Assembly: GCA_003551625.1 (NCBI GenBank)
Contig: PUNC01000133.1
Location: 30,013 to 94,012, forward strand
Source: PVC group bacterium
Lineage (GTDB): Bacteria > Auribacterota > Erginobacteria > Erginobacterales > PUNC01
Direction of reading: 5' to 3'
Length of the DNA stretch: 64,000 bases
Shown here: piece by piece, positions 1 to 64,000 of the stretch
Position numbering within the stretch: position 1 is the stretch's first letter
Layout: every line of letters begins with the position of its first letter
The notes under the pieces: model-generated
Told to the model about the DNA's origin: nothing
Database searches by the model: none
What the model saw: only the letters and a program-made list of their open reading frames with translations
Translations under genes and position numbers: made by a program

Positions 1-672
1 TTCCCGGGCGGCGGCGGCGTTGGTCATCGTCTCCTGGGTGGTGAAGGTCTTGGAACAGACGATGAAGAGCGTCTCGGCGGGATCGAGCCCGCGCAGGGTC
101 TCGGCCAGGTGGGTCCCGTCGATATTGGAGACGAAGGACACATCGAGGCCGCGGTCCGAGTAGGGTTTGAGCGCGGACGCGGCCATCGCGGGCCCCAGGT
201 CGGAGCCGCCGATGCCGAGGTTGACCACGTTGCGGACGGGCTTGCCGCCGAAACCCTTCCACTTCCCCTCCCGGACCCGCCGGGCGAAGGCGCTCATCCG
301 GTCGAGCACCCGATGGACGTCCTCGACCACGTTGACGCCGTCAACCATTATCCGGTCGCCTTTCGGCGCGCGCAGGGCGGTGTGCAGCACGGCGCGGTTC
401 TCGGTGCGGTTGATCTTCTCCCCGGCGAACATCTCCGCGATCTCCGCCGGCAGCCCCGCTCTTTCGGCTAAAGCCAGCAGGAGGTCCAGGGTGCGGGCGG
501 TGACCAGGTTCTTGGAGTAGTCCAGGAACAGGTCTCCGGCCGAAAGCGAAAAACGCCGGGCGCGGCCGGGGTCTTCGGCGAAGAGCTCGCGCAGATGAAG
601 GTTTTTAACCTGAAGGAAGTGCTCTTCGAGCGCCTTCCATTCGGGGCTGCGGTTTATCGGGAGGGCTTTCAT
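1..672 (-). CDS. pgi: glucose-6-phosphate isomerase, N-terminal ~224 aa (gene runs off the left edge)
   Basis: Own translation of the minus strand from ATG at 670-672: [19 protein letters not shown]...DYSKN...[10 protein letters not shown]...[11 protein letters not shown]...[13 protein letters not shown], classic PGI motifs. GGGG RBS upstream. Not in the ORF track because it is truncated. Confidence 0.85.
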
Positions 673-825
673 CGTTTTTTTCCCCATCCTTGATCCGCCC
701 GCGCGGGCGGCAGAAGAACAATACAACGTATCTACCGAAATTTACACCGGAATCTTATGGCGAATCGAGTTGAACACTTGTTATGGTTAATTGCTATGAA
801 TTAACCGGAATAATGGGAGGAAAAG

Positions 826-2163
826 ATGGCCGCTCCATTCAAAGCTTACGACGTGCGGGGAATCTACGGGACCGAAGTCACCGCGGAACTGGCCTACGAC
901 CTCGGACGGGCTTTCGCCGACCACATCGGCCGTGGAAAGGTGGTGGTCGCCCGCGATATGCGCCCCTCGAGTCCGGAGCTGGCCGAGGCGCTGATCCGGG
1001 GGCTGACCGAGGGCGGCAGCGACGTGATCGACGCCGGCCTGGCCAGCACCGATATGATGTATTTCAGCGTGATCCATTTCGAAGCCAACGGCGGAGTGAT
1101 GGTGACCGCCTCCCACAACCCCGCCCCCTACAACGGCTTCAAGTTCGTCCGGGAGAAGGCCATCCCGGTGGGCGGCGACAGCGGACTGGACCGGATGGAG
1201 GAAGCGATCCGTTCCCGGCGGTTCGGCGAGCCGGGCGGGAAAGGAAAAGCGGAAAAGATCGAGGTCTTAAAGGACTACCTGCGCTGGATGCGGTGCTTCG
1301 TCGATCCCGAAAAACTCAGGCCGCTCAAGGTGGTCATCGACTGCGGAAACGGGATGGGCGGGATGATCGTCCCCGAACTCTTCCGGGGGAGCCCCGTAAA
1401 GATCGTCCCCCTCTTCTTCGAATTGGACGGAACCTTCCCCAACCACCAATCCGACCCCCTGCAGGAGATCAACCGCCGCGACCTGACGGCGGCGGTGATC
1501 AAGGAGAAGGCCGACCTGGGGGTGGCGCTCGACGGCGACGCCGATCGGGCCTTCTTCATCGACGACAAGGGGGAATTCGCCTCGGCCGACTTCATCCTCG
1601 GCCTGCTGGTCAAGCCCATCCTCAAGGCCCATCCCGGCGCCAAGATCGCCTACGACGTCCGCTGCTCGAACTACGTCCCCGACACGGTGAAGAGACTCGG
1701 CGGAACCGCCTATATGGGCAAGGTGGGACACGCCTACGCCAAACTCTTCATGCGCAAGATCGGGGCCGAGTTCGGCGGCGAGGTGAGCGGCCATTACTAC
1801 TTCCGCTGCGGGGACGCCTACTTCGACAGCGGTCCCCTGACGGCGCTGCTGCTGCTCAAGGAGCTGAGCGACAACCAACAGACGCTGTCGGAAGCCCTGG
1901 CCGAGACCGCCTCCTATCATATCAGCGGCGAGATCAACTCCACGGTCGAAGATCCCGACGCCGTCCTGGAGAAGGTCCGGGAAGCGTTCGGGAGCCGGGG
2001 ACGGGTTCTTACCATCGACGGAATCAGCGTGGTCGGCGAAGACTGGTGGCTCAATGTCCGCAAGTCCAACACCGAACCGCTGGTCCGCCTCAACTGCGAG
2101 GCCCGCGGCCGGGAAGAGATGGAGAGACTGCGCGACGAGGCCCTGGCGGTGATCCGCGGCTAA
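826..2163 (+). CDS. phosphomannomutase/phosphoglucomutase (alpha-D-phosphohexomutase family)
   Basis: MAAPFKAYDVRGIYG... active-site Ser loop TASHNP, metal-binding loop DGDADR. GGAGG RBS 7 nt upstream of ATG. Confidence 0.88.
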   Translation: MAAPFKAYDVRGIYGTEVTAELAYDLGRAFADHIGRGKVVVARDMRPSSPELAEALIRGLTEGGSDVIDAGLASTDMMYFSVIHFEANGGVMVTASHNPAPYNGFKFVREKAIPVGGDSGLDRMEEAIRSRRFGEPGGKGKAEKIEVLKDYLRWMRCFVDPEKLRPLKVVIDCGNGMGGMIVPELFRGSPVKIVPLFFELDGTFPNHQSDPLQEINRRDLTAAVIKEKADLGVALDGDADRAFFIDDKGEFASADFILGLLVKPILKAHPGAKIAYDVRCSNYVPDTVKRLGGTAYMGKVGHAYAKLFMRKIGAEFGGEVSGHYYFRCGDAYFDSGPLTALLLLKELSDNQQTLSEALAETASYHISGEINSTVEDPDAVLEKVREAFGSRGRVLTIDGISVVGEDWWLNVRKSNTEPLVRLNCEARGREEMERLRDEALAVIRG

Positions 2164-2906
2164 ACCGCCGGGATCGTCATCAGCAGCAGCTGTTTCACCT
2201 TCTCCACGTTTTGAGCGAAGGTCTCCAGGATCTCCTCGAAGGTCACCGGCGGCTCATCGGTCTTCCAGCAGTCGTAGTCGGTGCTCATCGCCACCGCCGC
2301 GTAGGGGATGCCGGCTTCCCGGGCCAGAATCGCTTCCGGGGCCACGGTCATATTGATCACGTCGGCGCCCCAGAGGCGGAACATATTCGACTCCGCCCGG
2401 GTGGAGAAGCGCGGCCCCTCGATGGTCACCACCGTGCCCCGAGGGTGAAAGGGAATCCCGAGTTCGGAAGCGGCCCGGATCAGCTTTTCCCGCAGTTCCC
2501 CGTCGAAGGGGTCGGCCAGGGAGACGTGACGGGCCTGGCCGGGGGCGAACTCTTCGTAGTAGGTCACGGGACGGTGGCGGGTGAAGTCGATGAACTGGTC
2601 GAGGATGACGAAATCCCCCTTGCCGATCTCTTCCCGGAGCGAGCCGCAGGCGGTGGTGGCGATGATGCGGGTGCAGCCCTGCTCCCGCAGGGCGTGGATA
2701 TTGGCCCGGTAGTTCACCCCGGTGGGCGTATGGGTATGCTCTTTCCCGTGGCGGGAGAGCAGGACCACGGGACGGCCCCCGATCTCGCCCAGCGTCAGGG
2801 GGGAGGCCGGTTTTCCCCAGGGGGTATCCGCCTCCACGACCTTCTCGTCGCCGAGCAGCCGGGGATCGTCCAGTCCCGATCCGCCGATAATGCCGATCCT
2901 GTTCAT
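2160..2906 (-). CDS. mtnP: S-methyl-5'-thioadenosine phosphorylase / purine nucleoside phosphorylase (PNP-UDP family)
   Basis: MNRIGIIGGSGLDDP...HGKEHTHTPTGVNYRANIHAL...TACGSL motifs typical of MTAP. Convergent with the PMM gene and overlapping it by 4 nt. Confidence 0.85.
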   Translation of the reverse strand: MNRIGIIGGSGLDDPRLLGDEKVVEADTPWGKPASPLTLGEIGGRPVVLLSRHGKEHTHTPTGVNYRANIHALREQGCTRIIATTACGSLREEIGKGDFVILDQFIDFTRHRPVTYYEEFAPGQARHVSLADPFDGELREKLIRAASELGIPFHPRGTVVTIEGPRFSTRAESNMFRLWGADVINMTVAPEAILAREAGIPYAAVAMSTDYDCWKTDEPPVTFEEILETFAQNVEKVKQLLLMTIPAV

Positions 2907-3045
2907 CGCTTTCTCCTTAGCTCGAATTATTCATAATCCGGCGGTTTTTGATCACCGACAGGATAACAGGATCCGGGGGATAACCAAAACAAAACAGAAA
3001 CCATTAAGGGTTGATTAAAAGCCGTTTCAGGGGGAGAATGCACTT

Positions 3046-3492
3046 ATGGAGGCGGCGGAAAAAATCCTGGGCCTGGCCCTGCACGTCTGCGACGAAGTGA
3101 TCGAGGACGCCAAGACCGGGAAGAAGAGCCTGATTGGGCTCTTCAACCGGATCGTCTCCGCCCGGTTCCCCTGCGTCCATCCCAAGCTGCACGTTTTCGT
3201 CTCCATCACCGGCGGGCGAGGGCGGCGGCGGGCGGAGCTGCGGTGCGTCAACCAGTCCACCCGGGCCGTCCTGCTCTCATCCCGGGGCGAGATCTCCTTC
3301 TCCAACCCCAACGCGGTCATCGACGTCAACTTCCTTCTCACCAATGTAACCTTCCCGGAACCGGGTTCCTACTCCTTCGAGTTTCTCTGCGACGGCGAGC
3401 TGGTCTTCGACCGCCTCTTCACGGTCCAGCAGGCCCGGAAAGGTCCGCCGCCGGGACCGCCCCGTCCTCCGGGGCCGACGCAAACCGGATAG
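3046..3492 (+). CDS. hypothetical protein (148 aa) with Pro/Gly-rich C-terminal tail
   Basis: ORF with AGGGGGAG RBS. No family recognised by eye. Divergent from mtnP. Confidence 0.4.
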   Translation: MEAAEKILGLALHVCDEVIEDAKTGKKSLIGLFNRIVSARFPCVHPKLHVFVSITGGRGRRRAELRCVNQSTRAVLLSSRGEISFSNPNAVIDVNFLLTNVTFPEPGSYSFEFLCDGELVFDRLFTVQQARKGPPPGPPRPPGPTQTG

Positions 3493-3510
3493 ACGTCCCG
3501 GGCCGGAACT

Positions 3511-4263
3511 TCAGACCCGCACCACCATTCCGTCCTCGGCCACGCTCACCTCCCCTTCGAACTCCCGGCGGCAGAGGGCGGCGGGATCGATCCCCTCGCA
3601 AGGAGGGTAAAGGTGGGTTAGCAGCACGCGCCCCACTCCCGCCCGCCGGGCCAGCCGGCCGGCCGCCTCCGGACTGAGATGGCTGGGGGGAACCAGGTCG
3701 GCGGGAAACGACGATTCGACGATCAGCAGATCGGCCCCGCGGGCGAGCCGGACCAGAGAATCGCTCTCCCCGGTGTCGCCGCTGTAAACCACGCTGCGGC
3801 CGGACCGGTTCTCGAGGCGATAAGCCAGGCTTTCGGGGTTATGGTTCACGGCCGCGGCGCTCAACCTCCATCCTTCCGTCTCCCAACAGGGAAGGGAGAG
3901 AATCTTCACCTCCAGCCGGTAGCCGCGCTCTTCCAGCCAGCCGGGATAGGCCGTCCGGAAGGAAGCGAGCAGCCCGTCCAGCCCGGGGGGACCGGCGAGC
4001 CAGAGGTCCTTTTGGCGCGGCCGGAGTTCATAACGCGAAGCAAAGAGAAAATGGGGCAGGCCGAGGGTATGGTCGGGATGGAAATGGCTGATCACGATCC
4101 GGTCGATCTCCTGGTGACTCAAGCCCGCCAGCAGCAGGCCGTGCAGGGTGTCGGGGCCGCAGTCGAAAAGCAGCTTTTCCCCACCGGCCTCGACGACCAG
4201 CGCGGGCGCCAGGCGACGGGCGGAGGGAACCGCCACGCCGGAACCTATCACCGTCACCTTCAT
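3511..4263 (-). CDS. MBL-fold metallo-hydrolase (RNase Z/beta-lactamase-like)
   Basis: HxHxDH motif (ISHFHPDHTLG) and typical N-terminus MKVTVIGSG... Start overlaps upstream nucleotidyltransferase stop by 4 nt. Confidence 0.8.
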   Translation of the reverse strand: MKVTVIGSGVAVPSARRLAPALVVEAGGEKLLFDCGPDTLHGLLLAGLSHQEIDRIVISHFHPDHTLGLPHFLFASRYELRPRQKDLWLAGPPGLDGLLASFRTAYPGWLEERGYRLEVKILSLPCWETEGWRLSAAAVNHNPESLAYRLENRSGRSVVYSGDTGESDSLVRLARGADLLIVESSFPADLVPPSHLSPEAAGRLARRAGVGRVLLTHLYPPCEGIDPAALCRREFEGEVSVAEDGMVVRV

Positions 4264-5066
4264 TCTATTCTCCTTTCTTTCCGGCAGTGGGCGCGGGCGC
4301 GGCGCAGACCCGCCGGATTGCCGGCGTCGAAGACCCGGGCGGCAACCCGCAACGCCTCCAGCCTCCCTTCCCGGGCCATCAGGGCGAAGACCTCGCTGTC
4401 GTCGAAATCCTCGCCGGGGGGCGGGCGAACGCGATCCAGATATTCGAAAAACTCCGGCGCCAGGACCGCCCGGGGAAAAAGACGCAGGCGGGGAGCGAGG
4501 GGAGGGAACGGATAAGTCTCCCCGCGGCGTTTGGCCTCGATCCGGACCACCCGGAAGAGGGCGGCTCCCAGCTTCTCCAGCTCGGCCCGGCCGGAGGCGG
4601 AGAGGGCCGCGGCTTCCTCCGCCTCCCTCACTTCCATCAAAGCGTTGATAGAGGTCCGCCGGCGGGCGAATACCGCCGCCAGCCGGGCCGGCACCGGCGG
4701 GACGGCCCGGACGATGTTGTCGGGAAAGAGCAGGGCGAAAGGGTCACCGTCGACGAAATCCCGGGCCAGCTCGACCGCCGCCGCCGAACCGGAGGGCCGG
4801 TCCTGGCGAACGATGTGAAGCTCGGCGCTTCCGGCCGGTTTCCCCGCCATAATGGCGGTGACCCATTCTTCCATCTCCGGTTTGGCCGGGGAGCTGACCA
4901 GGCAGAGGCGCCGAAAACCGGAAGCGAGGGCTTCGTCCAAGGCCCATCCGATCAGCGGCTTCCCGCCCGCCTCCAGCATCTCCTTGGACCGGCCGCGGCT
5001 CAGCGAAGAAACCCGGGTCCCGCGGCCGGCGGCGGCGATCACGCATTTTTCGATCATTGTCGTCAT
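4260..5066 (-). CDS. sugar-phosphate nucleotidyltransferase family protein (NTP_transferase fold)
   Basis: N-terminal AAGRGTR(V/L) G-rich loop (VIAAAGRGTRVSSLS) typical of G1P nucleotidyltransferases/LicC-like enzymes. Confidence 0.7.
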   Translation of the reverse strand: MTTMIEKCVIAAAGRGTRVSSLSRGRSKEMLEAGGKPLIGWALDEALASGFRRLCLVSSPAKPEMEEWVTAIMAGKPAGSAELHIVRQDRPSGSAAAVELARDFVDGDPFALLFPDNIVRAVPPVPARLAAVFARRRTSINALMEVREAEEAAALSASGRAELEKLGAALFRVVRIEAKRRGETYPFPPLAPRLRLFPRAVLAPEFFEYLDRVRPPPGEDFDDSEVFALMAREGRLEALRVAARVFDAGNPAGLRRARAHCRKERRIE

Positions 5067-5096
5067 GCCCGCCCGGGGTCCCCGGCATTCTTTCTA

Positions 5097-7070
5097 TTAC
5101 ATCATATCCCTGGCGAAAAGAGCGAGCGTGTTGGTGAAGATGTATTTAGCGGCGTCGAAGAGGCCGTAACGGCGCAGGCGGCGCCAGCGTGAAAGCCCGC
5201 GGAAGTTGTCGCAGTCGTAGTCTCCCCGGGAATCGAGAAGGAAGGCGGCCGAGACCATCCGGTTGAAGATATCGCCGAGATCCCGGGCCAGCTCCGGGCT
5301 GGATTCGATGAAGAGAACCGTCTCGGAGTTGAAGATTTTGGAACGGGGATTGAAGTTGTATGAGCCGATCATTACGCTGTCGGGTCCCAGAACCCCCGCC
5401 TTGGAGTGAAACTCCCAGTTCACCCGGCGCCGGTAATCGTCGCGGGGGAGTTTTTCTCCCGGGGGAGGCTGTCCCGAGTAACCGTAGAATACCAGGCCTT
5501 CGGCCACCAGCCGGCGGGCGGAAGACTCGATCACGTAACCGATCGATATGATGTCGTCGTAGGAGAAGCGGCTGTTGCCCAGGACCTTGACCGGAATCTC
5601 CTCTTTCAGGAGGCGGCTCACCACCTGCTCCCCCTTCCGCAGGGGAATAAAATAGGGGGCCATAATCTTAAGCGGCCCGGGAGACCGCAGCATCCGGTCG
5701 AAAATGGCCCCGGAGACGACACGGTGGAAGCGGGGGTTTTCGGGTCGGTCGGAACAGAAGACGATCCCGTCAACCTCGCGCGTGCGCGATCGGGCCGACT
5801 GGACCGCGGCCGTCTTCTCGATCCAACGGCGGGATTCCGCCACCGGTTGCGGGTCCAGAAACCGTCGGCGGGCCGCGGCCAGCCGACGCGCCCAACGCCG
5901 GCGGTCGCTATGGTAGCGGCCGGGGGTGGAATCGACATAGTCGGACCGGCGGGGACGGCGGGGAGCCAGTACCGGCCGGGAATATTTCGAATTCCAGAAT
6001 TCTTCGAAACTCTCCCCCATCACCTCCACGATCTCCCCCTCCACCCAGACGTCGAGGTCGATGAAGTTCTTGCCCCGGTCGAGGCCGAAGTAACTGTCGG
6101 CGATGTTCCGCCCGCCGGTAATCGCCTCGTTTCCGTCAACGATGAGCAGCTTGCGATGGGCGCGGAACTGCCAGGGGTTGAGATGCCAGGCGGGGTTGAA
6201 GATCCTGACCTCGATCCCCTCCTCGCGCAGCAGGGCGGCCAGCCAGGGATCGAAACGGCTCCCGAATGGAGTGTAGTCCCGCAGGATCCGCACCCGGACC
6301 CCCTCCCGCGCTTTCTCGACCAGAGCCTGGACGATCATCTTCGATGAATCCTGGCCGGTCTCGAAAATGTAGTACTCGAGGTCGACGCTGCGCCGGGCCC
6401 GCGAGATCATATCCAGACGGGCCTGGAGGGCGTCGGCGCCATCGGGAAGGAGCCGGACCCGGTGGGGCTCGGAAGAGCGGTGGTAGAACGGTCGCTCCGC
6501 CCGGGCGGAAACCGCCCGGACCGGGTAAGCCTTCCCGCTTCCACCGCCGAATATCATCACTTCCGGATCGGAAGGGTTTCGGGGGTCGAGGGTCACCACA
6601 ACGCCCAGGCCGGTCTCTTCGACCCGTCGGGAGCGGGCGGAGATGAAACCGGGGGAGAAGTCCAGTTTCAGCTCCCGGTCGGGTATGAAAATCCGCAGGC
6701 CGGTCAGGCGGTGGGAACGGCGAAGGCGGGCCAGCGGACGGGGCGGAAGAAGCGAGGGATGACCGCGGCGGGGCGGGCGGCGGTTTTCGATTTTCACCCG
6801 GCGTCGGCCTTCGACCGGAAAGCTGGATTGGGAAGCGATCGACCGCAGGGTGACGGTCTCACCCGTCTCGTCGCGGGCGATCAGACTGATCACCGCCTTG
6901 ACCTTGCCCAACCCGGCCGAACCGTCTTCGGACGGCCGCCTTTCCCGGACCGCCACCTTCAGTTGTCCCGGGCTGAGACGCGGCCCAGAAGGTTCCGCCC
7001 GGCCGGGGAAAGGCGCCAAGAAGCCGCTCAGGGTGAAGATGCATATGAATGACCCGGTCCTGATCTTCAT
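5097..7070 (-). CDS. exported phospholipase D / cardiolipin synthase-like protein with two HKD motifs
   Basis: Signal peptide MKIRTGSFICIFTLSGFLA. First HKD HRKLLIVDGNEAITGGRNI. Second HKD HSKAGVLGPDSVMIGSYNFNPRS. About 200-aa unique N-terminal region precedes the PLD domains. Confidence 0.8.
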   Translation of the reverse strand: MKIRTGSFICIFTLSGFLAPFPGRAEPSGPRLSPGQLKVAVRERRPSEDGSAGLGKVKAVISLIARDETGETVTLRSIASQSSFPVEGRRRVKIENRRPPRRGHPSLLPPRPLARLRRSHRLTGLRIFIPDRELKLDFSPGFISARSRRVEETGLGVVVTLDPRNPSDPEVMIFGGGSGKAYPVRAVSARAERPFYHRSSEPHRVRLLPDGADALQARLDMISRARRSVDLEYYIFETGQDSSKMIVQALVEKAREGVRVRILRDYTPFGSRFDPWLAALLREEGIEVRIFNPAWHLNPWQFRAHRKLLIVDGNEAITGGRNIADSYFGLDRGKNFIDLDVWVEGEIVEVMGESFEEFWNSKYSRPVLAPRRPRRSDYVDSTPGRYHSDRRRWARRLAAARRRFLDPQPVAESRRWIEKTAAVQSARSRTREVDGIVFCSDRPENPRFHRVVSGAIFDRMLRSPGPLKIMAPYFIPLRKGEQVVSRLLKEEIPVKVLGNSRFSYDDIISIGYVIESSARRLVAEGLVFYGYSGQPPPGEKLPRDDYRRRVNWEFHSKAGVLGPDSVMIGSYNFNPRSKIFNSETVLFIESSPELARDLGDIFNRMVSAAFLLDSRGDYDCDNFRGLSRWRRLRRYGLFDAAKYIFTNTLALFARDMM

Positions 7071-7298
7071 AACTTGAGGCCGCGTTAGGCGGCAATGAGG
7101 CGCTTCTCACATCTTATCCAACATTTAAAACTATTGCGGGGGGGCGGCGGTGTCAATACCGCGGATTTGCCATAATCCGGCACGGTGTTAAATATTAACC
7201 GGTATGCGTCATTGCCGGGAACCGAATCTCGAATCCCGTTGACTTTCGGCGAGGTCGGGGTTATTATTAATTTTTCCCATCAACAACAGGAGAAGATC

Positions 7299-8111
7299 GT
7301 GAACGTCTATCCCAAAAGCGAGTTCGAGCTTAAGCTCGACGAGACGATGCTGTCGCTGGCCGACGGAAAAGCGCGCCGGGCGTTGGAATACCTGCTCGGA
7401 CTCAAACCCCTGGAACAGTTGATGGGCTTCTGCAACGTGGTCTCGGTGGAAAGATACGGCTTCAACGACCACGGGCGGGTCCACGCCAAGATCGCCACCA
7501 TCAACGCGCTCAAGATCCTCGACCTGCTGCTCGAAGCCGGCGTGGAGCCGAACGTGGCCAAGGAGAAGGTGGGCGACGACGAAGACTCCCGCCTGGTGAC
7601 GGTGGTCGCCGCCTTCCTCCACGACCTGGGGATGTCGATCGGCCGGGAGAATCACGAACTCAATTCGGTCAAAGTGGGCGATCCCTTCATCTTCTCGGTC
7701 CTGCGGGAGATCTATCCCGACGAGGGAATGGTCTTCGTTCTCCGCTCCTACATCTTCGAGGCGATTATGGGTCATATGGCCCATATGAAAGTCAAATCGA
7801 TCGAGTCGGGCGTGGTGCTGGTCAGCGACGGCTGCGATATGGAATTCGGGCGGGCCCGGGCCGCCCTCAAGCGCAAGACCACCCCCGCGGTGGGTGATAT
7901 TCACGCCCACAGCGCGATGAGCGTCAACCGGGTCGAGATCCTCAAGGGGCAGAGCCGGCCCCTGGAGATTTTCGTGCAGATGAAGGATACCAGCGGGCTC
8001 TTCCAAGTCGAGGAAATCCTGCTGGGCAAGATATCGGCCAGCTCGATCAACCCCTACATCCAGGTCAGCGTCCAGGTCGCCGACCAGGAGAAGATGTATT
8101 ACCGTCTGTAA
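7299..8111 (+). CDS. HD-domain phosphohydrolase
   Basis: H...HD motif (GRVHAKIA ... AAFLHDLGMS). Probable GTG start at 7299, 6 nt after an AGGAG RBS; the upstream ATG at 7185 in the ORF track lacks an RBS. Confidence 0.6.
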   Translation: MNVYPKSEFELKLDETMLSLADGKARRALEYLLGLKPLEQLMGFCNVVSVERYGFNDHGRVHAKIATINALKILDLLLEAGVEPNVAKEKVGDDEDSRLVTVVAAFLHDLGMSIGRENHELNSVKVGDPFIFSVLREIYPDEGMVFVLRSYIFEAIMGHMAHMKVKSIESGVVLVSDGCDMEFGRARAALKRKTTPAVGDIHAHSAMSVNRVEILKGQSRPLEIFVQMKDTSGLFQVEEILLGKISASSINPYIQVSVQVADQEKMYYRL

Positions 8112-8123
8112 GCGCGTGTTCGG

Positions 8124-9224
8124 TTACGGCGTCAGGTAGATTTGCAAGCGCCGCTCGCCGTTGCTTCCCACCGTCCATTCGCCCCCTCTCCTGACGATCA
8201 AGCGGCGGCCGTTTCCGCCCAGCGCCTCCTCGTTTACGGACAAGACCGCCGACGCCCTTCCTCTCAGTTCCGCCGATTCGGCGGCGGTCGCGTTTCTTCC
8301 CCGCAGCGGAACTCCGCCCTCGGAGAAGGCCATCACGATCGGGCCGGGGCGGAAATCACCGCCCTGCCAGAGACGGGGATAGCGGCGGAAATAGTCGGGA
8401 AGACGGGGCGCGGTCAGGACGATCTCAAAGGCCGCCGGGGCCGAGCGAAGATAATCGAGCATACTGAAGACGGGGTCGTCCGGATCGTTCCGATAGATCT
8501 CCAGGGGATCGATCCCCACCAGGTTCCAGCCGTGAAAGACGCCGTGGTCCGGCTTGAGCTCCTGGGCCCGGTACCAGCTCGGAAAGTTCATATTCTTGAC
8601 CATTCCGATCTCGAAGTGGAGGTGGGCGCGGACGCGGGGAATCCGGATGGAGGAAGTGTGGCCCATCACCCCGATCTTTTCCCCCGGGACGATCCGATCG
8701 CCGGTCTTGAGACCGGGGGCGACCCGCGCCAGGTGGGCGTAGAGGGTGTAGATCTCGCCCACCGGATCGGGATGGAGAAGCACCACGTAGATTCCGTAGT
8801 TGGAGTTGCCGGCGATCCGGTTGACGTAGGCGACCGTCCCGTCGGCGACGGCGTAAACCTTGTCCCGGGGACGGCCGGCTCGGTCCCGGCGCAGGGGGGC
8901 GATGTCAATTCCCTGGTGGAACGAGGGGAGGAACCGGTTGCCGACCCGGGAGGTGCGGACCGTGCCGTAAAGCGCCGACTCCGGCCGTCCCGACGCCGTC
9001 GGCATATAGACGTCTTCGCGGTCAAAGTCCAACAGGTTTCGCTGGTCAGTGGGGTAGACAAAGGCGAGCGGCGGACGAGGAGCGGCAATAAGCGGCGTTT
9101 CATCCTCTCCCACAACCGTCTCTTCCGTCTGCCTCGAGCAGCGCAGAGTCCAGACCCCCAGCGCCAGATTGAGCGCCAGCAGGTAGACCAACCCCCATCG
9201 GTGCTTGCGGAGAAATTCCATCAA
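8124..9224 (-). CDS. M23 family metallopeptidase (LytM-like), membrane-anchored
   Basis: HxxxD (HQGIDIA) and HxH (HLHFEIG) zinc motifs. N-terminal TM segment. Confidence 0.8.
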   Translation of the reverse strand: MMEFLRKHRWGLVYLLALNLALGVWTLRCSRQTEETVVGEDETPLIAAPRPPLAFVYPTDQRNLLDFDREDVYMPTASGRPESALYGTVRTSRVGNRFLPSFHQGIDIAPLRRDRAGRPRDKVYAVADGTVAYVNRIAGNSNYGIYVVLLHPDPVGEIYTLYAHLARVAPGLKTGDRIVPGEKIGVMGHTSSIRIPRVRAHLHFEIGMVKNMNFPSWYRAQELKPDHGVFHGWNLVGIDPLEIYRNDPDDPVFSMLDYLRSAPAAFEIVLTAPRLPDYFRRYPRLWQGGDFRPGPIVMAFSEGGVPLRGRNATAAESAELRGRASAVLSVNEEALGGNGRRLIVRRGGEWTVGSNGERRLQIYLTP

Positions 9225-9298
9225 GATAAACGGAAAAGCGCTATCGGAAATTATCGAAAGGGAATGTTAACTCCACCGGGCGGCCGTTTCAAGCTCCG

Positions 9299-11350
9299 TC
9301 AGCGGGCTCCGGCGGTGAGCAGCAGTTCGACGATATCCCGGTCCCCCTCGATCTCGGCCAGGCGGAGAGCGGTCAGGCCGTACTGCTCGGTGGCGTTGAG
9401 GTCGGCGCCGCCGGCGACCAGAAGCCGGACGATATCCTCCCGGCCGTAGAAGACCGCCCACATCAGGGCGTTCATTCCCGCCGTCTCGCCTTCCATCTGG
9501 ACGTCGAGGTCGGCGCCGCCGCGAACCAATCTTTCCGTCGCTTCCTCCCTCCCGAGGATCGAAGACCAGATCAGGGCGGTGTGTCCCTCGCCGTCTCTGA
9601 GATCCGGATCGGCGCCGGCCGCCAGCAGGGCGTCCACGGTTTCGGCGTGGTCCCCGAGAGCGGCCCAGATCAGCACGGTGGCGTCCCTGATCTCCCGCGG
9701 CTCGCGCTCCCGGTAAACGAAGGGACCGGAATACCGGAGATCGACATCGGCGCCGAACCGGATGGCGGCTCCGACCGCGCGAACGTCGCCGGCCAGGACC
9801 GCCCGGAGCAGCAACTCGTCGGGATCTGCGCTGGCGCGCAGGATCTCCTGCCCGGAGAGTCCTTCGGCGGCGGCCAGCAGGTCGGCGATCTCCCCATAAC
9901 CGGCCCGGCGGGCCAGGGCGGAGGCGGTTGCGCGGTCGGCATTGACGATCCGCGGGTCGGAGCCCGCGGCCAAAAGCCGTCTCACGATTCCCTCGTCCCC
10001 TCTCCCGGCGGCGGCCATCAGGGCGGTCTGACCGGTGTTGGAGCGCGCGTCGGCCAGGGCGCCCGCCTGAAGCAGGATCTCCACCGCTTCCGCCCGGCCG
10101 TTGAAGGCCGCCGTCATCAGCGCGGTCTGGCCGTTGCGGCTGCGGGCGTTGGGATTGGCTCCGGCCCGCAACAGCAGCCTCATCATCTCCGGATCGCCGT
10201 CGCGGGAGGCCATAATCAGCGCGGTGCCGCCCCAGTTGTCGGCCTGATTGACCTCCGCCCCGCGCGTCAGGAGCAGGTCCACCGTCTGCCGGTCCCCGTC
10301 CAGCACCGCCAGCATCAGCGGCGTCAAACCTTCCCGGTTCCGGGTATTGACATCGGCGCCGGCGTCAAGAAGGAGCGGGACCAGCGCGGAATGGCCGGAA
10401 GCGATCGCGGCGGAGAGCGGAGTGTAACCCGCCCGGTCGGCCGCCTCCAGCTCCGCGCCCGCTTCCAGCAGCAGGACCAGGGATTGCCGGTCCCCCTCCC
10501 GGGCGGCGATTCCCAGGGGGGTGACGCCGTCGCGGGAGGGCGAGTCGACCTGGGCGCCGGAAGCGATGAACTCGCTGATCAGGGCCTGATCACCCCGGGC
10601 GACCGCCCAAGACAGGGGAGTCATCCCCCGGTAGGGGCCTGATTCCATTATCACGTTGACGTCCAGGCCGGCGGCGGCGAACTCTTCCACCGCCTCCGCG
10701 TTCCCGGCGTTTATCGCCGCCATCAGGGGAGTCACCCCCTCGAAGTCCGCCGTCTCGGGGCGGGAGCCGGATCTCAAGAGAAAGGAGATGACTTCCCGGG
10801 AAGCACCCGCCTCCACCGCCTTGAACAACGAGGACTCGCCGGCCAGACACCGGAGATTGACGTCGGCGCCGAGCCCGACCAATTCTTCAACCAGCTCCAG
10901 GCGGTTGCCCCGGACCGCCAGCATCAGGGCGGTCTCGCCGGCCAGGTTGCGGGCGTCCAGTTCGGACCCGGCGGCGGACAGCGTCCGGACCAACCGGGAG
11001 GCGCCTCCCCGCACAGCCTTCATCAGGGGGGTCTCGAACTCGCGGTCGGTGGCGTTGAGATAGGCCCCTTTTTCGATCAGCAGCTCGACCACCTCCGGCT
11101 GGTTGCGAAACGCCGCCGCGTGCAGGGCGGTGTTCCAGTTCCCGTCCCGGGTATTGACGTTCATCCCCGCCCGGAGGAATAGATCGACGGCCAGGAAGTC
11201 CCCGCCGCCGGCCCGCTCCACGAAAGCGGCGGGCGCGAATTCCACTCCCATCCGGTCAAGGTCCTCCCGGGCCCTTTCCGGAGTCGGGCCGCAGCCGGAC
11301 AGAAAGAACGCAGCGGCGGCGAGGCCGGAGATAAAGCGGAACGATTTCAT
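9299..11350 (-). CDS. ankyrin-repeat lipoprotein (about 18-19 ANK repeats)
   Basis: Lipobox LSGC after signal peptide. Repeated 33-aa units G-TPL--AA--G----V--LL--GA--N throughout the 683 aa. Confidence 0.85.
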   Translation of the reverse strand: MKSFRFISGLAAAAFFLSGCGPTPERAREDLDRMGVEFAPAAFVERAGGGDFLAVDLFLRAGMNVNTRDGNWNTALHAAAFRNQPEVVELLIEKGAYLNATDREFETPLMKAVRGGASRLVRTLSAAGSELDARNLAGETALMLAVRGNRLELVEELVGLGADVNLRCLAGESSLFKAVEAGASREVISFLLRSGSRPETADFEGVTPLMAAINAGNAEAVEEFAAAGLDVNVIMESGPYRGMTPLSWAVARGDQALISEFIASGAQVDSPSRDGVTPLGIAAREGDRQSLVLLLEAGAELEAADRAGYTPLSAAIASGHSALVPLLLDAGADVNTRNREGLTPLMLAVLDGDRQTVDLLLTRGAEVNQADNWGGTALIMASRDGDPEMMRLLLRAGANPNARSRNGQTALMTAAFNGRAEAVEILLQAGALADARSNTGQTALMAAAGRGDEGIVRRLLAAGSDPRIVNADRATASALARRAGYGEIADLLAAAEGLSGQEILRASADPDELLLRAVLAGDVRAVGAAIRFGADVDLRYSGPFVYREREPREIRDATVLIWAALGDHAETVDALLAAGADPDLRDGEGHTALIWSSILGREEATERLVRGGADLDVQMEGETAGMNALMWAVFYGREDIVRLLVAGGADLNATEQYGLTALRLAEIEGDRDIVELLLTAGAR

Positions 11351-11360
11351 ATCAATACCC

Positions 11361-11966
11361 TCAACGGGTGCAGGAGTAGATCAGAACCGGGGGAAGATTC
11401 AGCAGGACAAACCGGGAATGAATATTCGCGAAGTGATTGCGCAGGCGCGGGCTTAGGTGGTAGCCCCGAAGCGTCGTGAGCGAATAGACATACTGGACAA
11501 AGACTCCGCCGACGGCGAGCAGAGGAAGGACCGCGTTTTCCAGCAGACCCTCGAAATCGAGAAACGAACAGGGAAGGGTCGAGATTATGCAGTCGACCGG
11601 GGTCCCGGCCAGCCCCATATCAAAGAGGACCCGCCGGCTTTCGAAGGCGTCCTCCCGGACTGGAAAGAAATTATCGCCGGAGACGTTCTTACTCAGGAGC
11701 CGGTAGAAACTCGCGTTCTTTTCGAAGCTCACCAGCACCGCCTCGGGCCGCTTGCGGCGGAGGATCCGGCGGGTGACCGCCCCGGAAGCGGCGCCGTATT
11801 CCAGGATGAGATTGGCCGTGCGGAAAGGAACATACCGGAACATCGCGTTGACACAGGGTCTGGAGTCGGGCGCGATCGCCCCGATCTGGCGGTAGTTGCG
11901 GCAGTATTCTTTAAGGAAGGTAAAGTAGGCCCGGGGCTGCCGGGCAAGTGTGATCGGTGCTTTCAT
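11361..11966 (-). CDS. class I SAM-dependent methyltransferase (rRNA adenine dimethylase-like fold)
   Basis: Own re-start at MKAPITLARQ... (ATG 11964-11966). Gly-rich SAM motif LEYGAASGAVT. The 496-aa track ORF 11361..12851 is a read-through artefact across lgt in another frame. Confidence 0.7.
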   Translation of the reverse strand: MKAPITLARQPRAYFTFLKEYCRNYRQIGAIAPDSRPCVNAMFRYVPFRTANLILEYGAASGAVTRRILRRKRPEAVLVSFEKNASFYRLLSKNVSGDNFFPVREDAFESRRVLFDMGLAGTPVDCIISTLPCSFLDFEGLLENAVLPLLAVGGVFVQYVYSLTTLRGYHLSPRLRNHFANIHSRFVLLNLPPVLIYSCTR

Positions 11967-12001
11967 AGCCTGTAAGGTATCATAACACGCCGAGGGGAAC
12001 T

Positions 12002-12793
12002 TCAGGATTCTTTTCTCGCGGCCGATGCCGCCAAAAGAACGGCCCCCAGCAAAATCACCGGAACGGTCAGCAGCTGCCCCATAGTCATCCATCCTCCGGC
12101 CACAAAGCCCAGATGGGGGTCGGGTTCGCGAAAAAACTCGACGGCAAATCGGAAGATCCCGTAACCCAGGCAGAACAGACCCGAGACCGCGCCCCGCCGG
12201 CGGGGCCGGGAAGAAAACACCCAGAGAATCAGGAAAAGCGCTGCGCCTTCCAGCAGGGCGTGATAAAGCTGGGAGGGGTGGCGGGGGATGGGCCCCGCGG
12301 CGGGATCGGGAAAAACCATCGCCCAGGGACCTTCCCAGGGGCGACCCCAAAGCTCGCCGTTGATGAAGTTCCCGATCCGGCCCAGGCCGATGCCCAGCGG
12401 CGCCAGGGGAACCAGAAAATCGGTCGCTTCCAGAAATCCCTTGCCCCGACGGGAGGCAAAGAGGGCGGCGGCCGCCGTCACGCCGATCATCCCACCGTGG
12501 AACGACATCCCGCCCCGCCAGAGCTGAAAGGCCAGCAGCGGATTCCGGGCCACGGAGGGCCAGTCGTAAAAGACCAGATATCCCATCCGGGCGCCGACGA
12601 TCAGGCCGATCACCAGGAAGAAGATCAGGTCGGAGACCTCGGCCGGGGCCCAGCCGGATCCCGGCTTCTTGGCGCGGCGGATGCCCAGCAGCCACGCCAG
12701 CAGGAAGCCGAATAAATACATCAGGCCGTACCAGCGCACCTGGACCGGACCCAGGGAAAAGGCGACGGGATCGATATTCGGATACGGAATCAT
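12002..12793 (-). CDS. lgt: prolipoprotein diacylglyceryl transferase
   Basis: MIPYPNIDPVAFSLGPVQVRWYGLMYLFGF..., G-R-GNFINGELWG signature, 7 TM segments. Confidence 0.9.
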   Translation of the reverse strand: MIPYPNIDPVAFSLGPVQVRWYGLMYLFGFLLAWLLGIRRAKKPGSGWAPAEVSDLIFFLVIGLIVGARMGYLVFYDWPSVARNPLLAFQLWRGGMSFHGGMIGVTAAAALFASRRGKGFLEATDFLVPLAPLGIGLGRIGNFINGELWGRPWEGPWAMVFPDPAAGPIPRHPSQLYHALLEGAALFLILWVFSSRPRRRGAVSGLFCLGYGIFRFAVEFFREPDPHLGFVAGGWMTMGQLLTVPVILLGAVLLAASAARKES

Positions 12794-12891
12794 TTCGCGG
12801 TATTGACGAGCGATTGCGACCGGACCGCTGCTTTTTGTATAATAATGGCAAGTCCGGCGGTTCTCAACCTATTACGATGAGGAGGCTGACG

Positions 12892-13191
12892 ATGTTGATC
12901 CTGATCGTTGATATTTGGGTAAAACCCGACCAGGTGGAGGATTTCATCCGCGCCACGGCCGACAATGTCCGCAACAGCCTCCGGGAGGAAGGGGTGCGGC
13001 GTTTCGACTTTGTCCGGGATAATGAAGATCCCGGCCATTTCGTCCTTTACGAGGCTTACCGCGGCGACGCCGATCACGCCCGCCATCGCGAAACCCCCCA
13101 CTACCTGAAATGGAAGGAGGCGGTGGGCGGGATGATGGCCTCCGAGCGGTCCAGCCGCAAGTACCGCCCGGCCCTGCCCGGGGAGGCCTGA
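12892..13191 (+). CDS. ABM-domain (antibiotic biosynthesis monooxygenase-like) protein
   Basis: MLILIVDIWVKPDQVEDF...FVLYEAYRGDADHARHRETPHYLKW, ferredoxin-like ABM fold pattern. GAGGAGG RBS before ATG 12892. Confidence 0.7.
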   Translation: MLILIVDIWVKPDQVEDFIRATADNVRNSLREEGVRRFDFVRDNEDPGHFVLYEAYRGDADHARHRETPHYLKWKEAVGGMMASERSSRKYRPALPGEA

Positions 13192-13194
13192 GCG

Positions 13195-14342
13195 ATGGAA
13201 TTCGAATTCGCCACCGCCGGGCGGATAATCTTTGGAGCGGGGGTTTCCGGGCGACTGGCCGAACTGGCCGCGGCCAACGGCCGTCGGCCCCTGGTCGTCT
13301 GCGGATCCAACCCCGACCGCCACGGCGAACTGCTGGATGGTCTGAAAGCAACCGGCCTGGAGTACGAGGTCTTCACGGTCGCCGGGGAGCCTTCGGTGGA
13401 GCTGGTTGACGAGGCCGCCGGCCGGGCCTGGGCCCAAGGGCGGGACTCCGTGGTGGGAATCGGCGGCGGCAGCGTTCTCGACGCCGCCAAGGCGGTCTCG
13501 GCCCTGCTCGCCAACGATGGCGGGGCTCTCGATTACCTGGAAGTGGTGGGGGCGGGAAAGAAGATCTCCCGCCCGGCCGTCCCCTTCATCGCGGCGCCCA
13601 CCACCGCCGGCACCGGAAGCGAAGTCACCCGCAACGCCGTACTCTCCGTGCCCGACCGGAAGGTCAAGGTCAGCCTCCGCCACCGGCTGATCATCCCTTC
13701 GGTCGCCCTGGTCGACCCCCTGCTCACCCGTACCCTTCCCCCGGAGCTGACCGCCGCGGCCGGGATGGACGCCCTGGCGCAGTTGATCGAGGCATTTGTT
13801 TCGCCCCGGTCCCATCCGATGACCGACGCGCTCTGCTGGGCGGGGATCAGAAGAGCGGCCGGGGCGCTCCCGGCCGCCTGGAAGGACGGCTCGGACCTTT
13901 CCGCCCGGGAGGCGATGTCGCTGGCGGCGATGCTGAGCGGAATCGGGCTGGCCAACTCCGGACTGGGCGCCGTTCACGGCCTGGCCGGACCGCTGGGCGG
14001 GCTCCTGGGCGCCCCCCACGGCGCCCTCTGCGCCCGCCTGCTGCCGGAGGTTCTGGAAAACAACCTGAAGCGGCTGCGCGAAGCGGAAGAGAAGGAGTCG
14101 GTGAAACGTTTCACCGAGCTGGCCGTCGCCCTGACCGGAAATCCCCGGGCCCGGGCCGAGGACGCGATCGAACGGACCCGGGGACTGGTCTCAAGATTCG
14201 GGATCCCGCCGCTTGCCCGCCACGGTCTCAAGGAAGAAGACATCGACGGCGTGGCCGGGGCGGCCCTGGGTTCTTCCAGCCTGAAGGGAAACCCGGTCCG
14301 GCTCGACCAGGACGAGTTGGCCGCCATTATCAAAAAAGCCCT

Positions 14343-14346
<4 letters not shown>
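13195..14346 (+). CDS. iron-containing alcohol dehydrogenase
   Basis: [12 protein letters not shown] nucleotide-binding motif, metal His residues ([13 protein letters not shown] ... GAVHGLA). Confidence 0.85.
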
Positions 14347-16376
<2,030 letters not shown>

Positions 16377-16392
16377 GGGGCCTCCGCCCGCT

Positions 16393-17607
16393 TCAGCCGG
16401 CGGTATCTTTCGCCAGCAGAAGGCGGACCTTCTCCATCACCGTTTCGACCGTTATCTTCCGCATACAGACGTTGTCCCGGCAGGGAGAGAAACGGTGGTT
16501 GAGGATATTGACGCAGGGACTGCAGGCCAGGCCGGCGCTGATCGAGACGGCATTGGGGCCGAGGGGGGCGTAAAGCAGCGGGGTCTCGGGGCCGAAGAGG
16601 GCGATCACCTTGATCGGGGTCAGGGTGGCGAAATGGCAGGGTCCGGAATCGTTGGAGACGATCAGGTCGCAGAGGGTGTAGAGGGTCAGAAGCTCCCGGA
16701 AACCGGTCTCACCGGCCAGGTTGAGGCAGCGGCCGCCGCCCCCGATGGCCGCCGCCAGCCCCTCCACCGCCGACCGCTCCCCGGTTGACCCGGTCAGGAC
16801 CAGAACCGATTCCGGCCAGGTCGAGAGAATCTCCTTTCCCAGGGCGACGAAATTTCGGTCCGGCCAGCGGCGCAGGGGGAGAAGGTCGCTGCAGTTGGCG
16901 TTGAGGATCACCCGCGGCCCCGGGCCGGCGGGCAGCCGGGCGGCCAGCGCGGCCGACTCTTCCGGCGACGGCTTGAAGGCCGGAAGCTCCTTCAGGTAGG
17001 CGGAAACATCCTCTTTGACGCGGGGGACCTGTCCCGCCGGCGCCTCCAGGGCCCGGACCAGGGAAAGAAAGGACCGGCTGATATGGTGCTGGAAGGTGTA
17101 GTTGAGCTCGACGTTGAACAGACGCCCCCGGTAGGGACCCTCGGAGGTGAAGTTGGCGTAGCCGACCCGGCGGCGGGCGCCGGTAAGCCAGGTGATCACC
17201 GCCGAGGAACGGGTCAGCCCCTCCAGGTCGACGGCGGTATCCACCCGCTCGCGCCGCAGACGGCGCCGGGACCGGATGAGGGTGACAAGAAAACGCGTAA
17301 AGTTCGAGTCGTCGATCTCGACGACGTTTCCCGGCGCGAAATACGGCAGCAGATCGGCGATCGGGCGGTTGGTCTTGAAGACCAGCAGAAAGACATTCTC
17401 CTTCCCCACCATCTCCGTCGCCAATGAGAAGGCGGAGCCGGCCAGGACCGTGGAACCCATCTCGATCAGCTTGACGAAGACGATCCGGCGGGGCCTCGGG
17501 TCCGGGGAGCGGGAAAAAAGGCGGCGGGACGCCTCGGCCAGGGTGAGCAGAAAGACGGCGGGTTTTCCCAGCCACCGGTCGAGAGCGCGTATTCTTTCAG
17601 GTCTCAT
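16393..17607 (-). CDS. glycosyltransferase family 9 (ADP-heptose:LPS heptosyltransferase-like)
   Basis: GT9 architecture and C-terminal motifs ([22 protein letters not shown]). Confidence 0.8.
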
Positions 17608-17782
17608 CGGGGTTCCTCATCCGGAATAATCCGCCGCGGGAGATTCTCACGGGACGGACCACGGCCGAAAAACGGCCGGGGACGCGGTGTCGAACAGCTC
17701 CAGCGCTTTCCCGTCAGTATGCTTCTTTAGCCCTTCAGCGTAAAGCGTTTTCGTACCGGTCGTTTTTGTTTGAGAATATGTT

Positions 17783-18397
17783 ATGATTTATGGAAATAAT
17801 AAGTCAGAGCCAATGATCGCCACCCTCAGAAATATCGATATCGCCCTGTTTTTCTTCATCAACAACGGCTGGTCGACGGGGTTGATGGACGACATCTTCG
17901 TGCCCTTGAGTTCCCTGGGAAGCTGGCCGGTTCTTCTGATCACGCTGGCCCTGCTGGGCGGTCAGGGGGGGAGGCGGCTGCGCCTCCATTCCGTCTCGTT
18001 CCTGCTGGTGGGGCTGGCGACGGTCTTCATCGTGCTGAACGCCAAAAAGGCGATCGGGCTGAGAAGGCCGCTCGGGGTCTTCCGGAGAGAACTGCGGACC
18101 GGAGAGGTCGTGATCAATCTCCCCGACGGGACCACGCCCCGCCGCGGCGCCCTGCCCTCCGGCCACACCACGATGGCCTTCTTCGCCCTGGTCTACGCCT
18201 CCCGTTTCCGGGAGAAGGGGCGCTGGGCTCTCTTCCTTCTCGCCGCCCTGATCGGCATCGCGCGGATCTACACCGGCGCCCACTTCCCGTCCGACATCGC
18301 GGCGGGCGCCGCTCTGGGAACGGGCGCGGCCTTCCTGGCGGCGGTTGTCTTCCGGCGGCTGGAGACAATGAGATGGCGGACAAGCCCACCGAGCTGA
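17783..18397 (+). CDS. PAP2 family phosphatase (possible lipid A phosphatase, membrane)
   Basis: PAP2 motifs PSGHT...YTGAHFPSDIAAGAALG. Multiple TM segments. Start could be the later Met (17813). Confidence 0.75.
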   Translation: MIYGNNKSEPMIATLRNIDIALFFFINNGWSTGLMDDIFVPLSSLGSWPVLLITLALLGGQGGRRLRLHSVSFLLVGLATVFIVLNAKKAIGLRRPLGVFRRELRTGEVVINLPDGTTPRRGALPSGHTTMAFFALVYASRFREKGRWALFLLAALIGIARIYTGAHFPSDIAAGAALGTGAAFLAAVVFRRLETMRWRTSPPS

Positions 18398-19959
18398 CGC
18401 GGCGTTTCCGCCTCCGGTTCTGGTTTGTCCTGGCCGCGGTCACCGGATTGAGGCTGGCCGTGGCGGGGACCGCCGGCCTCGGGGTCGATGAGTCCCACTA
18501 TCTTCTCTTCTCCCGTCATCCGGCCTGGGGATATTTCGATCACCCTCCCCTGGTCATCCTGGCCGCGCTGCCGGCCCGGCTGCTCGTGGAAAGCCCCTTC
18601 ACCGCCCGGCTGGGGCCGATTCTGCTGGCCGCGGCGACCCTCGCTCTCTGGAGGGCCTGGGCCCTCCGGATGGGCCGGGAGGAAGCGGGGATCTGGAGAG
18701 GGGCGTTGATCCTCCACCTGCTTCCGATCTACCACCTGCTCTCCCTGGCCCTGATGCCGGACGCGCCGTTGAACCTGTTCTGGTGCCTGGCGCTCTACTC
18801 CGCCTGGCGGGCGACCGGCGAGGGACGGTGGCGGTGGTGGCTGGCCGCCGGGGCGGCGGGCGGACTGGCCGCGTTGAGCAAGTATCACGGCGCGTTGCTG
18901 ATCCCCTGCCTGGCCGGTTACCTGGCCGCTTCCCGGAAGAACCGTTTCTGGCTGGCGCGACCCCAGCCTTACCTGGCGGCCCTGACCGCGGCGGCCATCT
19001 TTCTGCCCAACATCCTCTGGAACCAGAGCCACGACTGGATATCCTACCGCTTCCAGCTCGGCCACGGCCTGGGGGGACGCTGGAGTCCTTCGATCGGGAA
19101 CGTCCTGGAGATGGTCGGCGGGCAGCTGGGGGCGGCCTCGCCGCTGGTCTTCGTCTTCCTGATCGCGGGCTGGGCGGTCCTGGCGGGGAAGCGAGACAAG
19201 TCCGAATCCGACCGTTTCCTGCTCTGGACCAGCCTCCCGGTCTTCGCCTTCTTCGCGCTCACCTCCGCCGGCGGCAAGATCCTCCCCCACTGGACATTCG
19301 TGGGCTGGTGGGCGGGCGCTCTGGCCGCGGGCGAAGTCTTCCGCGAACGCCTTCTTTGTTCGCGACGGGCGGGCGGCTGGAGGAAGCTGTGGCGCTGGGG
19401 CGCCGGGGTGGCGCTGGCGCTGATCGCCGCGATGTACCTGACGATGGTCTTCCCGGTGATCCGCCCGGTCTACCGGGCCGCCCGGAGTGTTTCCCTGGCC
19501 GTCAACCGGAGGTTTCCCGCCATCGAGCCGCTGGGGCCGTACCGCAACAAGTACGACATCACCAACGATCTCTACGGCTGGCCGGAGGCGGGGGCGAAGA
19601 CCGAACAGATCCGCGCCCGGACCGAACGCCCGGAAAAAACCTTCGTCTTCGCCCACCGCCCCTTCACCGCTTCCCAGCTCGCCCTCTACCTGGAACCGGG
19701 GACCGCGATCACGACTCTCAACCCCCGGCCCGACCAGTACCGCCTCTGGTTCGACGCCGACGCGCACCGGGGCTGGGACGCGATCTTCATCGATCACGAC
19801 CGCTACTGGCAGGGATTCGACCGTTATCTCCGGCTCTTCGAGAGCGGGGACAGCGAACCGGTCGAATTCACGGTTTACCGCGGCGGACATCCCGCTCACC
19901 GGTTCCGGGTTTACCGTTACTTCAATTTCAAGGGGAGGCCGGAGGGGATTCGTAGATGA
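18373..19959 (+). CDS. ArnT/PMT-like (GT39/GT83) undecaprenyl/dolichyl-phosphate-sugar dependent glycosyltransferase
   Basis: N-terminal loop GVDESHY (DE motif), about 12 TM segments, large periplasmic C-terminal domain. Start overlaps the PAP2 stop. Confidence 0.75.
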   Translation: MADKPTELTRRFRLRFWFVLAAVTGLRLAVAGTAGLGVDESHYLLFSRHPAWGYFDHPPLVILAALPARLLVESPFTARLGPILLAAATLALWRAWALRMGREEAGIWRGALILHLLPIYHLLSLALMPDAPLNLFWCLALYSAWRATGEGRWRWWLAAGAAGGLAALSKYHGALLIPCLAGYLAASRKNRFWLARPQPYLAALTAAAIFLPNILWNQSHDWISYRFQLGHGLGGRWSPSIGNVLEMVGGQLGAASPLVFVFLIAGWAVLAGKRDKSESDRFLLWTSLPVFAFFALTSAGGKILPHWTFVGWWAGALAAGEVFRERLLCSRRAGGWRKLWRWGAGVALALIAAMYLTMVFPVIRPVYRAARSVSLAVNRRFPAIEPLGPYRNKYDITNDLYGWPEAGAKTEQIRARTERPEKTFVFAHRPFTASQLALYLEPGTAITTLNPRPDQYRLWFDADAHRGWDAIFIDHDRYWQGFDRYLRLFESGDSEPVEFTVYRGGHPAHRFRVYRYFNFKGRPEGIRR

Positions 19960-20894
19960 AGCTCGCGCTCTTCCTTTCGCTGTTGTGCTTATTCCCGGCG
20001 CGGAAGGGTGCGGCCTCCCAACCCGATGCCGTACTGCTGCCGCCGGCGGGCGGGCGGCTCGCGGCCATCTTTCCCGACGACGTTGAAGACTACATCGCCC
20101 GGGATCCGGACGGCCGGAAACTTGAGATCCCCTACGTTCCCACCCCGATGGCCGCGGTCGTCGCCATCCTGGAGATGGCCCGCGTGGGTGAAGACGACAT
20201 CGTTTTTGACCTGGGCTGCGGCGACGGCCGGATTCCGATCGCCGCCGCCGACTACTACGGAGCCCGCGGCGTGGGAGTGGATCTCGACCCCCGCCGGATC
20301 GAGGAGTCGCTTCAAAACGCCGCGGCCGCCGGCGTCGAAGATCGGGTCGAATTCCGCGTGGCCGATGTCTTCGATACCGATTTCAGCCGCGCGACCGTAG
20401 TTACGCTCTATCTCCTCCAGGCGGTCAACCTGGAGCTGCGCCCCCTGCTTCTCGAACGGCTCCGCCCGGGAACCCGGGTGGTCTCCCATATGTTCGATAT
20501 GGGAGACTGGGAACCGGACCACAGCCTGGTGGTCTCAACCGGCGAGATCGAGGAGCACCCGCTTTACCTCTGGCTGATCCCGGCGCCCTTCGACGGTTCC
20601 TGGTCCGGCGAGATCGAGGCCGGTCCCGACCGCCTCCCCCTCGAACTCGAGCTGGAACGGGAGTTCCAGTTGCTGGCGGGCGGAATCAGGCTCGACGGCC
20701 CGGCCGCTCCGATCACGAAGGGGAGGCTTTATGGGAAGAGTGTCGCTCTGGAAGCCGAGGCCGTCGTCGAGAGCGGGAAGACCGGCCTGCGGCTGCTGGG
20801 GCGGATCGAGGGCGACCGGGCGGAAGGCCTGGCCCTGATCGAAAAGGGACGCTGGGCGGGGGCCCATCCCTGGACGGCGGCGCGTTCGCGTTGA
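19956..20894 (+). CDS. class I SAM-dependent methyltransferase with N-terminal signal peptide/anchor and unknown C-terminal domain
   Basis: VFDLGCGDGRI SAM motif I, acidic motif II (EFRVADVFD). N-terminus MKLALFLSLLCLFPA. ATGA overlap with the ArnT-like gene. Confidence 0.6.
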   Translation: MKLALFLSLLCLFPARKGAASQPDAVLLPPAGGRLAAIFPDDVEDYIARDPDGRKLEIPYVPTPMAAVVAILEMARVGEDDIVFDLGCGDGRIPIAAADYYGARGVGVDLDPRRIEESLQNAAAAGVEDRVEFRVADVFDTDFSRATVVTLYLLQAVNLELRPLLLERLRPGTRVVSHMFDMGDWEPDHSLVVSTGEIEEHPLYLWLIPAPFDGSWSGEIEAGPDRLPLELELEREFQLLAGGIRLDGPAAPITKGRLYGKSVALEAEAVVESGKTGLRLLGRIEGDRAEGLALIEKGRWAGAHPWTAARSR

Positions 20895-21091
20895 TCCGGG
20901 CCGGGGACGGGGGCCGCTCCGGCCGCCCGTCATCCTCCGCTTCGCGCCGCCTCCCCGGCCAGAGCGGCGGCGAAAGCTTCCGGATGCGCCCGGATATAGC
21001 GCTGCTGGAGCGCGATGAATGGCGCGAAAAGGAGATTATTTGTTGTCATTCTGTTTCTCAGCGCAGCGAAGGGAAGAGTCTCGATATTTTA

Positions 21092-21967
21092 TTATTCTTC
21101 CAGCGGGACATAGATCTCGGTAAGGAGACGCTCCGGGGGCGTGCGGGCGGGATCGTTGAGGTAGACCTCGTAGCAGGGGGCGTTACCGACCATCCGGCCG
21201 CTGGTCGGCGCCCACTCGCCGTAGATCCTCGAGTAGGCGTCTTTCAGCCCGCTGTAGGGGCCCCGGTGCTCCGCGATCGCGAACTCGCCGCCGGGCAACG
21301 TCCGGACCCCGATCTCCCCTTCCGGCTCGACGTCTTCGCCGACGGTTACGCAGGCGTCGTAGCGGATTTTGGCCGGTGGGGTGACGTCGGGATCGTCGTA
21401 GGAGACGCCGACGGCCGCGGTCTCCGGTCCGAGCAGCCCCCGGCGACCGGCCCAGGCGCAGAGCCGTTCCCAGGCGGCACCGCATTCCTCGTAGGGGCCG
21501 ATGTGGCGGATAAACGCCACCTGCCGGGGCGGGACCTTTTCTATCCTTATCTTCATCCTGGTTCCTCCTTTGAGTTTGGGTTTTAGAATCGGCGACGGTC
21601 GGGGCGGCAAGGCGGGCGAGCTTCCGTCCGGTCGGCGACGCCAGGACGAAGGCGAACGGCCGAACATCTTCCGGAAGGCCCGGCTGAACGATTCGTGGGT
21701 CTCGAAACCGGCCTCCAGGGCGACGTCGAGGACGGAACGCCGGGAGTTTGCCAGGGCGTGGGTCGCCCTTTCCAGGCGCAGCCGGCGGATATGCTCGCCG
21801 ACCGGCTCTCCCACCAGGCCCTTGAAGATCCGGTGGAAGTGAAACGGCGAGAAACAGGCGATCCCGGCCAGCTCTTCCAGCGGCAGCGGCTCGTCCAGCC
21901 GCGACTGGATGTGGACGAGCACTTCCAGGATACGCTGGCGGTAGATTCTTTCGGTCTCGTTCTTCAT
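21092..21967 (-). CDS. AraC-family transcriptional regulator with C-terminal GyrI-like effector-binding domain
   Basis: N-terminal AraC HTH (LEELAGIACFSPFHFHRIFK...HESFSRAFRKMFG) followed by GyrI-like domain. Confidence 0.85.
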   Translation of the reverse strand: MKNETERIYRQRILEVLVHIQSRLDEPLPLEELAGIACFSPFHFHRIFKGLVGEPVGEHIRRLRLERATHALANSRRSVLDVALEAGFETHESFSRAFRKMFGRSPSSWRRRPDGSSPALPPRPSPILKPKLKGGTRMKIRIEKVPPRQVAFIRHIGPYEECGAAWERLCAWAGRRGLLGPETAAVGVSYDDPDVTPPAKIRYDACVTVGEDVEPEGEIGVRTLPGGEFAIAEHRGPYSGLKDAYSRIYGEWAPTSGRMVGNAPCYEVYLNDPARTPPERLLTEIYVPLEE

Positions 21968-22061
21968 CCGCTCCCGATCGTGGCGCCAGAATACGCCATC
22001 CCGGCGGGGAAGTCTTGACCGTTCTTGCGGAATTGGGGGGCCGGAAATACGAGGGGAAACG

Positions 22062-22508
22062 TCAGGCGGGATCGAGCAGCTTGAAACCGGTGGCCGGGTC
22101 GTGGCGGCGGACCGACCGGTCCCCGGTCAGCTCCACCATCACCACCTCCAGGACTTCCCAGACCCGGAGCCCTTCCCGGCCGCAGCCGGTGACGGTCTTC
22201 TCTCCCCTCCCGCAGGCCAGGTGCATATGAAGAAGAGGGTTGCCGTCCCCGTCGGGGAAGAGAGTCCCCACGCCGGCGGCCTCGTGGACGCCGCGAAGAA
22301 GATGGTGGAGGGGCGGAACCGGGCGGGCGGCCGGATCCTCGGGGCCGACGACCAGCCGGCTGCCCTCGTCGGCTCCGCCGACGGCGAACAGGCAGGCCGA
22401 CCGGACGCCGAGGCGGCGGGCGAAATCCTCGATCGTTTCGTGGAGAACCTCGCCGTTCTCCAGCCGCAGGACAAAAACCCTTCCCGGCGCCGCTTCGGAA
22501 TATTTCAT
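22062..22508 (-). CDS. PCC/DUF296 (plants-and-prokaryotes-conserved) domain protein
   Basis: 148 aa, pattern RVFVLRLENGEVLHETIEDFA...FAVGG typical of DUF296 proteins. Confidence 0.6.
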   Translation of the reverse strand: MKYSEAAPGRVFVLRLENGEVLHETIEDFARRLGVRSACLFAVGGADEGSRLVVGPEDPAARPVPPLHHLLRGVHEAAGVGTLFPDGDGNPLLHMHLACGRGEKTVTGCGREGLRVWEVLEVVMVELTGDRSVRRHDPATGFKLLDPA

Positions 22509-22518
22509 CTTCAGCGGC

Positions 22519-23304
22519 TCACTTGCGGCGGATGTAGATGACCTTCTGGCGATTGCCGGGCCCCTCCTGCCGGCTGTCGATCTCGAAGAGATTGATCGCC
22601 CGGATCAGGGAGCTGAGCTTGGCGTAACCGTAGTTGCGGGAATCGAACGAGGGATGCTGGTTGGAGATCTTCGAGCCCACGCGGGCCAGCGGGGCCCAGC
22701 CGTCCTCCTCGGCCACCGCCTCGACCGCATCGGCGATCATCCCCGACAGTTTCTTGTCCTTCCGCAAAGCCTCGGCCCCCTTGCGCCTCCCCGCGGCCGA
22801 TTGCCGGGCGGCGGCGGCCTCGCCTTCCGGGGATTTCCGGAGGATGTCGTTGTAGATGAACTTGTCGCAGGCGCTGACGAAGGCGGCCGGGGTCTTCTTC
22901 TCGCCGAAACCGTAAACCGTCAACCCCTGTTCGCGGATCCGGGAGGCCAGCCGGGTGAAGTCGCTGTCGCTGGTGACCAGGCAGAAACCGTCGAACCGGC
23001 CGGTGTAGAGCAGGTCCATCGCGTCGATGATCATCGCGCTGTCGGTGGCGTTCTTGCCGACGGTGTGGCGGAACTGCTGGATGGGATGAATGGCGAAGCT
23101 GGCCAGCACCTTCTTCCAGCTGCTTAAGTTGGTCGATGTCCAGTCGCCGTAGATCCGCTTGACCGTCGCGGTGCCGTATTTCGAGATCTCCGCCACCAGG
23201 GCGTCGATAATCGTGGGCGTGGTGTTGTCGGCGTCGATCAGGACCGCCAGCCTCTTCTCGGCAGCATTTCTCGCGTCCATAAACTCCCTCTCATCTGGGG
23301 TCAA
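22519..23304 (-). CDS. NYN-domain ribonuclease with C-terminal OST-HTH/LOTUS domain
   Basis: LAVLIDADN...DSAMIIDAMDL...FCLVTSDSDF (NYN/PIN-like acidic residues). C-terminal OST-HTH (GWAPLARVGSKISNQHPSFDSRNYGYAKLSSLI). Confidence 0.8.
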   Translation of the reverse strand: MTPDEREFMDARNAAEKRLAVLIDADNTTPTIIDALVAEISKYGTATVKRIYGDWTSTNLSSWKKVLASFAIHPIQQFRHTVGKNATDSAMIIDAMDLLYTGRFDGFCLVTSDSDFTRLASRIREQGLTVYGFGEKKTPAAFVSACDKFIYNDILRKSPEGEAAAARQSAAGRRKGAEALRKDKKLSGMIADAVEAVAEEDGWAPLARVGSKISNQHPSFDSRNYGYAKLSSLIRAINLFEIDSRQEGPGNRQKVIYIRRK

Positions 23305-23324
23305 ATCTTTACTCTTGACTTTAC
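23297..23324. repeat. REP-like 28-bp element copy A (GGGGTCAAATCTTTACTCTTGACTTTAC)
   Basis: Exact reverse complement of copy B at 24342-24369. Together they bracket the RAYT gene. Confidence 0.75.
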
Positions 23325-24317
23325 CTTATTCAGTTTCGCCAGCTTCTCCTCAAATTCCCTCCGCCGGGAGGAATCCTCCTCCAATTGCCGCCGAAACCGC
23401 TTTCTCGACACGCTGACCGCGCTGTAATCTATACCGCCCATCAACTCTCCGATCTCAGCCTGGGTTATCGGACAGAAGCGATAAAGCAACTCCATCAGCA
23501 TTGACCGCTCGACGGTCCTCCTTCCTCTCCGGCAGAGCTCGGTCCGGGACGTCCCGATCATCCGGCAATACCTTTCTATCAACTCCCCGGGCTCGTACTC
23601 CGAATGCAATATTCTGACCGCCGGCTGTTCCCGGGGAGAAACCCCGCGGTCAAAACCGCGGGACTTAATCCGGTTGATGAACTCCTCCTCGCCGACAACC
23701 CCATGGCCCCGGGCCAGGGCCAGAGGATTGGCCAAACCCTCGTCGAGACCGCGAGCGACAAACCGGCAGTAGGCCCTTCTTCCCCCGGCATTATCCCCGC
23801 CCAGGTAATTGAGCAGAACCCGGTAATCGATAAATCCTTTACGCCTGGCGACCGAGCAATACCCCGGAAGACTGCTCCATTGGTATCTCAAAAGGTCGCG
23901 CCAGGCGTCGAAAGCGGCTTCCGTCCCCGCCCCGGCAGCCCGTGCCGGATTCAGATGCACGTAGCGGGAAACCTCCAGCAGGTAACTGTCGGCGTCGATC
24001 AGGAACGCCTTATATCTGCCCTGGTAGAGATGTCCCACCCGTTTGTGCCGGTGATTGAAAGCGCCGGTGTAGGAGACGTTAAAGTGGCGCATGAACTCCG
24101 GAAGGTTCCCCCGGGGCGTCTTCACCAACAGGTGGAAGTGATTGGGCATACAGACATAGGCCAGCAGCGATACGCCGTAAATTTCGGTCGACAGGGCGAG
24201 TTTCTTCAGAAATATTTCCCGGTCCCGCGGGTCGCGAAAAATCTTCTTCTTCTCGTTACCCCGGCAGGTGATATGATAGCAGGCGCCGGGATAGAGAATT
24301 CTTAAGGGTCTGGCCAT
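23301..24317 (-). CDS. IS200-like Y1 tyrosine transposase, REP-associated (RAYT), with C-terminal DnaA-like HTH extension
   Basis: HuH motif PNHFHLLV and catalytic Tyr context HLYQGRYKAF. 338 aa. Flanked by inverted REP-like repeats. Stop overlaps the NYN gene start by 4 nt. Confidence 0.8.
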   Translation of the reverse strand: MARPLRILYPGACYHITCRGNEKKKIFRDPRDREIFLKKLALSTEIYGVSLLAYVCMPNHFHLLVKTPRGNLPEFMRHFNVSYTGAFNHRHKRVGHLYQGRYKAFLIDADSYLLEVSRYVHLNPARAAGAGTEAAFDAWRDLLRYQWSSLPGYCSVARRKGFIDYRVLLNYLGGDNAGGRRAYCRFVARGLDEGLANPLALARGHGVVGEEEFINRIKSRGFDRGVSPREQPAVRILHSEYEPGELIERYCRMIGTSRTELCRRGRRTVERSMLMELLYRFCPITQAEIGELMGGIDYSAVSVSRKRFRRQLEEDSSRRREFEEKLAKLNKVKSRVKI

Positions 24318-24341
24318 ATTTCAACCATAGCGGCCGCGGAC

Positions 24342-24369
24342 GTAAAGTCAAGAGTAAAGATTTGACCCC
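24342..24369. repeat. REP-like 28-bp element copy B (GTAAAGTCAAGAGTAAAGATTTGACCCC)
   Basis: Perfect inverted copy of A. Contains an internal GTCAA...TTGAC hairpin. Confidence 0.75.
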
Positions 24370-24993
24370 ATGGAAATACCGGGATTGTCAACCCACCGGC
24401 TGGAAGCCCTGACCGACGGAGTCTTCGCCATCGCGATGACCCTTCTGGTCCTGAATCTCCACATTCCGGACAGGATCCTGGAGCTCGGCGAAGGGCAGGC
24501 CCGGCAGATTCTAATCGATCAGATCCCGAAGTTTTTCCATTATGCCGTCAGTTTTATCCTGTTAGCCGTCTTCTGGATCACTCACCACAAGACCTTCCAC
24601 CTGATCGAAAAGACCGACCGGATCCACACCTGGATCAACATCCTGTTTCTGATGTTCGTGGCGCTGATCCCGTTCTCGACATCACTGATCGGGAACTATC
24701 CCGACGACCTGGCGGACGAGCTCTTTTTCAGCGCCAACATCTTCGCCATCGGCGCCCTGGCGCTGCTCAACTGGCTTTACGCCTCCCGCGGCCGGCGGCT
24801 GGTCGGCGAGCGGGTTACGCACGAGCTGGCCGACCTGCTGACCCTGAGAATCGCGGTTATCCCCCTGGTCGCGCTGGCGGCGGCGGGGGTAGCGGCTTTC
24901 AAACCGGGATGGGCCCCCTTCTCGCTGCTTTTGATCCCGCTCATCCTTCTCCTTCTTCCCACCCGGACACGACGTGACCGCCGAGATGATTGA
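24370..24993 (+). CDS. TMEM175-like potassium channel (DUF1211)
   Basis: N-terminal motif RLEALTDGVFAIAMTLLVLNL and 6-TM topology typical of the TMEM175/DUF1211 family. Confidence 0.75.
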   Translation: MEIPGLSTHRLEALTDGVFAIAMTLLVLNLHIPDRILELGEGQARQILIDQIPKFFHYAVSFILLAVFWITHHKTFHLIEKTDRIHTWINILFLMFVALIPFSTSLIGNYPDDLADELFFSANIFAIGALALLNWLYASRGRRLVGERVTHELADLLTLRIAVIPLVALAAAGVAAFKPGWAPFSLLLIPLILLLLPTRTRRDRRDD

Positions 24994-25152
24994 ATTCGCC
25001 GAAACCTATCTTGACCAGACCGGCGGCCGCACGCCCAGGAGCCGCAGCCCCGGCGGCGGCCCCCGGCCGGCGAAGCTTTTCAAGGGCACCCGGAAGGAGG
25101 CGAAGATCTCATTGAAACTTTCCGGTTCGGACACGGGCGGAAAAAGCGGCTG

Positions 25153-26052
25153 ATGCGAATCGGCTACCCCTGCATCAACCGTTCCCTCGGCTGCACCGCC
25201 GGCCGGACCTTCCGGCTCGCCTCCTATTCGCGACGGCGGATGGCCGAGACGGTCGCACTCAATCTTGACTGCCTGGAGAAAATCCTGGCCTTCAACGCCG
25301 TCAACGGCCTGCTCTTCTTCCGGATAAGCTCCGACCTGATTCCCTTCGCCTCGCACCCGGTCTGCCGTTTTCCCTGGGCCGAACGCTTCGGCGAAAGGCT
25401 GCGGGCGATCGGGCGGTTGATTAAGAAACAGGGCTTCCGGATCTCGATGCACCCCGACCAGTTCACCCTGATCAACTCACCCGACGGGGGAGTCTTCAAC
25501 CGCTCGGCGGCGGAGCTGGAATACCACTGCCGGGTGCTGGACCTGATGGGGCTGGACCGGACGGCGCGGGTCCAGATCCACGTGGGAGGCGTCTACGGAG
25601 ACCGGGAAACGAGCATGAAAAGATTCGTCGAGCGCTTCCGGAGCCTTGACCGCGCCGTCCGCCGGCGGCTGACGATCGAGAACGACGAGCGGCTCTATCC
25701 CGTCGCCGACTGTCTGGCGCTCTCGCGCGCGACCGGCGTCCCGGTCCTCTTCGACCTCTTCCACCACCGCCTCAACCACCGGCGCGAGAGCGCGGCCGAC
25801 GCCCTGGACGCCTGCGCCGCCACCTGGCCCGCGGCCGCCGGGATCCCGATGGTCGACTACTCGTCGCAGCAACCGGGGGGAAGACCGGGAAAACACGCCG
25901 AGAGCATCGACACCTCCCACTTCAAACGGTTCCTCCGGGCGACGCGGGGAATTGATTTCGACGTGATGCTCGAGATCAAGGACAAGGAGAAAAGCGCTCT
26001 CGCCGCCCTGGCGGCGGCGGGACGCGACCGGCGGCTGGCGATGGGGGTTTGA
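25153..26052 (+). CDS. uvdE: UV DNA damage endonuclease UvdE
   Basis: MRIGYPCINRSLGC... N-terminus and TIM-barrel UVDE pattern (HVGGVYGDRE, LTIENDE). Confidence 0.85.
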   Translation: MRIGYPCINRSLGCTAGRTFRLASYSRRRMAETVALNLDCLEKILAFNAVNGLLFFRISSDLIPFASHPVCRFPWAERFGERLRAIGRLIKKQGFRISMHPDQFTLINSPDGGVFNRSAAELEYHCRVLDLMGLDRTARVQIHVGGVYGDRETSMKRFVERFRSLDRAVRRRLTIENDERLYPVADCLALSRATGVPVLFDLFHHRLNHRRESAADALDACAATWPAAAGIPMVDYSSQQPGGRPGKHAESIDTSHFKRFLRATRGIDFDVMLEIKDKEKSALAALAAAGRDRRLAMGV

Positions 26053-26128
26053 TGTTGCCAAAACCCGAACCGATTCACCGACCGGATAAACGCCGCCAAT
26101 TAAATATGATAAGATAAAAAGGCTTTTC

Positions 26129-26216
26129 GGGAGAGGTGCCGGAGTGGTTGAACGGGGCGGTCTTGAAAACCGTTGTCCGCGTGAGCGGACCGTGGGTTCG
26201 AATCCCACCCTCTCCG
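26129..26216 (+). tRNA. tRNA-Ser (anticodon UGA), type II with long variable arm
   Basis: Hand-folded: acceptor GGAGAGG/CCTCTCC, anticodon loop CTTGAAA, variable arm GTCCGCGTGAGCGGAC, T-arm CGTGGGTTCGAATCCCACC. No encoded CCA. Confidence 0.9.
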
Positions 26217-26219
26217 TAT
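26201..26219 (+). repeat. direct repeat copy 1 (tRNA-Ser 3' end, AATCCCACCCTCTCCGTAT)
   Basis: Identical 19-mer recurs at 26337-26355. Confidence 0.8.
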
Positions 26220-26336
26220 CACAATGCGAAGCATTGGGAGACGGCGGCCGCGCAGCGGCGGCTCTCCCGGAGGGAGAGAGAGGTGGGATGTGAGACCGCC
26301 GTCAGGCGGCGAACCCGAAGGGATGACGGAGTCATC

Positions 26337-26355
26337 AATCCCACCCTCTCCGTAT
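26337..26355 (+). repeat. direct repeat copy 2 of tRNA-Ser 3' end (att-like scar)
   Basis: Exact 19-bp duplicate lying 117 bp downstream of the tRNA. Confidence 0.8.
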
Positions 26356-26379
26356 AAATTTTGCCAGGGCAAAATTTAT
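26354..26379. other. AT-rich near-perfect palindrome ATAAATTTTGCCAGGGCAAAATTTAT (11-12-bp arms)
   Basis: Abuts DR copy 2 and lies 40 nt beyond the serS stop. Candidate bidirectional terminator or recombination core. Confidence 0.4.
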
Positions 26380-26418
26380 GGAAAGAAATTCGGATAAAGA
26401 ACTATTAGTCCGCGCTGC

Positions 26419-27696
26419 TTACAAGGGGGCGGAGAGCGTGTCGCGGCCGTGGAGGTAGGGGCGCAGGGCCGCGGGAATCTCCACGGTTCCGTCGGAGCGC
26501 TGGTAATTCTCCAGCAGGGCGACGATGGTCCGGGGCAGCGCCAGCCCGGAAGCGTTGAGGGTGTGGGGATGTCTTACCTTGCCGGCGCCGTCGCGGAAAC
26601 GGATGTCGGAGCGGCGGGCCTGGAAGTCGGCGAAGTTTGAACAGGAGGAGACCTCCAGCCATTCGTTCTGCCCGGGCGCCCAGGCCTCGATGTCGTAACA
26701 CCTGGCGGAGGCGAAACTCAGGTCGGAAGCGGGCAGCTCGATCACCCGGTAAGGAATCTTGAGAATCGCCAGAACCTTCTCCGCGTCGGCCAGCAGGCTC
26801 TCCAGCTCCCGCCAGGATTCCTCGGGGCGGGTGAACTTAACCAGCTCTACCTTGTCGAACTGGTGGAGACGGATCAGCCCCCGGGTATCCTTCCCGTAGG
26901 AGCCGGCCTCCCGCCGGAAGCAGGCGGTGACGGCGACCAGGCGAAGGGGCAGCTCGGGGTCTTCCAGGATCTCCCCGCGGTAGAGATTGGTCAGCGGCAC
27001 CTCGCCGGTAGGGATGAGGAAGAGGTCCTCCCGGTCGAGGTGGTACATATCGTCCTCCAGCTTGGGGAGCTGACCGGTGCCGACCAGGCAATCGCGGGAG
27101 CAGAGGACCGGCGGCGAGATCTCAAGGTAGCCGTGCTCGGAGGTGTGCAGGTCGAGCATAAAGTTGACCAGGGCGCGGGAGAGCAGCGCGCCGTCCCCCT
27201 TCAGGAGGGGGAAATTGCTCCCGCTGATCCGGGCCGCCCGGGGCAGGTCGGCCAGCTGGAGCGTATCGACGATTTCAAGGTGATCGCGGGGGGAGAAATC
27301 GAAATCGCGGACGGCCCCCTCTTCCCTGACCAGCCGGAACGGCTCCCGCTCCGTTCCGTCCGGAACGTCCGGGTGGGGAATGTTCGGGACGCGCAGAAGC
27401 AGCCGTCCCAGTTCTTCCTCGACCTCCTTGAGATCCCCGTCCAGGGAGCGGATCCGGCCGGAAAGCTCCTTCATCTCCGCCATCCGCGCCGAGCCTTCCT
27501 CCCCTCGCTTCTTCGCTTCCCCGATCTCCCGGGAGGCGGCGTTGCGGACGCGCTTGAGTTCCTCGGCCCGGGAGAGGAACTCCCGGCGTCGGGCGTCCAG
27601 CTTCAGGATTCCGTCCAGATCCGCTTCCATCCTCCGGGCGTTCAGGGCGGCGCGAACCGTCTCCGGATTCTCTCTAATGTATTTAAGATCGAGCAT
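26419..27696 (-). CDS. serS: seryl-tRNA synthetase
   Basis: MLDLKYIRENPETVRAAL... N-terminal coiled-coil arm plus class II core motifs. Confidence 0.95.
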   Translation of the reverse strand: MLDLKYIRENPETVRAALNARRMEADLDGILKLDARRREFLSRAEELKRVRNAASREIGEAKKRGEEGSARMAEMKELSGRIRSLDGDLKEVEEELGRLLLRVPNIPHPDVPDGTEREPFRLVREEGAVRDFDFSPRDHLEIVDTLQLADLPRAARISGSNFPLLKGDGALLSRALVNFMLDLHTSEHGYLEISPPVLCSRDCLVGTGQLPKLEDDMYHLDREDLFLIPTGEVPLTNLYRGEILEDPELPLRLVAVTACFRREAGSYGKDTRGLIRLHQFDKVELVKFTRPEESWRELESLLADAEKVLAILKIPYRVIELPASDLSFASARCYDIEAWAPGQNEWLEVSSCSNFADFQARRSDIRFRDGAGKVRHPHTLNASGLALPRTIVALLENYQRSDGTVEIPAALRPYLHGRDTLSAPL

Positions 27697-27699
27697 ATT

Positions 27700-29166
27700 T
27701 CACCCCTTCATTACGCAGATCGGCTTGAGGCGGGCGACCTTGCGGGAGATGCCGGCGCCGTGGACCACCTCGACGACCCGGGAGACGTCCTTGTAGGCGT
27801 CGGGGGCCTCCTCGCCCAGGGTGCGAAGACTTTTCGCCATCACGCTGATGCCGCGCGCGCCCAGCCGGTCCACCAGGTCCCGCCCCCGGGTCAGCTTGAG
27901 GGCGGCGTGGCGGCTCATCAGTCGCCCGGCTCCGTGGCAGGTGCTCCCCCAGGTTTCCCGCATAGCCCCCTCGGTTCCGGCCAGGACGAAGGAGAACCTT
28001 CCCATATCCCCCGGAACGATCACGGGCTGGCCCACGGAGCGGTAGCGGCCGGGCAGCGCGGGGTGGCCGGCGGCGAAAGCCCGCGTGGCCCCCTTGCGAT
28101 GAACGCAGACCCTTCGACGGGAACCTTCGATCTCGTGCTCCTCGAACTTGGCAATGTTGTGGGCGACATCATAGACGAGATCAAGACCGAGCTGTTCGGC
28201 GCCCCGGCGGAAGACGGCCTCGAAAGCCTCCCGGACCCAGTGCATTATGATCTGGCGGTTGGCCCAGGCAAAGTTCGCCGAGCAGGCCATCGCCGCGAAA
28301 TACCGTTTCCCTTCCGGCGATTCGATCGGAGCGCAGGCCAGCTGGCGGTCCGGCAGCTCGATCCCGTAGCGATTTACCGCCTTCCCCATCACCTTGAGGT
28401 AGTCGTCGCAGACCTGGTGTCCCAGGCCCCGGGAGCCGCAGTGGATCATCACCGCGGCCATCCCCGGGGAAATCCCAAAGGCGGCGGCCGCGGACCCGTC
28501 GTAGATTTCGTCTACCTCCTGGACTTCCAGAAAGTGGTTCCCGGAGCCGAGCGTGCCGAGCTGGGGAGCGCCGCGCTGGAGCGCCCGATCGCTCACCGCC
28601 GCCGGGTCGGCCTCCTCGAGGCAGCCTTCCTCCTCGGTGACCGACAGATCCTCGGGCCGGCCGTATCCCTCGGCCACGGCCCATCTGCTTCCCCGGGTCA
28701 GGACCCGGGCGGCCTCCTTCCCCTTGACCCGTACCCGGCTCTTCGAACCGACCCCGCAGGGCACCCGGTTGAAGAGTTCGGCCAGAAGCTCATCGCGGAG
28801 ACGGCGACAATCGGAGGCGTCGATCCCGGTCCGCAGCAACCTGACCCCACAATTGATATCGTATCCAATTCCTCCGGGCGAGATCACGCCCCCCCGCGCG
28901 GGGTCGGTGGCGGCGACGCCGCCGATGGGGAAACCGTAGCCCCAGTGAATATCGGGCATAGCCAGGGAATACCTGACGATTCCGGGAAGGGCGGCCACGT
29001 TGGCCACCTGGACATAGGTCTTGTCCCGGGTCAGGTGCGGGAGCAGGGACGAATCGGCGTAGATCAGTCCCGGAACCCTCATCCCGGGCGCAAAGCTTTG
29101 CGGGATCCGCCAGCGCCAGTCGTCGATCCGTTCCAGAAAACCGAGGTTCCGCTGTTCGTCGCTCAT
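27700..29166 (-). CDS. rtcB: RNA-splicing ligase RtcB (3'-phosphate/5'-hydroxy RNA ligase)
   Basis: DINCGVRLL, HxGSRGLGHQV, STCHGAGR signature motifs. Confidence 0.9.
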   Translation of the reverse strand: MSDEQRNLGFLERIDDWRWRIPQSFAPGMRVPGLIYADSSLLPHLTRDKTYVQVANVAALPGIVRYSLAMPDIHWGYGFPIGGVAATDPARGGVISPGGIGYDINCGVRLLRTGIDASDCRRLRDELLAELFNRVPCGVGSKSRVRVKGKEAARVLTRGSRWAVAEGYGRPEDLSVTEEEGCLEEADPAAVSDRALQRGAPQLGTLGSGNHFLEVQEVDEIYDGSAAAAFGISPGMAAVMIHCGSRGLGHQVCDDYLKVMGKAVNRYGIELPDRQLACAPIESPEGKRYFAAMACSANFAWANRQIIMHWVREAFEAVFRRGAEQLGLDLVYDVAHNIAKFEEHEIEGSRRRVCVHRKGATRAFAAGHPALPGRYRSVGQPVIVPGDMGRFSFVLAGTEGAMRETWGSTCHGAGRLMSRHAALKLTRGRDLVDRLGARGISVMAKSLRTLGEEAPDAYKDVSRVVEVVHGAGISRKVARLKPICVMKG

Positions 29167-29217
29167 AGATATAAGAGGTTGAGTTCGCTTCGTCGCAATG
29201 ACAGAAAAGATCCGGAA

Positions 29218-29646
29218 TTACAAATCAAAGACCACCTTCGCCTCCCAACCGGCGGCGGTCCGGACGAGACGAAGGTCGTGGTAGGTGGCGGCCTTGATGG
29301 CGGGGCCGACGGCCCGGCGGGCGAAGTCCAGACCGGCCCCGGATATCTCCGCCTTCAGCCGGCGGCGGCCGAAAAGACGGAAACGGTAGCGGTCGTACTT
29401 GACACCCTCGACCTCCAGGTAGTAGAGGACCTCGTTGAGCCAGGCCACCAGGAGTTCCTCCCGGCCCGCCGCTTCCAGGTCCACCACCCGGGTCGCCCGG
29501 CGCCCCCGGGCGGGTCCGGGGACGACGTAATCGAGCGTGGAACGGGCGGCGGCGGCAAAAAGTTCCTTCAGGGTACCGGACCGGAATGTCAATTCCAGGT
29601 CGGCCGAATGCGGGCCGACACTGAAATCGCCGCCGGAGGTGGGCAT
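29218..29646 (-). CDS. archease (RtcB activator)
   Basis: N-terminal HSADLEL (HTAD-like) and C-terminal KAATYHDL motifs. About 140 aa, immediately downstream of rtcB. Confidence 0.8.
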   Translation of the reverse strand: MPTSGGDFSVGPHSADLELTFRSGTLKELFAAAARSTLDYVVPGPARGRRATRVVDLEAAGREELLVAWLNEVLYYLEVEGVKYDRYRFRLFGRRRLKAEISGAGLDFARRAVGPAIKAATYHDLRLVRTAAGWEAKVVFDL

Positions 29647-29649
29647 CCC

Positions 29650-32094
29650 CTACTCCCCGGCTTCCCCGCCCACGACTTCTATCACCTTCCCCACCGATAC
29701 CAGGCTGTCTTCGGAACTGAGATTGATCAGACGCACTCCCTGGGTCACCCGGCCGATGGTTCTGATCTCGGAGACCTCGAGACGGATCATCTTGCCGCCG
29801 GCGGTGATCATCATAATCTCGTCGACGTCCTCCACCGTCTCGGCGCCGACCACGTCGCCGGTCTTGGCCCCGGTGCGCAGGGTGATCAACCCGCTGCCGC
29901 CCCGTCCCTGGACCCGGTACTGGTCAAAACCGGTTCGCTTGCCGTAACCGTTCCCGGAGACGACCAGCAGGGTCTGATCGTCGGCGACCTTCTTCATCGC
30001 CACCACCGAATCGTCCTTGCCCAGCCGGATCCCCCGAACCCCGTACGCGGGACGGCCCATCGCCCTCAAGTCGGCCTCGTGGAACCTGATCGACTTGCCC
30101 TTGACCGTAACCAGGAGAATGTCGGAGGCGCCCCCGGTAAGCTCGGCGCCGATGATGCGGTCGTCGGGATTGATGCCCATCGCCACGATCCCCCCGGCCC
30201 GGGGCCGGCTGAAGTTGGAGAGAGGAGTCTTCTTGACCACCCCCTTCCGCGTGGCCATTACCACGAACCTTTCCCCGTCGAAGTTACGGACCCGGATGAC
30301 GGCGGCGATCTTGTCTTCCCCGGAGATCTCAAGCACGTTGGCGATCGAACGGCCCTGGGAGGTCCGGGAACCCTGGGGAATCTGGTAAACCTTGAGCCAG
30401 TGGACCCGGCCGTTCTCGGTGAAGAAGAGTAGATAATCGTGGGTGGAAGCCGTAAACAGCCGCTCGACGTAATCTTCTTCCCGGACGGCCATTCCCGCCA
30501 CTCCCTTGCCTCCCCGCCGCTGCGACTTGTAGGTGGTCATCGGCACCCGCTTGATGTAGCCCCGGTGGCTGATCGTGATCAGGGCGCCGACGTCGGCGAT
30601 CATATCCTCGATCTTGAACTCCCCCTCCTCGGGGACGATGTCGGTTCTCCGGCCGTCGCCGTATTTTTCCACCAGCTCCCGGAGATCATCTTTTATCAGC
30701 CCCAGCACCATCTGCTCGCTATCCAAGATGGACTGGAGGTAAGCGATCCGCTTGATAAGTTCCCGGTACTCGTCTTCGATCTTCTTCCCCTCGAGATTGG
30801 TCAACTGATACAGGCGCATATCCAGAATCGCGTCGGCCTGGACGTCGCTGAGTTTGAGCCGCTTGATCAGATTGCCCTTGGCCTCCTCCCGGTTGGCCGA
30901 GGACTTGATGATCTTGATCACCTCATCGATATGCTTAAGGGCGATCTTGAACCCTTCCAGGATGTGGGCGCGTTTCTCGGCCAGGTCGAGCTCGAACCGG
31001 GTTCTCCGGAGGATCACCTCCTTGCGGTGTTCGACGAAGCACCGGATCAGCCCCTTGAGGTTCATCACCCGGGGCCGGCCGTGGTCGAGACCGAGAAGGA
31101 TCACCCCGAAGGTCTGCCGCAGCTGGGTCTTGCTGTAAAGCTGATTGGTGATGACCTTGGCCACCTCCCCCCGCTTGAGCTCGACCACGATCCGCATCCC
31201 CTCCCGGTCGGACTCGTCGCGGAGATCGCTGATACCGGTTATCTTCTTGTCGTTGACCAGCGAGGCGATCTCTCCCAGGAGATTGGTCTTGTTGACCGAG
31301 TAGGGGATCTCGCTGATGATCAGCGCCTCCTTGCCGCCTTTGAGCGGCTCCACTCCAATCCGCCCCTGAACCTTGATCCGTCCCCGGCCGGTGGAATAGG
31401 CCCGGGTTATCTCGGAGGTGCCGGTGATGATGCCCCCGGTCGGAAAATCCGGTCCCGGCAGGACCTTCATCAGCTCCTCGACCGTCACTTCCGGGTCGTC
31501 GATCCAGAGGTTTATCGCCGCGGCCACTTCGCCCAGGTTGTGGGGGGGGATATTGGTTGCCATCCCGACGGCGATCCCGGATCCGCCGTTGCAGAGAAGG
31601 TTGGGGAATTTCCCGGGAAGAACCACCGGTTCGTTCCGGGTCTCGTCGTAATTGGGGATAAAATCGACCGTATCTTTCTTCAGGTCGAGCAGCATTTCCA
31701 TCGCCAGCGGGGTGAGGCGGGCTTCGGTGTAACGCATCGCGGCGGGCGGATCGCCGTCGATCGATCCGAAGTTTCCCTGCCCCTGAACGAGCGGGTATCG
31801 CAGGTTGAAGTCCTGGGCCATTCGCACCAGCGTGGGATAGACGACCGCCTCGCCGTGAGGATGGTAGTTTCCGGAGGTGTCGCCGCAGATCTTGGCGCAC
31901 TTGCGGAAGGCGCTTTGCGGGGAGAGACCGAGGTCGTTCATCGCCACCAGGATGCGGCGCTGGGAAGGCTTGAGACCGTCGCGGGCATCGGGCAGGGCGC
32001 GGGAGACGATCACGCTCATCGCGTAACTCAAATACGATTCGCGCATTTCGTCCTTGATGTCGCGGTCGATTACGGTGTCGTTGCGGGCGTACAT
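29650..32094 (-). CDS. gyrA: DNA gyrase subunit A
   Basis: [11 protein letters not shown], active-site Tyr context [11 protein letters not shown]-terminal beta-pinwheel repeats. Directly downstream of gyrB. Confidence 0.93.
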
Positions 32095-32178
32095 ATATAT
32101 TTTTCCCCGAAAAATTTATGCTGGGACTTTCACGTCCCGGAAACACTTTTCATCATAAAATATTTCGCAAGAAATATT

Positions 32179-34614
<2,436 letters not shown>

Positions 34615-34944
34615 CTATTCCTTGTCCAGTTCCCCGATGGTGAATATCAGTTTCTTCACCATCGGTTTCCCCAGCTCCCGGTTGAGTTTCTCCAGGATGC
34701 GGGTTTTGAAATAGCGGTTGATCTGGGCCAGCCAGACGGAGCTGTCGACGGAAACGATAAGTCGGCCTTCCTGGAAGCTCCGGGGCCGGGTATGCCGGGC
34801 GATATCCTGACCCACCACGGCATTCCAGAGATGGAGGATCCGTCCCGATGATAGAAGTTCTTTCAGACCCGGGCGGGAGAATACTTCATCGATCACAGTC
34901 CGGATCGGCCGGGGGCCGCCGGTCTTGTCCTTCTTCACGTTCAA
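34615..34944 (-). CDS. DUF721 (DciA/YaaB-like) protein
   Basis: 109 aa between dnaN and gyrB, the position occupied by DUF721 proteins in many origin regions. Confidence 0.65.
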   Translation of the reverse strand: MNVKKDKTGGPRPIRTVIDEVFSRPGLKELLSSGRILHLWNAVVGQDIARHTRPRSFQEGRLIVSVDSSVWLAQINRYFKTRILEKLNRELGKPMVKKLIFTIGELDKE

Positions 34945-36035
34945 GCCAGCTTGATGGGCATGATTATGGCCAAAAACTTGCCATTGGTCCTGATCACCCC
35001 CGGACTGTCCGAATCATTGAGTTCCAGCGTAAACTCCTCTTCCTCAAGATTCTTTAAAACATCATTGATGAAGTGCGGGTTGAAGGCGATCTCGGCGTCT
35101 TCGCCCCGGTATTCAATGTTGAGATCTTCCCGGGCTTCACCGACGTCGGGGGTGGCGGTGGTGATTTCTACCCGGCCGGCGGCGAATGACAACTTGACCG
35201 AGGGAGAGTTTTCGCTGGCCAGCAGGGCCACCCGCTTGACCGAGGCCATAAATTCTTCCCGGGGAACCGGGATTCTTATCCGGGATGATTCCGGGATTAC
35301 CTGTTGATAGCTCGGGAAACGCCCGTCAATTTGCCGGGAGAAGATCTGGACCGAGGGAGTAACAAATGCGACTTGATGAGTACCCACTTTGATCTTGACC
35401 TCGCCCTCCCCCTTCAGCACCCGGTCGAGCTCGGCCACCGTCTTCAGAGGCAGAATCACGTCGGATTTGAAGTCGGGGGGCATCTCGCAGTCGGTCTGGG
35501 CCATCGAGAGTCGACGACCGTCGGTGGCCACCGCAGTCAGGATTCCCCCGGAAAACGAGATCAAAATTCCATTGAGCGTATAGCGGCTTTCGTCCTGGGC
35601 GGCGGCGTAAGCGGTCTGTCGGATCAACTCCACCAGGTTCTTCTGGGAGATCGTCGTCTCGGTGGCTTGCGCCAGGTCCGGCTGGCCGGGGAACTCATCC
35701 TTGGCCAGACCGAGCATCTTGAAATAAGACCTCATGGATTTGACCACGGTAGCGCCGTCTTCCTTCACTTCAATCGTGCCTTCCTGGCCGGGTAGCTCCC
35801 GTACGATGCTGATAAACCTGCGGCCGGGTATCGTAATCGCCCCCTCTCCTTCAGTCTTGGCCGGAAAACGGCACTTAATCCACATTTCCAGATCGCTTCC
35901 GATCACCCAGGCTTCTCCTCCCGCTACTTCAAACGCGAGGTGCGAGAGTATGGGGAGCATAGTCTTGGAACCGATTACGCCCTGCAAAGGCGTCAGGCAC
36001 TGGAGCGCGGAATCCTTCTGGAATGTGAGTTTCAT
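34941..36035 (-). CDS. dnaN: DNA polymerase III beta sliding clamp
   Basis: MKLTFQKDSALQCLTPLQGVIGSKTMLPILSHL..., three-domain clamp of 364 aa. Confidence 0.9.
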   Translation of the reverse strand: MKLTFQKDSALQCLTPLQGVIGSKTMLPILSHLAFEVAGGEAWVIGSDLEMWIKCRFPAKTEGEGAITIPGRRFISIVRELPGQEGTIEVKEDGATVVKSMRSYFKMLGLAKDEFPGQPDLAQATETTISQKNLVELIRQTAYAAAQDESRYTLNGILISFSGGILTAVATDGRRLSMAQTDCEMPPDFKSDVILPLKTVAELDRVLKGEGEVKIKVGTHQVAFVTPSVQIFSRQIDGRFPSYQQVIPESSRIRIPVPREEFMASVKRVALLASENSPSVKLSFAAGRVEITTATPDVGEAREDLNIEYRGEDAEIAFNPHFINDVLKNLEEEEFTLELNDSDSPGVIRTNGKFLAIIMPIKLA

Positions 36036-36255
36036 TTTCTGCCTCCTTGGAACTCTATCATTATTATATTCTTATCCGTTTTAAAAACAACTTAATAATA
36101 ACAATAAGGGGCGGGGATATGTGGAATTCCGCCTTGAACGGTTCACGTCGGACCCTGTGAACAATTGGGGATAGAAGGTGGATAGTTGTGGACAAGCAGC
36201 CTTAACTTATAAAGCCGGGGGGTTTTCCCCGGAATCCCCCCCTCCGGCTAACGGC
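36036..36255. promoter_or_regulatory. dnaA-dnaN intergenic AT-rich island with DnaA-box-like motifs (possible second oriC module/DUE)
   Basis: 36045-36105 is about 80% AT in a 65%-GC genome. Near-consensus boxes TGTGGACAA (36187-36195, 8/9), TGTGGAATT (36120-36128, 7/9), GGTGGATAG (36177-36185, 7/9), TTATCCGTT (36072-36080, 7/9). Confidence 0.5.
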
Positions 36256-37641
36256 TTATCCACGGTGTTGTTCACGTATTTTCTTCTCGAGAAACCTGAC
36301 GGTATTGGCGAAGTTCCTGTCGGCGCGGGTTTTCTTTTCCACGGATTTAATCGCGTGCAACACGGTGGTATGGTCCCGCCCGCCGAAGGACTCCCCGATA
36401 TCCTTGAGGGAGGCGGCCGTCATCGACCGGGAAAGGTACATCGCGATCTGCCGGGGCAGCGCTATGCCTTTCGGCCGGCGGGAGCCACGGATGTCGCCGA
36501 TCCTGATATCGAAGAACTCCGTGACTTTCTTCTGAATCTCCTCGATTGAAAACTGGGGATCGATGTCATCGTCCAGGATTCCGGCTAAAATCCCCTCGAT
36601 CGAGTTGAGATTGAGTTTGACGTTGGTAAGCGAAGCGTAGGAGGCCGCCTGGATGAGCGCGCCTTCGAGGCGCCGGATGTTGGTCTTTACCCGGTCGGCT
36701 AAAAAATAAATGATTTCATCCGGCACGTGGAAACCGTTGATTTCGGCCTCCTTTCTCAAAATCGCGATCCTGGTTTCACGATCGGGTGGCTGAAGATCGA
36801 CCACCAGGCCCCATTCAAAACGGGAGATCAGCCGCTCTTCGATATCCTGAATCTCTTTGGGCGGACGATCGGAAGAGAGGATGATCTGCTTATGGGCATC
36901 CCAGAGCGCGTTGAAGGTATGGAAGAGCTGCTCCTGGGTGCGGACCTGCCCGGCCAGGAAATGAATGTCGTCGATAATCAATACATCGGCCTTGCGATAC
37001 TTGCGCCGGAATTTATCGGTTGTGCGGTTGGCGATCGAGTGAATGAAGTCGTTGGTGAAATTCTCACTGCTGGTGTAGATGATCTGGGAGACGGTATGGT
37101 TGTCCAGGGCCATCCGGGCGGCGGCTTGCATCAGATGAGTCTTTCCCAGGCCCACACCACCATAGATGAAGAGCGGATTGTAAGCGCGCGCCGGAGCCTG
37201 AGCTACCGCCATTGTGGCGGCGTGGGCGAAACGGTTGCAGTCGCCGACGACAAAACGGTCGAACTTGTACTTGGGGTTGAGATTGACGGTTATTGACTTG
37301 CTTCTCGACGGGGGCGGTTCCGGCCGGGTCTCGGGAGGGAGTTCGATCGACGGTGATTCGCCGGTGATCTCATACGATATCGCTACCGGTTGACCGAAGA
37401 CCGCCCGCGCTTTTTCGACAATCAGTTCCCCGTAGTGGCTGTCAATCCAATCACGGTAGAATTTGGAAGGGACCTGGATGAGCAGCGTTCCGCCGCTGAA
37501 GGCGGCGGCCCGGGTGGGATGAAACCAGGTATTGAAATTCTGTTCCCCTACGGAATCTTTAAGTTCCGAGTAGAGGTTTTTAGCGGCGTTGTCCATCAGG
37601 GTGTCAATCGATTTATTTCGTTTACCGTCTGTTTTATCCAC
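36256..37641 (-). CDS. dnaA: chromosomal replication initiator protein DnaA
   Basis: AAA+ Walker A GGVGLGKTHL, domain IV HTTVLHA. GTG start at 37639-37641. Confidence 0.95.
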   Translation of the reverse strand: MDKTDGKRNKSIDTLMDNAAKNLYSELKDSVGEQNFNTWFHPTRAAAFSGGTLLIQVPSKFYRDWIDSHYGELIVEKARAVFGQPVAISYEITGESPSIELPPETRPEPPPSRSKSITVNLNPKYKFDRFVVGDCNRFAHAATMAVAQAPARAYNPLFIYGGVGLGKTHLMQAAARMALDNHTVSQIIYTSSENFTNDFIHSIANRTTDKFRRKYRKADVLIIDDIHFLAGQVRTQEQLFHTFNALWDAHKQIILSSDRPPKEIQDIEERLISRFEWGLVVDLQPPDRETRIAILRKEAEINGFHVPDEIIYFLADRVKTNIRRLEGALIQAASYASLTNVKLNLNSIEGILAGILDDDIDPQFSIEEIQKKVTEFFDIRIGDIRGSRRPKGIALPRQIAMYLSRSMTAASLKDIGESFGGRDHTTVLHAIKSVEKKTRADRNFANTVRFLEKKIREQHRG

Positions 37642-37642
37642 A
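37634..37642. promoter_or_regulatory. perfect consensus DnaA box TTATCCACA overlapping the dnaA start codon
   Basis: Exact 9/9 match. Overlaps the GTG initiation codon, consistent with autoregulation or origin proximity. Confidence 0.7.
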
Positions 37643-38103
37643 GGCGTTTAAAGAGACTAACTTGATTCGTTTTTCGAAGCCTGATCAGAGCAGTTTAACG
37701 CCGAAAATTAGAAGGAAAAGTCCGGCGGGGGACCCGCCGTGCGGACATACGCATAAGTGTATGCCACGCAGTATAATACACTCTGGAATCCACGGTTAGT
37801 TGTGTTTTTATCGATTGCATCGATGGCCGGTCCCGGGGCTTGATTGAGCTTTATCGCAATGAAATTAAGCGGTTATGATTAATCGGGATGGAAAGGAGAA
37901 AGATGTCCACAAGTTATCAACACGCATTTATGTTCTCCTTGGAGGCCGTCCGGCGCGATTTTATTGAGGAGGAAGATAAAAAGCAAGCTTTTTTTTTCGA
38001 AAAATGTATTATTTGACTCTGACCGTTGACAGGGGATTGTTCAACGGCCATAATAACCACTCGTTAAAGCAAAGAAAACATAAACCTTGTGGAGATAGAA
38101 AAA
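37642..38103. promoter_or_regulatory. candidate oriC (dnaA-rpmH intergenic): DnaA-box cluster plus AT-rich unwinding element
   Basis: Boxes TTATCAACA (37914-37922, 8/9), TGTCCACAA (37904-37912, 7/9), TGTGGAGAT (38088-38096, 7/9). AT-rich run 37975-38025. Several GC-stem hairpins (37707-37730). Confidence 0.6.
38026..38054 (+). promoter_or_regulatory. sigma-70-like promoter for rpmH operon (TTGACA, 17-nt spacer, CATAAT)
   Basis: TTGACA at 38026-38031, CATAAT at 38049-38054, about 50 nt before the rpmH ATG. Confidence 0.5.
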
Positions 38104-38241
38104 ATGCCGAAAAGAACCTACCAACCTTCAAAGATCAAGAGGAAGCGCAGTCACGGTTTCCTGAAGCGTAACTCCACGCCTCAAGGACGAGCGATAATCA
38201 AGCGCCGACGGCAGAAAGGCCGGCACCGCCTTTCCGCCTGA
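38104..38241 (+). CDS. rpmH: 50S ribosomal protein L34
   Basis: [45 protein letters not shown], 45 aa. Below the ORF-track size cutoff, translated manually. Confidence 0.9.
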
Positions 38242-38248
38242 AAAAGGT

Positions 38249-38617
38249 TTGATGAGGCTCTCACGGAGATTTCCCCGAAACCTGATCATAAACGGCCGCC
38301 AAACCTTCAGGCAGATTCAGAAAGAAGGAGAACGGCGCAGGGGTAGGCGGATCGATTTATTCTGGAGAATCTCGCCGAGCGGTACCGGTACCTTCGGCTT
38401 TACTACTCGCCGACACTTAAGAAAGGCCGTAGAGCGCAACCGGGCCCGGAGATTGATGAGGGAGGCTATCAGGATAAACCGGGAACGGATCAGGGAGGGT
38501 CACGAACTTGTTTTGGCCTGGAAAGGTCCCGTGGAAGATGTCACATACCGCGAGGCCGAGAACGATATTCTGGCCCTGCTGGAAAAATCCGGTCTTTTGA
38601 AAGTTCAGGAAAGATGA
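38249..38617 (+). CDS. rnpA: ribonuclease P protein component
   Basis: Basic 122-aa protein directly after rpmH. RNR motif region (KAVERNRARRLMREA). Confidence 0.85.
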   Translation: MMRLSRRFPRNLIINGRQTFRQIQKEGERRRGRRIDLFWRISPSGTGTFGFTTRRHLRKAVERNRARRLMREAIRINRERIREGHELVLAWKGPVEDVTYREAENDILALLEKSGLLKVQER

Positions 38618-38835
38618 AATCCGTATTAATAGCGTTTATCAAAATTTATCAGGCGGCGATCTCGCCGCTGCTGGGCAATCGCTGCCGGTTCCATCCGTCG
38701 TGTTCCGAGTATCTGGTCGGCAGTATAGAAAGTTTTGGATGCCGGAAGGGGATCGTGAGGGGGATAAAAAGGCTGATCAAGTGTCATCCCTTCCATCGGG
38801 GAGGATATGATCCTGTAGAAGAAAGATCGCTATAG
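38614..38835 (+). CDS. yidD: membrane protein insertion efficiency factor YidD
   Basis: IKIYQAAISPLLGNRCRFHPSCSEY...HPFHRGGYDPV hallmark sequence. Confidence 0.85.
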   Translation: MKSVLIAFIKIYQAAISPLLGNRCRFHPSCSEYLVGSIESFGCRKGIVRGIKRLIKCHPFHRGGYDPVEERSL

Positions 38836-38901
38836 TTGATTATATATCATAGTAATCAACGATAAGGTACAATCGGTTAATGGGATTAATAGGGTATTTC
38901 T

Positions 38902-40590
38902 ATGGATAAGGTAGGAAAGATTGGTCTGGTGGTATCAATCGGTCTGCTGATTGCCTGGTTCCTCTACCAGTCCGATCTGCAGCGAAGAGAGGCGGAACGT
39001 CGAGCCGCCGAGATGCCGCCCGAGGTTCCAACCACCCCGGTGGTGGATGATGTGCCGAGGGTTGTTCCCGAACCCGAACCGGCGCTCGAGGTCGACCTTC
39101 CGGAACCGGATACGTTTCCGGAAGATGCCGAGGTGATCGAGATCGAGACCGATTTCCTCAAGGTTGAGTTGAGCAACTGGGGGGGCGTGATAAAGAGGGT
39201 GGTCCTGAAAGAGAACGAGAAGGCCGGAATCAGAAGGCTTCCCGACGAAGAAAGCGGCGACGTGGTCCTGGTGGAATCCCGGACTCCCGCCGATGCCCCG
39301 GGAGCTTTAACCTCGCCGCCGGTCGGAGAGATGGAATGGGAACGTTCCGGCAACCGGGTGGTATTCCACTTCAGCGACGAGCGGCTAAAGGTCAGAAAGA
39401 CGTATGAATTTTTTGAGGGTCATTTCGAAGCGCGGCTCCGAATCGAGCTTGAGAATATAAGTGAGGAAAATATTCTGCTTCCGGACGGCCTGGTGCTTTC
39501 GGCGGGAAGCATAAGCACCATCGATGACGGCGATATTCTCGGCGTCGATACCCTCTCGGAAGACCAGGTGGTAAGAAACCGGACGCCCATCGAAAAAACC
39601 TCACTCCCGATCGATTGGACGGCCCTGAAAACAACCTATTTTACCTTCATAATAAATCCGTTGGAAGTTCAGGCCAGCGCGGTCGAGATCGGAGGGAGAA
39701 GAATAGGAGCGGGAGTAAACCGAGCGCTTCTTGGTTGCGCCCCCGGCCCTCAATATGAGGAACTTTCCGCAGCACTCTTCTTCGACCGATTCGCAAACTT
39801 ACCGCCGGCCGGGGCAGCCGAGCTGGATGTGAAAGTATATTTCGGACCCGCCGACTACCGGATACTTAGAGGCTACGACAGTGACTATGAAAGAGTGATC
39901 GATTTCGGTTTCTGGGCACCGATATCGCGAGTCATTATTTGGTCTTTGACCGAGCTCTACAACCTTTTGGGAAGCTACGGTTGGGCTATCATCATCCTTA
40001 CCGTAATAATTCGGATCGTACTCTGGCCGTTGACCCACAAGAGCGCAAAATCGATGAAGGGGATGCAGAAGGTTCAGCCTCTGGTCGCCGGCCTGAAAGA
40101 GAAGTATAAGTCCGACCCCAAGAAACTGCAGGCCGAGACGATGAAACTCTACAAGGAGCACGGTGTAAATCCGATGGGCGGCTGCCTGCCGATGGTGCTC
40201 CAGATACCGATTCTTTTCGCTTTTTTCACCTCGCTCCGCGGCGCAATCCTGCTTCGAAAGGCGCCTTTCTGGATCATCCCCGGACGCTGGATCCAGGATC
40301 TCTCAGGTCCGGACGTTTTAATGACGCTGGAGAGACCATTACCGATCCTGGGTAATAACCTCAACATACTTCCGATCTTGATGGGCATATCTTTCCTGAT
40401 CCAGCAAAAATACACTCCCACCGCGGCCGCCACCCCGGAAGCTGAAAAACAACAGAAGATGATGGCGATTCTAATGCCGGTGATGTTCATATTCATCTTC
40501 TACAGCCTTCCCTCCGGTCTGAACCTTTATTTCCTGGTCAGCAACGTTCTCTCTCTCCCGCAGCAGATAATGGCTGTCCGGAAAAGATAA
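38902..40590 (+). CDS. yidC: membrane protein insertase YidC
   Basis: N-terminal TM, large periplasmic domain, conserved C-terminal 5-TM core (GWAIIILTVIIRIVLWPL...CLPMVLQIPILFAFF). Confidence 0.9.
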   Translation: MDKVGKIGLVVSIGLLIAWFLYQSDLQRREAERRAAEMPPEVPTTPVVDDVPRVVPEPEPALEVDLPEPDTFPEDAEVIEIETDFLKVELSNWGGVIKRVVLKENEKAGIRRLPDEESGDVVLVESRTPADAPGALTSPPVGEMEWERSGNRVVFHFSDERLKVRKTYEFFEGHFEARLRIELENISEENILLPDGLVLSAGSISTIDDGDILGVDTLSEDQVVRNRTPIEKTSLPIDWTALKTTYFTFIINPLEVQASAVEIGGRRIGAGVNRALLGCAPGPQYEELSAALFFDRFANLPPAGAAELDVKVYFGPADYRILRGYDSDYERVIDFGFWAPISRVIIWSLTELYNLLGSYGWAIIILTVIIRIVLWPLTHKSAKSMKGMQKVQPLVAGLKEKYKSDPKKLQAETMKLYKEHGVNPMGGCLPMVLQIPILFAFFTSLRGAILLRKAPFWIIPGRWIQDLSGPDVLMTLERPLPILGNNLNILPILMGISFLIQQKYTPTAAATPEAEKQQKMMAILMPVMFIFIFYSLPSGLNLYFLVSNVLSLPQQIMAVRKR

Positions 40591-40701
40591 TAGATCCCGG
40601 TCTATTATTTTTGCTCTCCTCTTTCTAATATGGCAGAAGGAGTTTGCTTGCTGTCATTCCGACCGTGAGCGAAGCAAAGGGGAAGAACCTCAATTCTTTT
40701 A

Positions 40702-42090
40702 GTGATGAACCGTCCAAATCCCGAGACCATTGTTGCCATCGCTACTCCCCGCGGCCAGGGAGCGCTGGGGATAATCAGGGTGTCTGGCCCCGGATCCTTC
40801 CTTATATCTTCAAGTATCTTTGTCCCCGCTGCCGCAAAGGCTTTTTCAAAGCTTCCTCCCCGCTCTCTTAACCGGGGGATAATCAAGGACGGCCTTTCAG
40901 ATGTCGATGACGTCTGCCTGGTTAGGATGCCCGCTCCGAAGAGTTACACCGGCGAGGATATGGTGGAGATCTACGCCCACGGTGGGGATTACGTGTTGGG
41001 TAGGATATTGGAGACCATCTGCCGGCAAGGAGCGCGTCCGGCCCGTCCCGGAGAATTCACCGAGCGGGCTTTTCTCAACGGGAAACTTGACCTGTTCCAG
41101 GCCGGCTCGGTCGCCGATCTGATCAGGGCCCGTTCAGAAAAGGAACTTCAAGGCGCCCTGGAGCAGCTTAAAGGCGAACCCAGCCGCCTGCTTGATAATG
41201 TCGGCAAAGAGCTGGTGAGGCTCCTGGCCGGGTTGGAGGCGGGTATTGATTTCTCCGATTATGAGGAGGTGGGCCTTCGGAAAGACGAAGTTACCGGGGA
41301 GATAAAGAAAATATTGAATCAGGTTCGGCGGCTTGAGAGGAGATCGGAGAAGGCCGAGAAGATACGGGATGGATTGAATGTAGTATTGGTCGGTAAGCCC
41401 AATGTCGGAAAGTCCAGTCTGCTGAATCTGTTGCTGGGTGAAGAGAGGGCCATCGTCTCTTCCCATCCCGGAACGACCCGGGATACGATCGAGGAAGTGA
41501 TCGAATTTAACGGTTTGGCATTGCGGCTGATCGATACCGCGGGGATTACAGATCCCCGCGGAGAGATTGAAGAGGAGGGGATAAAAAGATCGATCGATAA
41601 GATAAAACGGGCCGCTCTCGCGCTGGTAATTATGGATAAGGGAACGGAGATAGGGGAGGACGATTACCGGGTTCTTAAGCTTTTGAAATCCAGACCCGTC
41701 TTGATACTGATCAACAAGTCCGATCTTCCATCCCGGTTATCGCTGGAGAAAGCCGGGCGATATCTTGACCGGAAAAAGATTATCGAGATATCGGCGACGA
41801 AGAACTGGGGTATTGGAGAACTCAAGAAGGAGATCGGCAGAATCCTGGGGGAGATTGAGACCGGCGATTCCGGAGCCCCGGTCTTTCTCGGCCCCTCAAT
41901 GCGGGTTATGCTGCGCGAAATTAGACTGGCTGTTGAGAGGGCGCTGGATTCGTCTGAAAATGGCCTGTCGTCCGAGTTTATCGCGCTCGACCTTCGGGAG
42001 GCTCTCTCCCGAGTCAGGGGTTTGACCGGGGAAGAGTACGGCGAAGAAATTCTCAAAGAGATATTCTCCAGTTTCTGCGTGGGGAAATAA
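40702..42090 (+). CDS. mnmE: tRNA modification GTPase MnmE (TrmE)
   Basis: G-domain GKPNVGKSSLLN, DTAG, NKSD motifs. C-terminal CVGK motif. Confidence 0.92.
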   Translation: MMNRPNPETIVAIATPRGQGALGIIRVSGPGSFLISSSIFVPAAAKAFSKLPPRSLNRGIIKDGLSDVDDVCLVRMPAPKSYTGEDMVEIYAHGGDYVLGRILETICRQGARPARPGEFTERAFLNGKLDLFQAGSVADLIRARSEKELQGALEQLKGEPSRLLDNVGKELVRLLAGLEAGIDFSDYEEVGLRKDEVTGEIKKILNQVRRLERRSEKAEKIRDGLNVVLVGKPNVGKSSLLNLLLGEERAIVSSHPGTTRDTIEEVIEFNGLALRLIDTAGITDPRGEIEEEGIKRSIDKIKRAALALVIMDKGTEIGEDDYRVLKLLKSRPVLILINKSDLPSRLSLEKAGRYLDRKKIIEISATKNWGIGELKKEIGRILGEIETGDSGAPVFLGPSMRVMLREIRLAVERALDSSENGLSSEFIALDLREALSRVRGLTGEEYGEEILKEIFSSFCVGK

Positions 42091-42094
42091 TAAT

Positions 42095-42110
42095 TGTTCC
42101 ACGGGGAACA
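42095..42110. promoter_or_regulatory. parS-like centromere site 1 (TGTTCCACGGGGAACA)
   Basis: 14/16 match to parS consensus TGTTNCACGTGAAACA. Immediately upstream of parAB. Confidence 0.65.
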
Positions 42111-42153
42111 TCCGCCGGTGAAAGAAAGGCGGATACATCTGCTTGAATGTAAT

Positions 42154-42169
42154 TGTTCCACGTGGAACA
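42154..42169. promoter_or_regulatory. parS centromere site 2 (TGTTCCACGTGGAACA, perfect palindrome)
   Basis: 15/16 to Bacillus-type parS. Perfect 16-bp palindrome. Confidence 0.75.
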
Positions 42170-42341
42170 TTCACATTTATCTTGCCCTGCTTCCTCGAAG
42201 GTGATTTAATCGAGTCTTTGGAGCGGTTGTTCGTTCCGTTGTTCTTAAAAACCGCGCGCGGCGTTAATAAATGCGGGTCTTTTCAGGCACAATGTTCAAG
42301 GAAGAACTCTCCTGTTCAACCCGGAAATCCTGGGGGCGGAT

Positions 42342-43178
42342 TTGCCGGACCGGGGAATAAATATTCCTTCGCTTCTCAAGCCTCGCCTCTGCCTGGGGCC
42401 GGGCTCTTCCCGGCGCCTGACCAGGACGATCGCGGTCGCCAACCAGAAGGGCGGCGTGGGGAAGACGACCACGTGCGTCAACCTGGGAGCAGGCCTGGGA
42501 CGGGCGGGCTACCGGGTCCTCCTGGTGGATCTCGATCCGCAGGCCAACGCTACCAGCGGCCTGGGTTACAACAAGCGGGAGACCCGCCCCGGAGTCTATT
42601 CGCTGCTTCGGGGTGAAGAGCGGGTGGAGCGCGCGGTCATCAAGACACCGTTCTTCAATCTCCACCTCCTACCCTCTAATCCGGATCTTACGGCGTCCGA
42701 GATCGAATTGCTCGATCAGGAAGAGCGGGAGTACCGTCTCAGAAAAATCCTCTCTCCGCTCCGGGGGGATTACGCTTATATTCTTATCGACTGTCCGCCT
42801 TCGCTCAACATTCTCACCATAAACGCCCTGGCCTGTTCGGACTCTCTCATCATTCCCCTGCAGTGCGAATACTACGCTCTGGAGGGCTTGAGTCAGCTCC
42901 TAGAGGTTCTTGACCTGGTGAAAGAGAGGCTTAACGCCGGGCTGGAAATCGAAGGGGTCCTGCTCACGATGAGCGATTCGAGGACCAACCTCTCCCTGCA
43001 GGTCATCGAAGAGGTTAAAAATCACTTTCAAGACAAGGTTTTCAAGACTATAATACCGCGTAATATCCGACTGGGAGAGGCCCCGAGCTTCGGCAAACCG
43101 GTTATCTATTATGAGGAAAAGTCGACCGGTGCGGCCGGATATTTAAATCTTACCGATGAGATTCTGGCGCGCGGATAA
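42342..43178 (+). CDS. parA: chromosome partitioning ATPase ParA/Soj
   Basis: Deviant Walker A IAVANQKGGVGKTTT. The ATG at 42342 gives an unusually long 28-aa leader, so the true start may be further downstream. Confidence 0.85.
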   Translation: MPDRGINIPSLLKPRLCLGPGSSRRLTRTIAVANQKGGVGKTTTCVNLGAGLGRAGYRVLLVDLDPQANATSGLGYNKRETRPGVYSLLRGEERVERAVIKTPFFNLHLLPSNPDLTASEIELLDQEEREYRLRKILSPLRGDYAYILIDCPPSLNILTINALACSDSLIIPLQCEYYALEGLSQLLEVLDLVKERLNAGLEIEGVLLTMSDSRTNLSLQVIEEVKNHFQDKVFKTIIPRNIRLGEAPSFGKPVIYYEEKSTGAAGYLNLTDEILARG

Positions 43179-43195
43179 AGGAGCGATCTGAAAAG

Positions 43196-44053
43196 ATGAA
43201 AAAAGCGGCTCTTGGCAGAGGATTGGACGTGTTGATCGCCAAAAAGGAAGTCAGCACGGTTGCAGGAGATCTCCGGGTTGTTCACCTTGATGTCGGCGAG
43301 ATCAAATCATCTCGATTTCAGCCCCGTTACGAATTCAGGGAGGAAGCTCTCCGGGATCTGAAAAGATCGATTGTGGAGAAAGGCGTGATCCAGCCGATTG
43401 TGGTCCGAAAAACAACCGATGGATACCATCTGATAGCGGGGGAGAGAAGGCTGCGGGCGGCGCGGGAAGCCGGGATTAATAAGATACCGGCGATTGTCCG
43501 GGAAGTCGAGGGGGACGGCGAGCACCTTGAGATATCACTGGTGGAGAATATCCAGAGGGAAGACCTCAACCCGATTGAGAAGGCCCGGGGTTACCGGAGA
43601 CTCAAGGAAGAGTTCGGATTGACTCAGGACCAGATCGCCGGCCATATCGGCCAGGAAAGATCTACGGTCGCCAACACGCTGCGTCTCCTGGAGCTTGAGG
43701 AAGAGATTCAGGCGATGATCTCTCGTGACGAGATCGGCTTCGGGCAAGCCAAGGTTTTGCTTTCGATTCCCGATGCCGGCGAACGGCTCAAGTACGCCAG
43801 GCTGATCAAAGACCGGCCGACGACGGTTCGAGAGCTTGAAACGATGGTTAGCCGGAGACCCGTCCGGTCAAAGAAGGCCGGTGTCCGGGAAAAAGATCTT
43901 CACGTTCGTAATGTCGAGTCGGATCTCAGGGAGATTTTTCAGACCAGGGTGCTGATTCGGGAAGGAAGAGGCTCCCGGGGGAGGATCGAGATCGAATATT
44001 ACAACCGCGATGATCGCGAGAGATTACTTGCGTTATTAAAAAAGCTAATATAG
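43196..44053 (+). CDS. parB: chromosome partitioning protein ParB/Spo0J
   Basis: ParB box IAGERRLRAAREAG, HTH, N-terminal GLGRGLDVLI. Confidence 0.9.
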   Translation: MKKAALGRGLDVLIAKKEVSTVAGDLRVVHLDVGEIKSSRFQPRYEFREEALRDLKRSIVEKGVIQPIVVRKTTDGYHLIAGERRLRAAREAGINKIPAIVREVEGDGEHLEISLVENIQREDLNPIEKARGYRRLKEEFGLTQDQIAGHIGQERSTVANTLRLLELEEEIQAMISRDEIGFGQAKVLLSIPDAGERLKYARLIKDRPTTVRELETMVSRRPVRSKKAGVREKDLHVRNVESDLREIFQTRVLIREGRGSRGRIEIEYYNRDDRERLLALLKKLI

Positions 44054-44082
44054 TATAAAATAGTGCACAGAAAGGTCATAAT

Positions 44083-44697
44083 ATGAACGAAAAACTGGAT
44101 AGTCTGCTGGAGAAGATCAACCGGGAAGGGGTGGAAAAAGCCGAGCAGAAAGCCGAGGAAATAACGTCCCGCGCCAAAAAAGAGGCAGAAAATAAACTTA
44201 ACCAGGCGAACGAAGAGGCCGGGAAGATAATTAAGGAAGCGGAAAAAGAAGCGGAGTCCACCAAAGAAAAGGGAATCAAGTCATTAAGACAGGCTTACCG
44301 GGACATAGTGATATCGATAAAAAAAGAGATCGGGGAGATATTCAGCCGGGTCTTGAAAGAAAAGGTCGCCGGGGCGCTTGGCGAAGAAGAACTCGCCGGA
44401 ATTTTGAAGGAAGTAATCGCAAAATGGTCGGAAGAGGGCGGACAGGAAACAATTGTCTATCTTAACGAAGAGACCGCTAAAAAGATCGGCGATACGATCC
44501 TGGCCGGACTCCAGAAAAAAATCAAGGAAGGGGTGGAGATCAAGCCTTTAAGGGATATCGATGCCGGATTTATGGTCAGTTTCGACGGGGGAAGATCAAG
44601 GATCGATTTTACCGATGACGGGGTGGCTGAGTTCATCCGGGCCCAGGCAAGCCCGCGGTTGATGGCGGTTTTGGAAGAAGGTTCCGATGAGGGGTGA
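44083..44697 (+). CDS. atpE: V-type ATP synthase subunit E
   Basis: 204 aa; K/E/A-rich N-terminal coiled coil plus globular C-terminus. First gene of the V-ATPase operon. Confidence 0.7.
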   Translation: MNEKLDSLLEKINREGVEKAEQKAEEITSRAKKEAENKLNQANEEAGKIIKEAEKEAESTKEKGIKSLRQAYRDIVISIKKEIGEIFSRVLKEKVAGALGEEELAGILKEVIAKWSEEGGQETIVYLNEETAKKIGDTILAGLQKKIKEGVEIKPLRDIDAGFMVSFDGGRSRIDFTDDGVAEFIRAQASPRLMAVLEEGSDEG

Positions 44698-45229
44698 ATA
44701 CTATTACTTCGCGGCCACCCTGCCGATGTTGTCGTTTGAAGATGGGCCACGGTTAAATGTCGAGGAGTTTCTCGCCCGTGCTCAAGAGCAACTTTCTCCG
44801 GACGACTACGCGGCCCTGTCTTCGGTGCGCCTGGTACCCCGTTATCCGGCCTCGGGGCTGACGGCCGCGGGAAGAGACTGGTACGATTTTGAAACCGCCT
44901 TGAGAAACGAGATCGCCTCCGACCGGGCGCGGAGGGAACGTCGCGATCCGGACAAGCACCTGCGGGGGGAATACCGCCCCGACCCGTTTCTGGCCGATTT
45001 CGTCGGTGAAGCCGCCGGTGAAGAAAACCCGCTCAAGATTGAGGAAAGCCTCAACCGGAAACGATGGGAGAAGCTTGAGGAGATCGAGCTGAACAATTTT
45101 TTTAATATTACCTTTTTGACGGTTTATTATCTCAAACTTCAACTTTTGGAAAAGATCAACCGGATGACGCCGCCCGCGGGAGAGAAGATCCTGCTGGGAA
45201 TGCTTCCGGCGGAGGAGGAGGCCGAATAA
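44687..45229 (+). CDS. V-ATPase-associated DUF2764-like protein (occupies the slot between E and A, as in Chlamydia/spirochaete V-ATPase operons)
   Basis: 180 aa with no canonical C/F subunit features. Call based on operon position and size. Confidence 0.5.
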   Translation: MRGEYYYFAATLPMLSFEDGPRLNVEEFLARAQEQLSPDDYAALSSVRLVPRYPASGLTAAGRDWYDFETALRNEIASDRARRERRDPDKHLRGEYRPDPFLADFVGEAAGEENPLKIEESLNRKRWEKLEEIELNNFFNITFLTVYYLKLQLLEKINRMTPPAGEKILLGMLPAEEEAE

Positions 45230-47001
45230 TGAGCGATCGAGAAGGAAGGATCGTCGGGGTGAGCGGAAATATGGTGGTGGCCGAGTTCTCCGGCGATGTT
45301 ATGCAGAACGAGCTGGCCTACGCGGTAAGCGGGAAAGAAGAGCTCAAGGCCGAAGTGATCCGGGTAAGGGGGAATCTGGTCGAGATGCAGGTCTTCGAGA
45401 GCACCGACGGGCTCAGGGTGGGTGACGCCATCCGTTTCAGCGGGGGGCTGCTCTCGGTCAGTCTGGGGCCGGGCATACTCGCGCAGGTTTATGACGGTCT
45501 CCAGAATCCTCTCCACCTGCTGGCCGAAGAGCACGGCTTCTTTCTTAAAAGAGGCTCCTATTTGACTCCGCTTGACGAGGAAAAAAAATGGGAGTTCAAT
45601 CCCGATATCGATACCGGTTCCCGGGTCCAGGGCGGCGACTGGATCGGCTGGGTTCAGGAAGGTATCTTCAAGCACCGGATAATGGTTCCTTTCGCTCTTG
45701 ACGGCGATTGGAAGATTAAAAAGATCGCGGAGAAAGGATCGTACCGGGTCGAGGACACGGTCGCCGAGCTGAAAAATTCCCGGGGTGATTCCAGGAAAGT
45801 CACTCTGATGCAGGAGTGGCCGGTCAAGATCCCGATAACCGCCTACCGGGAGAAACTAAGGCCGAAAGAGCCGTTGATCACCAAAATCCGGATCGTGGAC
45901 ACGATTACCCCGATCGCCCGGGGTGGGACCTACTGCATCCCCGGTCCCTTCGGCGCCGGGAAGACGGTGCTGCAGCAGATCACCAGCCGCCACGCCGAAG
46001 TCGATATTGTTGTGATCGCCGCCTGCGGAGAGCGGGCCGGCGAGGTGGTGGAGACGTTGAGGGAGTTCCCGGAACTGGAGGACCCCCGGACCGGCCGCTC
46101 CCTGATGGAGAGGACGATCATAATCTGCAATACCTCCTCGATGCCGGTGGCCGCCCGGGAGTCAAGCGTCTACACGGCGGTCACCATTGCCGAGTATTAC
46201 CGCCAGATGGGGCTCAACGTGCTGTTGCTGGCCGATTCCACCTCCCGCTGGGCCCAGGCGATGCGGGAGATGTCCGGGCGGCTGGAGGAGATCCCCGGCG
46301 AGGAGGCATTCCCGGCTTATCTGGAATCTAGGATCGCGTCCTTTTACGAACGGGCCGGCATCGTCCGGCTCAACGACAACTCGATCGGCTCGATCACCAT
46401 CGGCGGCACGGTCAGCCCGGCGGGGGGGAACTTCGAGGAGCCGGTCACCCAGTCCACCCTGAAAGTGGTGGGGGCGTTTCTGGGGCTCTCGCGGGAGCGC
46501 TCCGACGCCCGCAAGTATCCCTCGGTCGATCCTCTGGATTCCTGGAGCAAGTATGACAGCTTCATCGATTCCGGCCAGGTCCAATTCGCCCGGGAGCTGC
46601 TCTTCCGTTCCTCCGAGATCGACCAGATGATGAAGGTGGTGGGAGAGGAAGGGACCACTCTGGGCGATTTCGTCGATTATCTCAAGGGTGATTTCATCGA
46701 CGACGTTTATCTGCAGCAGAACGCTTACGACAAGGTGGAAGGGGCGACCTCGGCCGAGCGGCAGACCCACGTGTTCGGGGTGCTGGTCCGGATCCTGAAA
46801 TCGGAGCTCAAGTTCGAGGACAAGGACGACGCCCGCCACTTTTTCCAGGAGATCCGGCAGGATTTCCGCAACTGGAATTACGCCGAATGGGAGACCGACG
46901 AATTCAAAGAACTTGAAAAGAAGCTGCTGGAGAAAGTATCGGCCAAGGCGGAGGCCGGGATCGGGGAAGAAAGCGATGAGAAAAGTCTACAGCCGAATTG
47001 A
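45229..47001 (+). CDS. atpA: V-type ATP synthase catalytic subunit A
   Basis: Walker [10 protein letters not shown]. 590 aa with the non-homologous insert region typical of V/A-type A subunits. Confidence 0.92.
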
Positions 47002-48412
47002 ACAGATCGTCGGAGACGTGATTATGGTGGAGGCCGAAGGGATCGGCAACGAGGAGCTGGCCGCTATCACCACCTCCCGCGGCGTCTCCCTGGCCCAGGT
47101 CATCAGGCTCGATCGGACCCGGGTCTATCTCCAGGTATTCGCGGGCAGCCGCGGGGTCTCCACCGGGGACCAGGTAAGGTTCCTGGGCCACCGGATGCGG
47201 GTCCCCTTCACCGAAAACCTGCTGGGAAGGATCTTCGACGGCAGCGGCCGGCCCCGCGACAACGGGCCGGACCTGATGGAGAATATGATCGAGATCGGGG
47301 GCCCCTCGGTTAATCCCGCCAAGAGGATCATCCCCACGCGGATGGTCCGGACCGGAATCCCGATGATCGACGTCTTCAACTCCCTGGTCGTCAGCCAAAA
47401 GCTGCCGATTTTCTCCGTGGCCGGCGAACCCTACAACGAGCTGCTGGCCCGGATCGCGATGCAAGCCGAGGTGGATATCATCATCCTGGGCGGGATGGGG
47501 CTCAAGCACGACGACTACCTCTTCTTCCGCGACACTCTCGACGACCAGGGGGCGCTCTCCCGATCGATCTTCTTCATCCATACCGCAGCCGATCCCACCG
47601 TGGAGTGCATCCTGATCCCGGATATGAGCCTGGCGGTCGCCGAGCAGTTCGCCCTCCAGGGCAAGGAGGTGCTGGTCCTTCTGACCGATATGACCAACTT
47701 CTCCGACTCCCTCAAGGAGCTTGCCATCACGATGGAGCAGATCCCCTCCAACCGGGGCTATCCCGGAGACCTTTACAGCCAGCTCGCCCGCCGCTACGAG
47801 AAGGCGGTGGACTTCGAGGGAGCGGGCTCGATCACCGTCCTGGCGGTAACCACGATGCCGGGCGATGACGTCACCCACCCCATCCCCGACAATACCGGCT
47901 ACATCACCGAGGGCCAGTTTTATCTCCGCAACGGCAGAATCGAACCTTTCGGTTCCTTGAGCCGGCTCAAGCAGAACGTCAACAAGGCTACCCGCGAAGA
48001 CCATCGCACGATAATGAACTCGATGATCCAGCTCTATGCCGATTACAAGGAGACCTTGGAGAAACAGGCGATGGGTTTCGCGATGAGCCGGTGGGACGAG
48101 AAGCTTCTCAACTACGGCCGGGCCTTCGAGGAGGGAATGATGTCGCTGAAGGTGAACATCCCTCTGGAGGAAGCCCTCGACCGGGGATGGAGAATCCTGG
48201 CCGACGTATTCGAGCCGGAGGAGACCGGGATCCGCAGCGGGATGATCTCGAAGTTCTGGCCCGGCGGCAACGGCGGGAGGGAGCCGGAAAGAAAGGCCGG
48301 GGACGGGAGCGGGGATGAAGGCGGAGAAGACGCCGGCGGGGAGGAAAAGAAGGAAAGCGCCGATGGGGAAACAGAGAAGGAAAAGGATTCGAAAGAGAAC
48401 CATAAAACATAA
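46976..48412 (+). CDS. atpB: V-type ATP synthase subunit B
   Basis: [18 protein letters not shown]... B-subunit fold without an intact P-loop. ATG at 46976 chosen over the upstream ATG of the track ORF. Confidence 0.88.
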
Positions 48413-49026
48413 TGGCCCGCCGGAAAATAAAACTGACCAAGGGGGAACTCAAGCGGCAGCGGGATTCGCTGTCGCGTTACGAGCGCTATCTGCCCACCCT
48501 CCAGCTCAAACAGAAGCTTTTGCAGGCGGAGATGCGCCGGCTGGAGGCGGAGCTGGCCGCCCGCCGTCGCGAGCTTGAATCGGAGCTGGAGACCGCCCGG
48601 GGCTGGGCGGCGGTTCTGGCCGGCGGCGAGGTCGATCTTTCCCCCTGGACGGCTCCCGAAGAGATAAAGACCGAGACCGAGAACGTGGCGGGCGTGAACG
48701 TGCCGGTCTTTCGGGAGGTCGTCTTCAAGGAGGCCGATTACGACCTGTTCCTGACCCCCTTGTGGACCGAGAAGGCCCTCCGGGCGATCCGGTCCCTGGT
48801 CCGTCTCCGGGTGGAGGAGTCGGTTCTCGCCCGCCGCCGCGGTCTGATCGGGCGGGAATTGAGGACGACCATGCAGCGGGTCAATCTCTTTGAGAAGGTG
48901 ATGATTCCGGCCGGCCGGGAGAATATCCGCGTGATCAGGATCTACCTGGGAGACCAGGACGCCAACGCCGTCGGGCGGAGCAAGATCGCCAAGAAGAAGA
49001 TCGAGCAGGCCGCCGCCGCGGCGTGA
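48412..49026 (+). CDS. atpD: V-type ATP synthase subunit D
   Basis: [20 protein letters not shown]... coiled-coil central-stalk subunit of about 200 aa. Confidence 0.85.
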   Translation: MARRKIKLTKGELKRQRDSLSRYERYLPTLQLKQKLLQAEMRRLEAELAARRRELESELETARGWAAVLAGGEVDLSPWTAPEEIKTETENVAGVNVPVFREVVFKEADYDLFLTPLWTEKALRAIRSLVRLRVEESVLARRRGLIGRELRTTMQRVNLFEKVMIPAGRENIRVIRIYLGDQDANAVGRSKIAKKKIEQAAAAA

Positions 49027-49037
49027 GGGAATAAGCT

Positions 49038-50822
49038 GTGATCATCGCGATGAAAAAGGTGACGATCGTGGTTTTGGACCGGTACCGGGAGCAGGCCCTG
49101 GAACGGCTGGCCGGTCTCGGACTGGTCCATCTCGGACACGTCCGGCCGCCTTCGGGCGAACCCGTGGAGGAGATTCAGTCCCGGATCGGCCGGATCTCCC
49201 GGGCGCTGGAGATTCTTCCCGAGGGGGAAGGGGAATCCGGGGATCCCCCCCCGCCGGACTGGGAGGAGTTTTTCGAGCGGGTGGTCTCGCTGCGGGACGA
49301 GACGTCGAAGCGGCGGGAGCGGCGGCAGCGCCTGCAGGCCCGGATCGACTTCTGGAAGTATTGGGGCGACTTCGATCCTTCCCTTCTCGCCCGCCTGAGA
49401 AACCGGGGCGTTCACGTCCATCTGGCCGCCGTTCCCGAAAAGGAGCTCTCCGCGGTCGATCCCGGCGTGGCGGTGGAGAGGCTTTTCAAGCGGGGGCCGA
49501 CGGTTTACTGCGTTCTGGTCTCGGACCGGGAGCGTGAATTTCCCTTTGAAACGCTCCCGCCCCCCGACCGGAGCCTGACGGAGATGCGGTCCGCGGCGGA
49601 GGAGGAAGACCGGGCGATCGCGGCCGCCCACCGGGAGCTCGAAAAGCTCTCCTCCCGGCGGCCGGCTCTGGAGCGGCTCTTGGAAAGCAGCCTCTCCGGG
49701 CTGGAGTTCGAGCGGGCCCGGGCCGGGATGGGAGAGTCCGGCCGGCTGGCCTACCTGCGCGGTTTCTGTCCGCGAGATCAGCTTGGGAGGCTGGAGCAAG
49801 CCGCCGCCGCCGCCGGCTGGGGCCTGCTGGTCGAGGATCCCGGCCCGGACGACCGGCCGCCCACACTGGTGACCAACCCCAAATTCGTCAGCCTGATCAA
49901 ACCGGTCCTCGACTTCATCGACGTCGTCCCCGGCTACCGGGAGGTCGATCCCAGTTTCGTCTTCCTCTTCTTCTTCTCGATCTTCTTCGCGATGCTGATC
50001 GGCGACGCCGGCTACGGAGCGATCTTCCTGGCCGCCGCCGGACTGGCCCACTGGAGGCTGGGGCCGCGGCTCAAGGACAAGAAGCCTCTATTTCTGCTCT
50101 ACCTCCTGGCCGGGACCACCGTGGTCTGGGGAGTCCTGACCGGGACCTACTTCGGCCAGGAGTGGCTGCCGGCCACCGTGACCGGTTTCGTTCCCTGGAT
50201 GCGCCAAGACGACAACATCATCTGGCTCTGCTTCCTGGTCGGGGCGATCCAGCTCACGATCGCCCATTCCTGGCGTGCGCTTCGGAAGGCGCCCGACCTC
50301 ACCGCCCTGGCCGATCTCGGCTGGATCTGCGTGATCTGGATGATGTATTACGTGGCCGGAATGTTTATCCTCGGCCGCCAGTTTCCGCCCGCGGCTTTCG
50401 CCCTGGGCGGGCTGGGAGTGCTGCTGCTGGTGGTCTTCTCGATCCCTCCCCGCCGATTCTTCCAGGAGCTGATCCCGAGGAACTTCGCCCTGTTTTTGCA
50501 GATAATTTCCAGCTTTGCCGACGTGGTCTCCTATATCCGTCTCTTCGCGGTCGGTCTGGCCACCGTCGCCATCGCCGACGCCTTCAACTCGATGGCGGCC
50601 GGCCTGGGCTGGTCCAATATCGCCGCCGGCTTCGGAACGGCTTTTATTCTCCTGTTCGGACATATTCTCAATATGATTCTTTGCGGGATGGCGGTCCTGG
50701 TCCACGGTGTCCGTCTCAACGTGCTGGAGTTCTCCAGCCATCTGGGAAACGAGTGGTCGGGCGAGAGATACCGCCCCTTCCGGGCCACCCGGCTCGGGAG
50801 CGACCCGGAGGTCTCGACGTAG
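49038..50822 (+). CDS. atpI: V-type ATP synthase subunit I (membrane a-subunit)
   Basis: Hydrophilic N-terminal half plus C-terminal multi-TM half. Conserved Arg in penultimate helices. Confidence 0.85.
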   Translation: MIIAMKKVTIVVLDRYREQALERLAGLGLVHLGHVRPPSGEPVEEIQSRIGRISRALEILPEGEGESGDPPPPDWEEFFERVVSLRDETSKRRERRQRLQARIDFWKYWGDFDPSLLARLRNRGVHVHLAAVPEKELSAVDPGVAVERLFKRGPTVYCVLVSDREREFPFETLPPPDRSLTEMRSAAEEEDRAIAAAHRELEKLSSRRPALERLLESSLSGLEFERARAGMGESGRLAYLRGFCPRDQLGRLEQAAAAAGWGLLVEDPGPDDRPPTLVTNPKFVSLIKPVLDFIDVVPGYREVDPSFVFLFFFSIFFAMLIGDAGYGAIFLAAAGLAHWRLGPRLKDKKPLFLLYLLAGTTVVWGVLTGTYFGQEWLPATVTGFVPWMRQDDNIIWLCFLVGAIQLTIAHSWRALRKAPDLTALADLGWICVIWMMYYVAGMFILGRQFPPAAFALGGLGVLLLVVFSIPPRRFFQELIPRNFALFLQIISSFADVVSYIRLFAVGLATVAIADAFNSMAAGLGWSNIAAGFGTAFILLFGHILNMILCGMAVLVHGVRLNVLEFSSHLGNEWSGERYRPFRATRLGSDPEVST

Positions 50823-50943
50823 CCGCTCGGCGCGATTTGGAAGAGTTTTAAAGATAGAGTATTGAGAACATAACAACAGGCCCGGGGCGGCCGAAACGCC
50901 CGATGGGAGCAGTGACGGCCCGGGCCGGGAAAGGAGAAAGCGG

Positions 50944-51390
50944 ATGGAAGTCTTGACCCAATTTCAGGACCTGGGCCTCGCCGCCGTTCTGGCGATGGCG
51001 GCGGTAGGCTCGGCTCTCGGCACCGGCGCGGCCGGGATGGCGGCGGTCGGTTCCTGGAAGAAGTGTTTCGCCCAGAACAAGGCGGCCCCCTTCATCCTCA
51101 CCGTATTCGTCGGCGCGCCGCTCTCCCAGACGATCTACGGTATGATCGTGATGCAAACCCTGGTCGCGGCGGTGGCCGAGGGCGGGCAGTTCTTCTGGTC
51201 GGCGGGTCTGCTGGGCGGCCTGGCCATCGGGATGAGCGCCTGGATGCAGGGCCGGGCCGGCGCCGCCGCCGCCGACGCGATGGCCGAGACCGGCAAGGGC
51301 TTCGGCAACTACATTATGGTCCTGGGTATCATCGAGACCGTAGCTCTTTTCGTGATGGTCTTCACCATAATGGCCGTGGGCGGCCTATAA
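50944..51390 (+). CDS. atpK: V-type ATP synthase proteolipid subunit K (c subunit)
   Basis: 148 aa, Gly/Ala-rich TM hairpins, conserved carboxylate-bearing C-terminal helix (IIETVALFVMVFTIM). Confidence 0.85.
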   Translation: MEVLTQFQDLGLAAVLAMAAVGSALGTGAAGMAAVGSWKKCFAQNKAAPFILTVFVGAPLSQTIYGMIVMQTLVAAVAEGGQFFWSAGLLGGLAIGMSAWMQGRAGAAAADAMAETGKGFGNYIMVLGIIETVALFVMVFTIMAVGGL

Positions 51391-51514
51391 GCCGCGCGGC
51401 CGGACCGGTTCGGCCGTTCTCGCCGTTAAAGTCGCGATTCGGGGGCCTCGACATCAATCGGGGCCGAAGAAACCGGAGTCTCCAAACGCGGCTCCGCCGG
51501 ATTGAACAGCCCGG

Positions 51515-52381
51515 TTGATGAAGAGCTCCTCCCCAAAAGACGAAGGTAAAAGCGTCCTTTACGTTGTCGCCACGCCGATCGGGAACCTTGAGGATATCAC
51601 CCGGCGCGCGCTCCGGGTTCTCAAGGAGGCCGATCTGATCGCGGCCGAAGACACCCGTTCCGCCCGCCGCCTGCTCGGCCGTTTCGGGATCCGCCGTCCC
51701 ATCGTCAGCTACTTCGACCCGAAGGAGGAAGCGCGCAGCGCCCGGATCATCGACCGTCTCCTGGCCGGCGAGCGGGTGGCGCTGATCTCGGAGGCCGGCA
51801 CTCCCGGGCTCTCCGACCCCGGCTACCGCCTGATCCGCAAGGCCATCGACGTCGGAGTGCGCGTGGTGCCCGTTCCCGGACCGTCCGCCGCCGTCGCCGC
51901 CCTGGTGGTCTCCGGCCTGCCCGCCCATTCCTTTGTATTCGAGGGTTTTCTTCCCGCGCGCGCCGGCCCCCGGATGAAGAAGCTGGCCGCCCTGGGGCGG
52001 GAGACCAGGACCCTGGTCATCTATGAATCCCCCCGCCGGACAGTTCGGACGCTCCAGGAGATCGGGCGGCTGTGGGGGGAGAGGAGAGTGGCCCTGGCCC
52101 GCGAGCTGACCAAGATTCACGAGACGGTCCTGCGGGGCACGGTCTCCGAGGTGGCGGCGGAGATCAAGGGATCCCCGCTCAAGGGGGAGGTGGTCCTGGT
52201 GATCGAGGGCGCCTCCGGCCCGGATTCGGGGGGGGAGCCGCTCTCCGCGGCCGGGATCGAGGCCCTCCGCCGACGCCTGAAGTTGAGCCGGATGGAGGCG
52301 ATCAAGCTGGCCGCCGAGCTCAGCGGCCGCTCCAAGCGCGAGATTTACGGTGAATACCACTCCGCCCGTGACACCCGGTAG
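51515..52381 (+). CDS. rsmI: 16S rRNA (cytidine1402-2'-O)-methyltransferase RsmI
   Basis: LYVVATPIGNLEDIT...AAEDTR tetrapyrrole-methylase-like motifs. Confidence 0.9.
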   Translation: MMKSSSPKDEGKSVLYVVATPIGNLEDITRRALRVLKEADLIAAEDTRSARRLLGRFGIRRPIVSYFDPKEEARSARIIDRLLAGERVALISEAGTPGLSDPGYRLIRKAIDVGVRVVPVPGPSAAVAALVVSGLPAHSFVFEGFLPARAGPRMKKLAALGRETRTLVIYESPRRTVRTLQEIGRLWGERRVALARELTKIHETVLRGTVSEVAAEIKGSPLKGEVVLVIEGASGPDSGGEPLSAAGIEALRRRLKLSRMEAIKLAAELSGRSKREIYGEYHSARDTR

Positions 52382-53294
52382 TCCGGATTTTGCGGACGGC
52401 AAGCTTCGCCGGCGCCTCAACTGGCGCCCGGTCGCCTTTTTGGCCGCCTACTTTTTCGCGGTGATGGTCGCCGGCACCTTCATCTTCCACTATCTTTACC
52501 GGCGGGAGGCCGCCCGGCGCTGGCTCGACTACCGCGTGGCCACACTGAATATGGGGGAATTGTTTTTTGACGGCCGCGATAACGGTCCGGGAACGGCTCC
52601 GGGGCAGGAATTGAGGGAGAAGGCCCGCCGCCTGGCCGAGGCCCTGGGCGATCTCGACGCCCAGCTGATCCTGCTTCAGGGCGCCGGATCGCCGGGACCC
52701 CTCGGCTATCTTTTAGAGGAGATGGAGGAGAGTTTCCCGGTGACGGTCTTCGGACCCGACACCTTGGTCCTGGCGGCGGGGGCTCTGGAGGGGGTGGGAA
52801 GGCACGGGCTTGAGGATCGGGCGGAAGACCGGGGCCGATACCGGCACGGTCTGCTGGAGGTCCGCCTCGATTACCACGGTCTGAAGGTGGCCGCTTTCAC
52901 GGCCCATATTCTCTCACCGCTCGAGGCGGGGGAGCGCCGGCGGGTCGGGGCCGCGGCCGCGGCCCGGGAGACGGTCGTCGCCGCCGGGGACGAACCCGGC
53001 GTCTTCGTTGTCTTCGGCGGGGACTTCAACGCCCGCCCCGCCTCGCCGGTCCTGGAAGCCCTGGAGGAAGGCGGCGGCCTGCTCCGGGTGGCCGCCGGTT
53101 ACCCGGTCGAGCGAAAGGCGACCTATCTTCATCGGGGACGGCCGGTGGCGTTGAGCCACATTTACGTTCACCGCCGCTGGAAGGAGGCCTACGTTCCCGG
53201 CAGCGCGCATTCGCGCCGGGACCGCGAGCGGGATGGCTACGGCGGCTGCGCCCGGGCCATTCTGGTGGCCGACTTCCGCATCCCCGCGCCGTGA
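52350..53294 (+). CDS. endonuclease/exonuclease/phosphatase (EEP) family protein with N-terminal TM anchor
   Basis: EEP-like catalytic stretches (VVFGGDFNARP, LSHIYV). Start uncertain; the ORF overlaps the rsmI 3' end. Confidence 0.55.
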   Translation: MNTTPPVTPGSPDFADGKLRRRLNWRPVAFLAAYFFAVMVAGTFIFHYLYRREAARRWLDYRVATLNMGELFFDGRDNGPGTAPGQELREKARRLAEALGDLDAQLILLQGAGSPGPLGYLLEEMEESFPVTVFGPDTLVLAAGALEGVGRHGLEDRAEDRGRYRHGLLEVRLDYHGLKVAAFTAHILSPLEAGERRRVGAAAAARETVVAAGDEPGVFVVFGGDFNARPASPVLEALEEGGGLLRVAAGYPVERKATYLHRGRPVALSHIYVHRRWKEAYVPGSAHSRRDRERDGYGGCARAILVADFRIPAP

Positions 53295-53358
53295 AGTATT
53301 TGTTGAAAGCGCCGGGTTGTTCCGCGGGCCGGTTCATCGGCCGGGAGACTCCGGGGCC

Positions 53359-53386
53359 GTAAAGTCAAAAGTAAAGATTTGACCCC
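53359..53386. repeat. REP-like 28-bp element copy C (27/28 identical to copy B, same orientation)
   Basis: GTAAAGTCAAAAGTAAAGATTTGACCCC in the 118-bp EEP/OMP intergenic spacer. Confidence 0.7.
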
Positions 53387-53412
53387 AAATAGGAAGTAGG
53401 AAGGAGGGCGGG

Positions 53413-54210
53413 ATGAGTGGTAACTGGCGGTGCCGTGTCGTTGTCGGGGCGGTGTTTTTCTGTCTGAACGCCGGGACGGGCGCTTACGCCGGGCCGGAAG
53501 CCGGGCTTTTTGCGCCGGAAACCGAAGCGGTGGAGTCGCCGGTTGAGACAGCTCTTCCGTCCGAAGACGAAGTCGAAGAGATCGCGGTCGAACCCGATGA
53601 GAGAAGAATAACTTTATCGGCCGCGCTCGAAGTGTCGTCCTGGTACAGTTCCGGGGATGCCGGCTTCCAATTCGCCTCCTGGCCGTTTCGCTCCGAGCTT
53701 GTCTATCCGCTCGACGGCTTCGTCTGGGAGGTGAAAGGCGAGGCGGGAGTCGGTTTCGGTATCGGGCCCTTTCCCGCCAGGTCCGGAATCAGGGGGCGTC
53801 TGGCCGGCGACATTCGGGTCGAGGGCGACACCAGGGATTATGATTGGACTTTCGGCTGGTTCTGGGGCTACTCGGAGCACGACACCCGGGCCGATCTATT
53901 AATCTGGGACGCGGACGCCTTCTTATCGGTCTTCCCCTTGGACCCCATCGATAGCCGCGTACTCAAATCGGTCGAGATCGGCCTGATACTCGGTTACGGG
54001 CGGCAATCCTTTGATTACCGGAGCCGCGACGGCTGGGCCACGTATTACGGCGAGCTCTATCTGTTCGACGGCGACGTGTCAACCTACGAGCTGGATTTCG
54101 ACGGTTTCCGGGCCGGACCCTACCTTCAGCTCTCCCCCCTGCCGCGGCTGTCGGCCCGCCTGGAAGCGGTGATGATCCCGCTGCTTCACGCCCGGGGCGA
54201 GGGTTTCTGA
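53413..54210 (+). CDS. outer-membrane beta-barrel protein, N-terminal 265 aa, ending at an in-frame TGA
   Basis: Signal peptide, alternating amphipathic beta-strands, aromatic girdle residues. Confidence 0.55.
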   Translation: MSGNWRCRVVVGAVFFCLNAGTGAYAGPEAGLFAPETEAVESPVETALPSEDEVEEIAVEPDERRITLSAALEVSSWYSSGDAGFQFASWPFRSELVYPLDGFVWEVKGEAGVGFGIGPFPARSGIRGRLAGDIRVEGDTRDYDWTFGWFWGYSEHDTRADLLIWDADAFLSVFPLDPIDSRVLKSVEIGLILGYGRQSFDYRSRDGWATYYGELYLFDGDVSTYELDFDGFRAGPYLQLSPLPRLSARLEAVMIPLLHARGEGF

Positions 54211-54456
54211 ATCCTGCGCGACTATCGTTTCCGTCATAAGGCCGAGGGAAGCGGCTCGGAGCTGAGCCTGAGGATCGCCTGGGAGCCGGTGGATCGCTTC
54301 CGCCTTTTCGGCGCCGTCCGCCGGGTCTCGCTGGTCGCCGATCAGAAGGGCCGGGAGAGCGGCGTGCAACCGGGCTATTCGTATGAGGACCTGCCGATCG
54401 TTCCCCGGATCAGCGCCGAATACACCGGCTTCGAGCTTGGCCTGGCGCTGGCCTTC
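54211..54456 (+). other. in-frame continuation of the OMP reading frame (81 codons) ending ...LGLALAF
   Basis: Same frame as 53413-54210 with no Met. Terminal Phe-containing beta-signal typical of OMP C-termini. Suggests readthrough, sequencing error or pseudogenisation. Confidence 0.4.
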
Positions 54457-54643
54457 TGAACCGAATCTTTCGTAGCGCAGGGCTTCAGCCCCGCCTCCAC
54501 CGGCAGCCCTAAAGGGTTGCACTACGAAAACAATTCGAAACGATGGACTGCTCCGTCACGAAGCTTTAAAGGGCTAAAGTGCCGCAAAACCGCCGAAGAG
54601 TTTCCGGGGGGGGGATCTGCCGGGAAGGCGGGAGGAGGGGGGG

Positions 54644-55453
54644 TCAGAAAGCGAACAGGGCGCCGAGTGCGAAGGAGATAAATTCCACTTCGCCCACGCC
54701 GCCGTAGCCGTTGTTGTAGGAGATCTCGACGTCGGCACCCAGTCTCTCGGTGAAAAAGTATTCGGCGCCGATCCCGATCCGGGCCGCGAGGCCGGAGCTT
54801 GAATTCGATTTCGTTCTATGGGTGATACTTTCGTACCCCCTTCCTAAACTCAGGTCGTGGGTCTCAACTCTCGCCCACTCGTCCCAGCTTCTCCGGATCC
54901 CCATATAACCCAGTCCGAGGACGAAGAATGGGCGAAGACCGAAGTCGGGAACATAAAACTTCGCGTTGAGCGTGATGTCGTAAACTTCTACACCCCCATC
55001 CACCATCGTGTCCACATAGTCTGTTGAATTAGGAAAAAACCTCCGGAAGGAATCGTCGCCTTTGAGGTCGTATTTCAAATGCCACCGGAAAGCGGTCTCC
55101 AGGGCGATCCAGTCGCGCAGCAGATAACCGACCTTGGCCTGAAAGCCGAAACCGTCATCGACCTTGGGTTCGATCCGGCGCAGATAGGGCTCCCGCCCCC
55201 AGTAATCCACCGCCGGCACTCCGATGGTGTCGCCGCGGCCGTGACGGAGGTTATAGATCCCGCCGAGACCGAGATAGAAACGTCTCTCCGGGCGATATCG
55301 GAGTTGGCTCATCTCTTCCGGGTGCAAATCCTGATGTCGCCGGGCGGGAACGCCGGAATAGACCCTCGGATATTCTCCCTCCCCTGGAAGCGCCGGGGGG
55401 AGGAGAAGCAGGGAGGCGCCCGCTAAGAGAAGGGCAAGCTTGAGGATTTTCAT
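54644..55453 (-). CDS. outer-membrane beta-barrel protein (OmpW/OmpA-like beta-barrel domain)
   Basis: Signal peptide MKILKLALLLAGASLLLL, beta-strand periodicity, C-terminal ...FALGALFAF beta-signal. Confidence 0.7.
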   Translation of the reverse strand: MKILKLALLLAGASLLLLPPALPGEGEYPRVYSGVPARRHQDLHPEEMSQLRYRPERRFYLGLGGIYNLRHGRGDTIGVPAVDYWGREPYLRRIEPKVDDGFGFQAKVGYLLRDWIALETAFRWHLKYDLKGDDSFRRFFPNSTDYVDTMVDGGVEVYDITLNAKFYVPDFGLRPFFVLGLGYMGIRRSWDEWARVETHDLSLGRGYESITHRTKSNSSSGLAARIGIGAEYFFTERLGADVEISYNNGYGGVGEVEFISFALGALFAF

Positions 55454-55538
55454 ATCTGACGACACTCCATCTTCGGGTTTTGAGAGAAGAAGGGGAGGAG
55501 ATCCGCCCGATCCCTTATAAGGCCGCCGGCGGCGGAGA

Positions 55539-56402
55539 TCAACGTTTATTTCGCCGGCGCGGCCGGCGGAGGGGGCGATGCCAGACGTTCATCGACTCCA
55601 GCCGGCCGCAGATCTGGGTGTTGTTCCACAGGGTTCCGCCGAAACGCCAGCCGGCGCGGGCGAAGGTGATGTTCATTCCGTAGGAGCGGGCGCGGGCGAT
55701 CGTGTAGCCGGTTCGGTATCCCTCCCGGGCCAGGTCTTTCTCCATCCGCGCCAGCAGCCGCCGGGCCAGGCCGCCGCGCCGGCGGACCGGCCGGGTGGCG
55801 AAATCGGTCATCTCCACCGCGTTGGCCTCCGGGTCCATCTCGGCCGAGGCCAGGGCGACCAGCCGGTCGTCATCCCAGACGCCGTAGTAGCGCACCCGTC
55901 TATCCATCATCCGGCGCAGGAAAGAGGGGTCGTGGATGGGGAAGGGGTAACTCTCGAAAACCGAACGGTAAAGTGCGGCGGCCTCGCCGGCATCGTTTTT
56001 CTCCAGTTCCCGCAGGGTCAGCCCCCGAGCCGGCGGTACGGCGGCCGGCCCGCCGTTGGCGCGTTTGCGGGAGACCTTCAGGACCTCGGCCACGGTCTTC
56101 CGGTCGCCCGCCGCCCGAGCCTTATTCGTGTAGAAGACCAGGAAATCGGCCGCGGTCCGGCCCCGGAAATAGCCGGGCACCCGGGCCTCGGGCGCGTAGC
56201 CCGCCTCCAGGAAAGCCTCGGCGACATCGGCGGGAACCTTGGCGAAGACCTTACCGTAGCCGCGTTCGCGGGCCAGGTCGATCAGCCGGCCGGGGAGTTC
56301 GGGGAGGTCGGAGTCGGACAGCCGCATCAGGTAGATCCGCCGGTTGGAGGGACCGTGCTGAATCCGGGAGGCCCCGATTATCTCCACCCGATCGGCACTC
56401 AT
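55539..56402 (-). CDS. ablB: GNAT acetyltransferase, putative beta-lysine N6-acetyltransferase AblB
   Basis: 287 aa (own start at MSADRVEIIG, ATG 56400-56402) with C-terminal GNAT fold. Same operon as the lysine 2,3-aminomutase. The 625-aa track ORF is an artefact extending through the transporter gene. Confidence 0.65.
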   Translation of the reverse strand: MSADRVEIIGASRIQHGPSNRRIYLMRLSDSDLPELPGRLIDLARERGYGKVFAKVPADVAEAFLEAGYAPEARVPGYFRGRTAADFLVFYTNKARAAGDRKTVAEVLKVSRKRANGGPAAVPPARGLTLRELEKNDAGEAAALYRSVFESYPFPIHDPSFLRRMMDRRVRYYGVWDDDRLVALASAEMDPEANAVEMTDFATRPVRRRGGLARRLLARMEKDLAREGYRTGYTIARARSYGMNITFARAGWRFGGTLWNNTQICGRLESMNVWHRPLRRPRRRNKR

Positions 56403-57886
56403 CGCGCCCCCCCGGGTTCGGAAGGCGTGGCGGCCGCCGGGGCCGGGGTCAGGAGCGAGACGCCGACGAAGAATACCGCGGAAGCGGCCATCCCGAAGAC
56501 GACCGGGGAGAAGCCGGCTCCGAAGAAGAACGACTCGAGCGCGGCGGGCAGGGAGCCGCGGAAAAACTGGAGCAGGTTGGTCAGGATTCCGCCCGCCAGC
56601 ATACCCGCCAGCGCCCCGGCGGAGCTGGCCCGCGGCCAGAAGAAAGCGCCGAGGGTCGGCACGAAGAGGCCGGCGACAAGAAAGCCGTAGGCGTCGAAGA
56701 CCCCTTCGATCACCGTCTCCAGGCGGAGAGCGTAGTAGACCGCCGTCACCCCGAGGATGAGGGTTACGACGCGGGAGACGCGGATCATCTTCAGGTGGGA
56801 GGCTCCCCGGAAGAAGTAACGCTGCAGAAAGTCGCCCACGACATTGCCGGAGGAGGCTACCAGGCAGCTGTCGGCGGTGGACATTATGGCCGAGAAGTAG
56901 GCGGCGGCGACCACGCCGGTGATCCCGATCGGAAGAACCTCGTTGATCAGTCGCGGCAGCCCCAGCTCCTGTCCTCCCTCCACCCCGATCAGCTCCGGGT
57001 ACATCGCCCGGGCGCACATTCCCAGGATGACCCCCATAAAGGCCATTACCGGGTATTCGAAGAAGCCGGCGATATACCAGGCCTTGCGCCCCTCCTTCAC
57101 GCCCCGGCAGGCGTAGATCCGCTGGTAGATCGTCATCCCGACCAGCCAGATGGGAATGATCGTTACCATCCAGTTGATGAAGGTGACGGTCTCGATGTTG
57201 CGCAGGGAGAAGAACTCGGCCGGCAGGGTCTCCCGCAGGCCCGCCCAGCCCCCGACCTCCCGCAGGGCCAGGGGAATGGCCAGCGCGATCAGGCCGAAGA
57301 GCAGGATCAGCCACTGGACGAAGTCGGTGTAGATTACGGCCTTGATCCCGCCCATAACCGTGTAAACGACGATGATGAATCCCATCGCGTAGAGTGAGAA
57401 GAGGAAGGGGTCCCACCCGAACGGCGAGGTTCGGAAGACCGTCTCCGAGGCCAGGGTGGCGCCGGCCTGAATCTGGGAACCGGTGAACATCAGGTAACCG
57501 ACCGCGGAGATGACGGCGGCGAGCAGGGCGACACGGTTGTCGTAGCGCCAGCGGAGAAAGTCCGGATAGGTCAGCATCTTCCGGGCCAGGTCCGGCCCCT
57601 TGATCCGGGGGATGATAAAGACGGCGGTCAACCAGGCCCCGACCAGGCCGGTGAAGAGCAGCCAGGAACCGGCCAGCCCCATCAGGAAGCCCAGTCCCCC
57701 CAGTCCGATCGAGAAGCCGCCGCCGACGTCGGTGGCCACGATCGACAGCCCGAGCGCGGTCGGCGGGATCCGGCGTCCCCCGACGTAGTAGTCATCCTCG
57801 TCGCGGTTGCGGCGGTAGTGATAGTAACCCACCCCGAGGATCACCGTCATATAAAGAGCGAAAATCAGGTAGTCAAAGGCATACAT
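56399..57886 (-). CDS. sodium:solute symporter family (SSF) transporter
   Basis: 13 predicted TM segments; SSF N-terminal pattern (MYAFDYLIFALYMTVILGVGYY...YYVGGR). ATGA overlap with ablB. Confidence 0.85.
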   Translation of the reverse strand: MYAFDYLIFALYMTVILGVGYYHYRRNRDEDDYYVGGRRIPPTALGLSIVATDVGGGFSIGLGGLGFLMGLAGSWLLFTGLVGAWLTAVFIIPRIKGPDLARKMLTYPDFLRWRYDNRVALLAAVISAVGYLMFTGSQIQAGATLASETVFRTSPFGWDPFLFSLYAMGFIIVVYTVMGGIKAVIYTDFVQWLILLFGLIALAIPLALREVGGWAGLRETLPAEFFSLRNIETVTFINWMVTIIPIWLVGMTIYQRIYACRGVKEGRKAWYIAGFFEYPVMAFMGVILGMCARAMYPELIGVEGGQELGLPRLINEVLPIGITGVVAAAYFSAIMSTADSCLVASSGNVVGDFLQRYFFRGASHLKMIRVSRVVTLILGVTAVYYALRLETVIEGVFDAYGFLVAGLFVPTLGAFFWPRASSAGALAGMLAGGILTNLLQFFRGSLPAALESFFFGAGFSPVVFGMAASAVFFVGVSLLTPAPAAATPSEPGGAR

Positions 57887-57938
57887 CCCGGTATTCCAAT
57901 CAGCCCGGATTATTCATATTGGACGACGGACGCCATTG

Positions 57939-59324
57939 CTAACGCCGCCGGAAGATTCTTCTCAGCCGCCCGGCCAGGCCGTTTCCTCCCGGCCTTCCGG
58001 CCGAACTCCGCCCGTCGCCGTTGTCGCCGCGCCGATCGATGCGCCGGGTATCGGCCGGGACCAGCGAAAGCGCCTCGTCGTGGTCGGCCAGCAGGGACTC
58101 GATCCCGAGAGCCTGGTATTCTTCGGCCTCGTCAAGCTTGAGCGAGAGGCGGCACTTATCGCAGTCCCGGTCGCAGAAGACCGGCCGGTAGGAGTCGGGT
58201 TCCTTGTAGGTGGTGATGACCCCCTCGAAATTGCGGAGGACGACCTTGTTGGTGTTCCACGAGATCAGGTATTGCGGCATCACCGGGATCTTTCCGCCTC
58301 CTCCGGGGGCGTCGATGACATAGGTCGGCACCGCCAGTCCGCTGGTATGTCCGATCAGGCTCTCGACGATCTCGATGCCCTTGCCGACCGGGGTGCGGAA
58401 ATGGCTGAGTCCTTCCGACATATCGCATTGAAAAAGGTAGTAGGGCCGGACCCGGTTCTGGACCAGCTTGTGAACCAGTTTGCGCATTATGCGCGGGCAG
58501 TCGTTGATCCCGGCAAGAAGCACGGTCTGGTTCCCCAGGGGAATGCCGGCGTCGGCCAGCCGCGCCAGCGCCTGCCGCGAGGAGGCGGTGATCTCGCGGG
58601 GGTGGTTGAAGTGGGTGTTGACCCAGACGGGCTGATGGCGCTTGAGCATCTCGACCAGGTCCCCGGTGATCCGGTAAGGCAGCACGACCGGCATCCGGGT
58701 CCCGATCCGGACAATCTCGACGTGTTCGATCGCGTCCAGCTCGGTCAGGATCCAGTCGAGGTAGTCGTCGGAGAGCATAAAGGGATCCCCTCCCGAGAGC
58801 AGGACGTCGCGCACGGCCGGGGTCTTCCGGATGTAGGCCAGCCCCATGTCCAACACCTGCCGCCCGGGAATGAAGTCGCGGTCGCCGACCCGCCGCTTGC
58901 GGGTGCAGTGGCGGCAATACATCGAGCAGAGATTGCTGACCTGGAAGAGAACCCGGTCGGGGTAGCGGTGGGTGATGCCGGGGGCGGGGCTGTCCTTGTC
59001 CTCGGCCAGCGGGTCGGACATATCCCCGGGCAGGATCTCAAGCTCGGCGGCCTGGGGGAAGGCCTGGTAGAAGATCGGGTCGTTGGCGTAGTCCTTGACT
59101 TCGATCAGCGACAGGTAGTAGGGGGTGATCGAGAGTGGAAAGCGGGCCAGGGTGGCCTCGAGCTTTTCGCGCCGCTCGGCGTCGAACCGGATGCCGAGCA
59201 GCTTCTCGAAGGTGGGTATGTCGCGGATCGAGTGCTTGATCTGCCATTTCCAGTCGCGCCAGAGGTTCAGGCCGTCCTTGACGTCAAGGCGCTCCGCCAG
59301 ATCGTGATGGCGGTTTTCGATCAT
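57939..59324 (-). CDS. ablA: lysine 2,3-aminomutase (radical SAM, KamA/AblA family)
   Basis: CxxxCxx[15 protein letters not shown]-binding region, conserved RIGTRMPVV. Long form of 461 aa. Confidence 0.88.
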
Positions 59325-59496
59325 GGTATTTTCCTGTGTTTTCGAGAATACGCCGGACCGGTGCGGCGCCTTCCGGGCGCCGGGGCGGCCCGGACGCGGT
59401 TTGATCCCGGCGGCATACTGGGCACAACCGGGGGAGATACTTGGGGTACGACGGATGTGAGGGGACTTTTAAGTATATGAGGAACCGGCGGCGGCG

Positions 59497-60771
59497 TCAA
59501 CCCCGTTTCAGGAAACAGCAGGCTTCGATATGCGGGGTGTGGGGGAAGAAGTCGGGCAGCAGGATCTTCGCGATTTGGTACCGGGGAGATAGGCGCTTTA
59601 GGTCCCGAAGGAGCGTGGAAGGGTTGCAGGAGATGTAAACGATTGCCGGAGGGGGTTTTTCGGCGACCGCCGCGATCAGCTCTTCCCGGACCCCCGCGCG
59701 GGGCGGGTCCAGCAACAGCAGGTCGGCCTCGGCGGCCAGGACGTCGCCGATCAGTCTTTCGCTTCTTCCCCGCCGCGCCGTCAAGTTTCCGGTCCGGTTG
59801 AGGGCGGCGTTCCTTTTCAGGAAGGAAAAATTGCTCCGGCCGGATTCCACGGCCAGGACCTCTTCGACCTCCCCCGCCAGGGCGATCCCGAAGACGCCGA
59901 CGCCGCTGTAGAGATCGGCCAGGCGGTTGACCTTCCGCTCGCGGACGAAGCCGCGGACCGCCTTGATGACTTCTTCCAGCAGCGGAAGGTTGACCTGGAA
60001 GAACGAAAGCGGCCCCGCGGCCAGCACCGCCCCGCCCGCGGCCTCGCGGAGATAACTCCGTCCCCGGGCCCGGATGCCGCCGGGGACGGCGCGGTCGCGG
60101 GTGTGGATGACAATCCCGGCCGTCGCCGGGTCGATCCCGCGCAAAGCTTCCGCCAGCCCGTCGGCCTCCCGGCGTCCTTTGACCACCAGCGCCGCGACCG
60201 AACGGGACTCGCGGCTGCTGTCGCGGGCGATCAGCTCTTCGATCGTCCCCATCTTTGTTTTTCCCAGCGCCGCCGGCAGTTCGGCCAGGAGCCGGTTGAG
60301 CCGGTCGGCGAGAAGGGCGCAGCTTTCGACCGGCACGAACTCGTCCCGCCGGCCGGGGCGGTGGTAGGCCCAGGTCGGCCCGTCTCCGAAGTCCCGGACC
60401 CGGAGATGGACCTTGTTGCGGTAGTTCCAGATCCGCGGCGAGGGGAGGACCTCGATCCCGGGCGGCTCCCCCCCCAGAAACCGGCCGAACATCTCGCGGA
60501 ACTGGGACTCCTTGAGTTCGAGCTGGGCGGAGTAGTCGAGACACTGGTAGGGCGAGCAGGTCCGCCAGTGACCGCAGCGGGGGGAGACCCGGCGCGGAGA
60601 AGGCTCGATAATCTTTTCTGTGGTCGCCTCGAGATAGTCCTTCCGCGAACGGGCGATCGCGATTTCGACCAGCTCGCCGGGCAGCCCTTCGTCGGTGAAC
60701 AGGGTCTTGCCTTCGAGGCGGGCCAGGGAACGGCCGGGATAGACGATCTTTTCGATCCGGATTCTGATTAT
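59497..60771 (-). CDS. rlmD: 23S rRNA (uracil-C5)-methyltransferase RlmD/RumA family (TRAM + 4Fe-4S + MTase); start codon unresolved
   Basis: C-terminal MTase motifs (DLYSGVGVFG, DPPRAG, nucleophile Cys in YISCNPSTL). Own translation upstream of the track ATG (60492) continues in-frame through TRAM and the Cys cluster (CGHWRTC...C) with no ATG/GTG/TTG until a stop at 60865. 60771 is a putative ATA. Confidence 0.6.
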   Translation of the reverse strand: MIRIRIEKIVYPGRSLARLEGKTLFTDEGLPGELVEIAIARSRKDYLEATTEKIIEPSPRRVSPRCGHWRTCSPYQCLDYSAQLELKESQFREMFGRFLGGEPPGIEVLPSPRIWNYRNKVHLRVRDFGDGPTWAYHRPGRRDEFVPVESCALLADRLNRLLAELPAALGKTKMGTIEELIARDSSRESRSVAALVVKGRREADGLAEALRGIDPATAGIVIHTRDRAVPGGIRARGRSYLREAAGGAVLAAGPLSFFQVNLPLLEEVIKAVRGFVRERKVNRLADLYSGVGVFGIALAGEVEEVLAVESGRSNFSFLKRNAALNRTGNLTARRGRSERLIGDVLAAEADLLLLDPPRAGVREELIAAVAEKPPPAIVYISCNPSTLLRDLKRLSPRYQIAKILLPDFFPHTPHIEACCFLKRG

Positions 60772-60793
60772 GAAATCAGGGGTTGGGGGCGGT

Positions 60794-61621
60794 TCAGTCG
60801 CCGACCAGGTTGAGGGTGATCGCCGCCACCAGGGAGTTGAGCGCCCAGTCGCGTTTTTCCGGCGGCAGGGTCAGCCCCAGCGACTTGGCGACGGTCTGGA
60901 AGTCCCGCAGCTGCCGGGCGACGGAGTGCTTGTTGGCCCAGCCGTGCCAGAAGGAGACCACGCCGGCGATCAGGTCGGAGTTGTCGCGGATGAATTTCCA
61001 GGCGGGCCGGGCCTTTTTCGAACGCGAGGGGCGGGCCCCGAAGATGTCTTCCAGGTCCTCCCGGTAGTCATTCCAGTTCTTTCGCAGCTCCATATTCCGC
61101 CTTAGCCGCGCCATCTCTTCGGGGCCCAGCCGGGCGCCGATGATTTCGCGGCGCCGCCGGTGGCGGACGGCGATCATAAAGTAATGGGGCTGGCCGCGCC
61201 GGTCGTCCCGCTCCGGAGCCGCGCCCCAGCGGCGCTTGAGGGTCCGGGGGCTGATAAAACCCGGCTTCTCGCCCTTGGCCGGGTCGAGGACTCCGATCTT
61301 TCCCTGCCAGAAGGCCACCGCCGCGATCCAGTGGTCATCGTTGTCGACCGAGAGCACGCAGGGGATGTCCCGGGCGGTGTAACGCCTCAGGACGCGGAAG
61401 GCGATCTCAAAGTCCCGGAAATTCCGGAGCGTTCCCCGGCAGCCGAAATGGGACAGGGCCTTGAGAAGCTTGTTCTCGTCGGCGCCGTCGGCCCGGGTGG
61501 TCCGGGTGCGGTGGCGGAGTTCCTTCTCCTTCACCTTGAGTCCGATAACGGTGAGGGCGTATTTAATCGAGGCGGCTCCGCAGGAGTACGATTTTTCCTG
61601 TTCGGCGAATCCCATAATCAC
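60794..61621 (-). CDS. hypothetical protein with N-terminal C39-like (papain-fold) peptidase domain
   Basis: QEKSYSCGAASIKYALTVIG resembles the C39 Q-x5-CG-A motif. Downstream DDHWIAAV is His-containing. C-terminal about 120 aa unassigned. Confidence 0.45.
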   Translation of the reverse strand: MIMGFAEQEKSYSCGAASIKYALTVIGLKVKEKELRHRTRTTRADGADENKLLKALSHFGCRGTLRNFRDFEIAFRVLRRYTARDIPCVLSVDNDDHWIAAVAFWQGKIGVLDPAKGEKPGFISPRTLKRRWGAAPERDDRRGQPHYFMIAVRHRRRREIIGARLGPEEMARLRRNMELRKNWNDYREDLEDIFGARPSRSKKARPAWKFIRDNSDLIAGVVSFWHGWANKHSVARQLRDFQTVAKSLGLTLPPEKRDWALNSLVAAITLNLVGD

Positions 61622-61762
61622 CCGCGGCGGTCAGGTTTCAGATCAAGCTCGTTCATTCCGGAATAATATATCACCGCCTTCTTGCGGTGGAAATCAAATC
61701 CTCTACGGGCCCCGCTCCTTCAGGGTGACTGACTGCGGTCAAACCCTTCACTCGCGGAGTTT

Positions 61763-63394
61763 ATGCTGGAATGTACGGCTACGAAAATGTTGCCCGAAAG
61801 CCTAATAGATACGATAATGTATGATATGAGCGAGAAAACTGGAGATCATCAGGTTCGCAGGGAGGTCAAGGAGCTGCTGCTCCTCTTCGAGATCAGCCGG
61901 ATACTGGAAGGAAGCCTGGATCTCAGGCAGTCGATTCCCCCGGTATTGGAGGCCATCGCCCGGCATATGGGGATGCTTCGGGGCACGATCACCCTTCTCA
62001 ACCGCCAGACCGGCGAGATCTTCATCGAGGAGGCCTACGGGCTTTCGGCGAGCCAGAAGCAGAAAGGGCGTTATCGGCTCGGCGAAGGGGTCACCGGCAA
62101 GGTGATCGAGACCGGAACCCCGGCGGTGGTTCCCCGGATATCGGAAGATCCGCGTTTCCTCGACCGGACCGGAGCCCGGCGGGGTGGGGTCGGCGGGGAG
62201 ATCAGTTTCATCTGCGTTCCGATCAAGATGGGCGCCGAGGTAATGGGGGCCCTCAGCGTGGACCGGCCCTTCAGCGGGGACCTGGCCTGCGAGGAGGATA
62301 TTCGCCTGCTCTCCATCATTTCGTCGCTGATCGCCCAGGCGGTCCGGCTGCGGCGGGCCGTCCAGGAGGAGAAGCAGCGGCTGGTTGACGAGAACCTGAG
62401 GCTGAAAAGAGAGCTGGGGGAAAAATTCCGTCCCTCCAACATTACCGGCAACTCGCGGGCGATGCGGGCGGTCTACGAGCAGATCGCTCAGGTCTGCCGC
62501 TCCGAGACCACGGTTTTGATCCGGGGAGAGTCCGGCACCGGCAAGGAGCTGGTCGCCCACGCCATCCACTACAACAGCCCGCGGGCCGGAAGGCCTTTCA
62601 TCCGGGTCAGCTGCTCGGCGCTTCCGGAGACGGTGGTGGAGAGCGAGCTTTTCGGTCACGAGCGCGGCGCCTTCACCGGGGCGGTCAGCCGCCGCAAGGG
62701 CCGCTTCGAGCTGGCTCACGGCGGCACTCTCTTCCTCGACGAGATCGGGGATCTCTCGCCCGCGATCCAGATCAAGCTGCTGCGCGTTCTCCAGGAAAAA
62801 GAATTCGAGCGCGTCGGGGGGACCGGGACCGTCAAGGTCGACGTCCGCCTGATCGCCGCCACCAACCGGCCGCTGGAGAAGCTGATCGAGGAGGGGGACT
62901 TCCGCTCCGATCTTTACTACCGGCTCAACGTCTTTCCCATCCACATCCCGCCCCTGCGGGAGCGGAAGACCGACATCCCCCTTCTGGCCGATCATTTCGT
63001 CGAGAAATACAGCCGCGCCAACGGCAAGCATATCCGGCGCATCTCCACCCCCGCCATCGATATGCTGATGGCCTACCACTGGCCGGGAAATGTCCGGGAG
63101 CTGGAAAACTGCATCGAGCGGGCGGTCCTGGTCAGCGTCGACGACGTCATCCACGGCCATTACCTCCCCCCCACGCTTCAGACCGCCGAGGCCAGCGGCA
63201 CCGCCCCCCCCGGCGACCTCCCCGCGATCCTGGAAGCGGAAGAGAAGGAGATGATCCTCGACGCCCTCAAGTCTTCCCGGGGAAACCGCGCCCGGGCGGC
63301 CCGGGCCCTGGGAATCTCGGAACGGGTGATGGGTTTGAGGGTGAAGAAATACGGCCTTGAACCGAAGAAATTCCGGGCATGGACCCGCGCTTGA
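61763..63394 (+). CDS. sigma-54-dependent transcriptional activator with N-terminal GAF domain (NifA-like) and C-terminal Fis-type HTH
   Basis: AAA+ Walker A GESGTGKE, GAFTGA sigma-54 contact motif, ESELFGHE, C-terminal HTH (GNRARAARALGISERV). Confidence 0.88.
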   Translation: MLECTATKMLPESLIDTIMYDMSEKTGDHQVRREVKELLLLFEISRILEGSLDLRQSIPPVLEAIARHMGMLRGTITLLNRQTGEIFIEEAYGLSASQKQKGRYRLGEGVTGKVIETGTPAVVPRISEDPRFLDRTGARRGGVGGEISFICVPIKMGAEVMGALSVDRPFSGDLACEEDIRLLSIISSLIAQAVRLRRAVQEEKQRLVDENLRLKRELGEKFRPSNITGNSRAMRAVYEQIAQVCRSETTVLIRGESGTGKELVAHAIHYNSPRAGRPFIRVSCSALPETVVESELFGHERGAFTGAVSRRKGRFELAHGGTLFLDEIGDLSPAIQIKLLRVLQEKEFERVGGTGTVKVDVRLIAATNRPLEKLIEEGDFRSDLYYRLNVFPIHIPPLRERKTDIPLLADHFVEKYSRANGKHIRRISTPAIDMLMAYHWPGNVRELENCIERAVLVSVDDVIHGHYLPPTLQTAEASGTAPPGDLPAILEAEEKEMILDALKSSRGNRARAARALGISERVMGLRVKKYGLEPKKFRAWTRA

Positions 63395-63483
63395 CAAGGA
63401 TTGTCCTGCTCGCGGCCGCCGTCTTGGCCGCTCAGCTTCCGCTCTCGGGCTGTTTCCGGCGGGTCGAGGAGGAAGAGAAGGAG

Positions 63484-64000
63484 ATGGTTGAGGCTAAATT
63501 CTACCGTACTCTTCCCGGCGGGAAGGTGGAGTGCGGGCTCTGTTTCCGCAACTGCGTCATCCCCGAGGGTAAACGGGGTTTCTGCCGGGTCCGCGAAAAC
63601 CGCGGCGGCCGTCTCTTCAGCCTGGTCCACGGCCGCCCCGCCGGCCTGCAGATCGACCCGATCGAGATGGAACCGGCCTACCACCTCCTGCCCGGCCACG
63701 ACAACCTCTGCGTCTATACCGCTTCCTGCAACTTCCGCTGCCGCCACTGCCAGAACTGGCACCTCTCGCAGCGTGGTCCCGAGGAGGTCTCCTCCCGGTT
63801 CCTCTCCGCCGGGGAAGTGGTGGCGGAGGCCCGGCGCCGCGGCTGCCGCTCGATCTCCCACAGCATCAACGAACCCACCGTCTTCTTCGAATATATGCTG
63901 GAGATCGCCCGCCTGGCCCGGGAGGAGGGGCTGCTCAACCTGTTTCATACCAACGGGGCGATCAATCCCGAGCCGCTGCGTCTGCTCCTGCGATGGATGG
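63484..64000 (+). CDS. radical SAM enzyme, AmmeMemoRadiSam-system/PflA-like family (partial, runs off right edge)
   Basis: CNFRCRHCQN CxxxCxxC plus upstream Cys-rich motif KVECGLCFRNCVIPEGKRGFCRVREN. Start placed at ATG 63484 after a [19 protein letters not shown]; the upstream in-frame ATG would add an implausible lipoprotein-like leader. Confidence 0.7.
   Translation, partial: MVEAKFYRTLPGGKVECGLCFRNCVIPEGKRGFCRVRENRGGRLFSLVHGRPAGLQIDPIEMEPAYHLLPGHDNLCVYTASCNFRCRHCQNWHLSQRGPEEVSSRFLSAGEVVAEARRRGCRSISHSINEPTVFFEYMLEIARLAREEGLLNLFHTNGAINPEPLRLLLRWM

Follow-up and report, generated by a model that had tools for sequence, protein, structure and literature searches.

The window, by which we mean the whole 64-kb stretch of DNA that was analysed, carries on its reverse strand a 338-aa ORF (23301–24317, minus strand) that is bracketed by two copies of a 28-mer, GTAAAGTCAAGAGTAAAGATTTGACCCC. 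One exact copy is found at 24342–24369 on the forward strand, and its exact reverse complement at 23297–23324, such that the inverted repeat amounts to 29/29 positions once the flanking T/A is counted. Both of these sites had been picked out in a sequence-only reading of the window, together with a third copy at 53359–53386 (plus strand), and all three were recovered here, the third copy matching at 27 of the 28 positions with a G→A change at position 11. The bracketed gene is followed by a host gene of the NYN + OST-HTH/LOTUS type (22519–23280, minus strand; Pfam), whose ATG at 23280 agrees with the NCBI gene call (253 aa), and is preceded by a divergently read gene for a TMEM175-like channel (24370–24993, plus strand; Pfam), which is host flank and lies outside the element. 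With up to 3 mismatches allowed, no further copies of the 28-mer were found in the 64-kb window, and half-motif searches of the same window did not find degenerate additional copies either; 100 dinucleotide-preserving shuffles yielded 0 chance matches to the 28-mer. For this organism the analysis covered the 64-kb window and short Logan contigs, and the three copies in the 64 kb comprise the two ends, or TIRs, of one full unit and one solo.

The two ends of the unit are closely interwoven with the gene that they enclose. The left, gene-5'-proximal TIR (24342–24369, minus strand; exact match) reads GGGGTCAAATCTTTACTCTTGACTTTAC on the sense strand of the gene, and its outer end directly adjoins the ATG of the TMEM175-like gene; in homologs, the left-end motif precedes the ATG by 24–27 nt. 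The sequence of the left TIR recurs, exactly reverse-complemented, in the right TIR (23297–23324, plus strand), which overlaps the 3' end of the coding sequence and reads there as ...K-S-R-V-K-I-stop, the last five codons and the stop of the Y1 gene lying in the repeat, and in an alignment of 40 family sequences this TIR-encoded tail, S-R-x-K-I-stop, is kept family-wide. An overlap of the stop codon with the downstream repeat, as originally proposed, is thus present. The outer end of the right TIR lies 16 nt from the ATG of the NYN gene. The copy at 53359 lies in a spacer of 118 nt that has a gene of the Exo_endo_phos family on one side and a 265-aa ORF lacking annotation on the other. The outer end of this copy is 26 nt upstream of the ATG at 53413, and neither a partner TIR nor a Y1 remnant was found near it; it is a solo end.

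The 338-aa protein begins with a HUH/Y1 nuclease domain, which a helical linker joins to an HTH resembling DnaA domain IV at the C-terminus. The nuclease domain, proposed earlier as a HUH/Y1 transposase, is confirmed by Pfam (Y1_Tnp, 7e-13) and by the alignment of 40 homologs, in which all three residues of the HUH motif, His60-Phe61-His62 (codons CAC TTC CAC; 24132–24140, minus strand, coordinates read from the sequence), are invariant, as are the catalytic tyrosine Tyr119 (codon 23961–23963, minus strand), situated in the sequence SRYVHLNP, and its neighbours R118, H121, L122, N123 and P124. The position of the Tyr119 motif is that of the RAYT nucleophile, as established for the family (PMC3733652). 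The AF2 model of the protein (pLDDT 81.7) has as its top Foldseek match the E. coli RAYT 4ER8 (E 1.3e-5, TMt 0.69), followed by ISDra2, IS608 and IS200 TnpA with E values of 1e-4 to 1e-3. The best NCBIfam match is NF047646, REP_Tyr_transpos, and the score of 72.2 bits falls below the curated RAYT cut-off of 80. The protein is a HUH/Y1 tyrosine nuclease of the RAYT branch.

The C-terminal domain (residues ~256–330; 23328–23552, minus strand) had likewise been described as a DnaA-C-like HTH, and both profile and predicted fold uphold the description. Since Pfam reported no HTH at E<0.01 for the single 338-aa sequence and a single-sequence search against PDB gave no significant match, a profile and a fold search were required: the family profile matches PDB 1J1V over residues 256–330 (E=1.1e-3), and in Foldseek the C-terminal domain aligns with two DnaA structures, namely 1J1V, at an rmsd of 1.8 A (TMt 0.82), and 3PVP (TMt 0.84). 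The likeness to DnaA domain IV extends over the C-terminal 75–95 residues and comprises both the fold and the recognition-helix signature GG-x-D-[HY]-[ST]-x-V; compared with the C-terminus of the host's own DnaA, the domain is 29% identical over 34 aa. Unlike in DnaA, the HTH is fused to a nuclease and not to an AAA+ initiator, and the TIR, its presumed target, is dissimilar to the TTATCCACA boxes clustered at the genome's own oriC, 13 kb away. A role of the TIR as a DnaA box was considered and rejected, as the boxes cluster at 35.9–38.9 kb around dnaA, with none at the TIRs.

Homologs of the protein are numerous (2986), and the best 120 of them, about 337 aa in length, are 53–63% identical. 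A common end, GGGGTCAAATCTTTnnTCTTGAC, is found beside homologs that are about 57% identical and whose hosts range from 28 to 58% GC, the TIR sequence being conserved at both ends of homologs from very different hosts. In every full unit the Y1 gene is the sole gene, and the length of the full units varies between 1048 and 1081 bp. Perfect TIRs of 28 bp are present in the window unit and in all full units examined, and no target-site duplication was found in 6 full units (the window unit and 5 others). The same architecture, including the overlap of the TIR with the 3' end of the gene, recurs in a 34%-identical Legionella homolog, where the outer end of the TIR is GGGTCAGG. Contigs of 1071 and 1081 nt start and finish exactly at TIR ends, a coincidence which could also come from the repeated ends plus a few inner bases.

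Beyond the full units, the TIR motif was found on at least 120 metagenome contigs, mostly without a Y1 gene, in a scan selected on the core motif, the solo calls resting on up to 4 mismatches. Among the metagenome matches listed, close TIR pairs are oriented tail-out in 30 cases and tail-in in 0, and direct pairs are also present. Some of the doublet spacers retain remnants of gene ends, and one 601-bp deletion derivative of the unit was found. For a TIR doublet, the predicted fold is a hairpin of 30 bp (-31.7 kcal/mol). An identical protein (P0055) is moreover associated with at least four different right flanks and at least three different left flanks, in contexts from different samples. Read at the level of sequence, the changes of context, the dispersed doublets and the deletion derivatives point to mobility of the family.

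The relationship to RAYTs gives substance to the possibility, close to the initial assignment of the locus as a RAYT with REP/BIME repeats, of a classical REPtron, namely a RAYT that has been domesticated, is present in a single copy and is accompanied by a cognate REP/BIME (REPIN) family specific to the host. REPs are self-complementary imperfect palindromes or hairpins of 20–40 nt with a GTAG (or CGTC) head, which are lineage-specific and occur extragenically in tens to hundreds of copies in the host genome, while RAYTs are single-copy, vertically inherited proteins of ~150–165 aa lacking an HTH. Such RAYT/REP-REPIN systems (REPtrons) are reportedly the subject of work by Nunvar (2010), Bertels & Rainey (2011) and Ton-Hoang (2012). 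The window gene shares with them the homologous catalytic fold, closest in prediction to 4ER8, the HUH and Tyr motifs, the best match in NCBIfam and the bracketing by inverted repeats, the gene-less repeats being dispersed both as singlets and as hairpin-forming inverted doublets; furthermore, a relative (L147, see below) carries the window copy by inheritance at the same site. Yet not only does the NCBIfam score fall short of the curated cut-off, but a lone TIR copy is barely palindromic and forms only a stem of 5 bp closed by a loop of 10 nt (-2.1 kcal/mol), in contrast to a palindrome of the REP type. In place of a GTAG head the repeat has GTAA, and this position is not conserved in 175 TIR copies (among the matches listed). 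One and the same end sequence is common to hosts across phyla, spanning the whole range of GC content given above, and to proteins of 55–63% identity; whole units are found in multiple, new contexts; and the protein has an extra 200 aa at its C-terminus which RAYTs like 4ER8 (165 aa) lack. We accordingly regard a classical REPtron as improbable. What survives of the original assignment is the RAYT branch and an enzyme with dispersed cognate repeats, whereas the REP/BIME-type palindromes do not, and host-specificity of the repeats is unlikely; REP identity of the 28-mer was rejected on account of the weak single-repeat fold and the lack of a conserved GTAG. An Rfam scan of the window had a tRNA as its sole match and nothing at the repeats.

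The correct published category of the element is the TIRYT/TIRtron, introduced by Di Nocera, De Gregorio & Rocco (2013, BMC Genomics 14:522; PMC3733652), the TIRYT being equated with TnpA_REP subclass 2.1, subgroup 2.1.2, by Quentin, Siguier, Chandler & Fichant (2018, BMC Genomics 19:475; PMC6006769). According to these two papers, the TIR of TIRtrons overlaps the 3' end of the gene, TIR copies are single, dimeric or grouped, and the majority, although not all, of TIRYT TIRs are of the type GGGGWSAS, or GGGG[AT][CG]A[CG] (PMC3733652, PMC6006769), subgroup 2.1.2 being characterised by a C-terminal HTH similar to Bac_DnaA_C, HTH_23 or HTH_28 (PMC6006769). In the window, correspondingly, long TIRs instead of GTAG REPs stand on both sides of a RAYT-like HUH/Y1 gene; the TIR overlaps the 3' end of the gene, its copies are also single and dimeric, and it is unlike a DnaA box; and the C-terminal extension of the protein resembles Bac_DnaA_C. 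The outer end of the TIR, GGGGTCAA, agrees with GGGGWSAS at only 7 of 8 positions, having A where the motif ends in S (C/G). From the domain architecture and the type of TIR we infer that the element belongs to the TIRYT/TIRtrons, subclass 2.1, and the segment 23297–24369 (1073 bp) is probably a TIRtron, an IS-like unit whose one gene encodes a TIRYT and whose ends are perfect TIRs of 28 bp. It is set apart by its membership of a very uniform 337-aa subfamily, and relative to the accessible parts of the two TIRtron papers the features added here are a TIR-embedded promoter with leaderless geometry, the lack of a target-site duplication, the strictly tail-out orientation of the inverted doublets (among the matches listed) and the use of one TIR across hosts of 28–58% GC. 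The definition of TIRYT/TIRtrons in 2013, taken up again in 2018, was based purely on bioinformatics, and in the searchable literature we found no experimental work on them and no activity shown for any TIRYT.

The position of the TIRs has consequences for the expression both of the Y1 gene and of its neighbours. A putative Y1 promoter (24324–24351, minus strand) consists of a -35 box, TTGACT, lying within the left TIR, a 16-nt spacer and a -10 box, TATGGT, situated 6 nt from the ATG at 24317; a consensus scan scores this site 9/12, and family members share this geometry, two of them (L145 and L146) as read by eye. No Shine-Dalgarno sequence was found ahead of the Y1 ATG at 24317, so that the Y1 mRNA would be leaderless or near-leaderless. 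At the other end, the Y1 stop codon (23301–23303) is separated by a 20-nt gap from the likely start of the NYN gene, the ATG at 23280, which is preceded by GAGAGGGAG. The overlap of the Y1 stop with the NYN start that had been suggested therefore fails, being an artefact of a TTG at 23304 inside the repeat. The NYN gene was rejected as a part of the unit, since homologs have toxin-antitoxin and other genes beside them and never NYN; however, there is no terminator-like site between the Y1 and NYN genes, and hence read-through transcription from one into the other remains plausible. As the whole upstream region of the NYN gene is made up of the element, its transcription must start within the element or pass through it. 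The start codon of the TMEM175-like gene adjoining the left TIR is the native one, the N-terminus being conserved in a 69%-identical relative without the element. Since the TIRs now lie directly 5' of both host genes, the expression signals of these genes must lie in the element.

This arrangement could also be understood in regulatory terms, with the 28-mers acting as host cis-regulatory elements (operator, promoter or 5'-UTR module) and the Y1-HTH protein as their transcription factor rather than a transposase. All three window copies aim their CCCC end at a start codon, at distances of 0, 16 and 26 nt; the TIR beside the TMEM175-like gene is perfectly conserved, this gene being under purifying selection; the protein bears a predicted dsDNA-binding HTH; and a TIR overlaps the protein's own putative promoter. 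However, among the listed metagenome loci the outer ends of TIRs face the 3' ends of genes (78) as often as the 5' ends (55), ORFs of at least 100 aa serving as crude proxies for genes, a count on which a general promoter or 5'-UTR role of the repeat was rejected, and given 55:78, the three start-facing copies out of three in the window correspond by our own arithmetic to P ~0.07. One TIR copy (L001) sits between apparently convergent genes. Moreover, a pure regulator would not need the invariant HUH and Tyr residues, and mobility is indicated by the tail-out doublets, the deletion derivatives and the occurrence of whole units in new contexts. A purely regulatory identity of the system is in our view quite unlikely, and we retain the interpretation of the unit as a TIRtron.

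The insertion in the window is nevertheless not a recent one. In L147, a 93%-identical relative, the same end abuts the same start codon of the TMEM175-like gene, and for this reason the window unit is, judging from the shared junction, an old and stably inherited insertion. The left TIR shows 0/28 changes relative to L147, the adjoining TMEM175-like gene having diverged to a dS of 0.20 (pS 0.177; dN/dS 0.17), and from this pS we calculate P ~0.004 for 0/28 changes. Because L147, at dS ~0.2, has the insertion as well, the window copy may be immobile or domesticated. A search for the empty site led to no closer TMEM175 relative lacking the element than the one of 69% identity, which has a different upstream gene.

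How such a unit might move can be considered by comparison with other elements. Elements of the IS200/IS605 group lack TIRs; their ends are differing subterminal hairpins, recognised on one strand, and insertion takes place beside a specific target of 4–5 nt; their TnpA proteins, of ~130–155 aa, have no dsDNA-binding domain. The window unit resembles this group (IS608, ISDra2 TnpA) in the Y1 HUH fold, the Pfam Y1_Tnp match, the absence of target-site duplication and the small size, and differs from it in that this and all other full units examined bear TIRs. TIRs and MITE-like derivatives are, on the other hand, typical of DDE insertion sequences, which brings into consideration a conventional TIR-bearing IS moved by an unlinked DDE-type transposase, with the Y1 gene as a passenger. 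But the Y1 gene is alone in every full unit, the unit length is constant within 1048–1081 bp, target-site duplications were not found, and the TIRs are interlocked with the gene, containing its -35 box at the left and its last codons and stop at the right; so extraneous a transposase seems scarcely credible.

The mechanism of the TIRYT we infer in its entirety. The HTH would bind the TIR in double-stranded form, either as duplex DNA or as the TIR:TIR stem formed by a doublet or a whole unit in single-stranded DNA. Binding to the TIR would position the Y1 domain, such that one strand could be cut and rejoined at the GGGG/CCCC boundary. Mobilisation would act in cis on full units and in trans on doublets and solos that lack the gene, in a manner proposed for RAYT/REPIN and for the peel-and-paste of IS200/IS605. 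Binding of the protein at the left TIR would at the same time autoregulate the Y1 promoter.

A more far-reaching interpretation, which we put forward as a tentative and rather doubtful possibility, is that the 337-aa subfamily constitutes an unrecognised, currently active, cross-phylum IS family, in which a DnaA-type domain recognises duplex or snap-back TIRs, which gives rise to palindromic 63-bp miniatures and junction-spanning tandem duplications, and the ends of which are exapted as host expression signals. If true, this would imply a hybrid double-strand/single-strand mechanism distinct from that of both IS200/IS605 and RAYTs, and the TMEM175-like gene would provide an example of exaptation, a TIR having replaced the entire 5' region of a gene under purifying selection. 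The findings leave current understanding standing, and none overturns it. For annotation they mean that the repeats are to be recorded as element ends and not as REPs, that the NYN gene lies outside the unit, and that two neighbouring host genes depend on sequences of the element for their expression. By combining a HUH single-strand nuclease with inverted ends and a DnaA-like dsDNA-binding domain, the subfamily offers a convenient model, of which the window unit, with its perfect ends, intact gene and recognisable promoter, is a clean and intact example.

The subfamily is very large and uniform; one end sequence is conserved throughout it, and miniature derivatives abound in environmental metagenomes. 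Viral contigs gave 2 matches in 2.9 million and no sign of phage carriage, plasmid records contain only distant relatives (up to 38% identity), and the window-type 25-mer had only 2 matches in the GTDB representative genomes, among which the genome of this organism is apparently missing. The hosts of the 337-aa subfamily are uncultured organisms, mostly of sediment, groundwater and bioreactors.

Sequence matching confirmed the repeats described in the sequence-only reading: the 28-mer GTAAAGTCAAGAGTAAAGATTTGACCCC lies at 24342-24369 on the forward strand, its exact reverse complement at 23297-23324, and a third copy, identical at 27/28 positions, at 53359-53386. The inverted pair reaches 29/29 once the adjoining T/A is counted, copy-to-copy similarity ends abruptly at the CCCC(A) edge, and shuffled windows gave 0 matches; with each motif half searched separately, no further degenerate copies were found in the 64 kb. 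Their supposed REP-like nature, in turn, had to be abandoned. A lone 28-mer folds to just a 5-bp stem (-2.1 kcal/mol) and relatives do not keep its GTAA head, on which grounds REP identity was rejected, and the same end sequence recurs inverted at both termini of homologs with only ~57% protein identity, reading GGGGTCAAATCTTTACTCTTGAC in the window, GGGGTCAAATCTTTCGTCTTGAC at loci of the homologous protein P0093 and GGGTCAAATCTTTTCTCTTGAC at those of the homolog P0055. In a deltaproteobacterial MAG it precedes a truncated homolog by 24 nt, the spacing seen in the window.

The sole ORF between these terminal inverted repeats (TIRs) spans 23301-24317 on the minus strand and encodes a 338-aa protein with a Pfam Y1_Tnp match, whose earlier description as a HUH/Y1 transposase with a C-terminal DnaA-C-like HTH is upheld by motifs, fold and profile comparison. 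A search at E<=1e-10 returned 2986 homologs, the best 120 of which are nearly all 330-339 aa long, 53-63% identical and, where the source is named, drawn from several phyla (Thermodesulfovibrionales, Auribacterota, Aegiribacteria, Desulfobacterales, Syntrophales). The HUH motif (H60-F-H62) and the catalytic tyrosine, Y119 in SRY[IV]HLNP, are both present and invariant in an alignment of 40 sequences. The AlphaFold model is of good quality (pLDDT 81.7); its top structural match is 4ER8, the E. coli REP-associated tyrosine transposase (RAYT) with a REP hairpin bound, followed by the transposases of ISDra2, IS608 and IS200, while the C-terminal domain superposes on the DnaA DNA-binding domains 3PVP and 1J1V (TM 0.82-0.84, rmsd 1.8 A) and the family profile recovers 1J1V at the sequence level (E=1.1e-3, residues 256-330). 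A classical RAYT/REP system, to which the first of these matches belongs, is nevertheless unlikely, given the weak single-repeat stem, the unconserved GTAA and a RAYT family score of 72.2 bits against the curated NCBI threshold of 80.

Full units (n=6, window and metagenomes) measure 1048-1073 bp, and all start with GGGG and finish with CCCC; no target-site duplication was found at any of the six. Contigs of 1071 and 1081 nt from two assemblies start and stop exactly at TIR ends, a coincidence suggestive of multiplicity of the whole unit, and the identical protein P0055 occurs beside several differing left and right neighbours. Together, these findings indicate that in some hosts the entire unit behaves like mobile, repeated DNA. 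That the Y1 gene is a mere passenger of an element mobilised by a DDE transposase is most improbable.

Such an arrangement has been described as the TIRtron, a RAYT-like gene (TIRYT) between long TIRs, many of which bear GGGGWSAS, some overlapping the gene 3' end, with TIR copies occurring as singles, dimers or groups (PMC3733652). Quentin et al. treat TIRYTs and subclass 2.1 of the TnpA_REP branch as one and the same, subgroup 2.1.2 having Bac_DnaA_C-like C-termini, and noted that the TIR is unlike a DnaA box (PMC6006769). The searchable literature mentions TIRYTs in these two papers only, and no experiments on them were found there. The window unit resembles this class in its Y1 gene between long TIRs, 3' overlap, dispersed TIR copies and DnaA-like C-terminus, and its outer end GGGGTCAA agrees with GGGGWSAS at 7/8 positions. 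From these features we regard it, with good confidence, as a further example.

The conserved TIRs and the gene interlock. The left one, on the gene-5' side, holds TTGACT, followed 16 nt on by TATGGT and 6 nt later by the ATG, before which no Shine-Dalgarno sequence was found; family members repeat this promoter-like geometry with -10-like hexamers TATTAT, TAATAT, TAGGAT and TAAGAT. We infer a putative promoter within the TIR, giving a leaderless or near-leaderless mRNA; a protein bound at the TIR could repress this promoter. The right TIR encodes the conserved protein tail S-R-x-K-I-stop, and a 34% identical homolog on a Legionella plasmid follows the same plan, with 26-bp TIRs, the outer end GGGTCAG and the right TIR over the stop codon. 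In P0055 units at six metagenome loci (L014, L015, L017, L020, L022, L023) the left TIR is swapped up to ...TTG|ACAAATCCCC for a common unrelated sequence (...CAGCGTTTTACTCTAC|ACAAATCCCC), which suggests a recombinant or truncated variant retaining the -10 region and gene.

Scanning metagenomes with the core GTCAAGNNNAAAGATTTGACCC yielded at least 120 contigs of 28-58% GC. The sample was selected by this core; sites that the core leaves open are conserved as well (the third N is T in 166/175 of the copies listed, and a fourth C is present in 150/175), and conservation stops at the outer CCCC. Among the matches listed, most copies lack a neighbouring Y1 gene, and close pairs are tail-out (GGGG...spacer...CCCC) in 30 cases and tail-in in 0. 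In the most frequent doublet the spacer is a 17-nt palindrome, and the whole folds into a 30-bp hairpin (-31.7 kcal/mol); a doublet family with 79-nt spacing retains traces of the gene 3' end, and one further derivative, of 601 bp, has an internal deletion. The pattern is that of an autonomous element accompanied by non-autonomous miniatures derived from it, analogous to IS/MITE and RAYT/REPIN systems. An exact window 28-mer lies between genes on an unrelated 3.7-kb contig without a Y1 gene (L001, region 1853-1897; PUMD01000024.1, MAG labelled Clostridia, 59% GC), where a partial second end (GGGTTGACCCCAA) begins 17 nt upstream.

For a TIRtron, the HTH would recognise the TIR as duplex or snap-back and Y1 would cleave at the GGGG/CCCC boundary, transposition going through a single strand; doublets would be mobilised in trans, and the protein would autoregulate its own expression. 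A purely regulatory role is improbable. All 3/3 window copies face start codons; this is not a general trait, since outer ends in metagenome loci point toward gene 5' ends in 55 cases and 3' ends in 78, with ORFs as proxies for genes.

The NYN-LOTUS gene (22519-23280, minus strand) most likely starts at ATG 23280, preceded by GAGAGGGAG, as in the 253-aa NCBI call, so that the overlap of its start with the Y1 stop codon, proposed earlier, disappears. Because no terminator-like site was found between the two genes and the whole region upstream of NYN is element, its transcription by read-through or from inside the element is still likely; no NYN gene was found in the homolog neighbourhoods examined. 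On the other side, the TIR directly adjoins the native ATG of the TMEM175-like gene (24370-24993, plus strand), whose N-terminus is kept in a 69% relative without the element. A 93%-identical relative has the 28-mer unchanged at this junction; since dS of the gene is 0.20 and dN/dS 0.17 with 0/28 TIR changes (chance ~0.004, computed from pS 0.177), the insertion is old, the TIR constrained and the gene still functional with the TIR as sole 5' flank. Nearby genes for a UvdE UV-damage endonuclease (25153-26052), a PCC-domain protein (22062-22508) and an AraC/GyrI-like regulator (21092-21967) show no tie to the element in homolog contexts.

DNA just beyond CCCC is often tandemly duplicated in 8-18-nt units (L025, L035, L042, L050, L056, L057, L092, L096, L125, L126, L132, also L014, L020 and window 53390-53403), the unit often starting with the last 1-7 TIR bases, e.g. 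CC|ATTTCTTTG CC ATTTCTTTG; the window solo copy reads TAGGAAG TAGGAAG, 3 nt outside its end. The tally is 15/176 junctions, compared with 34/849 control positions (p=0.018), and the duplications may be traces of DNA having been cut and rejoined. Over 150 de-duplicated copies (L024-L143) the 10 nt outside CCCC are non-random, with A at +1 in 54% (p=3e-11), T at +2 and +3, and pyrimidine-rich, G-depleted sequence from +4 to +10, reflecting either ends weakly extended past CCCC in many subfamilies, as in L120, where both flanks read AGGAGAAGAAT|GGGG, or a target preference; the window's three outer flanks share only the +1 A. Some P0055/P0093 loci (L014, L020, L007, L011) carry short G-rich units (GGGGGTAAG; GGGGGACTG) repeated at least twice directly outside the TIR.

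The window also covers the chromosomal replication origin region (32179-44053; GC dip 36-46 kb), with gyrB (32179-34605), dnaN (34941-36035) and dnaA (36256-37641) on the minus strand, yidC, mnmE, parA and parB beyond dnaA on the plus strand, a cumulative GC-skew minimum at ~36 kb and TTATCCACA-like boxes clustered at 35.9-38.9 kb. About 13 kb separate oriC from the element with its DnaA-like HTH, a proximity that may be fortuitous. A tRNA-Ser(TGA) at 26130-26216, the only Rfam or ARAGORN match in the window, adjoins the seryl-tRNA synthetase gene (26419-27696), and genes of a V/A-type ATP synthase (E-like subunit, catalytic A subunit) follow directly after parB at 44083-47001.

Follow-up and report, generated by a model that had tools for sequence, protein, structure and literature searches.

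A probable short-form repeat unit of the RtT type behind a tRNA-Ser(UGA) gene in an uncultivated high-GC bacterium

The RtT repeat has been known since the late 1970s to 1990s as an oddity of the E. coli tyrT operon, where only weak evidence connects it with amino-acid starvation and the stringent response. E. coli has six occurrences of the 19-nt 3′ end of tRNA-Tyr, AATCCTTCCCCCACCACCA: one each in tyrT and tyrV, one in the interval and three farther downstream, with a spacing of 175/178 nt in which the three downstream copies stand at 178 nt. This 19-mer begins at tRNA position 58. Annotated rttR runs from 7 nt past tyrV exactly to the CCA of the copy that comes next. E. coli rttR has been detected as an RNA and RtT-family RNAs adjoin Asn and Lys tRNA genes in Pasteurellaceae (PMC4986893), while members of the family have been described as freed from tRNA operon transcripts and have been linked to amino-acid limitation (PMC4986893; bioRxiv 10.1101/2024.07.17.603846). 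The Rfam model of RtT, RF00391, was built from enterobacterial tyrT sequences and has a gathering threshold of 45 bits. Two other described systems resemble parts of the locus studied here. The att sites of tyrosine integrases in tRNA genes are direct repeats of a tRNA 3′ segment beginning in the T loop, as is the repeat described below, and the Xanthomonas small RNA sX4 (RF02223) is modelled as tRNA-Ser(CGA) plus a 60-nt trailer ending in GGGGGGUGAGA, which is paired to the CCCCCC of the tRNA 3′ strand. For sX4 a Northern signal of 280–300 nt was reported, compared with 156 nt expected (PMC3300014).

The present study analyzes a 64-kb window, meaning the whole stretch of DNA examined, with a base composition of 62% G+C and a single tRNA gene, tRNA-Ser(UGA), at 26130–26216 on the plus strand (ARAGORN; Rfam tRNA model, 59.8 bits). 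CCA is not encoded, and TAT stands directly after the discriminator G26216. Positions 58–73 of the tRNA together with this TAT form a 19-mer, AATCCCACCCTCTCCGTAT, at 26201–26219 (plus strand), of which the first 16 nt are the 3′ part of the T loop, the 3′ strand of the T stem, the 3′ strand of the acceptor stem and the discriminator, and the last 3 nt are trailer. The same 19-mer recurs at 26337–26355 on the same strand with 19/19 identity, and these are its only two exact occurrences in the window. The preliminary description had claimed an exact 19-bp duplication of the tRNA 3′ end across a gap of 117 nt (26220–26336), and this was borne out by exact search and by shuffling, with no third site in the window even at up to three mismatches and 0 matches in 100 dinucleotide shuffles at the same tolerance. 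An assembly artefact is excluded for the duplicated tRNA end because an independently assembled Logan contig (L001, from SRR490150), compared by eye, reads identically from 26216 through the palindrome described below and into serS.

The 117 nt between the two copies fold with a z score of −5.7 relative to shuffled sequence. Together with the second copy they make up a repeat unit of 136 bp, present in the window as a single copy and composed of a spacer (26220–26272) and a core of 75–80 nt (26273–26352), both on the plus strand. The spacer, delimited by the minimum free energy fold, by alignment with a related contig and by its context in another (L083 and L129, below), contains two hairpins in that fold, CAATGC-GAA-GCATTG at 26222–26236 and GGGAGA...TCTCCC at 26236–26268, the second of which had already been picked out inside the bracketed segment. 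The core, identified by folding and by the two covariance models introduced below, is a short-form RtT-like structure in which a terminal helix, P1, encloses three hairpins. The 5′ arm of P1, GAGAG-A-GGTGGGAT at 26276–26289 (fold and first model), was overlooked in the preliminary description; it is complementary, with one bulged A, to the second copy of the tRNA end (ATCCCACC-CTCTC), giving the pairings GGTGGGAT/ATCCCACC and GAGAG/CTCTC. P1 thus takes its 3′ arm from the second copy, within which, on the model of E. coli rttR, the mature RNA is predicted to end, at G26352. Inside P1 follow a junction, GTGAG, at 26290–26294 (canonical RtT has GAUGAGAAC in the Rfam consensus), a variable hairpin, ACCGCC-GTCA-GGCGGC, at 26295–26310 (fold and alignment), the P5 hairpin CCC-GAA-GGG at 26314–26322 (RtT consensus and models), which is the best-conserved motif of the RtT family, and the P6 hairpin ATGAC-GGA-GTCAT at 26323–26335 (fold and models), here without the flanking tandem G-A/A-G present in most family members.

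Downstream of the unit lies serS, encoding seryl-tRNA synthetase, at 26419–27696 on the minus strand (Pfam), convergent with the tRNA and outside the element. Pfam searches of seven neighbouring ORFs identified UvdE, serS, RtcB, archease and GyrA. The best match of serS among species-representative genomes was 56% identical and came from a Kiritimatiellia MAG; in a large protein collection the nearest protein was P0002, 74% identical, and the next-nearest were about 62% identical, including that of Ca. Euphemobacter frigidus (Ca. Auribacterota, PVC group). A serS-based scan of genome contigs showed that serS followed by tRNA-Ser is a widespread synteny. The order gyrA-archease-rtcB-serS-tRNA-Ser (window 26419–32094, minus strand) is conserved in the clade, being found also in L083, L089, L090 and L092, and the tRNA with its RtT unit is inverted relative to serS in the window. 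The sole recombinase-like ORF nearby, 1.8 kb off and two genes upstream of the tRNA, encodes a 338-aa protein at 23301–24317 (minus strand) with an IS200-type Y1 transposase domain (PF01797, E 7e-13), and no connection between this ORF and the RtT-like element was found.

Comparison of related loci, which the preliminary description had proposed, revealed a difference in presence and absence. Contig L083, whose serS is 74% identical, carries tRNA-Ser(UGA) followed by a spacer and a core that resemble those of the window and by an exact second copy of 17 nt, although its tRNA lies downstream of serS in the same direction whereas that of the window is convergent. Alignment of the two loci is good from the tRNA up to where the second copy ends, and immediately beyond this point similarity is gone. 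Within the aligned region the variable hairpin is wholly different in sequence, ACCGCC-GTCA-GGCGGC in the window versus GGCAA-TTATTC-TTGCC in L083, with pairing kept. In the metagenomic contig L129 a core nearly identical to that of the window lies behind tRNA-Ser(CGA); the spacer 26220–26272, which is kept in L083, has its homologue CACGATGCAGAGCAGCGGGAAACGG in L129 after the second copy instead. Among more distant relatives the unit is absent from L089, which has no second copy, and from L090 and L091, which have none either and carry a homologous AT-rich palindrome directly 3′ of the tRNA. Because the palindrome of L090 and L091 directly follows the tRNA, the repeat unit is a discrete unit between the tRNA and an ancestral terminal hairpin, and in the lineages that carry it the unit is under constraint. 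A further arrangement occurs in L084 (GCA_964504435.1, 5796–5900), where tRNA-Ser(UGA) is followed by GTGGGTT, two hairpins and AAATCCCACC and then directly by an AT-rich palindrome; this structure matched neither covariance model and may be a relative reduced still further, with a copy of the T-stem strand alone. A duplication of another kind was seen in L090 (4269–4420) and L091 (GCA_963986675.1; serS 62% identical), in which a 37-nt duplicate of the 5′ half of tRNA-Ser(UGA), extending as far as the anticodon loop, precedes the intact tRNA gene by about 108 nt.

Elements of this kind were sought more widely with a pattern common to the window and L083, CCCGAAGGG-N(5-25)-CAATCCNNCCCTCTCC, in which the C before AATCC excludes true T loops, and a scan of a metagenome collection returned at least 120 contigs. 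Among the matches listed, every same-strand tRNA within 330 nt upstream was a tRNA-Ser (79/79), with the anticodons CGA (26), GGA (20), GCU (18) and UGA (15), and members with a visible upstream tRNA stood behind tRNA-Ser genes or in tandem, at least eight of the elements found lying directly behind another element. The 16-nt arm tracked the tRNA of its own locus: among the matches listed it was identical to that tRNA in 67 of 79 cases by count, compared with a mean of 34 and a maximum of 44 when arms and tRNAs were paired at random, and in 72 of 79 after five off-by-one ARAGORN ends had been corrected by eye, with the remaining seven differing by 1–2 nt. Spacing between the copies, that is, the repeat unit, had a median of 177 nt, and 101 of 125 copies ended in GCCA, again among the matches listed. 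Many members have a classical terminator directly 3′ of the tRNA and another 3′ of the copy.

Tandem arrays also contain short forms of 74–76 nt with the same three-hairpin layout, situated behind long forms (for example L121, 4233–4308), and these carry GTAATCC rather than CAATCC and so were not selected directly by the scan pattern. Such short forms were seen in L121, L142, L149, L167 and L208; where the copy is 76 nt long, its tRNA-derived 3′ arm occupies positions 58–76, as in a standard tRNA, and an alternative 7-bp pairing, GCGGGGA/UCUCCGC, would give an acceptor-like stem that includes the discriminator. Two larger analogues with cores of about 180 nt were observed in an Omnitrophota MAG (L056, JACPQZ010000038; 6161–6358 and 6721–6911), behind tRNA-Ser(GCU) and tRNA-Ser(CGA). 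Each of their 3′ arms copies its own tRNA and their 5′ arms perfectly complement a 15-nt stretch of the tRNA 3′ end. Both trailers begin with the same 40 nt and differ in their interiors, where the changes are compensatory, and one of the two scored only 22.5 bits with the first covariance model. In L227 (minus strand, about 4050–3880 as oriented) the 5′ part of a tRNA-Ser(CGA) runs via GTGGGTTCGAA straight into an RtT body that ends in a tRNA-like 3′ arm, with no intact tRNA 3′ end between, and this looks like a deletion between the T arm of the tRNA and the GGGTTCGA motif of an RtT unit. That motif may itself represent the 5′ half of a T arm interrupted at position 57/58 by the RtT body.

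Folding canonical members one sequence at a time gives a five-way junction. Its helices are P1, between the 5′ arm and the tRNA-derived 3′ arm; P2, GAACCC/GGGUUC; P3, a further helix of the full-length core; P4, the variable hairpin; P5, CCC-GAA-GGG; and P6, a hairpin usually flanked by tandem G-A/A-G. RNAalifold on a raw MAFFT alignment of 47 members recovered only eight pairs, with the hairpins out of register, and for this reason the structure was written by hand and the members re-aligned to a covariance model. This model, R1, places the hand-written structure on the 47-sequence alignment of serine-linked members, and 130 matches were then re-aligned to it. In the resulting alignment, which is fitted to the model and whose pair counts therefore lean towards the structure as written, double changes were found in 32 of 39 pairs, 76% of cells were paired versus 35–48% when partners were slid by 1–3 columns, and none of the five measures was reached by any of 500 shuffles. 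Covariation was strongest in P3 and P6, and the outer half of P1 was paired in only about half of the members. G-U pairs were frequent across the 130 sequences, which favours an RNA encoded on the tRNA strand. A second model, R2, was built from six short forms of 74–76 nt that lack the scan pattern and adjoin long forms that have it.

The serine-linked elements and RtT recognize each other, each model matching the members of the other. R1 found the four RtT repeats of E. coli K-12 tyrT-tyrV at 49–56 bits (E 3e-8 to 1e-6), sites that score 133–137 bits under RF00391, and R2 found the E. coli repeats at 39–41 bits (E 1.4e-7 to 5.8e-7). In the other direction RF00391, applied to 13 loci, gave 46.5, 46.5 and 44.5 bits for three serine-linked members, two of which thus reached the 45-bit threshold, and 27–38 bits for others; it also matched L132 at 35 bits. 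The motif CCCGAAGGG was part of the scan pattern, yet it is also present in the independent Rfam consensus of RtT. On these sequence grounds we consider the serine-linked metagenomic family to be the RtT family.

The window itself scored lower. R1 aligned 26281–26355 with P1, P5 and P6 in place and P2 and P3 deleted, at 31.8 bits and an E-value of 1.6e-3 that is not independent, since the sequences used to train R1 were fetched in part with a pattern derived from the window. L083 scored 30.1 bits, and in 730 kb searched these two were the best matches after the E. coli repeats. With R2 the window gave 28.5 bits (E 3.5e-4), L083 28.3 bits (E 3.9e-4) and L129 23.7 bits (E 0.006), scores to be read against those of bare tRNA-Ser 3′ ends, for which R1 and R2 give as much as about 24 bits, leaving the window only 5–10 bits above. 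RF00391 gave no RtT match in 25900–26600 at E ≤ 10, and Rfam at the same cutoff returned on the window, apart from noise, only the tRNA and an sX4 match that was below threshold and owed to the tRNA.

It is the combination of context, 19-nt copy, shared motifs and layout, and moderate scores that places the window in the RtT kind. Like RtT, the unit lies immediately 3′ of a tRNA gene and on the same strand; it ends in an exact copy of the last 19 nt of that tRNA, from position 58; its 5′ arm pairs with this copy to form a terminal P1; and within P1 a junction of the GAUG(A/U)GA(A/G)AC type is followed by the CCC-GAA-GGG hairpin, by P6 as a second hairpin, and then by the 3′ arm. Unlike RtT, it has neither P2 (GAACCC/GGGUUC) nor P3, and because these are missing its core is 75–80 nt compared with about 120 nt; both helices are equally missing from the 74–76-nt short forms elsewhere, which match the window in length and three-hairpin architecture. 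Under RF00391 it stays below the 45-bit gathering threshold, around which the long serine-linked members fall (44.5–46.5 bits). The partner is tRNA-Ser(UGA) rather than tRNA-Tyr, the unit is 136 bp as opposed to 178 bp and is present once as opposed to in 3.14 tandem copies, and unlike in E. coli there is no encoded CCA and no tpr-like ORF. The host also differs, being an uncultivated high-GC bacterium whose serS is nearest to those of PVC-group and Ca. Auribacterota MAGs. The serine-linked elements of the metagenomes (L118–L237) share with the window the tRNA-Ser 3′ arm and the P1/P5/P6 layout, but long forms with P2 and P3 predominate among them, most have an encoded CCA and classical terminators at their flanks, and their short forms stand in tandem behind a long form whereas that of the window stands alone. 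We therefore read the locus, with a probability of roughly 0.8, as a tRNA-Ser(UGA) gene with a single short-form RtT-type repeat unit behind it, and so as a short-form, serine-linked, CCA-less and single-copy variant of the RtT kind in a distant lineage.

The sX4 model matched 26118–26279 of the window below threshold, at 44 bits compared with 70, as it did many loci of the family, and the score is due mostly to the tRNA itself. The reported Northern size is what a tRNA together with one RtT-like unit, about 180 nt long, would give, and by this analogy sX4 may be a truncated description of a member of an RtT-like family.

The palindrome, ATAAATTTTGCC-AG-GGCAAAATTTAT, occupies 26354–26379 and overlaps the final 2 nt of the second 19-nt copy; its stem is A/U-rich with GCC/GGC at the top, and homologous hairpins come after the tRNA in L090 and after the partial copy in L084. 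It had been described as AT-rich and near-perfect, and AT-rich it is, but it is in fact perfect, with two arms of 12 nt that are 100% complementary and 2 nt between them. The suggestion that it is a two-way terminator shared with the convergent serS fared unevenly, since its position is conserved in L084 and L090, but a scan of 25950–26500 for intrinsic terminators found no canonical site with a G+C-rich stem and a U tract. No promoter was found at the locus. A terminator common to the tRNA unit and serS is nevertheless plausible, the palindrome being probably the ancestral hairpin that closes the tRNA transcription unit and probably also ending serS here. 

An alternative explanation could be that the whole trailer is no more than a compound terminator, or a platform for processing, that serves the tRNA and serS and releases no RNA. 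The strongly structured trailer (z = −5.7), the conservation of a palindrome at the end of the unit, and the classical terminators that many family members carry after the tRNA and after the copy are all consistent with this. The explanation seems unlikely, however, because a terminator needs neither a copy of the tRNA end nor a conserved multi-helix core, because no canonical terminator was seen in 25950–26500, and because the homologous unit of E. coli yields the annotated and detected RNA rttR (PMC4986893).

It could also be supposed that the unit is a degenerate tandem duplicate of the tRNA-Ser gene, a functionless pseudogene whose 3′ end has been kept identical by gene conversion. A core of 75–80 nt with three hairpins in a terminal helix and a 3′ end in common with the tRNA is what such a duplicate might leave, and GGGTTCGA, as found in canonical members, is similar to a T arm's 5′ half. 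Yet the hairpin loops, at 3–4 nt, are unlike those of D or anticodon arms, the core was detected neither by ARAGORN nor by the Rfam tRNA model, and the conserved parts (CCCGAAGGG, the junctions and P6) are not those of a tRNA and are maintained across phyla and across Tyr and Ser partners. We regard a functionless duplicate as very unlikely here, whereas the family as a whole may have an ancient tRNA origin.

Mobile DNA had been among the suggestions of the preliminary description. On such a reading the repeats are what is left of attL and attR of an island that integrated at the tRNA and has decayed to 117 bp, or else they bracket a tiny insert mobilised by an integrase. The direct repeats do start in the T loop, like att cores of that type; relative to L090 the unit resembles an insertion between the tRNA and the terminator hairpin; and the different partial duplication of the tRNA 5′ half in L090 and L091 suggests that the locus is prone to recombination. 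Against this, the Pfam search of the seven neighbouring ORFs found no integrase within several kb of the repeats, and where an att site would bracket island DNA, the interior here is a conserved, structured RNA. Both the interior and the second copy persist, with compensatory changes, in L129 and in L083, the latter at 26% divergence in serS; the copy nearly always ends at the discriminator or at CCA in the family (101/125 in GCCA, among the matches listed); and the interior is a covarying RNA common to E. coli RtT. Viral contigs were searched as well. The only match of AATCCCACCCTCTCCGTAT in them was a tRNA-Ser(GCU) gene in a 392-kb contig with at least 10 tRNA genes, and not an attP, while a degenerate pattern for the 3′ arm returned 25 loci, none of which (0/25) held the element by R1. 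The att-scar reading is thus largely refuted and its remaining probability is very small.

A MITE-like insert or other dispersed repeat received no support within the 64 kb searched: blastn-short of 26100–26420 against the window returned nothing beyond the two copies and the palindrome, with no other copy of the element, and family members are seen essentially only behind tRNA genes. Readings as a hammerhead, as a YrlA/Y RNA (considered because RtcB is nearby), as a tmRNA-like RNA or as a T-loop intron had no Rfam support, and no Ro/TROVE gene was present among the ORFs examined.

To the anatomy, conservation, covariation and RtT homology described here an expected course of expression can be added, which we infer by analogy with E. 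coli rttR. The RtT-like unit would be transcribed together with tRNA-Ser(UGA), and a cut at the tRNA 3′ end would free the trailer. P1 and the discriminator would imitate an acceptor/T-arm stack and be recognised by the tRNA 3′-end machinery, with RNase Z and the CCA-adding enzyme, the latter invoked because the window encodes no CCA, defining the 3′ end of the trailer RNA at G26352. This would yield a stable RNA, about 135 nt long, whose 3′ end resembles that of tRNA-Ser, and our best guess, again by analogy, is that its cellular role is probably that of a mimic of the acceptor end of the cognate tRNA. A broader proposal, which we offer as speculation with rather long odds against it, is that RtT-type RNAs are ancient, bacteria-wide trailer RNAs mimicking the acceptor/T-arm end of their own tRNA, with the 75-nt three-hairpin short form as the minimal functional core. 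After RNase Z cleavage and CCA addition, this short form would present a tRNA-Ser-like 3′ end that enzymes reading acceptor ends, such as SerRS, ribosome-bound RelA, acceptor-end toxins or repair enzymes, could recognise, sequester or even charge. If that were true, the linkage with serS, rtcB and archease in the clade would be functional rather than coincidental.

The RtT kind is already known, and its breadth and its minimal form appear to be under-described. Its design, a structured trailer whose 3′ end copies the last 19 nt of its own tRNA, extends beyond enterobacteria to all four serine tRNA groups, to many environmental bacteria and to a lineage near the PVC group, and it exists also in a minimal form of 75 nt. 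For genome annotation it follows that duplicated tRNA 3′ ends are not always att sites. The broad comparative set, which combines covariation, forms of two lengths and a 3′ arm changing in step with the tRNA, makes the question of RtT function approachable.

Follow-up and report, generated by a model that had tools for sequence, protein, structure and literature searches.

[quoted passage not shown] The cluster is a known pathway in a conserved variant with an embedded transporter, and very probably combines NeABL synthesis with a Na+-coupled importer dedicated to a solute related to the pathway. Many phyla share this gene order, the transporter gene overlaps or is fused to ablB at most junctions, and in some loci an ABC system takes its place.

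Organization of the gene cluster

The three genes identified by ORF calling are co-oriented on the minus strand at 55539-59324, counted from the first base of the window, as the earlier note had described. The features of the region, in the direction of transcription, are:

59472..59500, minus strand, promoter-like site TTGACG-17-TATACT upstream of ablA, candidate operon promoter by consensus match alone
57939..59324, minus strand, ablA, lysine 2,3-aminomutase (radical SAM and PLP-dependent), 461 aa
57887..57938, minus strand, ablA-SSF spacer, 52 nt, no terminator-like site
56399..57886, minus strand, SSF transporter, 495 aa, 13 transmembrane helices
56399..56402, minus strand, ATGA overlap of the SSF stop and ablB start (translational coupling), read directly from the sequence
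55539..56402, minus strand, ablB, beta-lysine N-epsilon-acetyltransferase, 287 aa, GNAT

The ablB start codon (ATG, 56402-56400) shares bases with the SSF stop codon (TGA, 56401-56399), and the ATGA overlap reported for the symporter and ablB is therefore present. The lack of a terminator-like site in the ablA-SSF spacer is consistent with a single transcript. AblB was assigned to one operon with the lysine 2,3-aminomutase, as their genes are on the same strand with no intervening terminator-like site and their order is kept in the fetched loci. The promoter-like site matches 10 of 12 consensus positions, is the sole site in the 4.4 kb searched (0.4 expected) and overlaps the end of the methyltransferase gene that precedes ablA; it may serve as the operon promoter. 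Na+ and c-di-AMP riboswitches precede some ablA genes (PMC9337991). A riboswitch upstream of ablA was rejected here, as Rfam gave no riboswitch at gathering thresholds in the whole window and no relevant match at E ≤ 1 over 55300-59700. The 146-nt ablA leader shows no unusual degree of structure (z = -1.5).

AblA and AblB

AblA scores 759 bits against the lysine 2,3-aminomutase model TIGR03820 (cut-off 525) and falls below the cut-offs of the sister models for glutamate 2,3-aminomutase (461 vs 650), arginine 2,3-aminomutase (349 vs 600) and EpmB (240 vs 369). Radical_SAM and LAM_C Pfam domains are present, with the radical-SAM motif at residues 133-143 (CSMYCRHC, of the form CxxxCxxC, at 133-140), in agreement with the long-form lysine 2,3-aminomutase recognised earlier, and a basic, low-complexity C-terminal tail of ∼45 aa extends past the family model. 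In an alignment with the Clostridium subterminale enzyme 2A5H (488 bits, E 2e-145), D301, D338 and K345 of AblA correspond to Asp293 and Asp330, the two residues that hold the epsilon-amino group of lysine, and to Lys337, the PLP lysine. The C-terminal Cys motif is also present. Judged from this alignment, the catalytic and lysine-binding residues are intact, and AblA is predicted to convert L-lysine to beta-lysine.

The product of ablB, which belongs to Pfam Acetyltransf_1, scores 314 bits against the AblB model TIGR03827 (cut-off 205). The match is full-length, with residues 12-278 covering model positions 2-266 of 266, and includes the family-specific N-terminal half. The identification of the GNAT as AblB, which a failure to score with this model would have undermined, thus stands, and acetyl-CoA-dependent epsilon-acetylation of beta-lysine is its predicted activity.

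The C. subterminale enzyme is fermentative, and by sequence alone AblA would suit that role as well as osmolyte synthesis. In such a reading the aminomutase would be a KamA that starts lysine fermentation, with the GNAT and SSF as unrelated neighbours. We consider this hardly credible, because the GNAT passes the AblB equivalog model, the three genes travel together across phyla, and no lysine fermentation enzymes were recognised around ablA. The Pfam-annotated genes flanking the operon encode a TrmA-like methyltransferase, a C39-like peptidase, a sigma-54 activator and outer-membrane beta-barrel proteins, and do not include a kamA-kamDE-kdd-kce-kal cluster; lysine fermentation neighbours, named earlier as the sign that would count against an ablAB operon, were not found among the genes adjoining it. 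In the remainder of the window, where several ORFs between 1 and 30 kb lay outside the Pfam scan, no beta-lysine 5,6-aminomutase, Kdd, Kce or Kal was recognised by eye. Some homologous loci carry a divergent mutase, and its assignment to another amino-acid pathway was rejected because the two Asp residues that bind lysine are retained and, in some loci, its partner is a canonical AblB.

With one genome scanned per species, AblB was encoded in at least 575 genomes, mostly bacterial, and abl genes were described as widespread in bacteria and archaea in a 2024 paper (PMC11337218). The statement that the pathway is uncommon in bacteria was wrong.

The SSF transporter

The transporter matches PF00474 (163 bits) but reaches the cut-off of no specific NCBIfam model, so that it belongs to none of the named subfamilies. 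The nearest of these models is that of the proline symporter PutP (161 vs 515), and scores were lower for PanF (109 vs 328), ActP (36 vs 1099) and MctC (62 vs 670). An AlphaFold2 model (pLDDT 90.3, pTM 0.90) has 13 membrane-length helices in our own parsing of the DSSP helix list, in which two long DSSP helices were each divided into two, and so agrees with the 13-TM SSF symporter of the earlier note. Foldseek TM-scores to SGLT1, SGLT2 and SiaT are 0.77-0.82.

Residues A51/V54 and A333/S336/T337 align with the vSGLT Na2 site (A62/I65 and A361/S364/S365), and these positions, together with D53 and D188, are invariant in 58 SSF homologs. R256, which we count among the transport-cycle residues, is likewise invariant. 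Membership of the sodium:solute symporter family is established by the Pfam match, the 13-helix model and the conserved Na2 site, and sodium coupling, as predicted from these residues, is supported. The protein thus shares the LeuT-fold, 13 helices, Na2 residues and the second-helix Asp of PutP type with PutP/OpuE, vSGLT, SGLT1/2 and SiaT, but is only 20-24% identical to the structurally solved members of the family. It scores far below the PutP cut-off, and two invariant acidic residues, E277 and D339, are peculiar to its own family. The closest relative shares 86% identity and is from a contig with the prefix SL_3KL_010_SED, which we read as a soda-lake sediment sample.

Conservation of the ablA-SSF-ablB arrangement

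Thirty-nine complete, independent loci in many phyla have the same gene order as the window. Among 80 AblB-seeded species loci, 20 have an SSF ortholog directly upstream of ablB, and these are spread over some dozen bacterial phyla; Verrucomicrobiota, Kiritimatiellae, Phycisphaerae, Lentisphaeria, Acidobacteriota, Calditrichia, Fibrobacteraceae, Myxococcales, Spirochaetia, Hydrogenedentota and Balneolaceae are included, as is the green sulfur bacterium Prosthecochloris ethylica. The SSF-linked AblBs do not form one clade, with ∼19 parsimony changes over 114 tips of a rough neighbour-joining tree, and a single origin for them was rejected because of this scatter.

Neighbour-joining of 96 SSFs places the window protein in a clade of 69 members, 63 of them with informative flanks. 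Nearly all of the latter (57/63) adjoin ablA and/or ablB or divergent homologs of these genes. Members that are stand-alone or accompanied only by a marR gene are few (L092, L104, L107, L113 and L132), and no shared theme was found among the neighbours of the stand-alone orthologs L092, L104 and L107.

The SSF and ablB genes overlap at 42 of 54 junctions and are fused in frame at a further 3. Five distinct SSF::AblB fusion proteins of 700-775 aa share 60-69% mutual identity, and in all five AblB begins ∼10 residues past the last helix. Fusions could not be counted reliably in a library clustered at 50% identity, where they merge into clusters represented by unfused proteins; its sole yields were a fusion fragment (P0373) and an AblA::AblB fusion (P0436). 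In the window SSF and AblB are separate proteins, presumably made in stoichiometric amounts; at least five other lineages have them joined in one polypeptide.

ABC importers and other neighbouring genes

Four loci (L036, L042, L067 and L069) have an ABC system, consisting of SBP_bac_3, permease and ATPase genes, exactly between ablA and ablB. In L066 an ABC system also lies between them, with ∼2.6 kb including an IS200-like ORF before ablB, and in L022, L050, L051 and L076 it is just upstream of ablA. The replacing systems are binding-protein-dependent and of the polar amino-acid type. Such systems act as importers, so that the slot between ablA and ablB encodes uptake. The binding protein gave matches to cystine, lysine/arginine/ornithine, glutamine and ectoine models, all below NCBIfam cut-offs, and it was rejected as a guide to the identity of the solute for that reason. 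The family to which these ABC systems belong also holds the ectoine binding protein EhuB.

Taken together, conservation, translational coupling, fusions and ABC replacement strongly support the proposed functional link between the symporter and the pathway, and the transporter gene did not come to lie in the operon by chance. Many homologous abl operons are preceded by a marR gene, and an MscS channel gene is located inside L001 and L066; neither marR nor mscS was found in the window. A sister SSF clade (∼50% identity) is found with an ornithine-racemase-like gene (313 bits to Orr), a small GNAT and an M20 amidohydrolase, which hints that the wider family may handle diamino acids and would favour lysine or beta-lysine as substrate.

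Comparison with known osmolyte gene clusters

The ablAB operon is known from methanogens, among them Methanosarcina mazei (Pfluger et al. 2003, as cited in PMC9337991 and PMC3543383). The window matches it in both enzymes and in their order, each enzyme passes the equivalog model of the pathway, and the predicted product is likewise NeABL. However, the classical operon has nothing between ablA and ablB, whereas here a dedicated SSF gene is coupled to ablB. The plain ablA-ablB type was found in all sampled archaeal, Desulfuromonadales, Desulfobulbales and Clostridia loci. Bacterial ablAB genes are also present in Syntrophotalea (Pelobacter) carbinolica and in green sulfur bacteria.

Ectoine gene clusters carry interchangeable product importers of the ABC (Ehu), TRAP (Tea/Ueh) and SSS (EctI) types, together with the MarR regulator EctR and MscS, and EctI imports hydroxyectoine, glycine betaine, proline betaine and DMSP (PMC13342039). 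The abl loci collectively resemble them in combining osmolyte genes with swappable importers (SSS or ABC), a regulator of the MarR type and, in some loci, MscS, but the solute and the enzymes are different. The likeness drawn here between the window SSF and EctI is limited to genomic logic. Moreover, EctI genes flank the ect genes, whereas the abl SSF gene lies inside the operon, overlapped or fused with that of the last enzyme.

Proposed function

AblA would convert L-lysine to beta-lysine, and AblB would use acetyl-CoA to acetylate the epsilon-amino group of beta-lysine, giving a zwitterionic osmolyte. The SSF, which would be made in fixed proportion with AblB by way of the ATGA overlap, may draw on the sodium gradient to return to the cell NeABL that had leaked out or been released by neighbouring cells. 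By analogy with the EctI, Ehu and Tea importers encoded beside ectoine genes, such uptake might spare synthesis under salt stress. What the analysis establishes is the identity of the genes, their conserved order, the SSF-ablB coupling with its fusions, and the fold and Na+-site residues of the transporter; salt induction, the inward direction of transport and the substrate are what we infer. NeABL itself is the likeliest substrate, a plausible choice that falls somewhat short of probable, and we advance only tentatively, as the best overall explanation, that the SSF takes up or recaptures the acetylated solute by Na+ coupling. The hint of diamino acids in the sister clade, the few stand-alone clade members and the lack of marR and mscS in the window count against this explanation, and the tight coupling or fusion to AblB is a better fit for beta-lysine delivery or a regulatory complex than for simple salvage of the product.

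If the SSF instead imported L-lysine, AblA and AblB would be fed from outside and costly de novo synthesis avoided. The sister clade, with its ornithine-racemase-like enzyme and amino-acid-processing genes, the polar amino-acid type of the replacing ABC systems with their partial lysine/arginine/ornithine binding-protein matches, and PutP, an amino-acid carrier, as the nearest specific model are all in keeping with this, but every one of those matches is below its family cut-off and the ABC family includes EhuB. Coupling and fusion of the SSF also involve AblB and not the lysine-using AblA, and added lysine had little effect on the osmolyte pools of a halophilic methanogen (PMC1224877). Lysine import is rather unlikely, although both it and beta-lysine import are serious alternatives. 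In another reading SSF and AblB would act as a single physical unit, in which Na+-driven entry of a lysine-derived solute is directly coupled to its acetylation with acetyl-CoA or Na+/solute binding by the carrier switches AblB on and off; this too is unlikely, and slightly more so. The form in which a membrane complex acetylates imported beta-lysine or a close analogue on entry is less likely again. It agrees with the 45 of 54 junctions that are overlapping or fused and with the tethering of AblB close to the last helix, at the presumed cytoplasmic end, since the C-terminal end of 13-helix SSF proteins such as PutP is taken as cytoplasmic; transporter-enzyme fusions also usually pair a carrier with the enzyme that consumes the incoming compound. 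However, free beta-lysine is not known to be an abundant environmental solute, AblA of the same operon already makes beta-lysine inside the cell, and a single-base change where the two genes overlap could trivially have produced fusions that are merely tolerated.

A broader role, in which the SSF like EctI or OpuE takes several solutes (proline, betaines and others) and is merely co-regulated with NeABL synthesis, would follow the precedent of EctI and the distant similarity to PutP. We find it improbable because the clade is nearly exclusive to abl operons and translationally coupled to ablB, an association more specific than co-regulation needs. SSF domains are used as sensors by some histidine kinases, and the fusions to AblB and the fixed ratio of the two proteins could also reflect a protein that mainly senses Na+ or solute to regulate AblB, with little net transport. 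This is very improbable: the residues of the transport cycle (the Na2 site, D53, D188 and R256) are all invariant, and an ABC importer can occupy the same slot, an indication that selection acted on transport.

Significance of the SSF clade

In digesters and sediments, NeABL is linked to the tolerance of salt and of ammonia. It is a major osmolyte of methanogens and, going by these gene scans, probably of many anaerobic bacteria. A literature search found no described NeABL transporter and nothing on a transporter in abl operons or on the substrate of this SSF family; an earlier mention is possible in a 2011 paper on green sulfur bacteria. The SSF clade, near-restricted to abl operons in about a dozen phyla, provides a concrete candidate for a NeABL transporter, and its cultured carriers include Anaerohalosphaera lusitana (CP019791, locus L002) and P. 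ethylica N3 (L037). If the SSF imports NeABL, this osmolyte could be traded or scavenged in communities. If SSF and AblB form one unit, the pair would represent a type of transporter-enzyme module so far undescribed among compatible solutes, and beta-lysine or NeABL would gain its first identified transporter family; a physical complex would be a new way to couple uptake with modification. Import of NeABL would also allow the annotation of hundreds of loci to be sharpened. Present annotations of clade members often read just 'sodium:solute symporter', and one reads 'Na+/glucose symporter'.

Organization of the abl operon

[quoted passage not shown] The features are as follows.

57939-59324, minus strand, ablA, lysine 2,3-aminomutase (461 aa)
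56399-57886, minus strand, sodium:solute symporter family (SSF) gene (495 aa)
55539-56402, minus strand, ablB, GNAT acetyltransferase (287 aa)
59500-59472, sigma-70-like site TTGACG-17-TATACT in the 172-nt gap upstream of ablA

The genes are arranged head-to-tail, with 52 nt separating ablA from the SSF gene and an ATGA overlap in which the ablB ATG (56402-56400) and the SSF TGA (56401-56399) share bases 56401-56400. The earlier note had described this overlap and placed the operon at 55539-59324; both were borne out, the coordinates matching the ablB stop and ablA start exactly. No terminator-like sites were seen between the three genes, and the sigma-70-like site is the only one in 4.4 kb, where 0.4 are expected.

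AblA scores 759 bits against the NCBIfam equivalog TIGR03820 (cut-off 525) and is under the cut-offs for glutamate 2,3-aminomutase (461 vs 650 bits), arginine 2,3-aminomutase (349 vs 600) and EpmB (240 vs 369). The previously reported radical-SAM motif is present at residues 133-143. Alignment with the lysine 2,3-aminomutase of Clostridium subterminale (2A5H; 488 bits, E 2e-145) indicates that AblA retains the cysteines of the radical-SAM cluster, the PLP lysine, the two aspartates that bind lysine and the cysteine motif near the C terminus. Because AblA is so similar to this fermentative-type enzyme, fermentative KamA and osmolyte AblA are not separable by sequence alone and context must decide. 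No lysine-fermentation genes were recognised in the window, where several ORFs at 1-30 kb lay outside the Pfam scan, and a fermentative aminomutase is essentially excluded. The GNAT had been proposed to be AblB, and its failing AblB models was part of the refuting condition set in the earlier note; as it scores 314 bits along the whole length of the equivalog TIGR03827 (cut-off 205), this test does not refute the proposal. A natural AblA::AblB fusion protein (P0436, 717 aa) was also found, with 67% identity to the window AblA over residues 29-444 and 41% to AblB over residues 444-717.

An AblB alignment scan with one genome per species detected at least 575 AblB-encoding genomes, and the best 80 of these are overwhelmingly bacterial. 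The suggestion that the pathway is uncommon in bacteria was therefore not upheld, in agreement with a 2024 paper that already calls abl genes widespread among both bacteria and archaea (PMC11337218). Annotation of ablAB in Pelobacter carbinolicus dates from 2012 (PMC3543383).

The SSF protein

The SSF protein matches PF00474 (163 bits) but is far under the cut-off of every named subfamily (PutP 161 vs 515, PanF 109 vs 328, ActP 36 vs 1099). The 13 transmembrane segments counted previously agree with 13 membrane-length helices in a confident AlphaFold2 model built with 58 homologs (pLDDT 90.3, pTM 0.90), a count from our own parsing of the helix list in which two long DSSP helices were each split in two. 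Foldseek neighbours of the model are SGLT1, SGLT2, SiaT and CHT1 (TM-scores 0.77-0.82, 20-24% identity). In a profile alignment, A51/V54 and A333/S336/T337 correspond to A62, I65, A361, S364 and S365 of vSGLT, which we take to be the Na2 site. These residues, D53 and D188 are invariant in the 58 homologs, and the protein is therefore predicted to be a Na+-coupled carrier. The family-specific acidic residues E277 and D339 are likewise invariant. The closest relative (86% identity) is from a contig with the name prefix SL_3KL_010_SED, presumably a soda-lake sediment sample.

Transporters in other abl loci

That the embedded symporter is functionally tied to the abl pathway, as the earlier note suggested, is supported by five independent lines: recurrence, clade specificity, coupling or fusion to AblB, replacement by ABC systems, and osmotic accessory genes. 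The embedded transporter is thus meaningful.

Among the best 80 of the at least 575 AblB species genomes, an SSF ortholog (52-78% identity) is immediately upstream of ablB in 20. Carriers include Verrucomicrobiota, Kiritimatiellae, Phycisphaerae, Lentisphaeraceae, Victivallales, Acidobacteriota/Holophagae, Calditrichia, Fibrobacteraceae, Myxococcales, Spirochaetia, Hydrogenedentota, Balneolaceae and Prosthecochloris ethylica. Anaerohalosphaera lusitana, a halophile in culture, has the arrangement MarR-ablA-SSF-ablB, with the SSF annotated as 'Na(+)/glucose symporter'. All archaeal, Desulfuromonadales, Desulfobulbales and Clostridia loci in this sample have plain ablA-ablB. An SSF-seeded scan of metagenome contigs and a neighbour-joining tree of 96 SSFs resolved two clades, and in the window's clade (n=69) 57 of the 63 members with informative flanks adjoin ablA and/or ablB or divergent homologs.

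The SSF-ablB junctions (n=54) comprise 42 with a stop/start overlap, 3 in-frame fusions and 9 short gaps. Besides one fusion fragment, five distinct SSF::AblB fusions of full length (700-775 aa, mutual identity 60-69%) were found. In the fusion P0120, the AblB part starts ∼10 residues past the last helix and the former start methionine is retained.

In four fetched loci (L036, L042, L067, L069), a binding-protein-dependent, polar-amino-acid-type ABC system (SBP_bac_3, permease, ATPase) lies between ablA and ablB, and in four Desulfovibrio-like loci it is immediately upstream of ablA. Such systems are importers, and the slot therefore encodes uptake; 29 of the 80 AblB loci (36%) have an importer in the operon. 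The ABC system also occupies the slot in L066 (Verrucomicrobiota), with ∼2.6 kb before ablB in which an IS200-like transposase ORF followed by small ORFs (5864-6838) comes after the MscS-ABC block; this operon may be disrupted. A MarR gene precedes many transporter-bearing abl operons, and an MscS channel gene is inside those of L001 and L066. In a rough tree of AblB (∼19 changes, 114 tips), loci linked to an SSF or an ABC system are interspersed with one another and with plain ones, and the slot is therefore modular and not the legacy of one ancient insertion.

MarR-SSF pairs were also found with neither ablA nor ablB in the fetched flanks (L113, L132, L150, L152, L160). Their MarR is a homolog of the one that precedes ablA in other loci, suggesting that regulator and transporter can form a unit independent of the biosynthetic genes. 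A divergent module (L122 1988-6428; also L109, L114, L126, L110, L068) comprises MarR, a KamA-family mutase, an AblB-like GNAT (180 bits, under the 205 cut-off) and an SSF belonging to the window's clade (57-58% identity). The mutase is 36-44% identical to AblA and under the TIGR03820 cut-off, lacks the C-terminal Cys motif and keeps both lysine-binding Asp residues; in L068 and L110 it is paired with a canonical AblB. The sister SSF clade (∼50% identity) has a conserved cluster (L146 5001-11156) that recurs in ∼20 metagenome loci (L134, L135, L141-L149, L151, L153 and others). It encodes a small GNAT, an ornithine-racemase-like protein (313 bits, under the Orr cut-off), an M23 peptidase-like protein, an M20 amidohydrolase related to the CpsA and DoeB2 deacetylases, and an alanine racemase, and may handle D-amino acids, basic amino acids or their N-acetylated counterparts.

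Possible substrates of the carrier

In the established pathway, AblA forms beta-lysine from L-lysine, and AblB acetylates its epsilon-amino group with acetyl-CoA to yield N-epsilon-acetyl-beta-lysine. The operon very probably combines synthesis of this osmolyte with its own dedicated Na+-driven importer for a pathway-related solute. As substrate, the acetylated product is put forward tentatively, at somewhat under an even chance; the carrier would then bring in the finished solute, recapturing what has leaked or scavenging it from neighbouring cells. The strongest support is a near-perfect parallel with ectoine clusters, where EctR, a MarR regulator, and MscS channels are co-localised with SSS (EctI), ABC (Ehu) or TRAP systems that serve interchangeably to import the product (PMC13342039); abl loci are alike in their SSS/ABC importers, MarR and MscS.

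Import of lysine is unlikely, and would accord with the amino-acid character of the ABC systems that replace the SSF and with the ornithine-racemase-like, small GNAT, M20 amidohydrolase and alanine racemase genes beside the sister clade. Uptake of beta-lysine for immediate acetylation best accounts for a carrier joined to AblB and not AblA, but a plausible environmental source of beta-lysine is lacking and this substrate is distinctly improbable. A broad osmoprotectant importer is very improbable, and a sensing partner of AblB scarcely credible.

Relative to known ablAB operons, the locus is one more bacterial instance of the same pathway; it departs from the operons described so far in having a transporter of a dedicated clade that is tightly coupled to AblB. 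No paper describing this transporter was found in the literature, where an earlier mention is possible. Given the ectoine precedent the locus would not astonish a specialist, and it offers a concrete, testable transporter candidate and an unusual enzyme-transporter linkage.

Genomic context

The operon is adjoined by genes for a TrmA-like methyltransferase, a C39-like peptidase, a sigma-54 activator and two outer-membrane beta-barrel proteins. The C39-like peptidase domain protein (275 aa, without an ABC transporter part) is divergent from the GAF-domain sigma-54 activator (543 aa) at 60794-63394, and no connection of this pair to the abl operon is evident.

The remainder of the window includes replication-origin genes (29650-44053), with gyrA, gyrB, dnaN and dnaA on the minus strand and rnpA-like, yidC, mnmE, parA and parB on the plus strand. 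The GC content is reduced (52-55%) between about 36 and 46 kb, and the cumulative GC skew reaches its minimum near 34-36 kb, so oriC is probably in the dnaA-rnpA gap (37642-38248). Beside it is a complete V/A-type ATPase operon (44083-51390; A, B, D, I and c/K subunits identified by Pfam). Its c subunit (50944-51390) has, judged by eye, PLSQ...Q...ET residues that we take to resemble the Na+-binding set of Enterococcus hirae NtpK; such a putative Na+ pump would be in keeping with an importer coupled to Na+. The best named relatives of the window GyrB are Candidatus Aureabacteria (73%, 65%), then Omnitrophica and Kiritimatiellae. The window comes from an uncultured lineage allied to the PVC group. 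A single tRNA gene (26130-26216, plus strand) is the sole Rfam gathering-level match in the window.
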